A stretch of DNA of 64,000 nucleotides from Vulcanimicrobiota bacterium (GTDB lineage Bacteria > Vulcanimicrobiota > Vulcanimicrobiia > Vulcanimicrobiales > Vulcanimicrobiaceae): the NCBI GenBank assembly GCA_963714015.1, contig OY970223.1, positions 2,048,001 to 2,112,000 of the forward strand, given 5' to 3'. How positions within the stretch are numbered: the stretch's first letter is position 1; each line of letters starts with the position of its first letter. Below are positions 1 to 64,000 of the stretch, in pieces. A program made the translations under genes and the position numbers. Under the pieces are notes generated by a model, which saw nothing but the letters and a program-made list of their open reading frames with translations, had not been told where the DNA came from and ran no database searches.

Positions 1-2927
1 CCGCCCGAATCGTATAGATTGTCGCCCATTTGCCGTGTTCCAGACCGCGGAGCTTCGCCAATTCAGGGCTGACCTCGCAGAAAAGCTCCGGCTGCAGCTC
101 GGAGAGATGCGGAACGGTACGGCTCATTCCGCCCGCGGTGTGGTGCTCCGTCAAACGGTAAGTGTACAGCACAAATGGGAAGAGATTGCCCTTTTCGCTG
201 CTCGGCGATGGATTGTACTGATTGAATTCCCGCCGGAATTGTTGCCGGCACGGATTGCATTGCTGACCGTAGAGCGCGTTGCGCACCGGCGATTCATGCG
301 GTTCGTAGTACGTTGGAAGAGGACCGTCGACGACGCCGTTGGGAACGAAGATCCAGCCCAGTCCGTCGTCTTGCATGATGAACGGATGCCATCCCGCCAG
401 CGCCTCTTCTCGCTGCGCGTTACGAGCAGGCCGGTAGTCCGGACGCTTGTCCTTTTCGAAGTCCGGCGTATCGTGCCCGTCCCACTGCTCCTGCGCTTCA
501 TCCCACCAGATATAGCGTTTGCGTTCGCTCCACGGTTTGCCGTCGGGATCCGCCGACGCGCGGTTGTAAAGAAGACGGCGATTTGCCGGCCATGCCCATC
601 CCCACTGCGGAGCGACCCAGCTCTGTTCTGCTCCGGGCTTGCGCCGAGTCGTTTGATTTTGCTCGTTCGCATACGATCCGCAGTAGATCCAACAGCCGCA
701 AGCAGTGCTGCCGTCCGCCTTTAACTCGCTGTACGAAGAAACAGTTTTGCCCTCGGCATCCCATCCGCTGATCTCGCGCAGGACCATGTGGGCGTCGGGT
801 TCGCGGATCGCGCCCAGCTCGGGATAGTCCCACGTGAGGTACTCCACGAGATCGGCGTTCGGCTCTTCGCCCCCAGCCATCAGACTCTTTGAGGCGTTTG
901 CCGAGGTGATAGAAGAACCACAGATCCGAGCGCACATCGCCTTGCGGTTCGACGGCCTTGTGGTGCCACTGCAGCAGCCGCTGCGTGTTCGTGTACGATC
1001 CGTCCTTTTCGGTGTGCGCCGCAGCGGGAAGCCAGAACACCTCGGTGCCGATTTCTTCCGTTTTCAATTCGCCGGATTCGATTTCCGGCGAATCGTACCA
1101 AAACGATGCGCTCTCATTTTCGCTGAAGTCGCGAACGACGAGCCACTCCAGACTGCTCAGAGCGCGCCGGTGCAAGCCGGAATTCGCGCTGCCGACAGCC
1201 GGGTTTTCACCGACGCAGAAGAAGCCTTTGACTTTCCCGTCGACCATCCCCATTGCGCTGCGATACGCTGAGTGATCTCCGCTGATGCGCGGCAGCAGGT
1301 CGAAGCAATAATCGTTTTGCTCGCTTGCGTTCTCGCCGAACCACGCCTTGAGCAAACTGACGAAGTACTTATCCAAATTGCCCCAGAAACCGGTGCGCGC
1401 GCCTTCCGATTCGATGAAATGTTTGAAGTTGCTATGCGCCTTCGCATGGGGCATCGGAATGTATCCCGGAAGGATGTTGAACAGCGTCGGGATGTCGGTA
1501 GAGCCTTGAATCGAGGAATGACCCCGAAGCGCAAGGATACCGCCTCCCGGGCGGCCGATGTTGCCGAGCAGTAATTGGACGATCGCCGCAGCGCGAATGA
1601 TCTGCACGCCGAACGTGTGCTGCGTCCATGCGACCGAATACGCGAACGCCGACGTGCGCTCGCGCCCGCTGTTGGCGCAGAGCATTTCGGCCACATCGAC
1701 GAGTTGCGCAGGTTCGATGCCGCAAATCTGTGCGACGGTTTCGGGTGTGTACCGCGAGAAGTGCCGCTTGGTGACTTGATAAATGCACCGCGGATCCTCC
1801 AGCGTCTTGTCCATGTGCGGCGGCTCACCTGATTTGAGCGCATCTTCCTTCTGCGTGAAGCTCGGGCTTGCCGCCGAGTTGCGATTCGTCCTCGCGCTGG
1901 CCGGCTGCGCCGTGCAGATCCATGCCTTTGTACTGCCAGCTCTCGAACCCGTAGCCGTTCGTCTCGGCCTGCCAGCCCGAGAAGTAACCGTCCAGATCTT
2001 CAGTGTCGCGGAAGTCGTCCTTCAGTATGACTGGAGCGTTCGTGTAATTGACGACGTATTCTCGAAACGATCGGTCATTGGTGAGAATATAGTTGATGAT
2101 CCCGCCGAGAAACGCCAAGTCGGTGCCGGCGCGTATCGGCACGTGCATGTCCGCCATCGCACTCGTGCGCGTGAACCGCGGATCGACGTGTATCAGTTTA
2201 CCGCCGCGCTCGCGCGCTTCCATGACCCACTGGAACCCGACCGGATGATTCTCCGCCATGTTCGAGCCCATGATCACGATGCAGTCGGAATTCTGAAGGT
2301 CTTGCTGGAACGTCGTCGCGCCGCCCCGGCCGAACGAGGTTCCCAAACTGGGAACCGTCGAGCTGATGTCATATTCGAGCCTGGTTTTCGACCTGGATGA
2401 TGCCGAGCGCCGTGTAGAGTTTCTTTATCAGGTAATTCTCTTCGTTGTCGAGCGTCGCGCCGCCCAAATGCGCGATTCCGGAGCAGCGGTTGAGCGCCCG
2501 GCCCTTCTCATCGGCGGCTTCCCACGTTTCGCGACGGGTTTTCACGACTCGCTGCGCTATCATCTCCATCGCCTGCTCGAGCGAGATTTCTTCCCAGTGC
2601 GTGCCGTAGGGCCGCCGGTACTTCGCTTTGTATTCGCGTAACGGACTTTCAACCAAGGAACGGGTTGCCGAGCCCTTGGGACACAACCGGCCGCGCGAAA
2701 TCGGGCTGTCCGGGTCACCCTCGATGGAGACGATCTTTTCGTCCTTCACATAGATGTTCTGACCGCATCCTACCGCGCAATAGGGACAAACGGATTTTAC
2801 GGCTTTAGACTTGCTGCGTGCGCGCCGTCCAGTTTTTCGTGCGCTCGGACTGCGCCGCGGCGCCAAGCGCGAGCGGATCGTTTTCGAACTGGCGAAGCAG
2901 GGGCCAGCCTGAAGCGTTCCTTTTCAT
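1..2927 (-). CDS. fdnG: Formate dehydrogenase alpha subunit (Mo/W-bisPGD, selenocysteine-containing); runs off the window start and is broken by several indels
   Basis: Fragments join into one protein: MKRNASGWPLLRQ (ATG 2927), CPYCAVGC...LCPKG (4Fe-4S), ENQARI-TGA-H, GSNMAENHPVGF, ALRGHSSIQGSTD, PAAAHTEKDGSYTNTQR. No twin-arginine signal seen. Confidence 0.9.
2338..2371 (-). promoter_or_regulatory. In-frame UGA (Sec) codon with downstream bacterial SECIS hairpin
   Basis: TGA at 2371-2369 falls at the conserved ARI-U-H position. Perfect stem-loop GGTTCCCA-GTT-TGGGAACC (2356-2338) begins 12 nt downstream and has G in the loop. Confidence 0.85.
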
Positions 2928-3027
2928 CGATAAAATGGTACCAAGCAAACGTCGGCGTTAAACGATTGACCGGAGTCAATGACGGCGTCGGCCAAAACGT
3001 GCGAGCCGTGGGTAAGACCGAGATACC

Positions 3028-4041
3028 ATGGCTGCTAATTCTGAACCTGAAGTCGTCGTCGTCACCGGAGCATCCGGTGGAATCGGACGAGCGGCAGTCC
3101 GAGAATTCGCCAAGCACGGTACGAAGCTTGCGCTCCTGGCTCGCGGCGAGGAGGGGCTGGAAACGGCCCGCGCTGAGGCGGAGGCTTTAGGCGCCCGCGC
3201 GATCGCAATAGCCGTGGACGTCGCGAATCCGGAAGAAGTGGAAGCCGCCGCCGCTCGCGCAGAAAGCGAGCTCGGGCCCATCGACGTGTGGGTGAACGTG
3301 GCGTTCACGAACGTATTCTCGGAGTTCTGGGACGTTACGCCGGAGGAATGGCGCCGCCTCACCGACGTCACGTATTTGGGCTACGTTTGGGGAACCATGG
3401 CGGCGATCAAGCGCATGCGCGGGCGCAACCGCGGGACGATCGTTCAGGTGGGCTCGGCGCTCTGCTATCGCAGCATTCCGCTTCAATCGCCGTATTGCGG
3501 GGCCAAGAGCGCGATTCGAGGGTTTACCGACTCCCTGCGCTGCGAGCTGATTCAGCATAACAGCAAGATCAATTTGACCATGGTTCAAATGCCCGCCGTC
3601 AACACTCCGCAGTTCACGTGGAATCGCGTCAAGAGCGGGCTCAAGCATCCTCAGCCGCTGCCTCCGATTTTCCAGCCGGAAGTCGCGGGGCGCGCGATCT
3701 ACTGGGCGGCGCAGAAGCACCCGCGCGAGATGTGGGTCGGCGGTTCCACGGTAATCGCCATTCTCGTGCAAAAGATCGCTCCGCGGCTTGCCGACTGGTA
3801 CTTGGGAAAGACCGGCTACAAGTCTCAGCAGACCGGCGAACCGATACGGCCGGGACGTCCCGACAATCTGTACGAGCCTGCAGATCGCACGCGCGACTTC
3901 GGCGCGCATGGTGAATTCGACGAGCAAGCTGCACCGCGAAGCTTTGAGACCGAGCTGGTCATCAACCGTCAGTGGGTGCTCGGCGGATTGGCGCTGGCGG
4001 GCGCCGCAGCCGCGGCGAGTGCTCTGTTATTGCGGGACTAG
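3028..4041 (+). CDS. SDR family oxidoreductase
   Basis: TGASGGIG Rossmann motif and YCGAK catalytic motif. Confidence 0.92.
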   Translation: MAANSEPEVVVVTGASGGIGRAAVREFAKHGTKLALLARGEEGLETARAEAEALGARAIAIAVDVANPEEVEAAAARAESELGPIDVWVNVAFTNVFSEFWDVTPEEWRRLTDVTYLGYVWGTMAAIKRMRGRNRGTIVQVGSALCYRSIPLQSPYCGAKSAIRGFTDSLRCELIQHNSKINLTMVQMPAVNTPQFTWNRVKSGLKHPQPLPPIFQPEVAGRAIYWAAQKHPREMWVGGSTVIAILVQKIAPRLADWYLGKTGYKSQQTGEPIRPGRPDNLYEPADRTRDFGAHGEFDEQAAPRSFETELVINRQWVLGGLALAGAAAAASALLLRD

Positions 4042-4773
4042 CTCCTCATCCAGCACCGAGCGATCGATCTGACCCCCGAAGCGTTTTCGTTCGAGGGCGA
4101 AGACGGCCGTCACGAGCTTCTTCACCGCGTCGATGAACGTCGGCCGGCTGTCCGGTGCTAGGATGATCCGTCGAACGAGCGCATTCAGATCGTCGAGCGA
4201 GAGCTGCTGATCGACGATCGGCCCGTCGATGGGCTGGCGGAATATCTGAACGCTGCGTATCTCTTGTTCTTCCTTGTACTCGCGCCGTTTGTGAAAAAAG
4301 ATCTTGTGAATGTCGGAGATCTCCCCTTCCATGGGCTCGTAGCGCATGCGTTCGATTCGCACCTCGCCGTTGCGGGCGAGCATTTCGCGTAGCGCGCCGA
4401 CCGTAGTTTCTATCGCTACCGACTCTCCCGAGCGCCCGTAGATGTTCCACATGCCGTAGGATTCGCGATCGAATTCGAACCAGTACGTCGCGACCGCATG
4501 CGTGCGCGCCGCGCGAATCACATCCTCGGTAGAGGGCGTTTTGCCGTCAAAACCAAGCCTGCGCAGCAATGGGCGCGCGAAGCGTACGCTCTTCCATCCG
4601 TAGGCGCCCTCGGAGGCATCGTAAAGGGTGTCGATTCTGGTTTGAATCAGATGGCCGCTAAGCAGCTCCAAAAAAGAGTTCAGCTTCATGTAACGCCAGA
4701 TGACCGTCGCCTCGCGGGCCTCGCCTTCCGGTTTGACAGCGCGGCCGCGCTCTGGGCGCTCGACGTTGCTCAT
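4027..4773 (-). CDS. DUF2971-like protein
   Basis: IWRYM...MWNIYG...VAIET...FHKRREYKEEQEIR pattern. Confidence 0.6.
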   Translation of the reverse strand: MSNVERPERGRAVKPEGEAREATVIWRYMKLNSFLELLSGHLIQTRIDTLYDASEGAYGWKSVRFARPLLRRLGFDGKTPSTEDVIRAARTHAVATYWFEFDRESYGMWNIYGRSGESVAIETTVGALREMLARNGEVRIERMRYEPMEGEISDIHKIFFHKRREYKEEQEIRSVQIFRQPIDGPIVDQQLSLDDLNALVRRIILAPDSRPTFIDAVKKLVTAVFALERKRFGGQIDRSVLDEELVPQ

Positions 4774-4837
4774 GATGACCGTGACTGGTTATTCCCCTGT
4801 GTAAAGTTCGTGCAACGGGAGCGCAAACGCGCCGGGA

Positions 4838-5119
4838 ATGCCGATAAGGAAGAAGAGCGGCAAGGAAGCCCCCGCTTTGAGGAATATGGAGATGAGCCAG
4901 CACGCCTCCGCACAGGCAATGTGCGTAGCGCGAAAGCCCAACGGCGCGGCATGCGCCAACGAGGCGCAGTTCGAATGCGAAAACGGCCATGTGGTCTGCT
5001 TTTTCCATAGCATTCGCACCATCGGCGCGCAGTCGGTCAACAAGCGCAAATGCGTTGCTTGTATGGAGCAGGGCAAGACGTCCTTCGTGCACCGGCGCGG
5101 CGAAGAATCAGAATCGTAG
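4838..5119 (+). CDS. Small Cys/His-rich putative zinc-binding protein
   Basis: C...C...CENGHVVC..H...CVAC; divergent from the DUF2971-like gene. Confidence 0.45.
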   Translation: MPIRKKSGKEAPALRNMEMSQHASAQAMCVARKPNGAACANEAQFECENGHVVCFFHSIRTIGAQSVNKRKCVACMEQGKTSFVHRRGEESES

Positions 5120-5136
5120 CGTCGTCGCTGCAGCGC

Positions 5137-5511
5137 TTACTGCGCTTTAGCCATCGCCCGGTATGCGGCGATCTTTCCGTCCGGATCGAGCCGGAGCACG
5201 ACGTTCATCCAGCCCTTGCCGAAGTTTGCGCGGTACGTGTATTCGTTCTTCGCCTGATCGGTGCTCAGGTACGTTAGCCCGTGGTAGTCACCCAGCGAGT
5301 GCATCTTGTCCGAGAGAATCCCTAGCTCGGATCGAGTAACTTGCGACTTCAGCGTGTCGTCGAAGTTTTGCGTGGCTGCGTTCATGTCGTCGTTGTAAAC
5401 CGCTTTGGTGACCGAATCCGCTGAAGCTTGCGCCGAGCCTGCAGGGCTGCCGCCGCAAGCCGCGAGCGCGAGCACGAGGCCCGCACCCGCCAAGATTGCG
5501 TTACGGAGCAC
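5137..5511 (-). CDS. Lipoprotein, DUF3887-like
   Basis: Lipobox LAAC; small alpha/beta domain. Confidence 0.65.
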   Translation of the reverse strand: MLRNAILAGAGLVLALAACGGSPAGSAQASADSVTKAVYNDDMNAATQNFDDTLKSQVTRSELGILSDKMHSLGDYHGLTYLSTDQAKNEYTYRANFGKGWMNVVLRLDPDGKIAAYRAMAKAQ

Positions 5512-6008
5512 TAAATGCTGCCCCAGCCGTATGAGACCATCTCCGTGCTGCCATTATCCGCGACGCGCGTCGCAACGCGATGCTTTCGATCGGTCTTCGA
5601 GTGCGAGCTGTTCGAGCGCGGGTTCGGAATATATGCGACGGTGCGATCGCTCTTGCCGGCCATTGCCAGTTCGCTGCGCTGCTGAAGGATGACGCCGTGC
5701 TGGTAGGACACCTCGCGCTTGAGGTCGCCGACTTCGGCGACGGCGTTGTCATAAGCTTTCTGTTCGCTGCTGTAGGCTGCCCACGCGTCGTTGTTTTCCG
5801 ACTGGAGCTCGGCCTGGCGGCGCGCATCCTCGGCGTATTTCTCGTGAACCTTCCGGTTGTGCTGAATGATCAAATACGAAGCCGCGCCGATTCCCAGCAA
5901 AATGTTGCGCGTGCTGGCGCGGCCGTCGGCGAGCGCCGGAGCGGCGGGAACGAAGGTTGCCGTCATGGCTGCCAGCATCGTGCCGGCGATTGCTCGTTTG
6001 AAATTCAT
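5511..6008 (-). CDS. Secreted coiled-coil hypothetical protein
   Basis: AGGAGG RBS before ATG 6008; signal peptide MNFKRAIAG...PALA. Confidence 0.7.
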   Translation of the reverse strand: MNFKRAIAGTMLAAMTATFVPAAPALADGRASTRNILLGIGAASYLIIQHNRKVHEKYAEDARRQAELQSENNDAWAAYSSEQKAYDNAVAEVGDLKREVSYQHGVILQQRSELAMAGKSDRTVAYIPNPRSNSSHSKTDRKHRVATRVADNGSTEMVSYGWGSI

Positions 6009-6114
6009 AGCGTGGTCTTGCCCTCCTAAGTGGTGTAACGCAGGCGCCAAAGGCAATTGTTCCCCGCCTTCGAATCTCTCCAGCCCCTGCTCGCTTTGAC
6101 CGGAGGAATTTGCA

Positions 6115-7038
6115 ATGGCAACCGAGCGTATCGGTGTGGTCGGTACGGGGCGAATGGGCGCCAACATGGCTCGGCGGTTGAAAGATGTAGGCTACGCCGT
6201 CACTGCCGTTCACGACGTTCGGCCGGAGTCCGCCCGCTTGCTTGCGAACGAGATCGGTTCGACTGCCTACCGAACACTGTCCGGCGTTACCGAGAACTGC
6301 GACGTCGTCATTACCGTGGTAACCGATGACGCGGCAATGTTCGACATCTTTTCGGCCACGGGCGATTCTTTGCTGGTTCCGGAACACCCGGAACTGGCCG
6401 GCGGGAAGTACTTCATCAACTGTGCGACTATTTCTCCGGGCGTGCACCGGGAGATCGAGCGCATCGTCAATGCCCGGAGCGCGAATTCCATTGAGGCATG
6501 CATGGCAAGTTCCATCACGCAAGCTCGCAACGGAACGCTGTATCTTATGTGCGGCGGAAAACGTGAGGCATTCGAACGGGTGCGCCCCATTTTGGAGAAC
6601 CTCGGCAGTTCCCTTCGCTACATTGGTGAGGCTGGCCGGGCGGCGCAAGTCAAAGCGCTCGTCAACATGGTGATGAACTCCAATACCGCGGCCCTAGCGG
6701 AAGGGCTGGGATTGGGCGATGCGCTCGGTTTGGATCTCGAGATGCTGCGCGAGGTCTTCGGTCAAACGGGCGCGGCGTCGCGCGTGCTCGAAACCGACGG
6801 TGCAGACATGCAGAACCGCGATCACGACTGCTACTTTTCGGCGGCGCATGCCGCCAAAGATTCCGGCATTGCGCTTTCGCTCGCCCGGGAGAGCGGCGTG
6901 GAGCTGCCTCTTGCGCGGGCGACGTACGATCAATACGTACGAATGAAGTCGCTCGGGCTGGGCGAACTCGACAAATCCGGAATCTCCGAACTCACGTTCA
7001 AATCCCGCCACGCCGAACATACTTCTCTGTCTCGCTGA
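6115..7038 (+). CDS. NAD(P)-dependent oxidoreductase, 3-hydroxyisobutyrate dehydrogenase family
   Basis: GVVGTGRMG, VKALVN and KDSGIA motifs. Confidence 0.88.
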   Translation: MATERIGVVGTGRMGANMARRLKDVGYAVTAVHDVRPESARLLANEIGSTAYRTLSGVTENCDVVITVVTDDAAMFDIFSATGDSLLVPEHPELAGGKYFINCATISPGVHREIERIVNARSANSIEACMASSITQARNGTLYLMCGGKREAFERVRPILENLGSSLRYIGEAGRAAQVKALVNMVMNSNTAALAEGLGLGDALGLDLEMLREVFGQTGAASRVLETDGADMQNRDHDCYFSAAHAAKDSGIALSLARESGVELPLARATYDQYVRMKSLGLGELDKSGISELTFKSRHAEHTSLSR

Positions 7039-7051
7039 GGGAGAACCAAAC

Positions 7052-7540
7052 ATGACGACAGCAGGAACCACCGACTCAACGACGCCCGCGACGCAAAACA
7101 AAGAGAAGATCGTCCCGATGATAAGCTCCGACACCGCCGGTCCGCTGGGCGTGAAACATCTACCCCGGCTTTGGGCCAAACTGACGCTTGCGGCGCATGG
7201 CCGGCTGGCCGAAGGATACGACGAATGCGGCCCGGGCTTCGATGCGATGACAATCAATAATTTGAACCTCGCGAAAGATCGGGTCGTGCAGTTCGTGCGC
7301 GATCACAAGCCCACGTATATGCAGTTCGAGCAATGGGTCGCCAAGGAAAGCGGCGGTAAGCTCGACCCCGAGGCGGTCCGCAAGCACAACGAGGCCGTCA
7401 ACGGCTACTGCCACAACGAAGATCTTGCTACGCAGATGCGTCAAAGTTCCGGCATTCCGCACGACCATATCAAGGATGCCGTCACGCTGAATACCGTCGA
7501 GGATCTGGACGAGTTGCACCGGCAGGCAACGGCAACCTAA
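7052..7540 (+). CDS. DUF5069-like protein
   Basis: GPLGVKHLPRLWAK...GY...D pattern; RBS present; co-oriented with neighbours. Confidence 0.6.
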   Translation: MTTAGTTDSTTPATQNKEKIVPMISSDTAGPLGVKHLPRLWAKLTLAAHGRLAEGYDECGPGFDAMTINNLNLAKDRVVQFVRDHKPTYMQFEQWVAKESGGKLDPEAVRKHNEAVNGYCHNEDLATQMRQSSGIPHDHIKDAVTLNTVEDLDELHRQATAT

Positions 7541-7557
7541 CTGCTCAAGTACCCCGG

Positions 7558-8385
7558 GTGGTACATGTCGAAGAGCGCGTCACGTTAGACGACGGCGCAA
7601 AGACCATATTAGAACGCTGGGGAACGCGCGGGCCGGTGATTTTGTGCGTGCACGGAATGACCAGTTCGCGCCGGTCCTGGGAGCGGCTCGCCGCGCACTA
7701 TAGCGATCGCGCGCGAATCTACGCCTACGATCAGCGCGGTCACGGTGAATCGGCAGACGTGAGCGGCCCGATGACGCTGCATCGCGCGCTCCTCGATCTT
7801 TACAACGTGATCGACGCCATTCCCGACCGCGTCGAAACGCTCATCGGACATTCATGGGGCGGTGCGGTAGCGATTCTCGGCGGGCGCCGTTTCGACGTCC
7901 AGCGCGTCGTTGCGATCGATCCGATGATTCGCCAAGCCGACGGCCCATGGTACGACGAGTTCATCGACGAATTACGCGCGCAGTTCTCAAAGCGCGGCGA
8001 TGCCAGAGATGCACTGATTCGCGCGGAATATCCCAAGCGCGGCTGGTCCGAGACGGACGTTGAAGGCAAGGTTCATGCGGTCCGCAACATGACGATTCTG
8101 CCGATTCAGCGCCTGCGCGACGAAAATCCGCCGGAGACGTGGGACTTGCGCCCCGATCTGGACGACTATCCCAAGCCGCTGCTGCTCGCGATTGCGGGCT
8201 CCGGCGAAAGCGTGGTCGCGCTGGAAGATCTCAAATACGTCCGCGAACACGGCGGTCCGAACATTGCGATCCGCGAATTCGAGCGCGCGGATCACAACCT
8301 TCATCGCACCGCGTTCGACGCGTTCGTGCGCGAACTGGATACGTACTTCGAACGCACCTCGGCCCTCTCAAGCACGCCCGGCTAG
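7558..8385 (+). CDS. Alpha/beta fold hydrolase
   Basis: HG oxyanion motif, DQRGHG, GHSWGG nucleophile elbow, C-terminal His. Confidence 0.9.
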   Translation: MVHVEERVTLDDGAKTILERWGTRGPVILCVHGMTSSRRSWERLAAHYSDRARIYAYDQRGHGESADVSGPMTLHRALLDLYNVIDAIPDRVETLIGHSWGGAVAILGGRRFDVQRVVAIDPMIRQADGPWYDEFIDELRAQFSKRGDARDALIRAEYPKRGWSETDVEGKVHAVRNMTILPIQRLRDENPPETWDLRPDLDDYPKPLLLAIAGSGESVVALEDLKYVREHGGPNIAIREFERADHNLHRTAFDAFVRELDTYFERTSALSSTPG

Positions 8386-8829
8386 AACTGCAGGGCGAAA
8401 CCGAAGACGTAGCGCCCTAGAACATATGCCCGACCGAGATAACGCCCCGGCCCGATCGCGCGGATTTCATCGCCTACGAACCACGCGATGATCGAAGTCT
8501 TGGAATAGTCGAGCACGATGCACGGTTTGCCGTCGAAGCGGCTAGGAGCTTCGTAGACGTGCGCGGGCACGGCAGGTATGCCGATGGGCGTGACGCGATT
8601 GACGAGCCGGCTCCCCGCAGCATCGAATGTTTTCCCTTGCCAGACGGCGACGCGCACGAGCTGCGCAATCGGCGCCGCGAGGCTTGTGCCGGGCGCGATC
8701 AACGCGAGCCCTTCCGCGGGACCATGTGGAATCGGACCGGCCGGAGCGGCACTGAAGATCTCGTCCAACCGGCGTTGATCCATCCGCAGCAGCGCACCGT
8801 TTGCAGCCGGCGAGGTCGCGTCAGCCATG
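8382..8829 (-). CDS. Conserved hypothetical protein
   Basis: WQGKTF...DGKPCIVLDYS...DEIR...YLG; start uncertain. Confidence 0.6.
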
Positions 8830-8909
8830 CAATGAAGTTTCGAAGTGTCGCCGGCGACCCCTATGCGACCCTTTGATTGTGAAGAAACTGTCAAACTGTG
8901 CGGCGTTAC

Positions 8910-9297
8910 ATGAAGATCGCGAGCACGAGATCAGCTGACGTTTACATCGTTCCTCGATTTTGAAACTTCGGCGCTGGAGTTCGACGGTTCATCCAGCGCG
9001 GCTCTGGAGCGGGACGTGGCAGCCGTTAATCGCAAGCTTTCAGCGAGGGGCCTTCCACCGCCGATGGCTATATGGCAAGGCCGGCAAGATTGCCGGGACG
9101 CGGCAAGTGCAGCTCTCTATTGGGCTACCAAAAGCGCGATAGCGCAGATCGCGAATAAGCGCATACGGTTTCTCGAGCAAATCTCTGCCGACTCGCTTGG
9201 GGGCGTCGGTTGCGCTGACCAGCCGCTGCCCAACGAAGATCAACCGATGATGCGCGAGGGCGCTGGCTTTGAAGGCAGCGTCTTGGCGGGATATTAA
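8910..9297 (+). CDS. Hypothetical protein, probable indel near the start
   Basis: Open frame from about 8914 to 9297, ending at the hairpin. Confidence 0.4.
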
Positions 9298-9324
9298 AAA
9301 AAGGCCGGCGGAAAGCCGGCCTTT
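9296..9324 (-). terminator. Intrinsic terminator, possibly bidirectional
   Basis: AAAGGCCGGC-GGAAA-GCCGGCCTTT hairpin with A7 tract, between convergent genes. Confidence 0.8.
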
Positions 9325-9350
9325 GGGGTTGCTGCGACTCGAGGATAAAA

Positions 9351-10001
9351 CTACTGACCTCCGCCGCCGCTCGTGCTGCTGTTCTTGGTGCGTTTCATGT
9401 GATGCACGTGCGTCGTGGCAGCGACGTTCGGACGATTGAACTTGTCCAGCCAGTTCGGGCCGTTCGGATTGCCGTTGAGCGCGTCCATAGTCGTACCGTT
9501 GCCCATACCGCTCGTGGTCGAAGGCATTGCCGGTGCGACGGCCGGCGTCGAAGTCGATGGATTGGTCGTTGTCGAGGTCTTTCCATGAACCACGCCTTGA
9601 TGCGCGCATGGCTGCATCGGCTGCGTGGCGCTATTGGCGGACGTCGAAGTATCTACTCCGCTGTTCGTCGAGGGAGACGTCGTGCCGCCGTCGGCCGACG
9701 TGGAGGTGTTGCCGGTCGTTCCACCATTGTTCCCGGTCGTAGTGTTCGTGTCGGTATTCGTGTTCGTACCGGCGTTCGACGTCGACTGCGTACCGGGCGT
9801 GGCCGGCGACTGACCGGTAGCCTCATTCGGCGTAGCACTGTTGCATTGTTCGTAACGAACGGGCTGCTGTTTGGCAGTCGCGGGTGACGTCGGAGGCGGA
9901 TTGGTCGTTTGCGTCGTTTGCTGCGCAAAGGCCGCGCCGGTGAAGGCCAGCGTGAGCGCTGCTGCAATTCCGCTTGAAAGTAATGCTCGGGTTGAATGCA
10001 T
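9351..10001 (-). CDS. Secreted Thr/Asn/Ser-rich low-complexity protein
   Basis: GAGGAG RBS; signal peptide ending AFA-Q; two Cys bracket a low-complexity tract. Confidence 0.75.
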   Translation of the reverse strand: MHSTRALLSSGIAAALTLAFTGAAFAQQTTQTTNPPPTSPATAKQQPVRYEQCNSATPNEATGQSPATPGTQSTSNAGTNTNTDTNTTTGNNGGTTGNTSTSADGGTTSPSTNSGVDTSTSANSATQPMQPCAHQGVVHGKTSTTTNPSTSTPAVAPAMPSTTSGMGNGTTMDALNGNPNGPNWLDKFNRPNVAATTHVHHMKRTKNSSTSGGGGQ

Positions 10002-10161
10002 TCGATTCTCCTCTAAGGGCACCAAGTTTCATTACCCATTGTGCGCGAATGTATGAAAAGCGGGAGGCTGCTCGGCCGAACAAAAAAGAACCGCGCGCAG
10101 TCTCGTCCGCAGCGTCCGCGTGCGCCGGGTCGGCTACTTCAGACGTGGGTATCCAAAGCAA

Positions 10162-10512
10162 ATGCGCAGACGTAAATCAAGCGCGATACTGCAAGGCGTG
10201 TACTACGTAGCGACCGGCGCCCTGCCGCTGCTATCGCGCCGAACATTCGAACGGCTCACCGGGCGCAAGCGCGACTGGTGGCTCGTGCAGATGGTCGGAC
10301 TCTTGGCTATGAGTATCGGAGCAGCGCTGATCGCCGGCGCAATAAACCGGCGCGACGAAGAGGAACTCGCAGTCGACCAGCGCGCCCTTGCGGTTTTCTC
10401 AGCACTTTCGTTCGCGGCGATCGACGTCGCGTATGCCGTGCCTGGACGGATCTCGCGGATTTACTTGCTGGACGCAGTCGTCGAAGCAGCTTTAGTCGTG
10501 CTCTCGGTTTGA
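10162..10512 (+). CDS. Small membrane protein
   Basis: Several hydrophobic segments; QGVYYVATG...TG.K.DWWLV. Confidence 0.6.
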   Translation: MRRRKSSAILQGVYYVATGALPLLSRRTFERLTGRKRDWWLVQMVGLLAMSIGAALIAGAINRRDEEELAVDQRALAVFSALSFAAIDVAYAVPGRISRIYLLDAVVEAALVVLSV

Positions 10513-10548
10513 GAAAGCGCGGCTGCCGGCGATCCGTTTTGTGTTTCG

Positions 10549-12717
10549 TTACTGCATGAGTTTCTTGGTAAAGTACGTCCATTCGAGCGCCGAGGTATGG
10601 GCGCGTTCCTTCAGGTTTGCGCCCGCCCCATGGCCGCCTTCGGTAACTTCATAGAAGAGATACGGCACGCCCATCGAGGCAAGTTTTGCGGCGAACTTAC
10701 GGGCATGCTGCGGGCCTACGCGATCGTCTTTCGTCGTGGTCCAAATGAACGGTTCGGGATAGGCGACTCCGGCGCGCAAATTGTTGTAAGGCGAGATCTT
10801 GGCCAAGAAGGCGCGTTCGACCGGATTGGCAACGCTGCCGTACTCCCCTACCCACGATGCGCCGGCCTCGATCTTCTCGTAGCGCAGCATGTCCAGCAGC
10901 GGCACTTGAATATCGACGGCGTTCCACATGTCGGGATGCTGGGTGAATTCGACTCCCATGAGCAGACCGCCGTTGGAACCTCCTTCGATCCCCAAATATC
11001 GCGGCGAAGTAATGTTTCTCGTCACGAGATCCTTGCCCACTGCGTAGAAGTCGTCGTAGATACGCTGGCGATGCGTTTTCAGACCGGCCTCATGCCAGGC
11101 GGGCCCGAACTCGCCGCCGCCTCGGATGTTCGCGAGTACAAACACGCCTCCGTGCTCCAGCCACAGTTTGCCCAGTACGCCGGAGTAGAACGGCGTCATG
11201 GAGATTTGAAAACCGCCGTACGCGTTGAGAACGGTTGGATTTCGCCCGTTGAGCTGCATGTTCTTGGGATGGACGATGAAATACGGAATTTTGGTTCCGT
11301 CTTTCGAGGTCGCCTCGTGCTGTTCGACGACGTCGCTGGACGCATCGAATTCGGCGGGAAGCGATTTTTCCACAGTCGCGGTATCTTGCGCGGTATTGAC
11401 CGCCCAGAGCGTTGTGGGATTCAGGAAACTCGTCACCTCGACGAACGCGTTGCCGCCGCGCAAATCGGTGTCGACCAGGCTGACGGCGGCGTTGTCCGGC
11501 AGATCGAGACGGTGTGCGCTCCAAGTACCGTTCGCTTGGGGCGTGAAGACGACGGCGCGGCCGCGCACGTTCTGATAGAGCGTCACGAGCAGCTGCGAAC
11601 GGGTGGCGTTCACGGCGTCGATCGATTCCCGCGGTCCGGGATTGTAGACCACTGTTGGTTTCAACTTCTGCGGATCGGCTTTTACCGCGGCGAGATCGAC
11701 CGAGAGCAGCGCACCCGCCGCAAAATGCTTGCCGTCAGCGTCCCACGCTTGATTCGGCGTGAAGACGAGCCGTCCGTCGACGAGCGATTGAATGTTGGTC
11801 TTCAGCGGGATGTTCACGCGTTCGATTCCCGCCGGTGCGACCAGGTAGTATTGGTTGGTGAAGAAGGTCGTGCCTCGGCCGATCAGCGTTACCGAGTCGC
11901 CCGTTCCGTCGTGCATCGTGAAAGCGGAGGTGCTTACGTCGCTTTTCTGTCCGCGGAAAATTTCGACCGCGCTGCTGAGCGGCTGACCGCGTTTGAGGCG
12001 TTTGACGATATAGGCGTAGCCCGAGGTGGTGAGATCGCCGGGATTCCACTCACGCGAGACGAGCAGCGTATTTTGATCGATCCAGTCGGCTTGCTGCTTT
12101 CCGCGCGGCAGCACGAATCCGCCGGCAACGAATCGGCGAGTGCGCAAGTCGAATTCGCGAATCGTGACCGCGTCTTCGCCGCCGTCCGAAAGTGAGATTA
12201 GGCAGCGCCGCTCCGCCGGCCAATTGCAGTTTGCGCCTTCCCAAACCCAGTTTGCCTTCTCGGCTTTCGCGAGCGCGTCCAGGTCGAGCACCGTTGTCCA
12301 CTGCGGCGAACCGCCGGCATAGCTGGCCGGCGTCGTGCGGCGCCAAATCCCGCGCACGTGCGTATCGTCTTGCCAAAAATTATAGATGTCGCCGCCGATG
12401 AACGAAGGCGTCGGTATACGGCCCTTCGCTTGAGCCACTTTGAGCGCGTCGGCGTACAGCGCCGCGTAATGCGGATCGCCTTGCAGCACCGGGAGCGTCT
12501 TGGCGTTTTGCTCTCGCACCCACGCCATTGCCCGGGCGCCGTCCTTGTCCTCGAGCCAAAGGAATGGATCGCTTCCGTTCGGGCCGGCGGCCGGCGCTTT
12601 TGCAACGAACGTTTGTGCCGGATAATTCGCAGCCAGTGCGGGCAATGCCGCCACTGAAGCAAGCAATACAATAGCGACGGACGATCTTACGCTCTTCATG
12701 ATCGTAGCGTTCGACAT
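10549..12717 (-). CDS. Prolyl oligopeptidase (S9A), secreted
   Basis: DPFLWLE, NIRGGGEFG, GGSNGG, DDRV, GGHG; signal peptide. Confidence 0.93.
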   Translation of the reverse strand: MSNATIMKSVRSSVAIVLLASVAALPALAANYPAQTFVAKAPAAGPNGSDPFLWLEDKDGARAMAWVREQNAKTLPVLQGDPHYAALYADALKVAQAKGRIPTPSFIGGDIYNFWQDDTHVRGIWRRTTPASYAGGSPQWTTVLDLDALAKAEKANWVWEGANCNWPAERRCLISLSDGGEDAVTIREFDLRTRRFVAGGFVLPRGKQQADWIDQNTLLVSREWNPGDLTTSGYAYIVKRLKRGQPLSSAVEIFRGQKSDVSTSAFTMHDGTGDSVTLIGRGTTFFTNQYYLVAPAGIERVNIPLKTNIQSLVDGRLVFTPNQAWDADGKHFAAGALLSVDLAAVKADPQKLKPTVVYNPGPRESIDAVNATRSQLLVTLYQNVRGRAVVFTPQANGTWSAHRLDLPDNAAVSLVDTDLRGGNAFVEVTSFLNPTTLWAVNTAQDTATVEKSLPAEFDASSDVVEQHEATSKDGTKIPYFIVHPKNMQLNGRNPTVLNAYGGFQISMTPFYSGVLGKLWLEHGGVFVLANIRGGGEFGPAWHEAGLKTHRQRIYDDFYAVGKDLVTRNITSPRYLGIEGGSNGGLLMGVEFTQHPDMWNAVDIQVPLLDMLRYEKIEAGASWVGEYGSVANPVERAFLAKISPYNNLRAGVAYPEPFIWTTTKDDRVGPQHARKFAAKLASMGVPYLFYEVTEGGHGAGANLKERAHTSALEWTYFTKKLMQ

Positions 12718-12743
12718 AGACGATTGGCCGCCTCGGGCGGCGG

Positions 12744-13130
12744 CTAGTTGCGGGGACGGATGGGGAGAACGACGCGGACGGTTTTGCCGTTGTTGAGGAT
12801 TGGTTCGATGTCGATGTGTTCCGCCAGCGCGCTGACCAGGAAGAGCCCGCGCCCGCTTTCCGCCAGCGGATTTACCGGAAGCGACGGATTGAACTGAAAC
12901 ACCGGACCGTGATCTTCGACGCAGAGGATCGCTTCGTCGTAGTTCCAATCGAGCACGACCCGAATGCTACCCGGCGCATGACGTACGACGTTGCCGATCA
13001 GTTCCCCGAAGATCGTTTCACATGCGTTATAATCGCCGTCGCTCTCACCTTTGAGCTTGAGCGCACTTAGGAATTGCTCTCGAGCGCGAGTCGCTCGTTT
13101 TGCATCGGAAGAAGAAAAAGTCCAGAGCAC
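12744..13130 (-). CDS. RsbW-like anti-sigma factor / HATPase_c protein
   Basis: ELIGNVVRHA, VEDHG, SGRGLFLV. Confidence 0.85.
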   Translation of the reverse strand: MLWTFSSSDAKRATRAREQFLSALKLKGESDGDYNACETIFGELIGNVVRHAPGSIRVVLDWNYDEAILCVEDHGPVFQFNPSLPVNPLAESGRGLFLVSALAEHIDIEPILNNGKTVRVVLPIRPRN

Positions 13131-13171
13131 GGCTGGGCATACGTTTTCTGCCCTTGTGAAAACTCCTTATC

Positions 13172-15146
13172 TTACGGATGCGGGAATCCGGCGTCGTCAT
13201 ACGCTTTCGGATCCAGCAAGTACGTCTCACCGAAAAGCGACGCGGCCCAAACTGTACCATCACTTCGTGCCGCCGCCCCTTCGGGAGCTTTGGGGAGCCA
13301 ATATCGCGTTACGGCGCCGGAAGTGGTAACGTTCGCAATGTCGCCGTACGTTGACTCGGGCACCCACAAGGAGCCGTCCGGTCCTACGGTTATGTCTGAG
13401 ATGCCCGGAGCGCCGCGCCCGTCGTCCAGATCGAATGCACGCACCAAACCCTTCGGGGAAACAGATCCGACGTATCGGTCGCCGTCGACCCACCAGATAG
13501 AGCCGTCGTTGCGGTTCAACGCCATTTTCCAAATCGTCGTGGGAAGCGCGCGCAGAGGGATCGGAGGCAAGATGGTTCCGGAAACGTTGATGCGTCCCAT
13601 CGCCGCCGGCTTACTGCCGCTTGCCGGCATGTAGAACCAAAGATTCCCGCCCGGGCCGGTTGCGATCGCGTGCGGCTGCCGGGCACTCGCCCGATCGGTA
13701 ATGCGAAATTGCTGAACTGTCCCGGTCGCCGCGTTGATGAAGCCGACAGCGCCGCCGTTTGAATCGAATAATGTGAACCATACGTTGTCGTCCGGTCCGA
13801 GTGTGATGCCGCCGATACTTCCGCCCGCCGAGACGTAGTCGGTGATCGGATACCCGGAGACGCTGCCGTCCGGGCGCACTTCGATCAGTGCGGGCTGGAT
13901 GGCGGTGTGACCGTACGTTCCGGAAATCCATGCGTCGCCGGATGCGTCGACGACGACACTCTGTAAGTTGCCGAAATTCGCCGGAGCTGCGTATTCGGCG
14001 ATGTTGCCCTTCTTACCGACCTTCAGAACCTTGTTTGCGCCGCTTTCAACGACCCACGCGCTCTGATTGCGCGCCGTCACGATGCCTTGAGGCTCCGCGG
14101 GAATCGACGGCATTTCGAAACGGGACGCGGGGCTGGCTCTGGGCGCGGGAGTCGGACCAGTCGTCGTGAGCGAAGCGGTGACGTAAGTTCCGTGCAGTTG
14201 CGGCGCGGTCTGGCAGAATTCAATCTCGTCCATATCGGAGTTGTACGCGATCCAACGCGGACTCTCGATGAACGAGAAAAAGCCGTCACCGTTTCTGAAA
14301 AGCGGCGCGCCGAATCCCGCAATCGGCGCGGCGTATTTGTTTGCGTCCACTCTCCAGATTTCGCCGTCTTCCTGATCCGCGACGTAGAGCACGCCGTTTT
14401 GCGTATCGAATGCGATGCCGTCCGGCTGGCCGAAAACGGCAGCGGTTCCATTTCCCGGCCGTGTTTCCCGGCCAGCACGGCGCTATTCCGTTCGGCCCTT
14501 CCGGTACGCAATGTCCCGCAAACGTGGAAACGGCGCCGCTTGCGGTTACCAGATAGATGACGTCGGAGGTAGCATCGGCGACGTAAAACATTCCCGCTTC
14601 ACCCATCGCGATCGCCGGCGGCGGCTCACCCTGTTGCGGGGCTGGGATCGTTCCGGGAGCGGTAACGGTCTTAGGAGCGCCGGACCAAACCGTTGCGACG
14701 TGATCGTAATCGACGACGTAAGGCAGACCGGCGGCATCCGTCGTGAGCGCTTCGATCTGTTTGAATCCGGCCGCAATCCTAGACACGCCCCCCGTTCGTG
14801 GCGCCTGATACACGGCCGTTCGACTCGAGAAAACGAACGCGCGCAGCGCGCGGCTGTACGCAACGCCCGTGATGAGCTGTCCCGGATCGGTCGAGGGGAG
14901 CGCAATCGGCAAGGCGTCCCCGCTCAGTGTCCAGAGCCGGGCTCCGAGGGCGACGACCGCCATGTGGTCGTCGCGATCATACGCGATCGGCCCGCCAATG
15001 TTGGCCCTCAAGCGTACGTCATAAATGGGACGGGAATGTGCCGCGCGGATCGCGTCCGCCTGCGGAATCGGCGCTATGCCGGCGCGTCCGCCGCCGCACC
15101 CTGCGAGAAGCACAAAACCCAACCCGACGCACCAGCCCGCCCGCAT
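13172..15146 (-). CDS. Lipoprotein with NHL-repeat and Vgb-like beta-propellers (indel at about 14450)
   Basis: Lipobox LLAGC; LYVAD repeats followed by GPDDNVWF/GPGGNLWF/GPDGSLW repeats. Confidence 0.8.
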
Positions 15147-15239
15147 ATCGCTCCTCCCGGTACGAAAACGCCCTGCCGAAAGTACGCGCAAGCAGGCGCT
15201 CGAGCCTGGCAAGCGAGAGGAGGGCTGCACCCGCTGCAG

Positions 15240-15268
15240 TTGCACTGCACGGGCCAAGCCGGTATACT
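15240..15268 (+). promoter_or_regulatory. Sigma70-type promoter for rpoC
   Basis: TTGCAC-17 bp-TATACT, about 170 nt upstream of the start. Confidence 0.65.
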
Positions 15269-15440
15269 AGTGGACTGTGCCCGGGCCCGGCGGACGCGCC
15301 GCGGCACCAGCTTAAGGCAGCGGTGGGACGGCTTACGAGACAACGTGAGAACCGCGATCCCTGCGCAAGCCGCGGCCGGTATGGGCATCCAGCCTTCGAC
15401 GGGTTCAGGCTCCTTCGCAGGCACGGGATGACAGAAACAC

Positions 15441-19272
<3,832 letters not shown>

Positions 19273-19293
19273 CGCCAGCTACGGGCGAGGAAA

Positions 19294-19331
19294 GGAATGA
19301 GCCGCGGTTTGCACCGCGGCTCTTCCGTTTT
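19294..19331 (+). terminator. Intrinsic terminator after rpoC
   Basis: GAGCCGCGGT-TTGC-ACCGCGGCTC followed by TTCCGTTTT. Confidence 0.8.
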
Positions 19332-19400
19332 AACGGCTCAAACCTCAGGGCCCCACTCGTGTCTGAGCTTCGAGCAGCGATGGTTCGCCGGGCGAGGACT

Positions 19401-20017
19401 CTACCAATAGGCGGGATTGATCTTTCCAAAGCCGCCGTCGTACTGGGTGGCATTGTCACCGTAGAATAGAATGCCGGCCGAGTCGATCGTCATCGTATCG
19501 GGATCTGCGTAGGTATACTTGTGAGGAAGAATGGGCCACTCGACGACTGTGCCGTTCGGCGACACGCGTCCGACGGATTGCGTTACCGAATCTCCGTAGT
19601 AGAGATTGCCGGACGCGTCCATCGCGCAACCGGCCGCAGTGGCGTAGTCTACACCGAGATTGGCAGGGTACGATGCGACGTACTGCCCATCCGTGTTGAA
19701 CGTTACAATGGAAGGCGCGGACAGCCCGGGCGGCATGATCGACCAAAAATTGCCGTCTTTTCCGACGCAGAAATCGCCCGCACCCTGGGGCAGCTGCGGA
19801 ATGGAGTATGCGGTAACCCCTCCAGCAGTCGTCACTTTTGCGACCTCGTAGCCGTCTGCGATCCACAAATTGCGATCGGGACCTACTACTATCGTTGTGG
19901 GCGGATATAAGTCGGGAAGATGGTAGAACGCCATGGTGCCGTCCTGCGTAACGCGGCCAACGTTTGAGTAGCCGGTTTCGCCCGTGTTGTTCGTGAACCA
20001 AACGGGTGCGTCGTCTC
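19401..20017 (-). pseudogene. 3' fragment of a Vgb-like propeller gene
   Basis: VWFTN, GPDRNLW and GKDGNFW repeats; no signal peptide or 5' part. Confidence 0.7.
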
Positions 20018-20018
20018 C

Positions 20019-20282
20019 GTGAAAAAATATACGGCGTCGCCGGTTCCAAACGTGTGGGACGTGTTCTCCGATCAGAACGGCGTTTGGGTCGCCGACTACA
20101 ACTACGGGGTTGTTCGAATCGCTCCGGACGGAACGGTAGCAGAATTCCCAACGTTCGCCGCTAATTCGGTTCCGGAAAGTGTGACCACAAACGCCGGCAA
20201 CCTGTATTTCGCCGACACGATTTCCGAGGGCTCCGAAAACTATGTCGGCGGCTTCGGATCGGTGCTCGAATCGAACTGGTAG
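20019..20282 (+). pseudogene. 3' fragment of a second Vgb-like propeller gene
   Basis: GVWVADY...GVVRIAPDGTVAEF...GNLYFAD; about two blades only. Confidence 0.65.
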
Positions 20283-20303
20283 AGCTCCGCCGAGGGCCAG
20301 TGT

Positions 20304-21569
20304 CTACCGGAGACGGAGCTGTGCTTCGATGCCCTGCCAAACCGTCCGCGTCGTAGCACGGCTTACGTCGTTCTCCTTAGCGAACCGTCGAAAGTCGCCG
20401 ACTGCGGCAATCACGTCCTCAACGATGTGCTCGCAGCGGTGTGCCCGACGGAAAAGATAGTCGTGCGCGACCCGGAGCACGTCCGCGCGCCGAATGTCTT
20501 TTCCCAAACCGTTTACGGCTAGATAATGCTCGCCGCCCGGGCCGCGCGAATAGGTCAAGTCGTAGGCCGGCGCGAGCGTCCATCGGCCGGAGTCGTCCAT
20601 CAAGAACGCGTGCTGCTTGGGGTGATCGTCCCGGTTGTGAGCGAACACGTTGAACGTCATGCGACGGACGATCTGCTCAATCGCGCGCGCGTCCGCGGTG
20701 ACGCGCTGCGTTAACCGCAGCAGGGTTTGATAATCGATTACACCGGGCTGCGCCCACGGAAGGTCGAGCATTCCCGCTGCGGAGAGCACGTGCATGCGCC
20801 GGTTGCCCGCGGCGCGATCGAACCTTTTGGTCGCAAAGTATCCCGGACCGGTGTGTGAGGAGATCAGCCGCGTGTCGCTCATTATTATTCCTGCGGCGCG
20901 GGCCATCGCGGCATACGCGCACTCGAGCGGGCCGACATCGGCCAGGTCCGCGGCGCTACTGCGGAACTTGACCAGCAACGCCTCGTAACCGTCGGGGATA
21001 GACTCGGCGCCGGCGATCATGCGTCCATCGGTGTTCATGGCAACGAGCACTTTGGGGCGCGCGCCTCCGGACGAGCCGCCCAACGCTTGGAGCTGCGACA
21101 ACACCGCCGTGTCACTACCATCGATCACCGCGCCGAGCTGACTCTCGAGCGCATCCAGGTCCAGTTGCTGGTCTCGCTGCATCGAGTCGAGTGGCGATTC
21201 CGGTTCATAGGTGAGCGCACCCATGCCGCGAGAACCGATAATCGCCAGAACGTCCAACGGTGAGAGGTTCGCCGGGATCTTGCCTTGTTCGGCGATGCGC
21301 CGATCGATAAGAAGCCGCCCCCAAGCATCCGGCAGCGAATCCCCAAAGACGCCGTGCAGCCCGTCGAACGCGCGAGGATCCTTCGCCCGAATCGGCCCTG
21401 GTCGAGGGGCATCCAGCAGCGGGTTGATCCGTAGACCACTCGCAATGAAATCCTGCGCATATTCAAAAACAGCAAGACCGCGATCCATTGCAAGGCGTCC
21501 CACTGGAACGCGACGGCCGGGCGCAAAGGTTAGGAACGCGCGTAGCGCTTGGCCGGCCGGAACGATCAT
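20304..21569 (-). CDS. hipA: HipA family kinase toxin
   Basis: GVFGDSLPDAWGR, GGSSGGARPK, TKRFDR, NRDDHPKQ, LAPAYDL. Confidence 0.92.
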   Translation of the reverse strand: MIVPAGQALRAFLTFAPGRRVPVGRLAMDRGLAVFEYAQDFIASGLRINPLLDAPRPGPIRAKDPRAFDGLHGVFGDSLPDAWGRLLIDRRIAEQGKIPANLSPLDVLAIIGSRGMGALTYEPESPLDSMQRDQQLDLDALESQLGAVIDGSDTAVLSQLQALGGSSGGARPKVLVAMNTDGRMIAGAESIPDGYEALLVKFRSSAADLADVGPLECAYAAMARAAGIIMSDTRLISSHTGPGYFATKRFDRAAGNRRMHVLSAAGMLDLPWAQPGVIDYQTLLRLTQRVTADARAIEQIVRRMTFNVFAHNRDDHPKQHAFLMDDSGRWTLAPAYDLTYSRGPGGEHYLAVNGLGKDIRRADVLRVAHDYLFRRAHRCEHIVEDVIAAVGDFRRFAKENDVSRATTRTVWQGIEAQLRLR

Positions 21570-21898
21570 CGGCGCGCGCGCGCGACGCGGGTGGGCGCCT
21601 TACGCGCGGTTACTTCTAATACTTGATCGACGGTGGGCGTTTCGGACTCCCGGAACAGAGTCGCAAGGGTTTCCACCGATCGTAAGGCAAGGGCGACCCG
21701 AACTAAGATATCGGTTCCTACCGGTTCGCCTGCCTCCATGCGCACGATCGTCTTACGGCCGACGCCGGCGGCGGCCGCCAGTTCCGCCTGGGTTATCCTG
21801 CGTCGAATACGCAGCGCCTTCGCCTGGTTGCCAACGCGGGCGAGAATCTCCGCGGGCGCAAGGAGTGGAAGGGCCATGTCTGATACATTGAGTCTCAT
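21566..21898 (-). CDS. XRE-family HTH antitoxin (HipB-like)
   Basis: ITQAELAAAAGVGRKTIVRMEAG; 4-bp overlap with hipA. Confidence 0.85.
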   Translation of the reverse strand: MRLNVSDMALPLLAPAEILARVGNQAKALRIRRRITQAELAAAAGVGRKTIVRMEAGEPVGTDILVRVALALRSVETLATLFRESETPTVDQVLEVTARKAPTRVARARR

Positions 21899-21927
21899 TA
21901 CTGCGTGTAATGTATCATATATGATCC
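21881..21927. promoter_or_regulatory. Putative hipBA operator
   Basis: Inverted repeat TGATACATT...AATGTATCA plus palindrome ATCATATATGAT at the operon start. Confidence 0.55.
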
Positions 21928-21932
21928 ACTAA

Positions 21933-22386
<454 letters not shown>

Positions 22387-22403
22387 GCCCGCCCCCCCCG
22401 AGC

Positions 22404-22826
22404 CTACGTAACCGCCACGGCAGCACCGCCCGGCGTGCCCTTCTGATTATCGCCCCATTTGTTCGGCCCAGGCTCGCTATCCGTGCAGTTGAAGATGAGA
22501 AGTACGATCGCCCCAGCCAGAGGTATGAGCGCGATAAAATACCACCACCCGCTTTTTCCAACGTCGTGGAGACGGCGGACCTGGACGGCGATTCCAGGAA
22601 TGAACGTTGCCAAACCGTAGATATTCACCGGCGTAGACGCCGTGTTAAACGCACCGACGAACTGCTGATCGAAGGTGCCGCTCCAGCCGCGCATGACCAG
22701 CAGCACCGGAATCAACATAACGGCCGAGATCAAGAAGTTGATCAACGAGAACATCCAATACTCGGTGCGCGTCGATCGACCGCGAAAATCGACATAGCGC
22801 CGCAAGCAGCGAACGTACCACTTCAT
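22404..22826 (-). CDS. DUF805 (YhaH-like) membrane protein
   Basis: YVDFRGRSTRTEYW, VRRLHDVGKSGW, PGPNKWG. Confidence 0.9.
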   Translation of the reverse strand: MKWYVRCLRRYVDFRGRSTRTEYWMFSLINFLISAVMLIPVLLVMRGWSGTFDQQFVGAFNTASTPVNIYGLATFIPGIAVQVRRLHDVGKSGWWYFIALIPLAGAIVLLIFNCTDSEPGPNKWGDNQKGTPGGAAVAVT

Positions 22827-22839
22827 TCGTGGCCTCGCC

Positions 22840-23310
22840 TCATCGCGGCTGCGGCCGTATCGATCTCGTGACGCGCATTTGCGGCGAGCCGCTCCCGTTC
22901 ACGACGTTGACGTAAACCTTCACCGTTCGAGCGTGCGCATCCGTAATCGAAAGCGTGCAGGAGCCCACCGCGGCCGGATTTACCTGAATGTTATGATCGA
23001 ATCCGCTCTCGACGGACGCAGTGCAAACGGACGAATTGGATGGGGTCACGGTAAACGGTCCGCTGTTCCCGGTCTCGCCGATGCCGATAAGCCCCGGCGG
23101 GAACGGATTACCGCCGGCGTCGCTGCTGTACAGCTTCAGCGTGTTCGACGGATAGACAGCCCACTTAGACGACAGCGTCACGTGCTCAATGCAGCCGACT
23201 TGCCGTACCGTGTAGCAACCGACCCAAGGCGACCCGACCTTGTCGACCACGATACCGCCGAACGCCCTGGGAATGAGCGGCAAAATGGTCATGTGCTTGG
23301 TGGCCGTATC
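22840..23310 (-). pseudogene. 3' fragment of a propeller plus Ig-like surface-protein gene
   Basis: GGIVVDKVGSPWVG blade, then a beta-rich domain (SNSSVCT...VGSCTLSITDAH); 5' part absent. Confidence 0.55.
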
Positions 23311-23344
23311 ATGACACGAAAATTGAGCACCTTGCCCGCAAGCT

Positions 23345-23640
23345 GTTATCGGAGCTTCGTGTTCGTTACCATTCACCGGATAAATCTGCCAGGCACCCCG
23401 AATCTTTTTATGCCGTGGCTTCGTGTTGCCGTGTTCGTAAATGGGTGCTTCTGGCATGGCCATAACGCAAGCGTGGATCCGCACTGACCATCAGGAATCG
23501 GCCTTACTGGGTGAACAACATACGCACGAATGTGGAACGTGACCGCTCCGTACGCGGGTCGCTGCAGACACTCGGTGATCGGCTCAGTTAGTTCTCTGGA
23601 AATGCTAGGCGAAAGGGCTCGAACGCGCATGTGATGGCTT
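23345..23640 (+). pseudogene. vsr: Vsr endonuclease remnant
   Basis: LPGTPNL...AVFVNGCFWHGH; after a break, NRPYWVNNIRTNVERDR; N-terminus missing. Confidence 0.75.
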
Positions 23641-23753
23641 GGCCCCCGCTTATCATCAAGCCGATAACCGTTGATAGTTCAGGTGCACCAGGCCGTTCGG
23701 GCCAGGGCGCTGCGCTGGGAGGGAAAAAACCACCGTCCGCCCTAGTTACGAGT

Positions 23754-23915
23754 GTGCCAACGAGTTATTACGTCTACAATTGCCTAAGGTGTGGTAAGGA
23801 ACACAAGCTTCGGTTCAAGCCGAAGGAAGAGTATTGCAGTGTATGCTTTCATGATATCAAATTCGAACGCATGAAAGCGGCCGAGGAAAAAAGGACACGG
23901 AAGGGCCCAAGGTAG
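23754..23915 (+). CDS. Small zinc-ribbon protein
   Basis: CLRC-x12-CSVC; start uncertain. Confidence 0.45.
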   Translation: MPTSYYVYNCLRCGKEHKLRFKPKEEYCSVCFHDIKFERMKAAEEKRTRKGPR

Positions 23916-24282
23916 ACTTAAGAACAGCCGGGTCCGGTTCGAGAGCCCAAGCCAGCGTGGATGTAACGCGGGTGCGCTCCCTCTGAATCGCGGCCGGTTG
24001 GAGAAGCCGCTTAGGCTGCTGAATGTCGAAAGCTTTGTCTGCCATGTGGGATTAGCGATTATCCAGCCGATGCTCTCTTACAGTTGCGGTTTGCTTTAAG
24101 ACCTTATTAGAAGCCGGCGGCCAGCATACTCGAACGACCGGGTACTTTTGTCCGCTCGTAAGCCGAAGCGACCCTTCGCGCAGTTGCGACAGTCGAAGAT
24201 TGCTCCAACCCTACCGGGCGTGTGCCTGTGGTCCGAGCGCCAATGTTCATAAACCCGCCCGCGTGCTATTAGCGAACGCGGC

Positions 24283-24534
24283 CTACGCTCGCCTCTTGCG
24301 GTCCGCGCGCTCCGCGCGGTCGATCAGCCGTGAGAGACATAATCCTAATGCTAGTGATATTCGGAATAGATTTTCCAATTTTGGGTTCGCTGTGTCGCCC
24401 GCTTCTATCTTCTGGTAATGGCGGACGCTTACACCGGCCTCGAATGCAACCGCCTCCTGACTGAGTCCGGCCTCCTGGCGTATTGAACGAATTACCTTAG
24501 AGACGGACCGAGCGAAATCGTCGTATTCCCTCAT
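24283..24534 (-). CDS. XRE HTH regulator, possible RM controller (C) protein
   Basis: GLSQEAVAFEAGVSVRHYQKIEAG..NPKLENLFRISLAL; divergent from the MTase. Confidence 0.8.
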   Translation of the reverse strand: MREYDDFARSVSKVIRSIRQEAGLSQEAVAFEAGVSVRHYQKIEAGDTANPKLENLFRISLALGLCLSRLIDRAERADRKRRA

Positions 24535-25054
24535 GACGTCATTGTTACATATGCCGCGTCCTGCGAGACACGATATAAATGACGCGTCGCCAGGAACGTG
24601 GGGGAACGACATAGAATCGCTCATTCCAATGGTTAAATCACAGCCAATTGGAGGGTTGGATGCTTAGCGACCGGACGCCACCTGGGCAGTGCTGGCTTTG
24701 CAGAGAGCACCGCCGGAGGGCTTATGCTGGTTCGACCCTCGAAATACAGGAGCCCCCAGATATCGCGCCGAACGTAAGTTCGCCCACAAGATGTGGGGAC
24801 CGTGCGAAATGCGGCTGGACCCAGATCGAGGCGGATACGGAGGCTTTCTCATGGGGAGATTTCCGACCCTAAGTGGTTGACTTTTGGAACGAGCGCCTAT
24901 TTCTGCGAAGCGACGGCGTTACGATAGACATCAAAAGGTTGCGCTGCCAACGATTGGCGCTCGCAGCTGCCACGACGAGCGAATCGCTGCAGTCGCTACT
25001 GCGCGTGGAGTCTGTGTAAGTCGCGGCGCCACAATTATGGTTGCGCAAGTATGA

Positions 25055-26482
25055 ATGGGATGTGATTCAGGTTATGCGAAGGAGCCAGAATTGATTGAAG
25101 GTAGTCAGGTTCGCCAGGACCGTCAGAAACGGGGGATTAGTCAAGCGCAGTTTGCCAAGTTTGCCGGCTTGGCGCAACACATGCTGTCTGCATTTGAGCT
25201 CGACAAGGCGGACCTTCCCGGGCCCATGAAGCGGCGCATTCAAGAAGCTTTCGAAAAGCTAGACCGATTCCATCGGAGCGAAGGGCAGCCTTTTTTTTCG
25301 AAAACGCGCTGGTCGGTCCAGTATGGGCGTAGACGTTATAACAATCGGCCCGGGACGATTGACTTAGAGACCGCCCGGGCCTTCGCTCGCGCTTGCCTCG
25401 TCGAAAGAGAAGACACTCCACGGCCTTTGCGGGGCATAAGTCTATTTTCAGGATGCGGCGGCATGAGTCTTGGCTTCCGGGACGCCGGTTTTGAGATACT
25501 AGGTTCAGTTGAACTTAATGAAGCCGCCAGGGCCATTTTCCATGAAAATTTTCCCGAGGCGCAGATGCTCGGGACCAATGTGCAGAGCATCAAGAAGGGC
25601 GACGTCGCCGAATGGAGACGACGTTTTCGCGATGTCGATGTGCTTTTCGGTGGGCCGCCCTGCCAGGGTTTTAGCCTAACTGGAAAGCGCGATCGATGGG
25701 ACACGCGCAACCAGCTCTATCGCTCGTTCGCACGCATCGCTGGCGTTCTGCAGCCTCGCATGGTCGTTTTGGAAAACGTCAGACTACTCACGTCGATGAA
25801 GTCGCCGGAAGGCGAGCCGGTACCAGCCTGCATTATGAGAGAATTTGAAAATCAGGGTTTCGTCATGCGCTACCGTGCGTTGAATGCACAAGATTTTGCC
25901 GTGCCCCAATTCAGAGAGCGCGTATTCTTCGTGGGAATCCGCCGGGGGTTGGGCTTCGAGCCTTCCTTTCCGTGCGCAACTCACGGCAAGAACGAGTCGG
26001 GAACGCTCTTTAAGGACTTGCTAACTCCCTTCAGAACGCTACGCGACGCAATTGCCGATCTGGAACCGCTCGAATCAGGAGAACAATCACGAGATCCTCT
26101 TCATTGGGCCGTGTCCCATCCGGATCACGTTATTGAAATGTTGATAGATGTTCCAGAGGGACACAGCGCACATGAGAATACCGATCCTAGAAAGAGGCCG
26201 AAGTCCGGCTACAATACCACGTACAAACGCCTGCAGTGGGACGAGCCCAGCTCAACAATAAGTACTACTTTCGGCATGATATCTGGATCTCGGAATGTGC
26301 ACCCGTCAAGCACGCGCTCGTTGACGATAAGGGAAGCGATGCGTTGTCAAACCTTTCCTGATCACTTTGTAATGTTCGGTCGGGTCGGTGACATCCGAAC
26401 TTCAATTGGCAACGCGGTCCCCCCTCGGTTGGCGTACTCAATAGCGATGCACCTTAGAAAGCTCTCGAATGGAAAGCCGTAA
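25055..26482 (+). CDS. DNA (cytosine-5) methyltransferase with N-terminal HTH
   Basis: FSGCGG (I), GGPPCQGFS (IV), ENV (VI), QFRERVF (VIII), IGNAVPP (X); N-terminal ISQAQFAKFAGL HTH. Confidence 0.95.
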   Translation: MGCDSGYAKEPELIEGSQVRQDRQKRGISQAQFAKFAGLAQHMLSAFELDKADLPGPMKRRIQEAFEKLDRFHRSEGQPFFSKTRWSVQYGRRRYNNRPGTIDLETARAFARACLVEREDTPRPLRGISLFSGCGGMSLGFRDAGFEILGSVELNEAARAIFHENFPEAQMLGTNVQSIKKGDVAEWRRRFRDVDVLFGGPPCQGFSLTGKRDRWDTRNQLYRSFARIAGVLQPRMVVLENVRLLTSMKSPEGEPVPACIMREFENQGFVMRYRALNAQDFAVPQFRERVFFVGIRRGLGFEPSFPCATHGKNESGTLFKDLLTPFRTLRDAIADLEPLESGEQSRDPLHWAVSHPDHVIEMLIDVPEGHSAHENTDPRKRPKSGYNTTYKRLQWDEPSSTISTTFGMISGSRNVHPSSTRSLTIREAMRCQTFPDHFVMFGRVGDIRTSIGNAVPPRLAYSIAMHLRKLSNGKP

Positions 26483-26488
26483 TCCATG

Positions 26489-27505
26489 TTAGGGCGCAGG
26501 CGCGCGGATAACGGCCTCAGCAGTGGCGGGAATCTTATTAAAGTAACCAGCCTGCAAATTCATTTGCAGTTCGTTCTTGTTCTGTGTATTGCCTATGGGT
26601 TGGAACTGGATAAATCCGAACCGGGGATATTCATGGTGGTTTGGGTCTTCCTTAAATCGACCCTTCGTCACCCTGCGGAGCTTGGTTGTAAATCCGCAAT
26701 ACATCAGCGAGTACGTGACGAGGTCATCGACGTCGAGAAGGGACAGTTCCATGTGTTTCTCGTCTTCGCACGCTGTGCATTTATGCATGATGAATTGTGG
26801 TGGAAAGGGGTCATTAGCGTATGCTGGAGACCTGGTGAGGACAATCTTCGTGATTTCGCGCTGGTGCACGGTCAAGATAGTCGCCCACTCTTCGCGAACG
26901 GCTGGTTGCAGCTCTTCCCAGAACCACCGCTCATCATTAACCCGGCGGTCGGCCCGGCTGCGCATGTCTATGGGACGAAACCCGGGGTCTCCGCAATACA
27001 TCCGCAATCCGTCCTCTGCGGCCGTCGAGACGAAAATGCCGGCGATGCGGAGCGTTTCACAGAATTTCACCGCTGATCCGCAAAAGATCTGGGCGTTTGT
27101 AGGAGAAGGATTGTTGCATTGCTTTATCGACACGCCGTAGCGATTCGTACCCTCTCCATGTGTAAACTCTAGGAGCACATCCGTCTTTGAACCAGTAACC
27201 GTTCGGCCGCTATCGTCTGTTATCGTGTCGCCGTCCCCGGCAGTCTTTAGGCCGCCCAGCCATGCGGCGCGAATCCGCACTATGCCTGTCACGTGCCTTT
27301 TCTGGGCAATGAATCGAACAATCTCCTGCGCGGGGTGACCGGTAACAAGGTGGCCGGTGGTCGGTCGATTCCAGTGAATTTTCCTCAGGTCGAGTTCGTT
27401 AACTTGAGCAGCAAGGTTCTTCTCGAAGGCGTGGCCGCGTCTTCGGCCCTGCGTTCCCGCAAGGATCTGAAAAAGGTGTTGGTCGTCCTCTGGATTGAGT
27501 GCCAC
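26489..27505 (-). CDS. Type II restriction endonuclease, HinP1I/MspI-like
   Basis: GHAFEK...SKTDV...VSIKQ...Q; later R.F..E and FG.IQFQ..G...ELQM resemble HinP1I; convergent with the MTase. Confidence 0.7.
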   Translation of the reverse strand: MALNPEDDQHLFQILAGTQGRRRGHAFEKNLAAQVNELDLRKIHWNRPTTGHLVTGHPAQEIVRFIAQKRHVTGIVRIRAAWLGGLKTAGDGDTITDDSGRTVTGSKTDVLLEFTHGEGTNRYGVSIKQCNNPSPTNAQIFCGSAVKFCETLRIAGIFVSTAAEDGLRMYCGDPGFRPIDMRSRADRRVNDERWFWEELQPAVREEWATILTVHQREITKIVLTRSPAYANDPFPPQFIMHKCTACEDEKHMELSLLDVDDLVTYSLMYCGFTTKLRRVTKGRFKEDPNHHEYPRFGFIQFQPIGNTQNKNELQMNLQAGYFNKIPATAEAVIRAPAP

Positions 27506-27779
27506 CTCGGCCCGCTTCGGCCATCCTAAAGAGCGGCCTGCATCCGATCAACCCCAAGGGTGATCCTATCATACGCTCGCTTGCCAGTAGGGCGGAAGCC
27601 CAAAGGCGCTCGGGCCGCCCCGCACAAAATTGATGGCCAGTAGATTACTGAAATCGTCGGGCGCTGAACAACGCCTGCATCATGAAAGTATTGGTCACGC
27701 ATGGCGTGAGCGCTTGGACTGGGGAAGATGGGCTCACGCTATGGAAATGAATGGCATCGCACTGGAAGTGGAAGCGCTC

Positions 27780-28718
27780 TTTCAGCCGGGCGTTTTCGCG
27801 GTCGAGGCGCTTGGGGATCTGCAGTGGGCCCGCAACCATGGCCAGGTCACGCGTTATACTGCTTGGAGACATTTTGGGATAGCCGCGCATCGCGGCGATC
27901 GCGTGGAGCACCCGCGTCATGCGCTCGCCGGAGAACGCAAAGTCGGCTTCAAGTGCGAGATTCTCTCGAGTGAAATCATCGCCGAACGCAAGTATCCGAA
28001 ATCGGCGATTCGAGCGCAAACCGTCATGTACAATATCAAGCGACCAGCGTTCATCTGGCGCGGTGACCGCCTCGGTTGCCGGCCCACGCCCCAAAGCCAG
28101 CTTGCGTCGTACCCGTTTGCGGACTTGCCGGCTTGCGGCGCGGTAGATCCACCCAATGCGCTTGTGATTATCGCTGATGCCCTTTCGGCGCAGCAACACA
28201 GTAAGTCGAGGCAATCCAAAGCGTCGGCGTGTAGCTAGGGCGACCAGCCGAAGTCGCAATGGTACATCATTACGCCGGGATCGGTACCGTGTAAGTTTTC
28301 GATTGATCCCGACGCACCAGCAAACGGGACGTTCCTTCTCGCTGAGCCGTTCCCGCACGGCGTGCGCCGCTGCGCGGCGCTGGGCGGGCCTCAGAAGTTT
28401 CCCTCGGCGGCGTTTTGAGCGCGTCGATGTTGAGCACTTGGTCTGCGACAATCTTTTTCGGCTGGCGATTTTTCATCATCGAGCTGTTCAAGACAACGCA
28501 TCGCTGACTCGAGCCTGCCGTACTTCGAGCGCCAATCGTACAGCATTGCTTCGCTGATACATGCTTGCGGCAGAGCGCCGCGGCCTTCACCCCGGCTTTG
28601 GGTCCTTCAGGATGCCGTCGATTTGGGATTCACTAAAATCGAGACTTCCGCACGTGGGTTCCTTTCGAGACCTTCGCCTCAAATCCGCGAATCAGCGGTA
28701 CTCGCGGGGATACCGTCA
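27780..28718 (-). mobile_element. Degraded IS3-family (IS407-like) element
   Basis: OrfA remnant RKSRF-SESQIDGILK...LCRKH...YDWRSKYG (GTG 28653); OrfB RRFG.PRL...NHKR...ERWSLDIVHD...DDFTRE, truncated. Ends not resolved. Confidence 0.8.
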
Positions 28719-28894
28719 AGTGCACCGGGTTTTAACCCGCACTCACCGCATTCAGCGCTTCGCGGATGTACGCCCAACGCGGTATGCTCTATTTCACCGG
28801 TTGTCGAAATCGCGGCTAACTTGCCCGCGCTTATCATTTTGGAAGGGACTATCTGCAGTTCGAAACCCGCCGACCTCTAACCAATCCTGTTTGT

Positions 28895-31800
28895 CTAGCC
28901 CTTCGCTAATTCATGAAAATAGAGGACCGCGTTAAGTTGACGCATTTGCTTTACTGAGGAGCACTCGCTTAGCAAAAGGTCAGGGGAACCCACGATGACT
29001 GATAGGGCGCGCGCTCGCGAGATTGCGACGTTCAGTCGATTTAGGTTAAAAATAAAATCGAGTCCCCGTGCGGCGTCCTCCGCGCTGGAGGCCGCCGTGG
29101 AAAAGAAGACAACGAACGCCTCCTGGCCCTGAAACTTATCGACTGTGCCGACCTCGACCGCGGCCCAAGCGCCGCGCCGCCGAAGCTCTCGGGCGATGCA
29201 ATCAACTTGGGCATTGTACGGAGTGACGACGATAATATCTGCGGGCGTCATTTGACGCGTCATGTCGTAAGCGTCGGTAACTGACCCTTTCAAAAGAAGC
29301 TCCACCTCGTCCGCAATTCGCGTCGCCTCTTCGATCGAGCGGCTTCGATTGTTACGATGTGCTACCGGCAGAAATCTTAACCCTGCGCCGGACTGCCCGT
29401 CACTGGATACGCACTGCTTTTCCAGACCGGGCATCGACGCAAGACGGTCACGGTACATAATTGTCGATATGTATCTGCAAATGTCAGGGTGCATGCGGCG
29501 CGTCTGCTCGAGAAGGACGCCTCGCTCCGGCGTAACCGGGCCGTCCGCTTCAGCCAAAAGTCTGTCCAGAACTGACGCGCCGACGTTCATTGGGTGGCGT
29601 CCATGAGCAACTTGCGGTAATTGGGCGGGATCGCCCAGAAGAATGACCGACCTTGCGGACATTGTCGCCGCGATCACGGTCGGCAGCGCCACCTGGCCAG
29701 CCTCGTCGATCAGAAGAAAATCGACTTTTTGCCGCATCGAGGCGTGGGATAATGCGCTAGGCGTGCCGGCATAAAGATCGATGTCTAGAGTTCCCAGGTT
29801 GTCCGTAGTGGACGTTACGTTTCGGCCAAAGTACTCTGTACGAGATTCTCCCTCAGTACATTTCTTGTACCCGCGAAATCGAAACCCATTGTTGTCAAGC
29901 GCGGCTTTCTCAACCGCATCGAGTAGGTTGTGAATCGCCTGATGGCTATTTGCGGACACTGCGACTTTGTATCCCGCGTCTATCAAGGCAATCGCCAGAT
30001 GAGCGCCTTGGTAGGTCTTGCCGGAGCCCGGAGGCCCCTGAATAAAAAGATAGCTGTTGTCCAGGTCCCTTACGAGATCAACCAGTGCATTCGCCGTAAC
30101 AACGTCCGGCTGTACCTTAGTGCGTCGCGATCTAAACCGGGGAGCGGCGGCGCGGAGAAGGTCAAAGGCGCCGCGATAGATGGTGGGCGCCCCGTTGCAT
30201 GTGAGCAATTCAATCGCAAACGCAGTTAAAGCGTCGCGGATTGCTTTATTGGGATGATCATCGCGAACTATTATGGCGTCACCAACGACAGCGCGCTGAA
30301 ACTTCTTTCCTCGCTCAATCCTAACTTGATCCTGTTGTGTACCCACCGATGTGTCCAGAAGCGTGCCTATCTTGTCCTTGGTTGCCGCCGAGAAGCAGAA
30401 GGCGCCTGGCTTTGATTTGAAGAGTTGCGTTGGGAACTCGTAGGTTTCAATGATAGTCCCGGTAGGGCCGGCTTTGCCGATCTTGGGCTCTGCATGAGAA
30501 CAACGGACGTTGAGTAAGCACTCGGAATCGTCGATTAATTGTTCTGGATCGTCATGATAGGTTTCGGAGCGCTTGTGAAACTGCCAGAGTACCGGTTTCC
30601 GTTCTCGCCAGTGGTATTCGAGTAATTGGGGCGCAAGGAAGTAGGGTAATCGGGGATCATCGGATTTCGCATCTTCAGGGTCAAAGTCAGCGCCAATTCG
30701 GTCGCGGAGCGCCCGTTTTAGGTCGGCGTGGTCTCCACTGTAATCCTTCTCAATTTCAGGCGCAGGGCCAACGAAAAACGGAATGTCGATCTTAAACTGC
30801 TGTTCAGCTTCCTGCTTCAGGTCAAGCAGCCATCCACGTAACGCATAAGCAGATTTGCAATCGGCCTCGTTATATTGTTCAAGGTCTTCGAGAATCGTAT
30901 TATCCAGCTTTCCCAGGCGCTGGAGGGCAAGCCACTCCTCGAAACGCAGGATTGACTCGTCGCCCCCCTTCACGCTCGAGTGATCATTTCGCTTGCCGTA
31001 TAACTCCTCTACCGCTTTTAGCGAATAATTGGATTGTCCCAACATGACGCTCTGACGAACGACGGTATATAAGTCGACCAGAACGCGCTCGCGAAGTATG
31101 GTGTCTATCTCGCTTTCGCGAGTGGCATGTCGCTCCATTCACTCCTTGAGTGCGCGTTCTTCGTAGTTTGCATAGTGATAAATATGCATATCGGAGTGTT
31201 GGGCTCGTCGTCTCATGACATGATCGATCAAACCCTCAAACGCTGTTTTCTCGGCAGCTCGATGGCCGATCTTGCCGTTCAAAGTCCTGTCACATCCCCA
31301 GAACGCCTTAAATCCAGCGTCGCTCGAATACACACCAAGGAGGTACTCAAAGCCCTTGCCGGTCTCGAAGTACGGGTCGCCCTCGATGTCGAAAAAGACG
31401 TCGCCGGCGGAAGGCGCCGGCAGTAGGCTCAGGCCGCGCTTGCCGAAATGATCTGGCGCTATGGGCAGCAGCGCCTTTGTAAATGGGGGTTGCATTCCGG
31501 CGTCCGAGGCGCGCCGTTGCTGCAGTTGTAGCGCGGCCTGCCTCTGCAGCTTATCAAAGGTGGCTGAGGTCATCTTCGGTGGGCGCGCGGTAGAGGCGGA
31601 TTCGGCTAGTTTCTCAAGTGTGCTTATACCGACCGCGGTGAGGCGGGCGCGCTGAAGCGTCGTGCAGTTCGCCACTAGGCTCAGGTGATCGTCCCGAATG
31701 CGCCGTTCTGAACACTGTTGGTCGAATTCGCACAGGCTGCAGTGCTTGACAGGGTCAGGATACGTACTGTCGGTGTCGGTTTGTAGCCGTTCCAAGAACC

Positions 31801-32384
31801 GAGCCTTGACCGAGCGATAGTACGCCGCGTAGTCGGTTACGCGATATGGTGTGGGCATTCCGTTTCCAAGAATGACCCACGCCAGGCGGGGTGAGCACCC
31901 CTGCAATTGCGCAATCGAGCTCACTATAAAAACACAACTGCAATAAAAAGTACGGCTTTGTCTCGCTCGCCAGTTTCGTGTCGAGGACCTCGTAGCTATG
32001 TGTCCAGTTTCGGCCTTCTGGCCCGTCCTCTACGCGCTTTAGAAAGTCGGCGTTGCCCACCCAATCGCCGTACATCAGGGCCGCCTGGTAAATGTATTCC
32101 TTCCCTGCCTCCATTGCGGCCTTCGTTTCAGACAGCCGACGGAGCAGCGGCCAAGAGCCATCAATGCAGTACACGTCATGGCTTGACTGAAGATCCGTCA
32201 AGTACGCCTGTTCGTGCTCGCTTCCGAGCCGGCGCAATATTTGTGACTGCCCTTCTTCGGGTTTGGCCTTACCCCCAGGTCCTTCTGGCAAATGAAGTAA
32301 GTCGAGCGTGGTCAAATGGGGACATAGCAGAAAGTTGTTTAGATCGGTCGCCGAGTATACTGTGCGTCCTTCCAAAATCTGCAT
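28895..32384 (-). CDS. TM0106-family RecB-like nuclease fused to RNase H-like and DNA2/NAM7-type SF1 helicase domains (frameshift about 31920, in-frame TGA 31139-31141)
   Basis: YSATDL, GNADFL...EVLDTKLA...QLCFY, FFDIEGDP, YSLKAVE, QGPPGSGKT, IDEAGQ, GDPAQL, GTVDKFQGQE, NRLNVAISRA. Confidence 0.88.
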
Positions 32385-32574
32385 GGAGGCGCTATCCCAT
32401 CCGCGGATTCTTCGAGCGGGCGTTCCACGAACTCGCTTGGGTCCCGAGCACTTTTGTGTCGGCGACAGGGTGCATGTTGGTTTCGCGGTCCCGTGCGCAA
32501 GCGGCCAACGGAATGTTGCATTGCCAGATGCGCATAGGTAGCGCACTGCAGGTAGGGTCACCGAGGTGCAAGGC

Positions 32575-32733
32575 GGCTTCCAGGCGCATGAGTTGCGTGC
32601 CTTCGACGTCGGGTTTGGCCTTGCGTGGATTCTTGAACGACCGCAACGACTTGAGTTGCGGTAAGCTCCCGAATTCAACGTAATTGTTCAAATCCGCGGC
32701 GGTGTAAATCCACTGCCTGTCAGTAAGCTGCAT
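32575..32733 (-). pseudogene. 5' remnant of a second TM0106-family gene
   Basis: MQLTDRQWIYTAADLNNY...KAKP parallels MQILEGRTVYSATDLNNF...KAKP; keeps a GAGGAG RBS. Confidence 0.65.
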
Positions 32734-32980
32734 ACGCTCCTCGCCGCGCCTTGCTGGCTCTCGCCCGTTATCCTTCGCCACAAACCGATTTTGCACTACA
32801 GCCTGTGTCAGACGTATGACAAGCGAGTTCCAGCGGCCGGAGGATGAGCCCGGCACGGCAAGGGTTAGGAATCTTGCGGCCGCTACGGGTCGCCTATACT
32901 CCGGTGTCGTGCGGCATAAGCTTTTTGCAGCCTCCCGAATCCACCGGGTAAGCCTCCCCTCCCAATCGCGCAGGGTCCCA

Positions 32981-33170
32981 CTAGCGTCTGCGCCGCGGGG
33001 TCAACGCCATGAGCAGCGCACACTTCACCACCTGCTCGTGGTCGTAGGCTCTCGTGCACCCTTCTACGTTCTGCCTTTGCCGGCGAAATTCAAGAAACGC
33101 GTCGAGTTCCGTTAGCACGGTGCACCAGCCCTCAAGTCCACGAACCGAATCGTACTGCACCACCCGGATG
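32981..33170 (-). pseudogene. Possible SF1/UvrD-like helicase C-terminal remnant
   Basis: VQYDSVRGLEGW...LD.F...LMALT resembles helicase motifs V/VI. Confidence 0.4.
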
Positions 33171-33471
33171 TAGGCTGACGACGCTGGTGGTATTGCCCGC
33201 GTCGGCGATTGGGAATACGCGCCGGCATCGCGCTCTCAGCGCGGCCCGTCGTTTCCAAAAGCAGGTTCGGAAAGCGAAACCATGAGTTCTGGCTCGCACA
33301 GCAGCGCTGCATCGCTGTGTAGGAACCGTATCCAACCCACGGTCGCACCAGACGTGGAGAAGGCTATCGTGAGCGCCCAATGTTCGTAAGCTTAGACTAT
33401 AGCCTAGATCGTACGATTGCGCTCTGTACGTACTGCTGTGGGACGGCACTCTGCGCGCCGCCTTAGGACTT

Positions 33472-33501
33472 TTGACAATTACGGCGCCCTCGCGGTAGAA
33501 T
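33472..33501 (+). promoter_or_regulatory. Near-consensus sigma70 promoter
   Basis: TTGACA-18 bp-TAGAAT. Confidence 0.65.
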
Positions 33502-33779
33502 CAAACTCGGCCGGCTGACATTCGTGACTCTAGAAACGGCGAATCCGGCGGTGAGCTTGCCCAGTTTGCTCCGCCGGTCCGCCAAATCGCTGGAAACTAA
33601 GAAGCCTACGCGTTCCTTAACCCGTTACGAACGGCAGCGCTTGTTGCTGGCTACTCAGACTTTGAATCGTAACCCAAAAGATTCCCGGCGGTCATTTGTT
33701 GTTCAAAAAACATCAGCTCTAATGTTGAACGATCGGTAACGTCAGTTATTATTTCCCACAATCTTTTATTTGGAGGACC

Positions 33780-34613
33780 ATGAAGCAGATAACCCCAAAA
33801 CATCTCAAGTTAATCACAAATATTTGCGATTTGCGTAGGTCAGGTTTCAGGGTCGCGCAAATCGCCGAAAAAACTGGCAAAACGCGGCAAACTGTCTATA
33901 ACGCATTGAAGAACGGTGAACGCCTTGGCATAATTGACCATGCGTCTTATTGTCGCGAAAAACCGACAGCGAGCGCAATCTACCGCGAGTTGGCTCGTCA
34001 ACCTTCTCTCGTAGAGGTTGCTCAAGCCCTAAGAATGAGTCCCGGTCGGCTGCAGTATTACATACGCTCGCAATCAATCGATACTGATGTATCGGCGCCG
34101 GTTCGTAGGGCACTTAGAATCGACAGACAGAAACACCGGCTTCGTCAGTGGTATCTCGAACTACACAGCGAATTGCACGACCATCCAAGCACGACGGAAA
34201 TGCAGAGCGCAGATGGAGGGCGTGCTAAATATGCCTCCATAATCCGCATCTGGGGTTCGATTGAAGCATTCCGAACGGAATTACGAGTACGCCGAAAATT
34301 TAAGGTTAACCCCGTTTGGCTACACCGAACCAATAAAGAACGCTCAACTCTCCATGCCTCCAGGCGTAATGATGCAAAACGGCGGATGCTTGCATTATTA
34401 CAGGTCGATAGGGAAACTACAATGGCCGAGATACTAAGCGTTTCTGGCTTCAAAGACCTGACGGCGCGCGCGCTTCTCAAAGAGCTTGTGGATGATGGCA
34501 TTGTGGTTGTATTCGCCGGCAGGCCTAAGACGGTTCGCGTTAAGATGCACGTTGCTGCCTCGGATACCTCTACCGTATTCGAACCCCCACTTGGCGTAAC
34601 AGGTGTAAGATAG
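33780..34613 (+). CDS. Basic multi-HTH protein with a homing-endonuclease-associated-repeat-like segment
   Basis: GGAGG RBS; HTHs VAQIAEKTGKTRQTVY and LVEVAQALRMS; HPSTTEM...IIRIWGSIEAF; C-terminal winged helix. Confidence 0.65.
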   Translation: MKQITPKHLKLITNICDLRRSGFRVAQIAEKTGKTRQTVYNALKNGERLGIIDHASYCREKPTASAIYRELARQPSLVEVAQALRMSPGRLQYYIRSQSIDTDVSAPVRRALRIDRQKHRLRQWYLELHSELHDHPSTTEMQSADGGRAKYASIIRIWGSIEAFRTELRVRRKFKVNPVWLHRTNKERSTLHASRRNDAKRRMLALLQVDRETTMAEILSVSGFKDLTARALLKELVDDGIVVVFAGRPKTVRVKMHVAASDTSTVFEPPLGVTGVR

Positions 34614-34829
34614 GAACCGCATCGCCGCCTGGGCACGCACGTCAGTCCGTAATTTTACAGCCGCCGCCCGCTTGCGCCACCATGACCGGACTCCACGCGA
34701 AAGTACTTCACCCCGCGCGCTCCACCCAGCGAACCTGGCGTCCTACGAGGACATTGAAAACTTAGCATCTACATGCGACGGGCGCATGTAGAGCCGTGCC
34801 CGAGTTGAGGTCTACGGTCCCGCCGGCCC

Positions 34830-35402
34830 TTGCATCTAGTCTGGCTCGCCGTTAGCAGCTCGCCACGCAGCTGGCGCCCTGGCAGCAGGCTGAAAAGTGT
34901 GCCGCAAAGATGTAAGCGCCGGGGGTTCGACCCCGATCGCTGCGCCCGATTCTTCGAAGGGCGCGAGTACGAGGTAGACGACAAGCGATCCGAGTCATGG
35001 GTTTCCATACTCGCAAAGGTGGAAGACGAGTACTTTCACGTGCTTAGGGACGACGAAGACCCGCAATTTATGAACGTGCGGCTGCGATACACGCTCGGGA
35101 CCCTCCGGCGTTGGAAGAAGCGACGTCATAAAGCTGGCGAATCATGTAAACAGAGCTGGAAAATCGACAAGGCGATCGTTAATTTCTCAGATGAGGGGGC
35201 CATATGTGTTTTTCAATTCGAGTTTCTTGTGTTTGAGCACGAGGCATTCGAGAAAGCATTCGATCCCGTCCGCGAACACCTCAGCGGCGTGGCCAAAGAA
35301 TTTTTCAACCTCAAGTTGCGAAGTGCCAACCCTACGACATGGTCTGGGCCTATAATGTACCCATGGAACAGAACGATGCGCTCCGCAACCGCCGCGCCTT
35401 GA
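34830..35402 (+). CDS. Hypothetical protein or fragment
   Basis: 190-aa ORF with no recognised motif. Confidence 0.35.
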   Translation: MHLVWLAVSSSPRSWRPGSRLKSVPQRCKRRGFDPDRCARFFEGREYEVDDKRSESWVSILAKVEDEYFHVLRDDEDPQFMNVRLRYTLGTLRRWKKRRHKAGESCKQSWKIDKAIVNFSDEGAICVFQFEFLVFEHEAFEKAFDPVREHLSGVAKEFFNLKLRSANPTTWSGPIMYPWNRTMRSATAAP

Positions 35403-35842
35403 AGGCGCTCCTCGACGCTAACGGTTACCGTTCCCATCGCATTAGCGATTCCGGCTACGAGATACCTTTCGCGGGAAAGTTCCGGGACTGGCATATCCGT
35501 GCGAGAATTCACAACGGCTGGCTTTTGCTCAACACCTATTTCATGGAGGTTCCGGAAAAAGGCCCGCAGCGTAGTGCGTTGCTTGAACGTATGCTCGAAA
35601 TGAACGACGTCATGAATGTTGCGAAGTTCAGCAAGTCAAAGGAAGTACTCAGCCTGGACTTAGAGTATCGCGAAGAACATGCCGATGCTGCGGCGTTTAA
35701 CGGGCTTGTATCGCTAATGCACTCTCTGTGCGAGGAGTACTATCCGCAGTTGTTTCGGATTGCGTCAGGCGACAGCGCGATGGAGTCCTTGCAACAAGCA
35801 TTTCAAAGGCCAGCGCTCTCGACGCAATCCGACATCGGTTAA
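35363..35842 (+). CDS. YbjN/T3SS-chaperone-like domain protein
   Basis: LLERMLEMN...AKFS...LSLD pattern. Confidence 0.6.
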   Translation: MEQNDALRNRRALKALLDANGYRSHRISDSGYEIPFAGKFRDWHIRARIHNGWLLLNTYFMEVPEKGPQRSALLERMLEMNDVMNVAKFSKSKEVLSLDLEYREEHADAAAFNGLVSLMHSLCEEYYPQLFRIASGDSAMESLQQAFQRPALSTQSDIG

Positions 35843-35990
35843 CGCTCGTGTTCGGCGCACATCTGCTCCGCCAGTTTCCCCGTACTCCACTGCCGCGGCG
35901 GGTACACGATTCTGGCGTCCGCTCCGAAGCCGAACGTCCAACGAACGACCTCACCGACATCGCTCACGGTGAACGCCATCTTCGCCTTAT
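35839..35990 (-). pseudogene. Diverged 3' (WCX) remnant of a WYL regulator gene
   Basis: KMAFTVSDVGEVVRWTFGFGADARIV vs TMTFIVGDVGEVVRWALGFGIDAKVV; 35906-35986 vs 47222-47302 = 61/81 nt. Confidence 0.85.
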
Positions 35991-36031
35991 TGGCCGTCGT
36001 ATCGTATACCGATACATGATATAATTTTTGC

Positions 36032-36334
36032 TTGGGAGAACGGTTTGGGGATGAGGAAACATGGTTGATCGCAGAGGGGGAGGCAACGAAAGCCACTCGG
36101 CGGGTACTCCCGCAAAATCTCCACGAGGTTGCTCAGACGCGGATTGGCTTTGTGCTACAGATTCGAGCGCCACAAGACTGGCGTCGTTTATCCGGGATTC
36201 AAAATGCTGCGGGGACACCTGCGCGGCCGTACCAATTCCGTATCGGCGGCGCGTATCGCGTTCGGTTCCAGTGGCAAAACGGCCGGGCCGCGAACGTCGT
36301 GGTTGGCGACTTTCACGATGAGGACGGAGGATGA
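36032..36334 (+). CDS. higB: HigB/RelE-like toxin
   Basis: F.DEET...YQFRIGGAYRVRFQW...VVVGDFH; ATGA overlap with higA. Confidence 0.7.
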   Translation: MGERFGDEETWLIAEGEATKATRRVLPQNLHEVAQTRIGFVLQIRAPQDWRRLSGIQNAAGTPARPYQFRIGGAYRVRFQWQNGRAANVVVGDFHDEDGG

Positions 36335-36657
36335 AAACTATCGCTGAAGTGACTGAAACGCTGCCGCGCAAGCGACGGCCTACACACCCGGGGACTGCAC
36401 TACGCGATATTATCGAGGAGCACGGCCTCACACAGCAGGACTTCGCCGATCGACTCGGCATCGCGCGGCACCGGTTGAACGAGATCCTGAACGGCAAGCG
36501 TAGCGTAACGCCGGACACGGCACTGCGCCTCGGGCGCGTACTCGGGACGAGTCCGGACGTATGGCTGAATATGCAGCTCGCGTGCGATGTCTGGGACGCA
36601 ATGCATGCGCCCACCGCCAAGCAGATCGCGCGCCTGAAGCCGCTCGCCATAACGTGA
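36331..36657 (+). CDS. higA: HigA antitoxin
   Basis: PTHPG...NEILNGKRSVTPDTALRL...WLNMQ. Confidence 0.9.
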   Translation: MKTIAEVTETLPRKRRPTHPGTALRDIIEEHGLTQQDFADRLGIARHRLNEILNGKRSVTPDTALRLGRVLGTSPDVWLNMQLACDVWDAMHAPTAKQIARLKPLAIT

Positions 36658-36898
36658 AGGATTACCGGCTACAACGCCCCAGGCCCCATTGCCATCCTAA
36701 ATGCAATCTAGGGCACTCGGACTGGGTACTCACTGAACGGCCGTTGAATCGAATGGGAATTGCGGAGTGGAAGCGCTGCGCTGCCAAAATGCTTTCCGAT
36801 CTGAAGCGATTCGTTGCCCTCCGCGACGACGCCCTGTTCGTTGCGGGGAACCGTTAACAATGGCTAACGGAACTTATGCGGTTTAACTGGTCCTACGG

Positions 36899-37649
36899 AT
36901 GATCGGAAAGAAACAGCCCCCCTCCGGCACGTTCGACTGGGATCGTCGCGACTATTTACGGGATAATCAGTGCTGGACAAGTGGCGACATCCTTGCCGAG
37001 GATCGCGTGCTTGCAGCATGGGGTAAGTACCGCATCGTGTACGGTCCATTCGACGTACCGCCCACGCCGAAAGCGAGGATCATTCTTTTAGGGCTGACGC
37101 CCGGCTTCGCGCAGTTAAAACTGGCAAATGAGGTGGCTCGCGATGCGACGGCGACAGGCACGGTTGACTGGTCGGACATCGGCAGCAGAATAAGAGAGCG
37201 GGCGGCCTTCGCTGGGCCGATGCGAGTAAATTTGGTTGCCATGTTGGATAAGCTCGATGTTCATCGAGAGCTAGGCCTGAATACATGCGACGAGCTTTTT
37301 TTGCCTGACGTGCAGATTGCCAGGACGACCTCGGCGCTGCGATATCCCGTCTTCATAAATGGGGACTCCAACTACCACGGTGATCGCGCCATCACTACGG
37401 CTCGGCCCTTCAAAGAGATGCTCGATCGAATCCTCGCTCCTCAGACTTGCCGCAATGCCGGATGAGATGATCGTGCCGTTTGGCCCCTGCGTGGAGTCGA
37501 CCTTGGAGTACCTTCGGGCGAGCGGGCACATCAGCGAACAGCGCGTGCTGCGTGGATTTCCGCACCCTTCCCGAGCAAACGGCCATCGCGCAAAGACGTT
37601 CGAGCGCAATTTCGCCCGTATGCGAGAGGTCGTCGCGTCATGGCGCTAG
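36899..37649 (+). CDS. Uracil-DNA glycosylase superfamily protein (indel about 37440)
   Basis: ARIILLGLTPG, AFAGPMR.NL, SALRYPVF, IVPFG, FPHPSRAN. Confidence 0.7.
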
Positions 37650-38088
37650 CGGCGCCTATCGCACGGGGAGCGTCGGAAAAGGATGGAGATTCACTTCTCG
37701 CCGACCTTATGCCGTACCCATGCCATGACCGTCAGTCCTGGCCGTATGACGGCATTTGCGCATATTCGACCCGAGCAATATACGAAGCGGCGATGCGTCC
37801 CAGCGGATTGCGGTCCTACGCGACAAGGTTGCGACGCGCCAATGCAGACTTGTTGTATGCAGCGGCAAAGCGACTGGACAATTTTCGAGCAGACTCTTCC
37901 CGTCGGTGTTTTTGCCGAATCCGTCCGCCCTTCAAGGTTGCGAGTCAGGATGAAGAAGAATGGTGCTTTCGCCGCATTTTAGCGGGCGTTACTTTAACAC
38001 GGAGCAGCAACTGAACGCTTTCGCGCGAGACGGCCTTAAGCGAAGTCAGTACGTAAGTTCTCAAAAGCCGAACCAGAGGGCGGCCGAA

Positions 38089-38853
38089 ATGGCAAACACG
38101 AACTATTATAAGACCCACGTCGAACCGTACGTTCGAGCCGAGTTGGAACGCCGGCACGGCGTCCGATTCGAGTCCAAAATATTAAGGCTCACGACGGGAG
38201 GAACGCACGAGTTCGACGCCGTTGCATTGGATGGCTCCATAGTGGCCAGCATTAAGTCGCTTTCTGGAAAGACCGCATCAGGAAAGCGACCGGCGGCGAA
38301 ATATTCGACCTGTCTCGCTGAACTGTACTTTCTCTCGCTCGTGGAATCACCGCGCCGCATCCTTGTCCTCACCACGCCGGACTGGCACACGATGTTTACG
38401 AAATACATCGAAAACCGCCTAGCCCCTGGGCTTGAAATAGAACTCATTCATCTTCCGTCGGAGATCCAACAAGAAGTCGACCGCGTGAAGGGGTTAGCCA
38501 GTAATGAGGTCTCCCTTTCATCCGTTGTCGCAGTTGCTGAAGCGATTCCGAAACCGAGGCCTCCAAGACTGTTGAAATCAGCGCGCGTCGTATCTGCCGG
38601 CCCGGCGAACGGCTGTCGCGATGAGATACTGAAGGCTGCCGCCCACCTTGGTTCGTTGGGGCAAACAGATTTCACGCCGGATGAGATAATCCGCACTCTA
38701 CGCGACCGCGGCACAAGGTACGCGGAGTCTACCATCCGCACGCACGTCGTTTCCGTCATGTGCAAAAACGCGCCCCAAAACCATTTGACTGCGTACGCGG
38801 ATCTCGAGCGGGTTGGCCACGGACGCTATAGGCTGCTTGGACACGTCGAGTAG
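38089..38853 (+). CDS. PD-(D/E)xK-like nuclease with C-terminal winged-helix domain
   Basis: E...HEFDAV...VASIK; C-terminal CRDEIL...FTPDEII...ESTIRTHV...ERVGHGRYRL. Confidence 0.6.
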   Translation: MANTNYYKTHVEPYVRAELERRHGVRFESKILRLTTGGTHEFDAVALDGSIVASIKSLSGKTASGKRPAAKYSTCLAELYFLSLVESPRRILVLTTPDWHTMFTKYIENRLAPGLEIELIHLPSEIQQEVDRVKGLASNEVSLSSVVAVAEAIPKPRPPRLLKSARVVSAGPANGCRDEILKAAAHLGSLGQTDFTPDEIIRTLRDRGTRYAESTIRTHVVSVMCKNAPQNHLTAYADLERVGHGRYRLLGHVE

Positions 38854-39028
38854 GCTAACATCTGCGACCTAAGTCGCGGCCCGTGTGCTCTCTTCATATA
38901 CACGCGGTTGCCGGCGTTCGTACCGCCCGCTGCTCTCTCGAAAAGTTAACAAACCGTCCCAGGCTGCTCACCCCGGCCGGAGCGAATAAGCGCCGCAACA
39001 AAATCACCATTGCATCAACGGAGTGGGC

Positions 39029-40867
39029 ATGGCAATCACGGCACCGCCGGCGTCTTTAGACGACGCCGTTCTTTCGCATTATCGTCTCGTCGCGCCGGTC
39101 ATGGAGGCCAATTTCGGGAATATCCCGATCGTCTGGACGACGTACTCAAGACGCGATCCACACGCCGTGGCCACGTGGCACCAGCAGTGCTTCGGCCATT
39201 ACTCGCACCTGAGCGCCGAGCATTTGCAACACCTCGTCAGCATCGGGGCGCAGGAGTTCTTCTCATGGTTTCCGATAGCGGAAGATCCCGAGCGATGCCG
39301 CTTTCTGCGGTTCTTGCTCGAAGCGCCGAATGTGCCTAAATCAATGCTCGTCGAGGCCGCGCACGCGCTGCGTCAGGAATTGCTAAGCGACGGTCGAGAG
39401 TCACTTCCGCTGCTTGCGTCCGGCGACGGTATTACGCTGTGGGTTCCTGTTGCCGATGGGCCGGACTACACACAAGCGCGCACGTATTGCCATTTGATCG
39501 CCGCGCGCCTCATCGCAAAGCATCCCAACCTGGTTTCGCTAGCGCCGAATACGCATGTCGACGGGTGCGTGCACCTGCACGTTTCCTCGAACGCGGTGGG
39601 CCGCTGCAGCATCATGCCGTATAGCATCCATCACCAAGGGCGCCACGTTGCCATGCCGCTCGAATGGGACGAAGTCTCCGAGCAAAACCTGCATACTCCA
39701 TCGATTGAGAACTTTGCAGCTCGCTTCGCCGAGCGCGGCGATCTCTTCGGTGCACAGGTCGCCGCCATAAAAGCATTGCCGCTGCCGGCGGAACCGAAGG
39801 AATCGTCAATAATGGCGGCCGGCGCCGGCTCCTCTCGTAACGCGAAAGGTGATGACATTCGTGCAGTTATCGCCGTGCTCTCTGATGGAGTTCCTAGGAC
39901 AATTCAGGAGCTCCAAAAAGAGATCGCCGCGCGCAAACTCATTAAGGCTCCGAGCCTCAACAGTCTGGCCGCGGCGCTAATCTCGTTCATTGAGCGGCTT
40001 GAGAGCAAGGGCCGCAAGCCGCCGATCATTCAGGACTTCGATAAACGCTATCGCCTGAATCAACCGCCCGACAATTGGCCGCTCCAGCCATGGACTGAGC
40101 CGACCCTGTCCGACGAAATGCAGAAGGTCGTCGATCGGTTGCGCGCGACGTCTAAGGGCGACCAGCCCACAGCCTTCGAGCAGGCGGTTTGCGACGCGCT
40201 GGCCGCGCTTAATTTCTCGGCCGTACATGTTGGCGGTAAGAAAGCGCCGGACGGATACATTGATGCTCCCCTCGGCACACTCGGTTACCGCGTAATGATT
40301 GAGTGCAAGTCTGGGGACGCTGACCATCCGAACATCTGGGAGGCGGCGAAGTTTAAGGACCAGTATGGCGCTCAATACTGCATGCTGGTCGCACCCTTTG
40401 TCGGGGACGAACGCTTCATTCGCGAGGAAAGCCAGACGCATGGGGTGAGCACTTGGAGTCTCGGCGATCTCATAACGGCGCTGACGTATGAGTTCACGCC
40501 GCTCGAGCTCGAGGCTTGCTTTGCTCCCGGTGTGGCAGCCTATGACGTTCTCACCGATCTGAAGTGGTCGCGCCGGCATGGGCAGGTTAAAGATCTAAAA
40601 ATTATGGCACAGATTATTCAATCCTCCGGCTGGGTGACGCAGCGTGCCGCGCTGGAAGCGGGAAGTTCCAAGGATGCCCCGCTGCTAACAGAAGATGCGG
40701 CTATGCTGCTCGTTGATCAATATCTCGCGGCGCAAAATTGCAAAGCGTCGTGCACCCGCGAACAGGTACGCCTGGCGTTCGAATATCTGACCAATCCGCT
40801 CGTCGGCGTCGCAGTTTGGACGGATGCGACGAAGACGGCGATCGTGGTCGTTTCGCCGCCGCAATAG
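39029..40867 (+). CDS. Fusion of degenerate LigD polymerase (AEP) domain, winged HTH and restriction-endonuclease-like domain
   Basis: N-terminus follows LigD PolDom (GAQEFFSW, HPNLVS, SNAVGRCSIMPYS, VAMPLEWDEV); C-terminus FEQAVCDAL...PDG...IECKS. Confidence 0.75.
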   Translation: MAITAPPASLDDAVLSHYRLVAPVMEANFGNIPIVWTTYSRRDPHAVATWHQQCFGHYSHLSAEHLQHLVSIGAQEFFSWFPIAEDPERCRFLRFLLEAPNVPKSMLVEAAHALRQELLSDGRESLPLLASGDGITLWVPVADGPDYTQARTYCHLIAARLIAKHPNLVSLAPNTHVDGCVHLHVSSNAVGRCSIMPYSIHHQGRHVAMPLEWDEVSEQNLHTPSIENFAARFAERGDLFGAQVAAIKALPLPAEPKESSIMAAGAGSSRNAKGDDIRAVIAVLSDGVPRTIQELQKEIAARKLIKAPSLNSLAAALISFIERLESKGRKPPIIQDFDKRYRLNQPPDNWPLQPWTEPTLSDEMQKVVDRLRATSKGDQPTAFEQAVCDALAALNFSAVHVGGKKAPDGYIDAPLGTLGYRVMIECKSGDADHPNIWEAAKFKDQYGAQYCMLVAPFVGDERFIREESQTHGVSTWSLGDLITALTYEFTPLELEACFAPGVAAYDVLTDLKWSRRHGQVKDLKIMAQIIQSSGWVTQRAALEAGSSKDAPLLTEDAAMLLVDQYLAAQNCKASCTREQVRLAFEYLTNPLVGVAVWTDATKTAIVVVSPPQ

Positions 40868-40974
40868 GTTTGGAGCACTAGCCGAATCTCAGGTCCGGTT
40901 TGTTTCGGGCAAGGCAAGGACGGTAAGGCGCAAAACCGTCTTGCCGCAGCTCGTCCATCGCGGGAACGAGCAGT

Positions 40975-41122
40975 GTGCCGAAGAAACGCGACGTGCGGCG
41001 AATGCTCCTGGCTGACGATTGGGAACACCAAGCCCGGGAAGGTCACGCTTTCGGGGAAGGATAGTCTTGAGTTACCGGACGGCACTTGGAAGAATATTCG
41101 GCGTCAGGCAGGTTGGAAATGA
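40975..41122 (+). pseudogene. hicA: HicA toxin with internal deletion
   Basis: PKKRDVRRMLLADDW joined out of frame to TKPGKVTLSG...GTWKNIRRQAGWK; GSH segment missing. Confidence 0.7.
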
Positions 41123-41331
41123 GCAAATACGCGGTGGTTATTGAGAAGTCTAGTAACGGATACGGAGCCTATGTTCCCGACCTTCCGGGTTGCGTCGCCG
41201 TTGCTGAAACCGCGGATGAGGTAGAGGATCTTATTAGGCAGAGCATTGCGCTACATTTGGCCGCCCTACGCCAAGACGGCGATCCCGTTCCGGAGCCCAC
41301 GACGCGTGTTCGCGAATTGGAAGTCGCGTAG
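41119..41331 (+). CDS. hicB: HicB antitoxin
   Basis: YAVVIEK...YGAYVPDLPGCVA...DGDPVPEP. Confidence 0.9.
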   Translation: MSKYAVVIEKSSNGYGAYVPDLPGCVAVAETADEVEDLIRQSIALHLAALRQDGDPVPEPTTRVRELEVA

Positions 41332-41534
41332 CGAAGAAGCGTCGAAAAATCGTTGCACTGCGAGGGATCTCTGCCGACGCGTCCTCGCGCAATTGAATTC
41401 ATGCGTCCGGTGCGCGGCTCGATGGCCGCTAATGTTTGCCGTCCGACGCGATCTAGGCCATTCTTACCAAAGGAGCGCCTCGGAACGCATCTAACCGTAA
41501 TCTAAAGCTTCCTGTTTTGAAGGGGTGGGCATTT

Positions 41535-43580
41535 GTGTTTGCACCGCGTCGTACGATTGTACTCTGCGTTACTTTGGGCGCGCTGGCCCTCCTAGCCGCA
41601 GGATGCTCCCACGCGGTCAGCAGCGCGCTTCCGCCCCGAACTAATTCGGTCAAGCGAGCCTCGATCGTCTATCGAGAAACGCACGCCGTCCCTCCGCGGC
41701 TCGGACAAGGCTCGCACGTAAGCGCGAACGCATCGTATCGCGGCGACGTTACGACGCTGCCGGCGAACTTGGCATTTCCGGCTGGTGTAGCCTATAACCC
41801 CGCAAGCGGTGCGCTTTACTTCATCACCGGTTCCGGCGAATATCAGCTTGTCGAGCTTGCGAAAAACGGCGCCGAAATCGTGCTCGCCTCGCTGCCGTTC
41901 CAGCCGACCGCCCTCGTCTACGACGCTGCAACGAAACTCGTCTACGTAACCTCGCCGTACAATGAATCCGGCTATCAGTACCCGTGCGTCGTCGCCGTCG
42001 ACTCAAGCGGCAATATGACCGTTCTTGCCGGCGGGACCGCAAACGGCCATACGGACGGGCAAGGTTCGGCAGCGACATTTGCGTCGTTAAATGCGATAAC
42101 GATCGACGCGAAAGATGGTGCCCTTTACGTTGCCGACAGCGATCGCATACGTCGTATAACTACTGCGGGCGCCGTTACGACATTTACACCTGCGAACTCC
42201 ATTTCGGCCAACGGCCTGGCATGGAGCAAGGTCGACGGAAACTTCTATGCGACGGATGCGCCGGAGGACGAAATCAAATCAATAACCCCGAACGCGGCTA
42301 TCAAGACGATTGCCGGCCAATGCCTCGGGGGTGGTCCCTCCTCATGTGCCGAGCTTCAGCGCGACGGGGCTGGGAAGAAGGCGCTATTCGCCGGGCCCGA
42401 AGGAATTGCCGTCTCGCCGACTACGGGCGATCTCTATGTCGCCGATTTCGGAAACAACTCGATTCGCGAAGTGACGCCGGCGGGCCTTACGTCGACACTG
42501 GCCGGCAACGGGCTGGCGGCAAACGTCGACGGCGCCGGGCTGAACGCCGAATTCGATGCTCCCTGGGCGTTGACGATGTCCGGCAATACGCTGTACGTCG
42601 CGGACTCCGACTTGAATCTGCAAAAGTCCGCCGTTCGCGAGGTAACGACGACAGGCAGCACGCCGCCTCCGCCCCCAACGCCGATTACGTATTTCGATAC
42701 GGTCACGCCCGGCGCGGAGCCGTTTGCCATCGATTCGCGCTCGACGAACGCGACCACAATGTGGTACAGCGAGTTGACGCGCCGCGTCGCGAGTCTGACT
42801 ACCGCGGGAAAGAGCACCGAATACACGACGACGTCGCAGAAACCGTCTGATACGCCGCAGGATATCGTCCTGGGCAGCGATGGCACTCCATGGTTCTATG
42901 ATGGCGCACAAGGCTTGATTCAGCATCTTGAGGCCAATGGGAGCATTCAAGGATTCAGCCTGCAATTCGAGATTTGCTGCGGTGCGCCGTTATGGCCCGA
43001 TAGCCTGACCTACGGCCCCGACGGAAACGTGTGGCTGATCGACGGCAGCGATATCGATTCCGTTACACCCTCCGGCACGGTTACCCCGGTCAAAGGGCCG
43101 TCGAGCGACTCGAGCACGATCGCTTTCGGGGGAGACGGTACCATATGGCTGTCCGGCAGCGGCTCCGAACTTACGCAAATCGATCGCACCGGCAAGGTCT
43201 TGGCAACGTATAACGTTCCGGTCAATTTCATTACGGAGGCGCCCGACGGGAACATCTTGTTCACGCAAAATGATGCCGTCGGGGAAATCGATATCAAGAC
43301 GCGGCTCGTTACCATCTACCCGATTTACGAGCAACTTCCGGGGTGCCAACCGTCCCAGTGTTCGCGCTACATCGGCACCATCACGACCGGTTCCGACGGC
43401 GCCTGGTGGTTTACGGAAGGCATCGGCTACATCGGCCGTCTCGATCCCAACGGCGGCTTCACGGAATACCAAATTTTGGCGGCTCACGCAAAGCCGTTCG
43501 ATCTCGTCTCGGGTCCGGACGGCAACCTGTGGTTCACGGATACCGGCGCGCAAAAAATCGGCAAGCTGGCGCTGCAGTAA
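41535..43580 (+). CDS. NHL-repeat plus Vgb-like double-propeller lipoprotein (copy A)
   Basis: Lipobox LAAGC; DGQGSAATF/LYVAD repeats; Pro-rich linker; GPDGNLWFT repeats. Confidence 0.88.
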   Translation: MFAPRRTIVLCVTLGALALLAAGCSHAVSSALPPRTNSVKRASIVYRETHAVPPRLGQGSHVSANASYRGDVTTLPANLAFPAGVAYNPASGALYFITGSGEYQLVELAKNGAEIVLASLPFQPTALVYDAATKLVYVTSPYNESGYQYPCVVAVDSSGNMTVLAGGTANGHTDGQGSAATFASLNAITIDAKDGALYVADSDRIRRITTAGAVTTFTPANSISANGLAWSKVDGNFYATDAPEDEIKSITPNAAIKTIAGQCLGGGPSSCAELQRDGAGKKALFAGPEGIAVSPTTGDLYVADFGNNSIREVTPAGLTSTLAGNGLAANVDGAGLNAEFDAPWALTMSGNTLYVADSDLNLQKSAVREVTTTGSTPPPPPTPITYFDTVTPGAEPFAIDSRSTNATTMWYSELTRRVASLTTAGKSTEYTTTSQKPSDTPQDIVLGSDGTPWFYDGAQGLIQHLEANGSIQGFSLQFEICCGAPLWPDSLTYGPDGNVWLIDGSDIDSVTPSGTVTPVKGPSSDSSTIAFGGDGTIWLSGSGSELTQIDRTGKVLATYNVPVNFITEAPDGNILFTQNDAVGEIDIKTRLVTIYPIYEQLPGCQPSQCSRYIGTITTGSDGAWWFTEGIGYIGRLDPNGGFTEYQILAAHAKPFDLVSGPDGNLWFTDTGAQKIGKLALQ

Positions 43581-43594
43581 GGGAGAAGAAGCTC

Positions 43595-45683
43595 GTGCTA
43601 AGATCGAGTAGCAAGAAGTTTGCGGCAGCGCTGAGTTGCATACTGATTATCGCTCTACAGGGCTGCGCGCAAAAAGTGGGAAGCGGCGTGGTGCCGGCAA
43701 TTAAAGCTCACCAACCGGCGCACGCATCCCTTGCCGTCGTCCGTCACACCGTGCACCTGGACGCGCAGCGGAACGCACTCGGCGGCACGCACGTTGGAGG
43801 GAGCGGATATCGCGGAAACGTGGTTACGCTGCCGCCATCGCTCATAAGCCCCACGGACGTAACCTACGACCCGGACGATGGAAACGTCTATGTCCTTTCA
43901 GAGATCTCCGGGCAAAACGCCTATCAGATTCTAAAGATAACACCGGCCGGCGTGGCGACCACGTTCGCGAAGCTTGGACCACTGGTATACGGCATTGTTT
44001 ACGACCATGCCACGCAGTCGTTTTACGCGACGAGTCCGTACCTGCCGCCCAACGATTATGCGGGCGTCTACGCTATCACGAGTGCGGGTAACGTGTCGAT
44101 TCTTGCGGGAGGCTCGTCGTGGGGCCAGCAAGACGGTCAAGGACAAGCGGCAAGTTTTTTGAACCCGACCGGAATCACACTCGATGGTGCTAATGGGACG
44201 CTGTACTTGGTCGACAGCGATCGAATCCGCGCGGTAACTCCGGGAGGTGCGGTCACGACGTTGACGCAGCCCGGTTCGATCGGCGGTGAAAGCAGTGATG
44301 TCCGAGCCGGCATTGTCTGGAATCCCACAGACGGCAACTTCTACGTGGCCGCCCCGGCTACCGACAGCGTTCAGCGCGTGGCCTCCACAGGAGCGGTGAG
44401 CGTATTGGCCGGGCAGTGCGTGGCCAATCAGAACCAACAGTGCGCGCCTCTGGAGCGTAATGGGCCCGGCACGAAAGCTTTGTTCGCGACGCCGACGGGC
44501 ATCACCGTAACCGCGGCCGGCAACCTTTACGTCGCCGACAGCCAGAACAATGCGATTCGCGAAGTGACGACCGCCGGCATGGTCAGCACATTGGCCGGGA
44601 GCGGAAGAACGGGATCGGTCGACGGCGCCGGCTTGAACGCCGAGTTTAGTGCGCCGACCTCTCTTACAACCGTCGGCGGAAAACTCTACGAACTCGACTC
44701 GTCTTGGAACGGTGGAGCGCTGCGTACGGTCACGACTGCCGGTTCCGCGCCGCCGCCGCCTTCTTCCTTAATCACAATGTACGAAACGGCAACGCCGGGT
44801 GCGCAGCCGTTTGCCATCGATTGGCGGGCTCCGGCGAAAACGCTGTGGTACACCGAGTTGACCGGGCGCATCGCAGCAATCACTCCCGCGGGGCAGAGCA
44901 CGGAATATCAGATAATCCCACATCCGCGGTTTTCTACGCCGACCGATATTGCACTTGACGGCAAGGGCACGCCGTGGTTTTACGATCCGCCCGACGGCGT
45001 TTTGTCGCACCGTTCGGGCGGGGGAAGGGTCACGTCGTACAAGCTCAACTATCAGTACAATCAAGGGCCGCCCTCATTACCCGATTCAGTTGCCTACGGC
45101 CCGGGCAACACGATGTGGCTGACCGAGTTCCAGCTTGCCGATTCCGTATCGTCGGAGGGCGTGCTGAGCAGACTTCACGATAAACGGCTTGTTCGGCGAC
45201 GGAAATCCAATTGCGTTTTCCGGCGACGGTTCGTTGTGGATGTACAACAATGCGTACCCCACTTCACAGATCGTCAAGATGGACACGCACGGTAACGTCC
45301 TCGACACATACGACTTCGCAGTGAAGTTCATTACCGAGGCGCCCGACGGGAACATTCTGTTCACGCAGGCCGATGCAATCGGTAAAATCAACGTCGCCAC
45401 CGGCGTTATCGATTACTATCAGATCTATCAGCCGGTTCCGGGGTGTCAGAGCTACTGCTCGCGCAACATCGGCACAATCACGGTCGGCTCGGACGGCGCA
45501 TATTGGTTCACGGAAAATGCCATCGGCTACATCGGACGCATCGATCCGAACGCGGGTTTTAGCGAATACCCAATCCTCGCGGCGCACGTCAACCCGTTCG
45601 ACATCGTCCCCGGGCCGGACGGCAATGTCTGGTTCACCGATACCGGCGCACAGAAAATCGGAAAGATCAAAGTGAAACTGTAG
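43595..45683 (+). CDS. NHL-repeat plus Vgb-like double-propeller lipoprotein (copy B; indel about 45170-45190)
   Basis: Lipobox LQGC; colinear paralog of copy A. Confidence 0.85.
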
Positions 45684-45887
45684 CAGGCCTCGGCTCCTGA
45701 AGATTCTTGCGCGCCGCAGAATTGATGTTGAGATCATTCAGCGACATGGGAAACGCGGCAAGTTGTGATCGAAGCGCGTGAGCTTTACCGCACTGCGGGG
45801 AGGGGCCTCGATAAAAATCGCTATGAGCCCGTCGGGTCTCCGAGCCGTGCCAAGCCTCTGGCGCCACGATGCGCTAGGATTTGCCCG

Positions 45888-46613
45888 TGACGTGGCTCAT
45901 TATCGCCCTTATCCTCTGGTTCGGCGGCAAGCTTCTCCTCAAGGCGACTGGCGCAGACAAGCCATACTTCCTTTGCCGCAAGTGCGTACGAATTACGCAT
46001 GGAAGCAGCAGTTGCAAGTACTGCGCCGACGCTGTTTCGCTGGTTGAGCAAGACGACCATCTCCACGTGCGCCTCGATTTTGAGTTTTCCGGTGAACGAA
46101 TCAAAATCGTTCAAACACTGGAGATGCTCTCGGCCGAGCTGAAGTGCATTGCGGATGCTTCCGAACTACCCCGGCCTGCGCCGGTTCGCGCAGTAGCCAC
46201 GCCCGATGTGAGGCAAGCACTGCTGCCGCTGATTGCGCAGCTTCTCGGGCCGGCTGGCTACCGTTTTCGAGCAGGCGCAGCAACGGTTCGAGCAATCAAG
46301 CTCGGCGACGGGATCCCCCCAAATGTTCTGCGATGCGTATCGGTATCTCTTGGGGCAGATCGTCGATGCAGAACGAGCGTTTGCGGCGGTCAATATTCCG
46401 CCGAACCTATACGCGACCGCCAAGGCTTTTCATGGTGTTCTTCAGTCAATCCGTGGGCAGCTTGCCGCATGGCCGGCGTCATTGGCGGCAGATGCCGGCG
46501 CGGTCAGGGGACAGGAGTACCATGGAGTTCTGGCCGTATCGTGCGACGTCAGCGCGTTCTATCGCGCATTAAGCGGCGAAGTTGAAATATGCCAGGCGTT
46601 GCGCACGCGATGA
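45888..46613 (+). CDS. Membrane-anchored CxxC-CxxC hypothetical protein (indel about 46240)
   Basis: N-terminal TM, CRKC...CKYC; continues in a second frame. Confidence 0.4.
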
Positions 46614-46622
46614 AGTAGCGTT

Positions 46623-46928
46623 CTAGACGCCGGTTGTTTCTCGCAGAGGTTGAATTTCACGTTCGATTTGTTTACGTAGAGTGTTCTTGGCGGAGTCCAA
46701 ATCATAACGCGTTTGGAGCGATAGCCAAATTTCCGGTCCGGTTCCAAAAAAGCGGCTCAGCCGTAGCGCCGTGTCCAGCGTAATCCCGCGCTCACCCTTG
46801 AGGATTGCTCCGACGCGCGTTGCGGGAACGTGAATTTTCATCGCTAGGGCATTGGCGCTCAACTCGAGCGGCATTAGAAAGTCTTCAGAGAGGAGCTCCC
46901 CGGGATGGACGGGGCCAAATGTTTTCAT
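46623..46928 (-). CDS. higA: HigA antitoxin
   Basis: PVHPGELL...GERGITLDTALRLSRFFGT...WLSLQ. Confidence 0.92.
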   Translation of the reverse strand: MKTFGPVHPGELLSEDFLMPLELSANALAMKIHVPATRVGAILKGERGITLDTALRLSRFFGTGPEIWLSLQTRYDLDSAKNTLRKQIEREIQPLRETTGV

Positions 46929-46972
46929 TATGTGTGCGGTTTCCAGCTAGTTCTAAAGACAACAAAGTCACA

Positions 46973-47140
46973 TCAATGATAGTCAACAATGGTCACGTTG
47001 TAAGCGTCGCCATCCCTCCAAACGAAGCCAATGCGATACGTTTGGTTGATCCGAATCGAGTGTTGTCCAGCTCGATCCCCGGAAAGCTTCTCGAGCTGTA
47101 GGCCAGGGCCTCGCAAAGCGTGCAGCGATGTAATTTCATT
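46973..47140 (-). pseudogene. higB: 5'-truncated HigB toxin (absent from the ORF track)
   Basis: NEITSLHALRGPGLQLEKLSGDRAGQHSIRINQTYRIGFVWRDGDAYNVTIVDYH*; begins at the WYL stop codon. Confidence 0.85.
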
Positions 47141-48111
47141 CAGAGAACAGCGTGTTCGTCGTAAAGTCCGACTAAGGCATCCGCGATGCCTCGGGCGCAG
47201 TCAACGGCCTCCGCCGGCGCGACGACCTTGGCATCGATGCCGAAGCCGAGCGCCCAACGCACGACCTCGCCGACGTCGCCGACGATGAATGTCATCGTTG
47301 CCGATCCGTCCGCGTGCGTGTCGATCTCTTGAGCGCGCTGCCATTGGCGTGAGGTTGCCGAAGGGGCGAGCGCGGGCGAAATCCATACGGAAACGCGATG
47401 CTTCTGCGTACCCTGAATAAAACCGAGCACGTCGTCGTTCTGATAGTGCGCAGGGATCGGCTGCGGCGAGAACGAGCCCGCCCGTTTGACGGGCGGTGCG
47501 ATGCTATCGAGCGCGTAGTACTTCCAGTTTCGGGCGGCAGGATCCCGGGCCAGCAGATAGTAGCGGCCGGAGCGTACAATCGCGCACCCCGGCTCGACGC
47601 GCCGCTCTTTGCCCGAGTAGCGAAACGTCACGCGGGCGTTGTTGGCCCAGGCGGACTGCAGTTCGTCAAAGATCTGCGCCACGCGGCTGCCTTGGAGCAG
47701 CGCCGGTTGTAGAAAGCGCAAGAAGCGGCGATCGTCGCGCGACTCTTCGCCTTCAATAGATTGGAGCTGCGCCTGCACCGGCGGTCCCAGGGCACGGCCG
47801 ATGTCCCGAATCAGCGAGCGCAGCGCGCGGCTGCTCTTGTCCAGCGCGGTCGGCCGGCGATCGAAGTCCAAGAGGCGGACGACATCGTGTTCGCTCTTTT
47901 CGGCGATGCGGAAGCCGGCGCGCTCGCCGATCGCGCGCAATTCCTGCAGATCGCGTAAGATGGTGCGCTCCGATGCCTCGTACTCCTCGCACATGCGGCT
48001 CAGACGCACGAACTTGTTGCGCACCAGTTCGAGCAGAATACGGATCTTGCGTTCCGTCGCACCGCTGGGCTCCCCGGACTGACGGCCTTTGCCGCTAATC
48101 GCTTTGGGCAT
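47140..48111 (-). CDS. HTH-WYL-WCX transcriptional regulator (PafBC/BrxR-like architecture)
   Basis: SERTILRDLQEL HTH; RRVEP...GRYYL...YALD WYL; VRWALGFG..AKVVAP WCX. Confidence 0.9.
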   Translation of the reverse strand: MPKAISGKGRQSGEPSGATERKIRILLELVRNKFVRLSRMCEEYEASERTILRDLQELRAIGERAGFRIAEKSEHDVVRLLDFDRRPTALDKSSRALRSLIRDIGRALGPPVQAQLQSIEGEESRDDRRFLRFLQPALLQGSRVAQIFDELQSAWANNARVTFRYSGKERRVEPGCAIVRSGRYYLLARDPAARNWKYYALDSIAPPVKRAGSFSPQPIPAHYQNDDVLGFIQGTQKHRVSVWISPALAPSATSRQWQRAQEIDTHADGSATMTFIVGDVGEVVRWALGFGIDAKVVAPAEAVDCARGIADALVGLYDEHAVL

Positions 48112-48191
48112 GCAGCTCTATTCGACGCGAGATGGCGTAATCTTCATCGCAGAGGCCGTCCAGGGCGTACGAAAGCGTACCGGGCCCGGCG

Positions 48192-48370
48192 CTAGTGCCA
48201 CATTCCCACTGCCAGCACGAGCAGCAGCAGGCCGATCAACGTCAAGAGACAGCCGAAGGCATTGCCTTCCGTTGGGCGCTTCACTTGCGGTGCGCGGTTC
48301 TCGTCCTCGTCGCAGAACAGCAGGTCATACATCGGCAAGTTCTTCGGATCGCGCGGATCCAGGGGTTTCA
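48192..48370 (-). CDS. Small membrane protein
   Basis: MKPLDPRDP... with a C-terminal TM helix. Confidence 0.45.
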
Positions 48371-48640
48371 TGCTGGTATTATGCGGGTGCCGCGCGCCAC
48401 GGCTTTGACGCAAAGGGTCAGCATTCTAAGCGGCCTTGAGACGATCTTCACGCATCTCGTTGAGGTTGAAATGCACCAAAAGGATCTGTGCATTGTCACG
48501 CAGTGCATTGATCAACGGCTGCACTTGCGCGCGCGATTCGATTGCCGTTGTCTCGCCGCGACCCAGCGGCGGGCGACGATATTTTGGCGCCGGGAGCGAT
48601 TTTTTGCAGGAGCGCCCAAAGTGACGGCCAAGGAAGCGCC

Positions 48641-50635
48641 GTGGAAAAACATCTGCGTTGCGCCCTCGCGCTGTGCGTATCATTGGCGTTATCGGGCTTG
48701 CCCAATGCCGGCCTGGCGGCGGTCGGTCCGCTAACGCCGCATCCTCGCGCGGTCCAAGCGGTTTCGGTCAACGCCGCTGGACGACACGCTCCGGCGCCGC
48801 TGACGGCTTCGGATTTAGGCCCGTTCATGGACGGGCTTTTCGCGTATGCCATTCAGCGGGCAGGCATACCGGGCGGTGCGATCGTCGTCGTCCGCGACGG
48901 CAGCGTGCTGCTTAGCAAGGGGTACGGATTCTCAGACGTCGCCAAGGGCGCGCCGGTCATTCCGGATCAGACGTTGTTCCGGCCCGGCTCGGTGTCCAAG
49001 CTTTTCACATGGACGGCCGTCATGCAGCAAGTGGAAGCGGGACGGATCGACCTGGACACGGACGTCAATCAGTACCTCGACTTCAAGATTCCGCCCGCGT
49101 TCGGAAAACCGGTGACCATGCGCGACTTAATGACGCACACGCCCGGTTTTGACGAAACGATCCGCGATCTCATCTTCGACAAAACAAGTGAGCTTTATCC
49201 GCTGGGCGACTACTTGAAGAAGCGCATGCCGGCGCGTATTTTCCCGCCTGGGAAGGTGATTGCGTACTCCAATTATGGTGCAACGCTGGCCGGATACATC
49301 GTGCAGCGCGTTTCGGGTGAGCCGTTCGATCAGTACATCGCGCGGCACATCTTCAAGCCGCTTGGGATGAACCATTCGACGTTTGTCCAGCCGTTGCCGC
49401 GTGCAATGGACCGGTTCATGTCGAAAGGCTACGTTGACGGCCCGCAGAAGCCGCCCACGCCGTTCGAACTGATCGAGGCTGCGCCCGCAGGCGCGTTGAC
49501 CACGACGGTTACGGACATGTCGCATTTCATGCTCGCCTATCTGCAGGGCGGCCGGTACGGCGGCGGCAGCATCCTCAAACCGGCGACGATCGACGAAATG
49601 TGGAAGTTGCAGGTTGCGCCGGCGCCGGGCATCATCGGGTTCGATCTGGGTTTCTATCAAGAAAACCGCAACGGTCTGGTGATCGTCGGTCACGGCGGCG
49701 ATACGAACGCGTTTCATAGCGACCTGCATATCATTCCGAGCCGGCATATCGGCTTTTACGTGACGTTCAACAGTCCGGGCAACGCAGGCGCCGTCGAAAA
49801 AGTTCGTACGGAGATCTTCAACTCATTTCTGAACCGGTATTTCCCGTACGTGCCGCCGGCGGAGAAGACCGTCGCGAATCCGGGCCGTGATGCCGCGCGG
49901 GTCGCGGGTTGGTATCAAAGCAGCCGCCGCGATGCGCGCGCGCTTCGCCTCGTGTACGCGCTCGGTCAGAGCAGCGTGAGCGCGTTGCCGAACGGCGAGA
50001 TCGAAGTGAGCGGGCTGACGAACCAGGCCGACACGCCGCTGCGCTGGCGCGAAGTCGGTCCGCTCTATTACCGGCAGACCGATGGGCAGGCGCATCTGCG
50101 GTTCAACACGGATGCGAACGGCCGAGTGATTTCATGGGCGAGCGATCTGTCCAACATGGTTTCGGTCATGCAGCGGGTCAACGGGCTTGAAGCGCTCGGA
50201 ACGCTCAAGCTCATGCTGGCGTTGTTTATTGCGATCCTCGCCATCTCGCTGCTGATTCGTCTCGGTGCGTGGATCGCGCGCCGAAAACTGCACTTGCGAT
50301 TGGAACTGAGTGCGCAAGAACGCTGGGTTCATCTCGCTGCGCGGATCGGTGCAATTGCGTTTCTGGCAACGCTCCTGGGCTGGGTGGCGCTCCTTTCGAA
50401 CGATGCGATCTTGCTTTCGCCTGCCCTCGTTCCGCAGATGATCGTGCTCTACGTCGCAGGCGTGATTGCTATTATCGGAGGCGTTGGAATGATCGCGGAG
50501 ACGGTGCTGCGCGTTTCCAACGGTCCGGGCGGATGGCTCGTACGGTTGGGCGAGATTCTCGTCGGCCTCGCGGCAGTTTACGGCATATGGCTGTTTGCGG
50601 CATTCGGCCTCGTGAACTTCGTGACGAACTTCTGA
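48641..50635 (+). CDS. Serine hydrolase (class C beta-lactamase/S12) with C-terminal TM helices
   Basis: SVSK, LMTHTPG, YSN, HGG; signal peptide. Confidence 0.9.
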   Translation: MEKHLRCALALCVSLALSGLPNAGLAAVGPLTPHPRAVQAVSVNAAGRHAPAPLTASDLGPFMDGLFAYAIQRAGIPGGAIVVVRDGSVLLSKGYGFSDVAKGAPVIPDQTLFRPGSVSKLFTWTAVMQQVEAGRIDLDTDVNQYLDFKIPPAFGKPVTMRDLMTHTPGFDETIRDLIFDKTSELYPLGDYLKKRMPARIFPPGKVIAYSNYGATLAGYIVQRVSGEPFDQYIARHIFKPLGMNHSTFVQPLPRAMDRFMSKGYVDGPQKPPTPFELIEAAPAGALTTTVTDMSHFMLAYLQGGRYGGGSILKPATIDEMWKLQVAPAPGIIGFDLGFYQENRNGLVIVGHGGDTNAFHSDLHIIPSRHIGFYVTFNSPGNAGAVEKVRTEIFNSFLNRYFPYVPPAEKTVANPGRDAARVAGWYQSSRRDARALRLVYALGQSSVSALPNGEIEVSGLTNQADTPLRWREVGPLYYRQTDGQAHLRFNTDANGRVISWASDLSNMVSVMQRVNGLEALGTLKLMLALFIAILAISLLIRLGAWIARRKLHLRLELSAQERWVHLAARIGAIAFLATLLGWVALLSNDAILLSPALVPQMIVLYVAGVIAIIGGVGMIAETVLRVSNGPGGWLVRLGEILVGLAAVYGIWLFAAFGLVNFVTNF

Positions 50636-50637
50636 CG

Positions 50638-51634
50638 ATGATGACGACGACGCTTTCAACCCGCCTGGAACGTTGGCCGTTCAAATATTCTTTTCGCATA
50701 TCCGGTTACGAGTGGACCGATTCCGAAGTGGCATACGTCGAGATCGGGCGAGACGGCCTGAGCGGTCGCGGAGAGTGCGCGGGGGTGTACTACAAAAACG
50801 ACTCCCCGGAACATTCGCTGGCCGAAGCGGAGCGCGTCAGCGGCGACGTCGCTCGGGGCGTCGACCGGCATGCGCTCCTCACGCTGCTGCCGCCGGGCGG
50901 CGCGCGCAACGGCATCGACTGCGCGCTGTGGGAACTCGAGTCCAAAGAGCAGCAACGCCCGGTTTGGCAACTCGCCGGCGTCCCCGAACCGCGCCCGTTG
51001 CTGTCGACCTATACGATCGGCTCGGACGCACCCGAGAAAATGGCCGAACGCGCGAGAGCATTCCTCGACGCGCGCGCACTGAAACTCAAACTCACCGGAA
51101 CCGCCCGCGACGGCGAGTGCGTTCGAGCCGTACGGGCCGTACGCCCGGACGTGTGGCTCGGCGTGGATGCAAATCAAGGCTTCACGCGCGAGAAGCTTCA
51201 TGGAGCTGATGCCCGTGCTCATCGAGTCGGACGTCAAAGTCATCGAGCAGCCGTTTCCGCTCGATCGCGATGCGGATATGGACGGCTTACGCTCGCCCAT
51301 CCCGGTCGCGGCAGACGAGAGCGCGCAGACCGCCGATGATTTACCGAAACTTGCTGGCCGCTTCGACATCGTCAATATCAAACTCGACAAGTGCGGGGGC
51401 TTGACGGCAGGACTCATAATGGCGAATCGAGCGCGCGAACTCGGGTTCAAGGTCATGATCGGCAATATGAGCGGCACGTCGCTCGCGATGGCGCCGGCCT
51501 TCGTCCTCGGCCAGCTTTGCGACATCGTCGATTTGGACGGGCCATTGCTGCTGACAACCGATCGCGAGCCGTCCGTGCAATATCGCGACGGGCACATTTG
51601 GTGCGATGAAAACGTGTGGGGATGGACGGCATGA
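50638..51634 (+). CDS. Dipeptide epimerase / N-acyl-amino-acid racemase, enolase superfamily (indel about 51195)
   Basis: KLK, DANQG, EQP, DES, KLDKCGG, DLDG. Confidence 0.88.
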
Positions 51635-52749
51635 AAATGCCGGCCGCCGCTCTCGCGTTCATGCTTTGCAGCAGCGCGCAGGCCGTCGCGAGTCCGCTAA
51701 GCTCGGCGCAGATAAAAGCCGTCGACGCCATAGCATCGAACGCGCTGGTAAAGCAACATATCTCGGGCTTGGAGATCGGCATCGGACGCGGCGGCACGCT
51801 GTTGTTCGCGCAAGGATACGGGCTGCGCGATCGCGCGCGGCGCCTGCCCGTTACGGCGCAGACGATCTTCCCGGTAGGATCGATTACCAAGCAGTTCACC
51901 GCAGCGGCAGTTATGCTGCTGGTGCAGCGCGGTCGCGTCGATTTGAACGCGCATGTCGCGCGTTACCTTCCTCATGCGCCGCACGGCAACGAGATCACCG
52001 TGCGCGAGCTGCTCGATCAAACCAGCGGGCTGCCGGATTATTTGGAAGACAAAGCGCTTCTGGGCTCGATTATGTCCGGCAAGGTCGGCCCCGATTCGGT
52101 CGAGCGACTCGTCTCGCTCGTCGACGGCAAGCCGCTGCACTTCAAGCCCGGCACCAAATGGGAGTACTCGAACACCAACTACGCGCTGGCCGGATTGCTC
52201 GTCGCGCGCGAGAGCGGCATGCCGTACGGGCATTTTCTCAAGACGAACGTTTTAACGCCGGCGGGCATGACCTCGACGCAATATCTGCGCTGGTCCGTGC
52301 CGGCCGGCAGCGACGTGACGCGCGGATACGATTGGACGAAGAACGGATTTTCCGTCTTGGCCAACTTTTCGATGGACTGGGGCAATGCGGCGGGGGCACT
52401 GGCTTCGAACGCCGGCGATCTGATTCGTTGGGACGAGGCATACTTCGGCGGCAAGCTACTTACGCCGGCGAGCGTTCGAATCTCGACCCAGCCGCCGCCG
52501 GGCATCGTGATGCTCCCCACTAAGAATCGCGTGAACGACTTAGGGATCGGCTACGCTTTCGGCTGGGTCCAGGCGCGCGCCGAGGGCCGGCAGCTCATTT
52601 GGCACAACGGTGGTCTGCCCGGGGCGCGCGCTATGAACGCCTTTTTTCCGGCCGATCGTTTGGAGATCGTCGTGCTGACCAATGCGACGCAAGCGGACCC
52701 CGAGGATATCGCGCTGAGCATCGCTCGTAGAATTTACGATGGAAGATGA
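51631..52749 (+). CDS. Secreted serine hydrolase (S12/D-peptidase-like)
   Basis: SITK, YSN, HNG. Confidence 0.9.
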   Translation: MKMPAAALAFMLCSSAQAVASPLSSAQIKAVDAIASNALVKQHISGLEIGIGRGGTLLFAQGYGLRDRARRLPVTAQTIFPVGSITKQFTAAAVMLLVQRGRVDLNAHVARYLPHAPHGNEITVRELLDQTSGLPDYLEDKALLGSIMSGKVGPDSVERLVSLVDGKPLHFKPGTKWEYSNTNYALAGLLVARESGMPYGHFLKTNVLTPAGMTSTQYLRWSVPAGSDVTRGYDWTKNGFSVLANFSMDWGNAAGALASNAGDLIRWDEAYFGGKLLTPASVRISTQPPPGIVMLPTKNRVNDLGIGYAFGWVQARAEGRQLIWHNGGLPGARAMNAFFPADRLEIVVLTNATQADPEDIALSIARRIYDGR

Positions 52750-54209
52750 AGATCTTCACGGGCGCCATCGTTACGGAAACCAACACCTTCTCGCCGATTC
52801 CTACGGGGATGGAAGCGTTCCGGCTGAACGGGCTTCAGCACGGCAGCCGCGAGCCGATTCAAATTTCGAATGAGTTTGCGACCCTCGTGCACTGGCGTGA
52901 GCTGGCGCTCTCCGACGGATGCACCGTAAGTGAAAGCGTAGCGGGATTCGCGCAGCCGGGCGGACCCACCGTGCGTTCCGTGTACGAAGCCTTGCGCGAC
53001 GAGCTGTTGGAGGATCTGCGGCGCGCGTGTCCGGTGGACGTCGTATTGCTGTATTTGCACGGCGCAATGGTCGCGCAGGGCTACGACGATTGCGAGGGAG
53101 ACATTCTCACGCGCGTGCGTGATTTGTGCGGCGAGGGGACCATTATCGGGGCCGAACTCGATCCGCACTCTCACCTGACGCAGACGATGCTCGACCGGAC
53201 GAACGTGCTGATAGCGTACGATGAATACCCGCACACGGACATCGTCGCTCGAGCGCAAGACTTGTACCGGCTCTGTATGGCTGCCGCGCGCGACGAAGTT
53301 CGACCGGTTTCCCGCGTCTTCGACTGCCGAATGACTGCAATCTATCCGACGAGTCTCTCACCGATGCGAGCGTTCGTTGACGCCCTCAAATCGCTGCGCA
53401 CCGGGAAGGTGCTCACGACGAGTTTGATTCACGGTTTTCCATGGGGAGACGTTGCCGAAGCCGGGACGAAGATGCTCGCGGTTTGCGACGGCGATCCGGT
53501 TCTGGCCGAACGCGTGGCGACGGAACTGGGCCGAGAGTTTTATGGAATGCGGGAGGCCGCGCGAATCCACACGCTGAGTATTGACGAAGCGCTCGAAGCG
53601 GCGCATTCCGGTGGAAGATATCCCGTAGTGCTTGCCGACGTTGCCGACAATGCCGGAGGCGGCGCGCCGGGTGACGCTACGTTCTTACTTCAGCGCTTGA
53701 TCGAGCGCCGCGAAAAAGATGTGGTCAGCGGAGCGTATTATGACCCGGCCGCGGTGCAAATGTGCTTTGAAGCGGGGGAAGGGGCGACACTGGATCTGCG
53801 CGTCGGCGGAAAGATGGGAGCGGCGTCCGGTTCGCCGCTGGACGTGCGCGTTCGCGTCCGCGCGTTGCGCGAGGAGCACGTGCAAGATTATATGGACGAC
53901 AGTGCACCGTGCGCGCTCGGGCGGTCGGCGTGGGTGGATGCCGGAAACGTACAGTTGCTGCTGGCCTCCGTGCGCAGTCAAATCTTTGCGCCCAACGCAT
54001 TTACGGGGCTGGGCATCCCGCTCGAAAGCGCGCGCATCATCGTCGTCAAATCGTCGCACCATTTCTGGGGTAAGTTCGCTCCGATTGCCGCGAAGATCTT
54101 TCACGTCGACTCTCCCGGAGCGCTGTCCATGGATTTTGCCGCAATTCCGTACCGCAAGCGCGATCCGCTGTACTGGCCGCGCGTCGCCGATCCGTTCGCA
54201 AACGAATGA
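52746..54209 (+). CDS. MlrC-family (M81) metallopeptidase
   Basis: ETNTFSP, LHGAM, DCEG, LDPH, YPHTD, DNAGGG, VVKS. Confidence 0.9.
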   Translation: MKIFTGAIVTETNTFSPIPTGMEAFRLNGLQHGSREPIQISNEFATLVHWRELALSDGCTVSESVAGFAQPGGPTVRSVYEALRDELLEDLRRACPVDVVLLYLHGAMVAQGYDDCEGDILTRVRDLCGEGTIIGAELDPHSHLTQTMLDRTNVLIAYDEYPHTDIVARAQDLYRLCMAAARDEVRPVSRVFDCRMTAIYPTSLSPMRAFVDALKSLRTGKVLTTSLIHGFPWGDVAEAGTKMLAVCDGDPVLAERVATELGREFYGMREAARIHTLSIDEALEAAHSGGRYPVVLADVADNAGGGAPGDATFLLQRLIERREKDVVSGAYYDPAAVQMCFEAGEGATLDLRVGGKMGAASGSPLDVRVRVRALREEHVQDYMDDSAPCALGRSAWVDAGNVQLLLASVRSQIFAPNAFTGLGIPLESARIIVVKSSHHFWGKFAPIAAKIFHVDSPGALSMDFAAIPYRKRDPLYWPRVADPFANE

Positions 54210-55792
54210 ACCGGACTGCCTGTGCATTCGCGTTAGCCGCTGCGCTGGCCGCCGTCTGCACCGGGTGCTCGCGCCGGTCGGCCGCCGTTGCGCCGCACGA
54301 CCGCCTGGCCATCGCCGTGCAAGCCGAACCGCAATCGTTGGACCCGCTCTTGATCGAAGGGCAGCCGACGGCGCTCGTCGTTCCCACGATTTTCGACTGG
54401 CTCGTGACTGCCGATTCACGCGGCGAACTCGTCCCCGATCTGGCGAGCAGCGTTCCCTCGACGGCGAACGGCGGCATCTCGCCGGATGGTTTGACCATCA
54501 CCTATCATCTGCGCAAAGGCCTGCACTGGCAGGACGGCGCGCCGCTGACCGCCGCCGACGTGGCGTTCGGCTATTCGGCCGTGATGAACCCGCGCAACGA
54601 CGTGCTCTCGCGAGAGGGATTCGACGTCGTTCGCAGCGTCAGCGAAGTCGATCCCACCACCGTACGCGTGCGTCTGAAGCGACGGTTTTCACCGATTGTC
54701 GCCACACTTTTCGGACCCGATCAAAACTATCCGGTGCTTCCCCGGCATCTGCTTGCGCGTTATCCCAACGTCAATCAGATTCCGTTCAACACGTCGCCCG
54801 TCGGCTCGGGTCCGTACCGCGCGATTTCGTGGAAGCGCGCGGAGTCGGTTAGTCTGGCGGCAAATCCGCGCTACTTCGGCGGCACGCCGCGCATCGCGCA
54901 GGTAGCCTGGAAATTCATTCCCGACGACAACACGATACTGCAGCAACTGCGCACGCACGAGATCGACGCCGCGTTCTATGCCGACCCTGCCTATCTGCGG
55001 CAATATGAAGCGATACCGGGCATGGTGGTCGCCCGCACGCCTATAGCCGGTACGGCAGCACTGTATTTCAACACCCAAGACCCGGTGATGAGCGACGTAC
55101 GCGTGCGCCGCGCGATCGTCGAAGCGATCGACATTCCAAGACTCGTTCATGATGCGACGCGCGGCGGCGAAACGTCGGAAAATGCCGGCGCGGGGCTTTT
55201 CTCCTGGGCTTTCGATCCGGCCGCCGAACCGCCGGCGCAAAACCTGGCCGACGCAAAGGCGTTGCTCGCTGCTTCCGGGCACGAGCGCATGACGATCCGT
55301 TTCATTTTAGAGAGCGGCGACGCGCAAGGCGAACAGGTGGGCGTGGCATTGCAGCAGGAATTGCGGCCGCTCGGTATTACCGTCGTGCTGCGAACGTTCA
55401 CGCCGGTCGAATACATGGCGCCCGCCGCGAGCGGCGGACCAATGTTCGGCGGTCATTTCCAAATGGCGTTTTTGCAATTCTTGACCGGAACCGACCCGAA
55501 CGGGCTGGCGTATTTCGGGTGCAGCGAGGTCGCGCCGCGCGGCTTCAATTTGAGCCGAATTTGCGATCCGGTCATCGAACGCGCGTTTCAAGCGGATGCG
55601 CGCACGTACGATCGCGCCGAACGCCTGCGGTACTTGTCTATCGTTCAAAGGCGGTTGGCGCAGACCTTACCGTTCGTGCCGCTGTGGCATCGCCGAGCCA
55701 TCTCCGTTTACCCGCAGTGGCTCAGCGGAGTGAGCCCCTCGCCGGTAACTCCCTACTGGAATATTGGAGCCTGGAGCATTCATGGACCGTAG
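54206..55792 (+). CDS. Peptide ABC transporter substrate-binding lipoprotein (family 5)
   Basis: Lipobox CTGC; WQDGAPLTAADV; PVGSGPY; DVRVRRAI. Confidence 0.9.
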   Translation: MNRTACAFALAAALAAVCTGCSRRSAAVAPHDRLAIAVQAEPQSLDPLLIEGQPTALVVPTIFDWLVTADSRGELVPDLASSVPSTANGGISPDGLTITYHLRKGLHWQDGAPLTAADVAFGYSAVMNPRNDVLSREGFDVVRSVSEVDPTTVRVRLKRRFSPIVATLFGPDQNYPVLPRHLLARYPNVNQIPFNTSPVGSGPYRAISWKRAESVSLAANPRYFGGTPRIAQVAWKFIPDDNTILQQLRTHEIDAAFYADPAYLRQYEAIPGMVVARTPIAGTAALYFNTQDPVMSDVRVRRAIVEAIDIPRLVHDATRGGETSENAGAGLFSWAFDPAAEPPAQNLADAKALLAASGHERMTIRFILESGDAQGEQVGVALQQELRPLGITVVLRTFTPVEYMAPAASGGPMFGGHFQMAFLQFLTGTDPNGLAYFGCSEVAPRGFNLSRICDPVIERAFQADARTYDRAERLRYLSIVQRRLAQTLPFVPLWHRRAISVYPQWLSGVSPSPVTPYWNIGAWSIHGP

Positions 55793-57473
55793 GATAAACC
55801 GCGCGGTCGCTGCATGCATTTGCGCGGTGCTGCTGGCGCCGGGAATGACGCTCGCAGCGTGGATCGAAGACGCGCAGTTACGGAGCGTCGACGCGGTATT
55901 CAAATCGTACGGGCCGCAGACGCCGGGATGCGCATTGGGCATTTTTCATGATGGCCGCATCGCGTACGCGCGAGGATACGGAATGGCCGATTTGGATCAT
56001 GCGATTCGTATCACGCCCGGTTCGCTTTTCGACGTGGGGTCGGTCTCAAAGCAGTTTTCGGCGGCGGCAATCGTGTTGCTGGCCGATGAGGGCCGCTTGT
56101 CGCTGAACGACGACGTGCGCAAATATATTCCCGAGATGCGAAACTACGGTGCCCCAATCACGCTCAACGAGCTGATGTGGCATACGAGCGGCCTGCGCGA
56201 CTACACGGATTTGCTGGATCTGCAAGGTTACGGCCTGGAGCAGGTAACGACCGACGAAGAAGCATTGGCCGCAATAGTCCGTCAGCGCGGTCTCGAGTTT
56301 CCCAGCGGCACGCAGTACGAGTACTCCAATACGAATTACTTTCTGCTGTCCGTCATCGTCAAGCGCGTTACCGGGAAGACGCTCGCGCAGTTCGTCAAGC
56401 AAAACGTCTTCATGCCTTTGGGTATGACGCACACCACGTACCGCACGGACTACGCAATGCTGATCCCAAATCTCGCAATGGGCTATGCGCCTGCGGCAAA
56501 CGGCCAGTTCGAGAACAGCATGTCGAACTGGCAGCAGACCGGCGATGGCGGAGTGCAACTCTCGATCGATGACGCCATTAAATGGGACGAGAACTTCTAC
56601 CACCCGATCGTCGGCGGATCGCGGATGGTCGAGCAACTCCGGACGCCGGGTCATTTGGCGAACGGTAAGCCGCTGCAATACGCACGCGGGCTATTCGTCG
56701 GAAGCTACCGGGGGCTGCCGTCGATCTCGCACGGCGGCGCCTGGATCGGTTATCGCGCGGAATTCGACCGCTATCCAACGGTGCACACCTCGGTGGTCGT
56801 GCTCTGCAACTCCGGCGGCGCGCATCCCGGAGCGCTGGCTCAGGATGTTGCCGACATCGTGCTCAAACCGTTCTTAAAGGGTGCGCGCGAGGGCGCGGTC
56901 GCTGCGGCATACGGCAATCCCATCGCTGCGCGGTATGTGACCGGCGAATACTTTGACGCCATCGGCGGAGACGTCTATCGCGTAACCGCGCACGGAAGCG
57001 GCATCGCGCTCGAGACGGGCGGCAGCTCGTATCCGCTTCGCGCGGTGAGCCGTACTGCATTCCAAATCGGTTCGACGACCGTTCGCTTTGCGATCGGCAG
57101 CGACGGAACGGCGCAGGCGCTCACACTCGACGCCGCGGGCGAATCGACGACGGCCCGGCGATATACGCCTTGGAAGCCGCAGGCATCGGAGCTCTCGGGC
57201 GTTACGGGTGAATACTACAGTCCCGATCTCGACACTGCGTGGGGTCTGCGGGCCGTCGGCGCAACGCTTGCAGTACAGCCGTCCCGTAATCTTCCCAGCG
57301 GTGCTGCAGGGCCCCTGACGCCGGTTTTGCGCGATACGTTCTCCGACGAAGGCGGCGGATTCACCATCCGGCTGGATCGCAACCATAGCGGCGCAATCGA
57401 CGGCTTCACGCTAGGTGCCGGACGAGGCCTTCGATCCATTGAGTTTACTCGCGCCGTCCGATCGCGCCAGTGA
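55782..57473 (+). CDS. Secreted serine hydrolase, D-aminopeptidase-like with C-terminal beta domains
   Basis: SVSK, HTSGLRD, YSN, HGG. Confidence 0.88.
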   Translation: MDRRINRAVAACICAVLLAPGMTLAAWIEDAQLRSVDAVFKSYGPQTPGCALGIFHDGRIAYARGYGMADLDHAIRITPGSLFDVGSVSKQFSAAAIVLLADEGRLSLNDDVRKYIPEMRNYGAPITLNELMWHTSGLRDYTDLLDLQGYGLEQVTTDEEALAAIVRQRGLEFPSGTQYEYSNTNYFLLSVIVKRVTGKTLAQFVKQNVFMPLGMTHTTYRTDYAMLIPNLAMGYAPAANGQFENSMSNWQQTGDGGVQLSIDDAIKWDENFYHPIVGGSRMVEQLRTPGHLANGKPLQYARGLFVGSYRGLPSISHGGAWIGYRAEFDRYPTVHTSVVVLCNSGGAHPGALAQDVADIVLKPFLKGAREGAVAAAYGNPIAARYVTGEYFDAIGGDVYRVTAHGSGIALETGGSSYPLRAVSRTAFQIGSTTVRFAIGSDGTAQALTLDAAGESTTARRYTPWKPQASELSGVTGEYYSPDLDTAWGLRAVGATLAVQPSRNLPSGAAGPLTPVLRDTFSDEGGGFTIRLDRNHSGAIDGFTLGAGRGLRSIEFTRAVRSRQ

Positions 57474-58517
57474 CGAAGCGATAGCCTCCCACAAACGCGC
57501 GCCGCCGTTACGGACCGGATCGTCGCAAGGCAAGCCCGTTTCGCGAGCCGCGTCGTCGATGGCGTTCTGTGCCGCCGGTGCATCCAGAGCGGAGGTGTCG
57601 AGAACGATCGCCGCCACACGCGCCGGCTTGACGTGTGCGAGTATATCTTCGTGCGCCTTGACGAGCTCGCGCAGCGGCGGTATGGCATTGCTGAAACCAT
57701 CGATGCGCGCGGTGCCCGGCCGATGGCAAAGGATCAGCGCATCCGGGGCGCTGCCGTAAAGCAAGCCGAACGTCACGGGCGCATACGCCGGATGAAAGAT
57801 CGAGCCTTGGCCTTCGACGAGCAGCACGTCGCTCTGTGGGGACGCCTGCAGCACTAGTTGCTCTGCGGCGCCGGTGACGAAATCCGAAATGACGCGATCG
57901 ACGCAGGTTCCCCAGCCGGCGATGATAATGCCCGTCTGTCCCGTCGCGATGAATTCGGCGCGCGCGCCGGCTTGGAGCGCCGCGCGTTCGATCTCCAGCA
58001 TTGCGGTCATTTTTCCGACGGCGCAATCGCTGCCGACCGCGAGCACCACGCGCTGCGGCACGTCATAGGCGGCGCCGCTGAAAAGCGGAATCTTGCCCAC
58101 CGCGCGCACGTCCCATAAACGCACGCCCCGTTTGCCGGCTCGTTCGACGAACTCGGGATCGTCGTTGAAAAACTGATGCAGGCCGTTGACGATCTCCAAA
58201 CCGGCGTCGATGGCGTCCAGCACGCGCTCGCGCAACTGAGGCGGCAGCACGCCGCCGTGCGTTGCGACACCGATGAGGAGCGAAGTGGGCTCGTGCGCAA
58301 GCGCTTGCGCGACGCCGGCAACGATCGGAGCATCGCACGGAAGGGACGGCACGACGTCGCAGACACGCTTGCCCGCGTACGCGGAGTCGATGACCGCCGC
58401 AATCTCGCCGGCACGAAAACGCATGACGCCGTGCGCCGTCTTCCCGGCCGACGGATCGGCAAGGTAGCCTTCGGTGAGAACCGCGTAACGGCGGTTGCGG
58501 GTGCTCGAATCGGCCAT
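57411..58517 (-). CDS. DUF1611 family protein (DgcN-like)
   Basis: GKTAHG, NGLH, GSDCAVGKMT, ATGQTG, VEGQGS..HPAY. Confidence 0.9.
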   Translation of the reverse strand: MADSSTRNRRYAVLTEGYLADPSAGKTAHGVMRFRAGEIAAVIDSAYAGKRVCDVVPSLPCDAPIVAGVAQALAHEPTSLLIGVATHGGVLPPQLRERVLDAIDAGLEIVNGLHQFFNDDPEFVERAGKRGVRLWDVRAVGKIPLFSGAAYDVPQRVVLAVGSDCAVGKMTAMLEIERAALQAGARAEFIATGQTGIIIAGWGTCVDRVISDFVTGAAEQLVLQASPQSDVLLVEGQGSIFHPAYAPVTFGLLYGSAPDALILCHRPGTARIDGFSNAIPPLRELVKAHEDILAHVKPARVAAIVLDTSALDAPAAQNAIDDAARETGLPCDDPVRNGGARLWEAIASSLARSDGASKLNGSKASSGT

Positions 58518-58610
58518 TGGCAAGCCCTTCGGGAGGCAAAGGGAACAGAATATTGTTACTTTCGCCTTTATTTTGGCGAAAGGCGCTTTCCTCCCCCAAT
58601 CCGCCTCGCG

Positions 58611-59222
58611 TCAGTACATTCGCCCCGTCGTAATCGAAACGATGGACGCCGGCCGGCCGGAGTCGTTGCGGACGCGGTGCCGGTAAGCCGCCGAAAAAAC
58701 GCAGCAATCGCGCTCGTTCATAGGGTAATCGACGCCGTCCACCACCACGACGACTTCTCCCTGGGTCACGTACACCACGTCGATTCCCTCGTGGGAAAGC
58801 TCGTCCTTGAGTTTGCTGTGCGGGGCGAGTTCGACGGTGACGAAGTCCAAATCTATACCCGGAAGATGAAGCGCCTCGTACTTTACGCCGCGGCCGCGGT
58901 TAATCGTGGCCCGGTTCTCCTTGCGAACGAAGTTGGGGCGAGAGAGGCGCGATGTAAAGCCCAAAAACGAGCCCAGATCGTACTCGAAGAATTGGGCAAG
59001 ACGCGCCAGGCGGCCGAGCGAGATGTCGGATTCGCCTCGCTCGACGGCGCGAATAAATGACTCGGAGAGACCGCTCTTTTCCGCAAGCTCCCGAACGCTG
59101 GCGTTACGCTGCTCGCGCAACCGCTGCAGAATTCGCCCGACGTCGGGAACGGAGCCCTCTGCGGCAGGCCGCTGGTCTGCTTCGGAGTCACCGCTCGCGC
59201 GCTTCTTGGCCGCTCGTTTCAT
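58611..59222 (-). CDS. XRE HTH plus cupin regulator
   Basis: SVRELAEKSGLSESFIRAVERG; SHEG...H.VRN. Confidence 0.9.
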   Translation of the reverse strand: MKRAAKKRASGDSEADQRPAAEGSVPDVGRILQRLREQRNASVRELAEKSGLSESFIRAVERGESDISLGRLARLAQFFEYDLGSFLGFTSRLSRPNFVRKENRATINRGRGVKYEALHLPGIDLDFVTVELAPHSKLKDELSHEGIDVVYVTQGEVVVVVDGVDYPMNERDCCVFSAAYRHRVRNDSGRPASIVSITTGRMY

Positions 59223-59244
59223 AGGCGGCCTATTCGCCCCGTGA

Positions 59245-59271
59245 CGAAATTTTGCTGCCGCCGAAATTTCG
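59245..59271. promoter_or_regulatory. Putative operator between the regulator and the TonB receptor
   Basis: CGAAATTT-11 bp-AAATTTCG inverted repeat. Confidence 0.5.
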
Positions 59272-59374
59272 CTCGCAAGCACAATATTTCAGAGGAGTGG
59301 GCTCGGCACGAACGGAAGGCTCGGGCGGTTCTTGGGCCACCAAGGGTTTTATTCATTATAGAGGAGTGAACGCG

Positions 59375-62300
59375 ATGCAGATTCGGCGGGTATCCTCACT
59401 AATTGCAGCGATGGTGTGCGCTCTTGTTTTGCTGACGCCTATGGCGGCGAGCGCCGCGGCGGACACCAGCACGATCTCCGGCACCGTACAAACGAGTGAC
59501 GGGACGCCGCTCGGCGATGCCGCCCTCACACTCGAAGGGCAAGCGCGAATGTCGACGGTCAGCGATTCAAAGGGCGCGTTTCAATTTTCGAACGTGCCGA
59601 CCGGTCTGTACACGCTTGTCGTCACCAAGGCGGGTTACCAGACGTACACTAACGACGACGTTGCGGCGTTCATCGGCGAAAACGCAACCGTGAACGTCGT
59701 TCTGGCGGAATTGTCGTTCTCTTCGCTGCGCACCATCGCCAATATATCGACGAATCAGCCGGGCGTCGCATCGATCAACAAATCGACCGCTTCGGTAACT
59801 TCGATTTCCGGCCAAGTCTTCGCGAACCAAGGGCAAGCGCAGGTCACGAAGGTCCTCAACGAGACTCCGGGCATCATCACCTCTCCCTATAACTCCGAAA
59901 ACGGCAATCCGAGCAACGGCGATTCGCCCGGGTCGCCTCAGACGCCGCAAATTCGCGGCGCGCTGCCCTATGAAACCGAATCACTCATCGACGGTCATCC
60001 CGTTTCGGTCGGATCCTCCGGCTACTATTCGCCGAATCTGCTCAACCCGTGGCTGCTGCAGGGCGTGGAACTCGTGAAAGGTCCCGGCTCGATGCCGGAA
60101 GAGATCAACTACGCGATCAACGGCACGGTGAACTACCGCACGCTGGATCCGACGGCGCAGCGTAGGCAGTCCGTGATGTTCGGCTACGATAATTGGGGCG
60201 GCGTCACGACAGGCTTCAAGGCGACGGGCTTTACGTCGAACCACAAAATCGGGTACGCGGTCGGATATGTAACCGACGGAGCGCCGGGACCGCTCAATAA
60301 CTTCTCGTACAACGCGACGCAGCTTCCGCTCGACAGCGGTCCGGTAGGGGGTCCATATTACATCAACGGCCAGCAGGTTGCGCTGATCGGCTCTCCGGTT
60401 GGTTTAGGCGCCGGCCCGGCGAAGCTTGCTCCGTACGACGGCATGGGTGTAAATTTCGTCGATCCGGTGGTCGGCTGCTGCTTTACGATGGACACCGGCT
60501 ATCACTCGACATCGGAACTTGCGAAGATGCTGTTCAACTTCTCGAACAGCACGTCGCTGACGCTCTCCTACCTGGGCGGCCAGAACATGTACGGGAACGG
60601 AGACGTCAATGCGTACTCCGACTCGCTCGTCGGCAACACGGGCTTGCCGGCCGCATATTTTGCACCCTGCGGCAGCGCGAGCGGTCCGCTCAACTGCAAT
60701 CCCTTCGCCACGGGAACATCCTATAATTGCGCAAGCACCGGGGGCCCCGCGTGCAATTCGGCTGTGCCCTTTGACGTCAGTTCCGTCAACGGTGCCGGCC
60801 ACACGTGGACGCAGCAGAACCTTTTCCAAGGCGAGTTCCGCACGACGCTCGGAAGCACGGGGACGGTGCTTGCGCGCTACTACACCGGCTCGTTGGATGA
60901 GTACGCTCTTTTGGGGTCTTCGGGCTCGCAATTGAACTACGCGTTGAATACGTTCGGCACGATTCCGTTGTGCCCGACGGGCACGACGTTCGATCAAAGC
61001 GCGCCCGTTGCAGCAGGCGGCACGGATACGAACGGATGGCTGTGCGTGCCTCCGGGCGGCGGGTCGGGATCCGGTATCGCGCCGGTGAACACGACGTTCA
61101 CCGGACAGAGAGTCGCATTCTCGACTCCCAACGAGGCAAACACGTTCCTCACGAACGATGCAATGAGCGGTGAAACGCTCGAACTGCAGGAGCTGCTCGG
61201 CCGGAACACGGTGACGCTGGCTTTCGACCGCTCGCAGCAGTCATCGACGGAAACGGCGGATGAGCCGTCCGTCAATATTATCGTCAATAGTCCGTTCAAA
61301 GGATCGCAGCAAACGTTCCAGACGATCTCGCTGCGTGACAATACCGCGCTCAACCGCAAGGTCATGTTGAACCTCGGCGACTACGCCATCAACTATCTGA
61401 GCCACTATTCGCTCGACAAAGGCGCGACTTGGAACGACGCCACACACGTCTACAACGAGCCGCGCGCGGCGGTTACGTGGCTTCCGACCGGCGACACCGC
61501 CTTGCGCTTCTCGACGGGCGGATCGGTTGCGCCGCCGTATATCAGCCTAATCTCCTCCGGCGGTTCGTCATGGAGCGCGATCATCGGCGGTGTCCCCGCG
61601 GCGGGATACCTCGAAAATGCCAATAACGGCAACATCAACGCGGAGACGGCATGGAGCTACGACCTGGGACTGGATCAACGCGTCGAACGCTCGACGGCAG
61701 TCTCACTCGATCTGTACTTCACGCAACTTCACAACCTGTTTTTGAACGAGACAAGCTCGATAATTCCGCCGACGTTTGGTCCCGCTCCCGGAATGTGTCC
61801 GAACTTGCCGTGCGAGGTCTCCGAAACGGCGAACCTGGGCCAAGCTCGTTATGAGGGTGTCGAGTTTGCGCTCGACAACACTCCGGTGTCCGGTCTGGGC
61901 TGGAAACTGCAAGGTTCGGTGCAGCGCGCCTTCACCTACAATCTCCCGCCGTACTTTTATTGCGCCGGCTCGACCGTTGTGACCAAAAGCGGTCCGGTCA
62001 CAGTCCCACCGGGGCCGGGCTGTATCTATAACACAAACCTCGCGGTCCTTCCCGAAGTGAATTTCGGCGGTCAGCCCACGGCACTGGCGGGAGCTCCGAA
62101 CGGCATCGGCAGCGCGCGCGTACCGTATTCGCTTGGATACGGCGAGCTCAACTGGACGGGGCACGGCCAGTATTACAACCTCGGTCTAACGTACTTCGGC
62201 ACGAACAACAGACTTCAACGTGCCGGCGTTCGCCGTGGTCTCGGCCAACGCTCGCTGGAACATCGGCAATCACGGCACCAGTCTGCGGACTCTCGGGCGA

Positions 62301-62487
62301 CAACCTTACGAATGCCTATTCGAATCCGTACGCGGACTTTTTCAGCGGCATACCGCTGCAGCTCGTCAACGGCGCAATGCAGACTAATCCGCTGACCGGC
62401 GCGTTCGAACCGGCCAATGTCGCCGCGACGCCGCAAGGCAACTACGGACCGGCGAGCTTCCGTATCATCCTGGTGCAGGACTTCTAA
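59375..62487 (+). CDS. TonB-dependent receptor with carboxypeptidase-regulatory-like N-domain (indels near 62210-62300)
   Basis: GAGGAG RBS, signal peptide, IRG...IDG plug, VELVKGPG, NGTVN, C-terminal Phe (ILVQDF*). Confidence 0.85.
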
Positions 62488-62491
62488 CGTC

Positions 62492-64000
62492 GTGAAACGT
62501 TTGGCGATCGTCGCTGCGGCGCTCTTCGTGAGCGCCGCGGCGTGTCCGGTCCATGCTGCGCCGGGCACCTTTACCCTTGAATCGGTTCTCGGATATCCAT
62601 ATCCGCTGCATCTCGTTTCAGGGGCGAACGGACGGACGATTGCGTACGTGCTCGACGAACGCGGTGTGCGCAACGTGTTCGTCGCGAGCGCTCCGGATTA
62701 CGCTCCTCGCAACGTTACCAACTTCACGGCGGACGACGGTCAAGAGATTACCAATCTGAGCGTCTCGCACGATGGAAAATACGTCGTGTTCGTGCGCGGC
62801 GGCGATCACGACTCCAACTGGCCGCCGCCGTTTCCGCCCGATCCCTCAGCCGCCACCGTTGCGCCGCAGATGGAGGTATGGTCGGTTGCGCTTCAGCCGG
62901 CGGGAAAAGCGCTGGTCATCGGCAACGGCGACGCGCCGGCCGTCTCGCCGGATAACCGTCGCGTTGCGTTCGTTGCGCCGGATAATTCGGTCTCGTGGGC
63001 GCCTCTGGACGGCTCAGGAAAAGCGGACAAGTTATTCTTCGACGAGGGACAAGACAGCGATCTGGAGTGGTCGCCGGACGGAACGCGGCTGGCGTTCGTC
63101 TCGACGCGCACCGATCACAGTTTTATCGGGATTTACCGCGACGCGCAGACGCCGCTGCGCTTTCTTTCCCCGTCGACATCGCAAGACGTCGAACCGCGCT
63201 GGTCGCCGGACGGAACGCGAATCGCGTTTTTACGTTTGCCCGGAAACGGCGGCCCGCCGACGACCGATTTTGCTTGGATCGTAACGCCGTGGAGCTGTGG
63301 ATCGGCGATGCCGGTACGGGCTCCGCGCGCCGTATCTGGTCGAGCGCGAACACGCTGCGCGCATCCTACCCGGACGAATTCGATCCATCGCTGCGCTGGA
63401 CCGTTCCGGATCGCATTACGTTCCTTACCAGCGCGGACAATTGGCCGCACATCTATTCCATCGCTCCGGACGGCGGCGCGCTCGAGCTGCTGACGCCGGG
63501 GCGCTATATGGTCGAAGACACCGCGGTTTCCGTTGACGGAAACAGCATCGTGTTCAGCGCGAACACCGGGCGCACGGCGGGCGACTTCGATCGCCGGCAC
63601 TTGTTCAGGGCCGGCGTGAAAGGCGGCGGCGTGCGCGAGCTCACCGCAGGAACCTCCAGTGAGTGGGGACCGGCGTCGACCGCGAACGGCATCGCGTTTA
63701 TTCAAGCGGGCAGTAAGGTGCCGCCCCTGATAACGGTTGCGTCCGCAAACGGCGGTGCGCCGCGTGCAATCGATCGCGATCGCTTGCCGGCGGATTTCCC
63801 CGTTTCGCAGCTGGTCGTTCCGCGCAGCGTTACGTTTCGCGCAGCAGATGGAAGTACGACGTACGGACAAATCTTCGAGGGTGCCGGCGCGGGCCGCAAG
63901 CCCGCGCTCGTATACGTCCACGGCGGACCGCCTCGTCAGATGCTTACGACGTGGCATTACATGGACTATTACACCAACGGATACGCGGTGAATCAATACT
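62492..64000 (+). CDS. S9 family peptidase with PD40/TolB-like propeller (indel about 63295; truncated by window end)
   Basis: WSPDG repeats; LVYVHGGPP. Confidence 0.85.

Follow-up and report, generated by a model that had tools for sequence, protein, structure and literature searches.

The gene described here joins a polymerase domain of the LigD type (PolDom), which the residues at its catalytic positions predict to be unable to polymerise, to a restriction-type nuclease. This combination of a dead PolDom with such a nuclease is previously undescribed. The dead PolDom is maintained by purifying selection, and it is a swappable accessory of the nuclease core. The gene lies in a stretch of 64,000 nucleotides (hereafter, the window) from the genome of a bacterium of the phylum Eremiobacterota and is probably used in conflicts with foreign DNA.

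Results

Gene structure and domain layout

A preliminary description of the window had reported an unbroken frame of 614 codons for this gene. The frame was indeed found to be open, and the motifs quoted in that description were all present where it had placed them (RFLLEAP, residues 96-102; LASGDGITLWVP, 131-142; VHLHVSSN, 183-190; PYS, 199-201; MPLEWDEV, 211-218; FE, 385-386; PDG, 409-411; ECK, 427-429). The likely start is the ATG at 39029, in agreement with the start chosen earlier, which yields a product of 612 amino acids; a database entry of 612 aa (P0002) is 100% identical to the window product. Residues are numbered throughout from the GTG at 39023. Scanning the interval 38600-41300 returned no sigma-70-like promoter site, and two terminator-like sites, a number not above that obtained with shuffled sequences.

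Four domains follow one another from the N to the C terminus: a LigD PolDom fold, a winged helix, a PD-(D/E)xK nuclease of the FokI/HindIII/Mrr type and a second winged helix (Table 1). Thus, the winged helix and intact restriction-type nuclease that had been proposed to follow the N-terminal domain were both seen by fold comparison. The first winged helix gave VIA-align Z scores of 8-9 against the winged-helix domains of ScpB, Z-alpha and MarR-type proteins (model residues 1-75) and superposes with FokI D3 inside the FokI match (residues 305-579). The second gave Z scores of 8-9.3 against those of cullin WHB, ORC and RNA Pol III (model residues 247-339). Assignment of the first winged helix to HARE-HTH or Mrr_N was considered and discarded, as Pfam gave no match to either at E <= 1 and the one lead came from the Atlas (0.84).

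Table 1. Position of the gene, its domains and the residues discussed in the text.
Feature	Coordinates	Strand	Remarks
Whole ORF	39023..40867	+	614 codons from GTG, stop included; open frame
GGAG, Shine-Dalgarno-like motif	39020..39023	+	5 nt upstream of ATG 39029; direct read
Polymerase-dead LigD PolDom (AEP) fold	39047..39772	+	residues about 9-250; Pfam, profile, Foldseek, omega
Motif I position, L98-L99-E100 replacing D-x-D	39314..39322	+	L98/E100 aligned to the two Asps
Motif II His position, T138 or L139, never His	39434..39439	+	register differs by one between alignments
H184-L185-H186, H186 replacing the third catalytic Asp	39572..39580	+	sequence alignments
Disordered linker	39794..39841	+	residues 258-273; pLDDT below 50; mean pairwise identity 0.17
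Winged helix 1	39842..40066	+	residues about 274-348; VIA-align
FokI/HindIII/BspD6I/Mrr-type PD-(D/E)xK endonuclease domain	40103..40579	+	residues about 361-519; VIA-align, Foldseek, Pfam
E386, invariant acidic residue of the first nuclease helix	40178..40180	+	18/18
P409-D410-G411 nuclease motif	40247..40255	+	D410 17/18, G411 18/18
E427-C428-K429 nuclease motif	40301..40309	+	18/18 each
Winged helix 2	40580..40858	+	residues about 520-612; VIA-align

Literature searches found no match to the PolDom-nuclease architecture. Likewise, no usable match was returned when the protein and its two upstream neighbours were compared with PADLOC-DB 2.0.0, where the best score (E 0.082, 10.3 bits) came from a 30-residue stretch of the CARF_PDDEXK model. 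The architecture had initially not been recognised among described defence systems, and these searches provided neither a PADLOC model nor a literature precedent for it.

The PolDom retains its fold and has lost the polymerase catalytic residues

The N-terminal domain passed the cut-off of Pfam family PF21686 (E 6.5e-19; 68.9 bits against 27.4). In phmmer searches it matched the PDB PolDoms 2iru and 5dmu at an E of about 2e-7; a profile of the family matched 5dmu at E 8.6e-24 over positions 11-240, and the PDB profile matches span about 9-241. Foldseek aligned the domain with the Mycobacterium tuberculosis PolDom 2r9l_A over 269 columns (E 4e-14, TM 0.73) and further returned 5dmu, 2fao and 5op0. 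The NCBIfam equivalog for the LigD polymerase, TIGR02778 (ligD_pol), was failed, with 54.1 bits against a cut-off of 214.7.

Counts for individual columns were made on 18 aligned members of the family. All 18 have an AEP/PolDom fold devoid of the polymerase triad and of the motif II His, which upholds the initial assignment of this domain. At motif I (D137 and D139 of the M. tuberculosis protein) the two columns contain L in 17 of 18 members (I in one) and E in 16 of 18; some alignments, including that with 2fao, place the motif in other registers, each with one carboxylate at most. The column at 138, which corresponds to the His of SGxxGxH in motif II, is occupied by T, A, S or E in every member. 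The motif III Asp (D227 in M. tuberculosis) is aligned to H186 in all alignments, with H in 16 members, A in one and W in one, and H184 is invariant (18/18). The structural motifs hsW, the motif III N, PYS and P..WdE are conserved; PYS and MPLEWDEV, previously noted as retained, are both present in the window protein, and PYS and WDE are invariant in the family. The possibility of E100, H184 and H186 forming a universal metal site was examined and rejected: in P0058, a distant member, the two His are replaced by W and G.

Selection on the coding sequence was assessed in independent pairs. For the PolDom, omega ranged from 0.08 to 0.37 with a median of 0.20 (14 of 15 pairs computable), while the median was 0.10 for the nuclease, the lowest of the domains, and 0.31 for the linker; these values are rough since many dS exceed 1. 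All four domains were found to be under strong purifying selection.

The preliminary description had viewed the PolDom as a retained sensor of 5'-phosphate ends. In the M. tuberculosis PolDom, the 5'-phosphate pocket is formed by N13, K16 and K26, as described in the available part of the source (PMC8656161). K26 is aligned to D13, in a column where none of the 18 members has Lys or Arg, and the positions of N13 and K16 fall no later than residue 3, in a disordered part of the model; this mapping is based on sequence alignment of the N-terminal helix. R53, a DNA wedge that the available excerpt of PMC4797286 describes as strictly conserved in NHEJ polymerases, is aligned to T40, in a column dominated by Thr where neither Arg nor Lys occurs. 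Furthermore, a segment of 17-19 residues that follows F63/F64 in canonical PolDoms is absent from most members. The F64 position does keep an aromatic residue (W, Y or F in 16 of 17 filled cells). With Asp in place of K26, no counterpart of N13 and K16, and Thr in place of R53, the domain does not look like a retained end sensor, as far as its contacts are defined in the accessible parts of these two sources.

The nuclease domain resembles FokI and appears intact

In VIA-align comparisons the nuclease domain gave Z scores of 15.1 with FokI, 14.0 with HindIII (rmsd 3.0, 152 aa), 12.4 with N.BspD6I and 11.7 with the small subunit of R.BspD6I. Foldseek matched it to FokI at E 2.3e-7 (model pLDDT 90.2). 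Against Pfam Mrr_cat (PF04471) the window protein scored E 0.0093 and 16.5 bits, below the cut-off of 21 bits, which was passed by the homologs P0045 (24.7 bits), P0048 (22.5 bits) and P0043 (21.8 bits). The catalytic columns, set in a restriction-endonuclease fold, are invariant or nearly so (Table 1), in keeping with the intact appearance originally ascribed to the nuclease. In FokI the spacing from D to E is 17 residues. The spacing from D410 to E427 is the same.

The likeness to FokI and BspD6I lies in a winged-helix DNA-binding domain followed by a PD-(D/E)xK cleavage domain in which PD...ExK is kept, the FokI 305-579 match being the best structural one. Unlike FokI, which has three N-terminal recognition subdomains, the protein carries one winged helix before the nuclease and one after it. 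It differs from Type IIS enzymes and HindIII by the additional N-terminal dead PolDom and an identity of only 12-16%, and from Type II and IIS restriction-modification systems in having no cognate methyltransferase: there is no DNA methylase among 148 neighbours or in the recurrent neighbour clusters, and the sole methylase of the window lies 12.5 kb from the gene, paired with a REase_II of its own. Like Mrr-type (Type IV) enzymes, it is a solitary gene with a winged helix before an Mrr_cat-like domain, and the nearest Atlas clusters carry Mrr_cat; however, the window protein falls below the Mrr_cat cut-off, lacks a match to Mrr_N and has the PolDom and the C-terminal winged helix in addition. 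With LigD PolDom and Prim-PolC, the AEP polymerases of NHEJ and BER, it shares the fold over the whole domain at a score above the Pfam cut-off, but it has lost the Asp triad, the motif II His, R53 and K26 and has no N13/K16 segment (the DNA contacts being those given in the accessible parts of the sources cited above). It also differs from LigD in lacking any link with a ligase, with a phosphoesterase domain or with Ku, none of which was found as a fusion or neighbour in the window or among the 148 neighbours at 37 loci.

The nuclease core occurs with and without the PolDom

At E <= 1e-30 the family comprises 107 clusters, and at least 126 copies are present in genomes. Almost all of the family falls within the Eremiobacterota, where its carriers are many soil bacteria of this one uncultured phylum, and its distribution within genera is patchy: by eye count, roughly 117 of the 297 host-family genomes have a match at E <= 1e-90, as do roughly 32 of the 80 in one genus. 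Two or three copies occur in some genomes, and tandem copies were found in one (G182). Among the matches listed, 9 of 150 contain an in-frame stop, and the second copy of the window genome is frameshifted. A search of sequencing runs listed one soil DNA run with 0.05 of the words and no RNA run.

Free-standing forms of the core were identified in related genomes as stop-to-stop frames of 357-391 aa that match only residues about 258-613, although incomplete gene calls may account for some of the short forms seen among metagenome proteins. In P0043 and P0075 the same core is fused to an M4 peptidase with HExxH retained. On a quick tree, presence of the PolDom changes at least five times across well-supported branches. 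Because the core is also found by itself and in M4 peptidase fusions, the PolDom is an accessory to the nuclease and not a licence that the nuclease cannot do without. The described MBL-fold nucleases that work with separate trypsin-like or caspase proteases offer a loose analogy only to P0043 and P0075; unlike them, these proteins have an apparently active M4 metallopeptidase fused to a PD-(D/E)xK nuclease. By analogy, the protease fusions suggest that the core may accept alternative control modules.

Genomic context

In the window genome the gene sits within a strain-specific defence island, which fits the defence nuclease initially proposed. Whereas the flanks match genomes of the same genus at 71-86%, the best match to the interval 33-47 kb of the window is 627 bases at 66%. 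The island contains a Type II restriction-modification pair, a Mokosh-like helicase, HipA, HicB and WYL. A tRNA scan of the window found none, hence no tRNA-linked integration site. The characterisation of the region as full of decayed genes stood in part: the neighbouring helicase has an in-frame TGA, and the ORF 36899-37465 runs into the ORF 37359-37649, which is in another frame, but some of the breaks may be indel errors, since the assembly is a single contig.

Clustering of 1116 ORFs from 80 loci and the window revealed no conserved operon partner; the best recurrent neighbour cluster, an NHL paralog family, was found at 17 of 81 loci. Homolog neighbourhoods in other genomes showed a modest association with such genes. 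A toxin-antitoxin, defence or transposase gene lies within two genes of the homolog at 10 of 37 loci, with AbiE, a Cas9-like protein and a Pycsar-type TIR among these neighbours, whereas the other 27 have only metabolic or regulatory genes within that distance. As a count with no background rate, this is a weak defence-island signal outside the window genome.

Discussion

The explanation that we favour, tentatively and at a little under an even chance, is that the gene, a genome-conflict gene of the Eremiobacterota, encodes a solitary accessory nuclease of the restriction type together with an exapted, non-catalytic PolDom. Its working core consists of a winged helix, a FokI/Mrr-like PD-(D/E)xK cleavage domain and a second winged helix. 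The winged helices would bind DNA and the FokI-like domain would cut it, probably after dimerising as FokI does. For the exapted PolDom we postulate a role in controlling or targeting the nuclease without any catalysis of its own: binding of a protein or ligand in the remodelled cleft (R96, E100, H184, H186) might determine the time or place of nuclease action. The gene as a whole would be an accessory anti-phage or anti-plasmid defence gene, often gained, lost and duplicated within the phylum. The lack of a PADLOC match and of a cognate methyltransferase to explain self-tolerance counts against a role in defence, as does the near-confinement to one phylum. Most defence genes spread widely.

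Other roles can be envisaged for the PolDom. The old polymerase cleft could have been rebuilt as a sensor of a nucleotide-derived signal, of a metal or of a Ku- or Gam-bound end, switching the nuclease on allosterically. In this scenario, which we consider unlikely, the residues that bound NTP and metal would have given way to R96, E100, the invariant H184, H186 and an aromatic residue at 195. Alternatively, the dead PolDom could have kept its Ku docking and bring the nuclease to ends bound by Ku, or by phage Gam. The PolDom is documented as the Ku-docking domain of LigD in the available portion of PMC13717202, the window genome has Ku and canonical PolDoms, Ku was found in 22 of the 25 host-family genomes sampled, and the domain is conserved though catalytically dead. 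The M. tuberculosis residues that contact Ku (D162, V194 and R198, from the same portion of that paper) fall on variable columns of the family, but the authors describe this interface as species-specific, so that the result carries no information. Against such docking, a genome that is 91% complete (G279) has a full-length copy of the gene (E 5.7e-203) but no Ku match, and the gene never adjoins Ku or a ligase among the 148 neighbours, the Ku of the window genome being 1.27 Mb away. Copies that are patchy, multiple and often broken fit a repair factor poorly, and the M4 peptidase fusions of the same core again point away from Ku. Whether the protein would serve as an NHEJ end-processing factor or destroy linear foreign DNA, we give the two variants jointly a small probability. 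Smaller again is the chance we assign to the scheme proposed at the outset, in which the dead PolDom, on binding 5'-phosphate ends or nicks, allows the nuclease to attack invading DNA that is linear or nicked. The whole fold kept under purifying selection, the persistence of an aromatic at the F64 position, the invariance of PYS and WDE and the location of the gene in an island are compatible with it; nonetheless, the N13/K16/K26 pocket is not kept and the R53 column is never Arg or Lys (contacts again as given in the accessible parts of their sources), most members are short of the 17-19-residue segment, and the core recurs without any PolDom.

Two further views concern the protein as a whole. 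It could be a selfish, homing-endonuclease-like or addictive gene, spreading and decaying in the Eremiobacterota with little or no benefit to the host. Its occurrence as a single gene in unrelated neighbourhoods, the several copies per genome, including the tandem copies of G182, the frequent in-frame stops and frameshifts, the transposases beside some copies (IS1595, ISL3, rve) and the phylum-restricted distribution all argue for this view, which we still judge distinctly unlikely, if slightly less so than end sensing, given the strong purifying selection on all four domains in independent pairs; moreover, in the window the gene does not interrupt a host gene, and it has no recombinase of its own. 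Finally, the two winged helices could belong to a non-cleaving DNA-binding regulator or chromatin factor in which both enzyme-derived domains are mere scaffolds. One of the two is certainly dead, and Pfam gives a weak match to the "inactive restriction endonuclease" family NA-iREase1 (E 0.034), but with the PD-(D/E)xK set invariant or nearly so in 18 members and the nuclease omega the lowest of all, this must be regarded as very improbable.

The accessory nuclease with its exapted PolDom represents a case in which a domain of a repair enzyme has become a pseudo-enzyme module, kept by selection on a restriction-type nuclease in more than 100 sequence clusters, in a host phylum without cultured model organisms. 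If the PolDom controls or aims the nuclease, it would be a new kind of sensor or adaptor in prokaryotic immunity and a possible link between the NHEJ machinery and defence. Should the cleft prove to be a sensor, it would be the first case of a DNA-repair polymerase giving rise to an immune sensor domain, as one of a set of interchangeable sensors (PolDom, M4 peptidase or none) on a common FokI-like effector. Being a single gene of 1.8 kb, the system is directly testable by heterologous expression. The free-standing core and the alternative N-terminal fusions make up a natural series of variants that could show how FokI-like cleavage domains are regulated.

A restriction-type nuclease preceded by a defunct polymerase domain

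The gene consists of a 614-codon frame, open throughout, whose product comprises four domains: a LigD polymerase domain (PolDom) deprived of its polymerase residues, a winged helix (wH1), a PD-(D/E)xK nuclease with an intact motif and a second winged helix. Residues are numbered from the GTG at 39023. The start assumed in the preliminary description, the ATG at 39029, is probably right since GGAG precedes it at a 5-base distance and a database protein 100% identical to the gene product (P0002) is 612 aa long. The motifs quoted in that description were each found at the expected place.

The N-terminal domain matches Pfam LigD_Prim-Pol (E 6.5e-19, 68.9 bits against a cut-off of 27.4) and scores 54.1 bits with the NCBIfam equivalog ligD_pol, below the 214.7-bit cut-off. 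In an AlphaFold2 model derived from 18 family sequences (mean pLDDT 81.4), residues 1-250 matched the PolDom of M. tuberculosis (Mtb) LigD (Foldseek E 4e-14, TM 0.73, 269 columns), followed by the Methanocella and Pseudomonas PolDoms and Prim-PolC; alignment of the family profile with solved PolDoms spans positions 9-241. The third catalytic Asp is replaced by H186 in all alignments. Alignments that differ by one residue in register place the motif-II His at T138 or at L139; column 138 is T, A, S or E in 18/18 members. Motif I reads L98 and E100 when aligned to the genome's own canonical PolDom or to 5dmu; the first Asp position falls on E100 in the profile alignment, and the two Asp positions fall on R96 and L98 in the 2fao alignment. 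Whichever the register, at most one carboxylate is left. Across the family, L98 is found in 17/18 (one I), E100 in 16/18, H184 in 18/18 and H186 in 16/18. The domain was thus correctly described as a LigD PolDom with replaced catalytic residues: the fold is present while the Asp triad and the motif-II His are gone. In P0058 (924 aa), a distant member, the PolDom profile match is fuller (positions 5-254), W and G occupy the places of the family His residues, and some 250 additional C-terminal aa match no Pfam family.

The preliminary description had also proposed that the dead PolDom senses 5'-phosphate DNA ends and thereby licenses the nuclease. According to two published studies, the Mtb 5'-phosphate pocket is made up of Asn13, Lys16 and Lys26 (PMC8656161), K16 is essential for 5'-phosphate binding, R53 is strictly conserved and F63/F64 open the template (PMC4797286). 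These residues were mapped using the 2iru chain, whose numbering is native plus 3 (an offset confirmed on D137/D139, R53, P55 and F63/F64). K26 corresponds to D13, where none of the 18 rows has Lys or Arg, and R53 to T40, where Thr prevails and neither Arg nor Lys occurs; K16 and N13 map at or before residue 3, which is disordered in the model, and several members begin later. Among the end-binding residues so mapped, only the F64 position retains an aromatic residue. A 17-19-residue segment following F63/F64 in canonical PolDoms, which we take to be the region of synapsis Loop 1, is absent from most members, the window protein included. Judging from these alignments, the end-binding apparatus appears to have been lost along with the polymerase residues. 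With K26 replaced by D13, R53 by T40 and N13/K16 left without counterpart, the residues taken from these sources argue against a retained 5'-phosphate end sensor.

The remainder of the protein conformed to the original description of a winged helix followed by an intact restriction-type nuclease. Residues 274-614 were also modelled on their own from 15 sequences, PolDom-less forms among them (pLDDT 90.2, pTM 0.79); the top Foldseek match of this model was FokI (E 2.3e-7), HindIII and BspD6I coming next. An independent structure search gave FokI residues 305-579 (Z 15.1), HindIII (Z 14.0, rmsd 3.0, 152 residues), N.BspD6I (Z 12.4) and the R.BspD6I small subunit (Z 11.7), and placed winged-helix folds at model residues 1-75 and 247-339 (Z 8-9.3). 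Nuclease residues E386, E427, C428 and K429 are found in 18/18 sequences and D410 in 17/18. Pfam Mrr_cat is under cut-off in the window protein and over it in three homologs; the closest Atlas clusters, which are leads only, bear Mrr_cat, FokI_cleav_dom, AlwI or HARE-HTH.

Exchange of the N-terminal domain and selection on the family

Many genome matches are confined to residues ~258-613 and lie in frames that measure 357-391 aa from stop to stop, and short proteins lacking the PolDom are common among searched representatives, some of the metagenomic ones possibly being truncated gene calls. The same wH-nuclease-wH core is joined to Peptidase_M4 and M4_C in P0043 (696 aa) and P0075 (703 aa); the peptidase part is of the thermolysin/protealysin type and retains both HExxH and the downstream Glu ligand. 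In a quick maximum-likelihood tree of 47 cores (29 PolDom, 14 short, 2 M4, 2 other), short forms were nested amid PolDom forms, well-supported branches required at least 5 changes of PolDom label, and P0043 and P0075 were placed apart. These comparisons suggest that the N-terminal domain of the nuclease core is swappable.

Pairwise comparison gives average identities of 0.57 in the nuclease, 0.52 in the C-terminal part, 0.44 in wH1, 0.43 in the PolDom and 0.17 in the linker. Nei-Gojobori dN/dS ratios, rough because many dS values exceed 1, were calculated for 15 independent locus pairs from 51 family ORFs of at least 560 aa in the fetched loci: 0.08-0.37 for the PolDom (median 0.20; 14 pairs computable), 0.06-0.37 for the nuclease (median 0.10) and 0.16-0.90 for the linker (median 0.31; 13 pairs computable). 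The dead PolDom is maintained by purifying selection.

Distribution of the family

A word-indexed search in which 8000 candidates were scored yielded 20 proteins, 17 of which (35-51% identity) were aligned with the query. An exhaustive search of 1.84 billion representatives returned 107 proteins at E <= 1e-30, a number that rises to 265 at <= 1e-10 and to 980 at <= 1e-3. Scanning one genome per species gave 126 relatives, from which 80 loci were kept, almost all from Eremiobacterota (Vulcanimicrobiota, Baltobacteraceae); the exceptions are 1 Dormibacterota, 2 Acidiferrales and 2 Limnocylindrales loci and 1 short contig labelled Burkholderia. In the phylum sample, 340/401 genomes match at E <= 1e-10, many of these being cross-matches to canonical PolDoms (E 1e-15 to 1e-30). 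At E <= 1e-90, in approximate tallies counted by eye that include 16 genomes flagged unpublished, positives amount to ~117/297 genomes of the host family, 4/5 and 4/30 of two sister families, ~32/80 of one genus and none of the other 69 sampled genomes. The distribution is patchy and of the accessory type. Some genomes have 2-3 strong matches, and 9 of 150 carry an in-frame stop among the matches listed. A frameshift separating PDG from ECK in the nuclease splits the second copy of the window genome into ORFs of 422 aa and 200 aa. In another genome, a full-length copy bearing an in-frame TAA forms a tandem pair with a short copy that has no PolDom, an arrangement that suggests local duplication and decay.

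Genomic context

Coordinates of the family gene, its surroundings and related loci (window positions unless a locus or contig is named)
Feature	Position	Strand	Support
HipA-like kinase toxin	20304-21569	-	
C5 cytosine methylase, N-terminal HTH	25055-26479	+	Pfam 4.9e-57
REase_II, convergent to methylase	26489-27505	-	PADLOC 1.7e-69
Mokosh MkoA/MkoC-like SF1 helicase with RNase_H_2 domain	28895-31924	-	continuous 1009-codon frame
Two overlapping ORFs, one-frame offset	36899-37465, 37359-37649	+	no family match
297-aa protein directly upstream, C-terminal DUF7669	37960-38853	+	E 4.1e-10
Family gene	39023-40867	+	
HicB-like antitoxin	41086-41331	+	
Large NHL/Vgb-lyase-like beta-propeller paralogs	41517-45295	+	
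WYL-WCX regulator	47140-48111	-	
Canonical LigD PolDom in two overlapping frames	L086 516-1193, 1033-1413	+	beside Ku 1468-2322
Second family copy, window genome	L003 383-2202 (G000:C1 ~3330151-3331341)	-	
Short copy of tandem pair	G182:C2 3065-4141		
Full-length copy of tandem pair	G182:C2 4176-6095		

The gene lies in a strain-specific defence island that also contains the Type II methylase and endonuclease genes, the Mokosh-like helicase and the HipA-like, HicB-like and WYL-WCX genes. Two genomes of the same genus align with the flanks (1-20 kb and 48-64 kb) for kilobases at 71-86%; within 33-47 kb no match is better than 627 bases at 66%, and GC drops from ~0.60-0.62 to 0.55-0.58 across 24-40 kb. 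The HipA-like, HicB-like and WYL-WCX genes sit at or near the island edges. Type II restriction-modification is represented by a complete pair, the methylase and REase_II genes. The Mokosh-like helicase has an in-frame TGA (31139-31141) within its RNase H-like domain, reflecting a pseudogene, read-through or an assembly error, and the two overlapping ORFs may be one frameshifted gene. The DUF7669 protein has no PADLOC or NCBIfam match and does not recur beside the family gene at other loci. Elsewhere in the genome lie Ku and two PolDoms, one canonical and another split over two frames. The split PolDom at locus L086 has the DxD, SGxGxH and third Asp all present; its frame split could be an indel error of the single-contig assembly rather than decay.

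There is no conserved partner gene. When 1116 ORFs from the 80 loci plus the window were called and clustered, the most recurrent neighbour was an NHL/beta-propeller paralog family (17/81 loci), and no other cluster occurred in more than 7/81. Such paralogs adjoin the family gene in the window and are also seen at L031, L033, L035, L055, L063, L064, L067 and L078, often in arrays; they may be markers of variable Eremiobacterota genome regions. Pfam analysis of the two nearest ORFs per side at 37 loci (148/152 ORFs examined) gave, as a raw count, toxin-antitoxin, defence or transposase matches at 10/37 loci, in 12 proteins: HipA, Fic, AbiEi and AbiEii, two PIN, NTP_transf_2, Cas9-like, IS1595, ISL3, DUF4160 and a Pycsar-type TIR. 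DNA methylase, Ku and ligase were absent from these 148 ORFs.

Interpretation

Several readings of the protein were weighed. A nuclease tethered by Ku is unlikely. The window genome does have Ku; a full-length family copy occurs in a genome (91% complete) with no Ku match. That the protein is a selfish mobile nuclease, a reading favoured by the multiple and broken copies and opposed by the purifying selection, seems rather unlikely. End sensing by the dead PolDom, as first proposed, keeps the fold in its favour and is made improbable by the residues replaced at the DNA-end pocket. A non-cleaving DNA binder, in a protein with two winged helices and nuclease residues conserved in 17-18 of 18 sequences, is very improbable.

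No PADLOC model matches the protein, and a full-text literature search, as judged on titles and abstracts, revealed no description of a PolDom-nuclease fusion. The component parts are of known kinds; their combination is new. We tentatively favor, at somewhat less than even confidence, the view that the gene encodes a solitary nuclease of the restriction type engaged in genome conflict, in which the exapted PolDom would act as a regulatory or targeting module.
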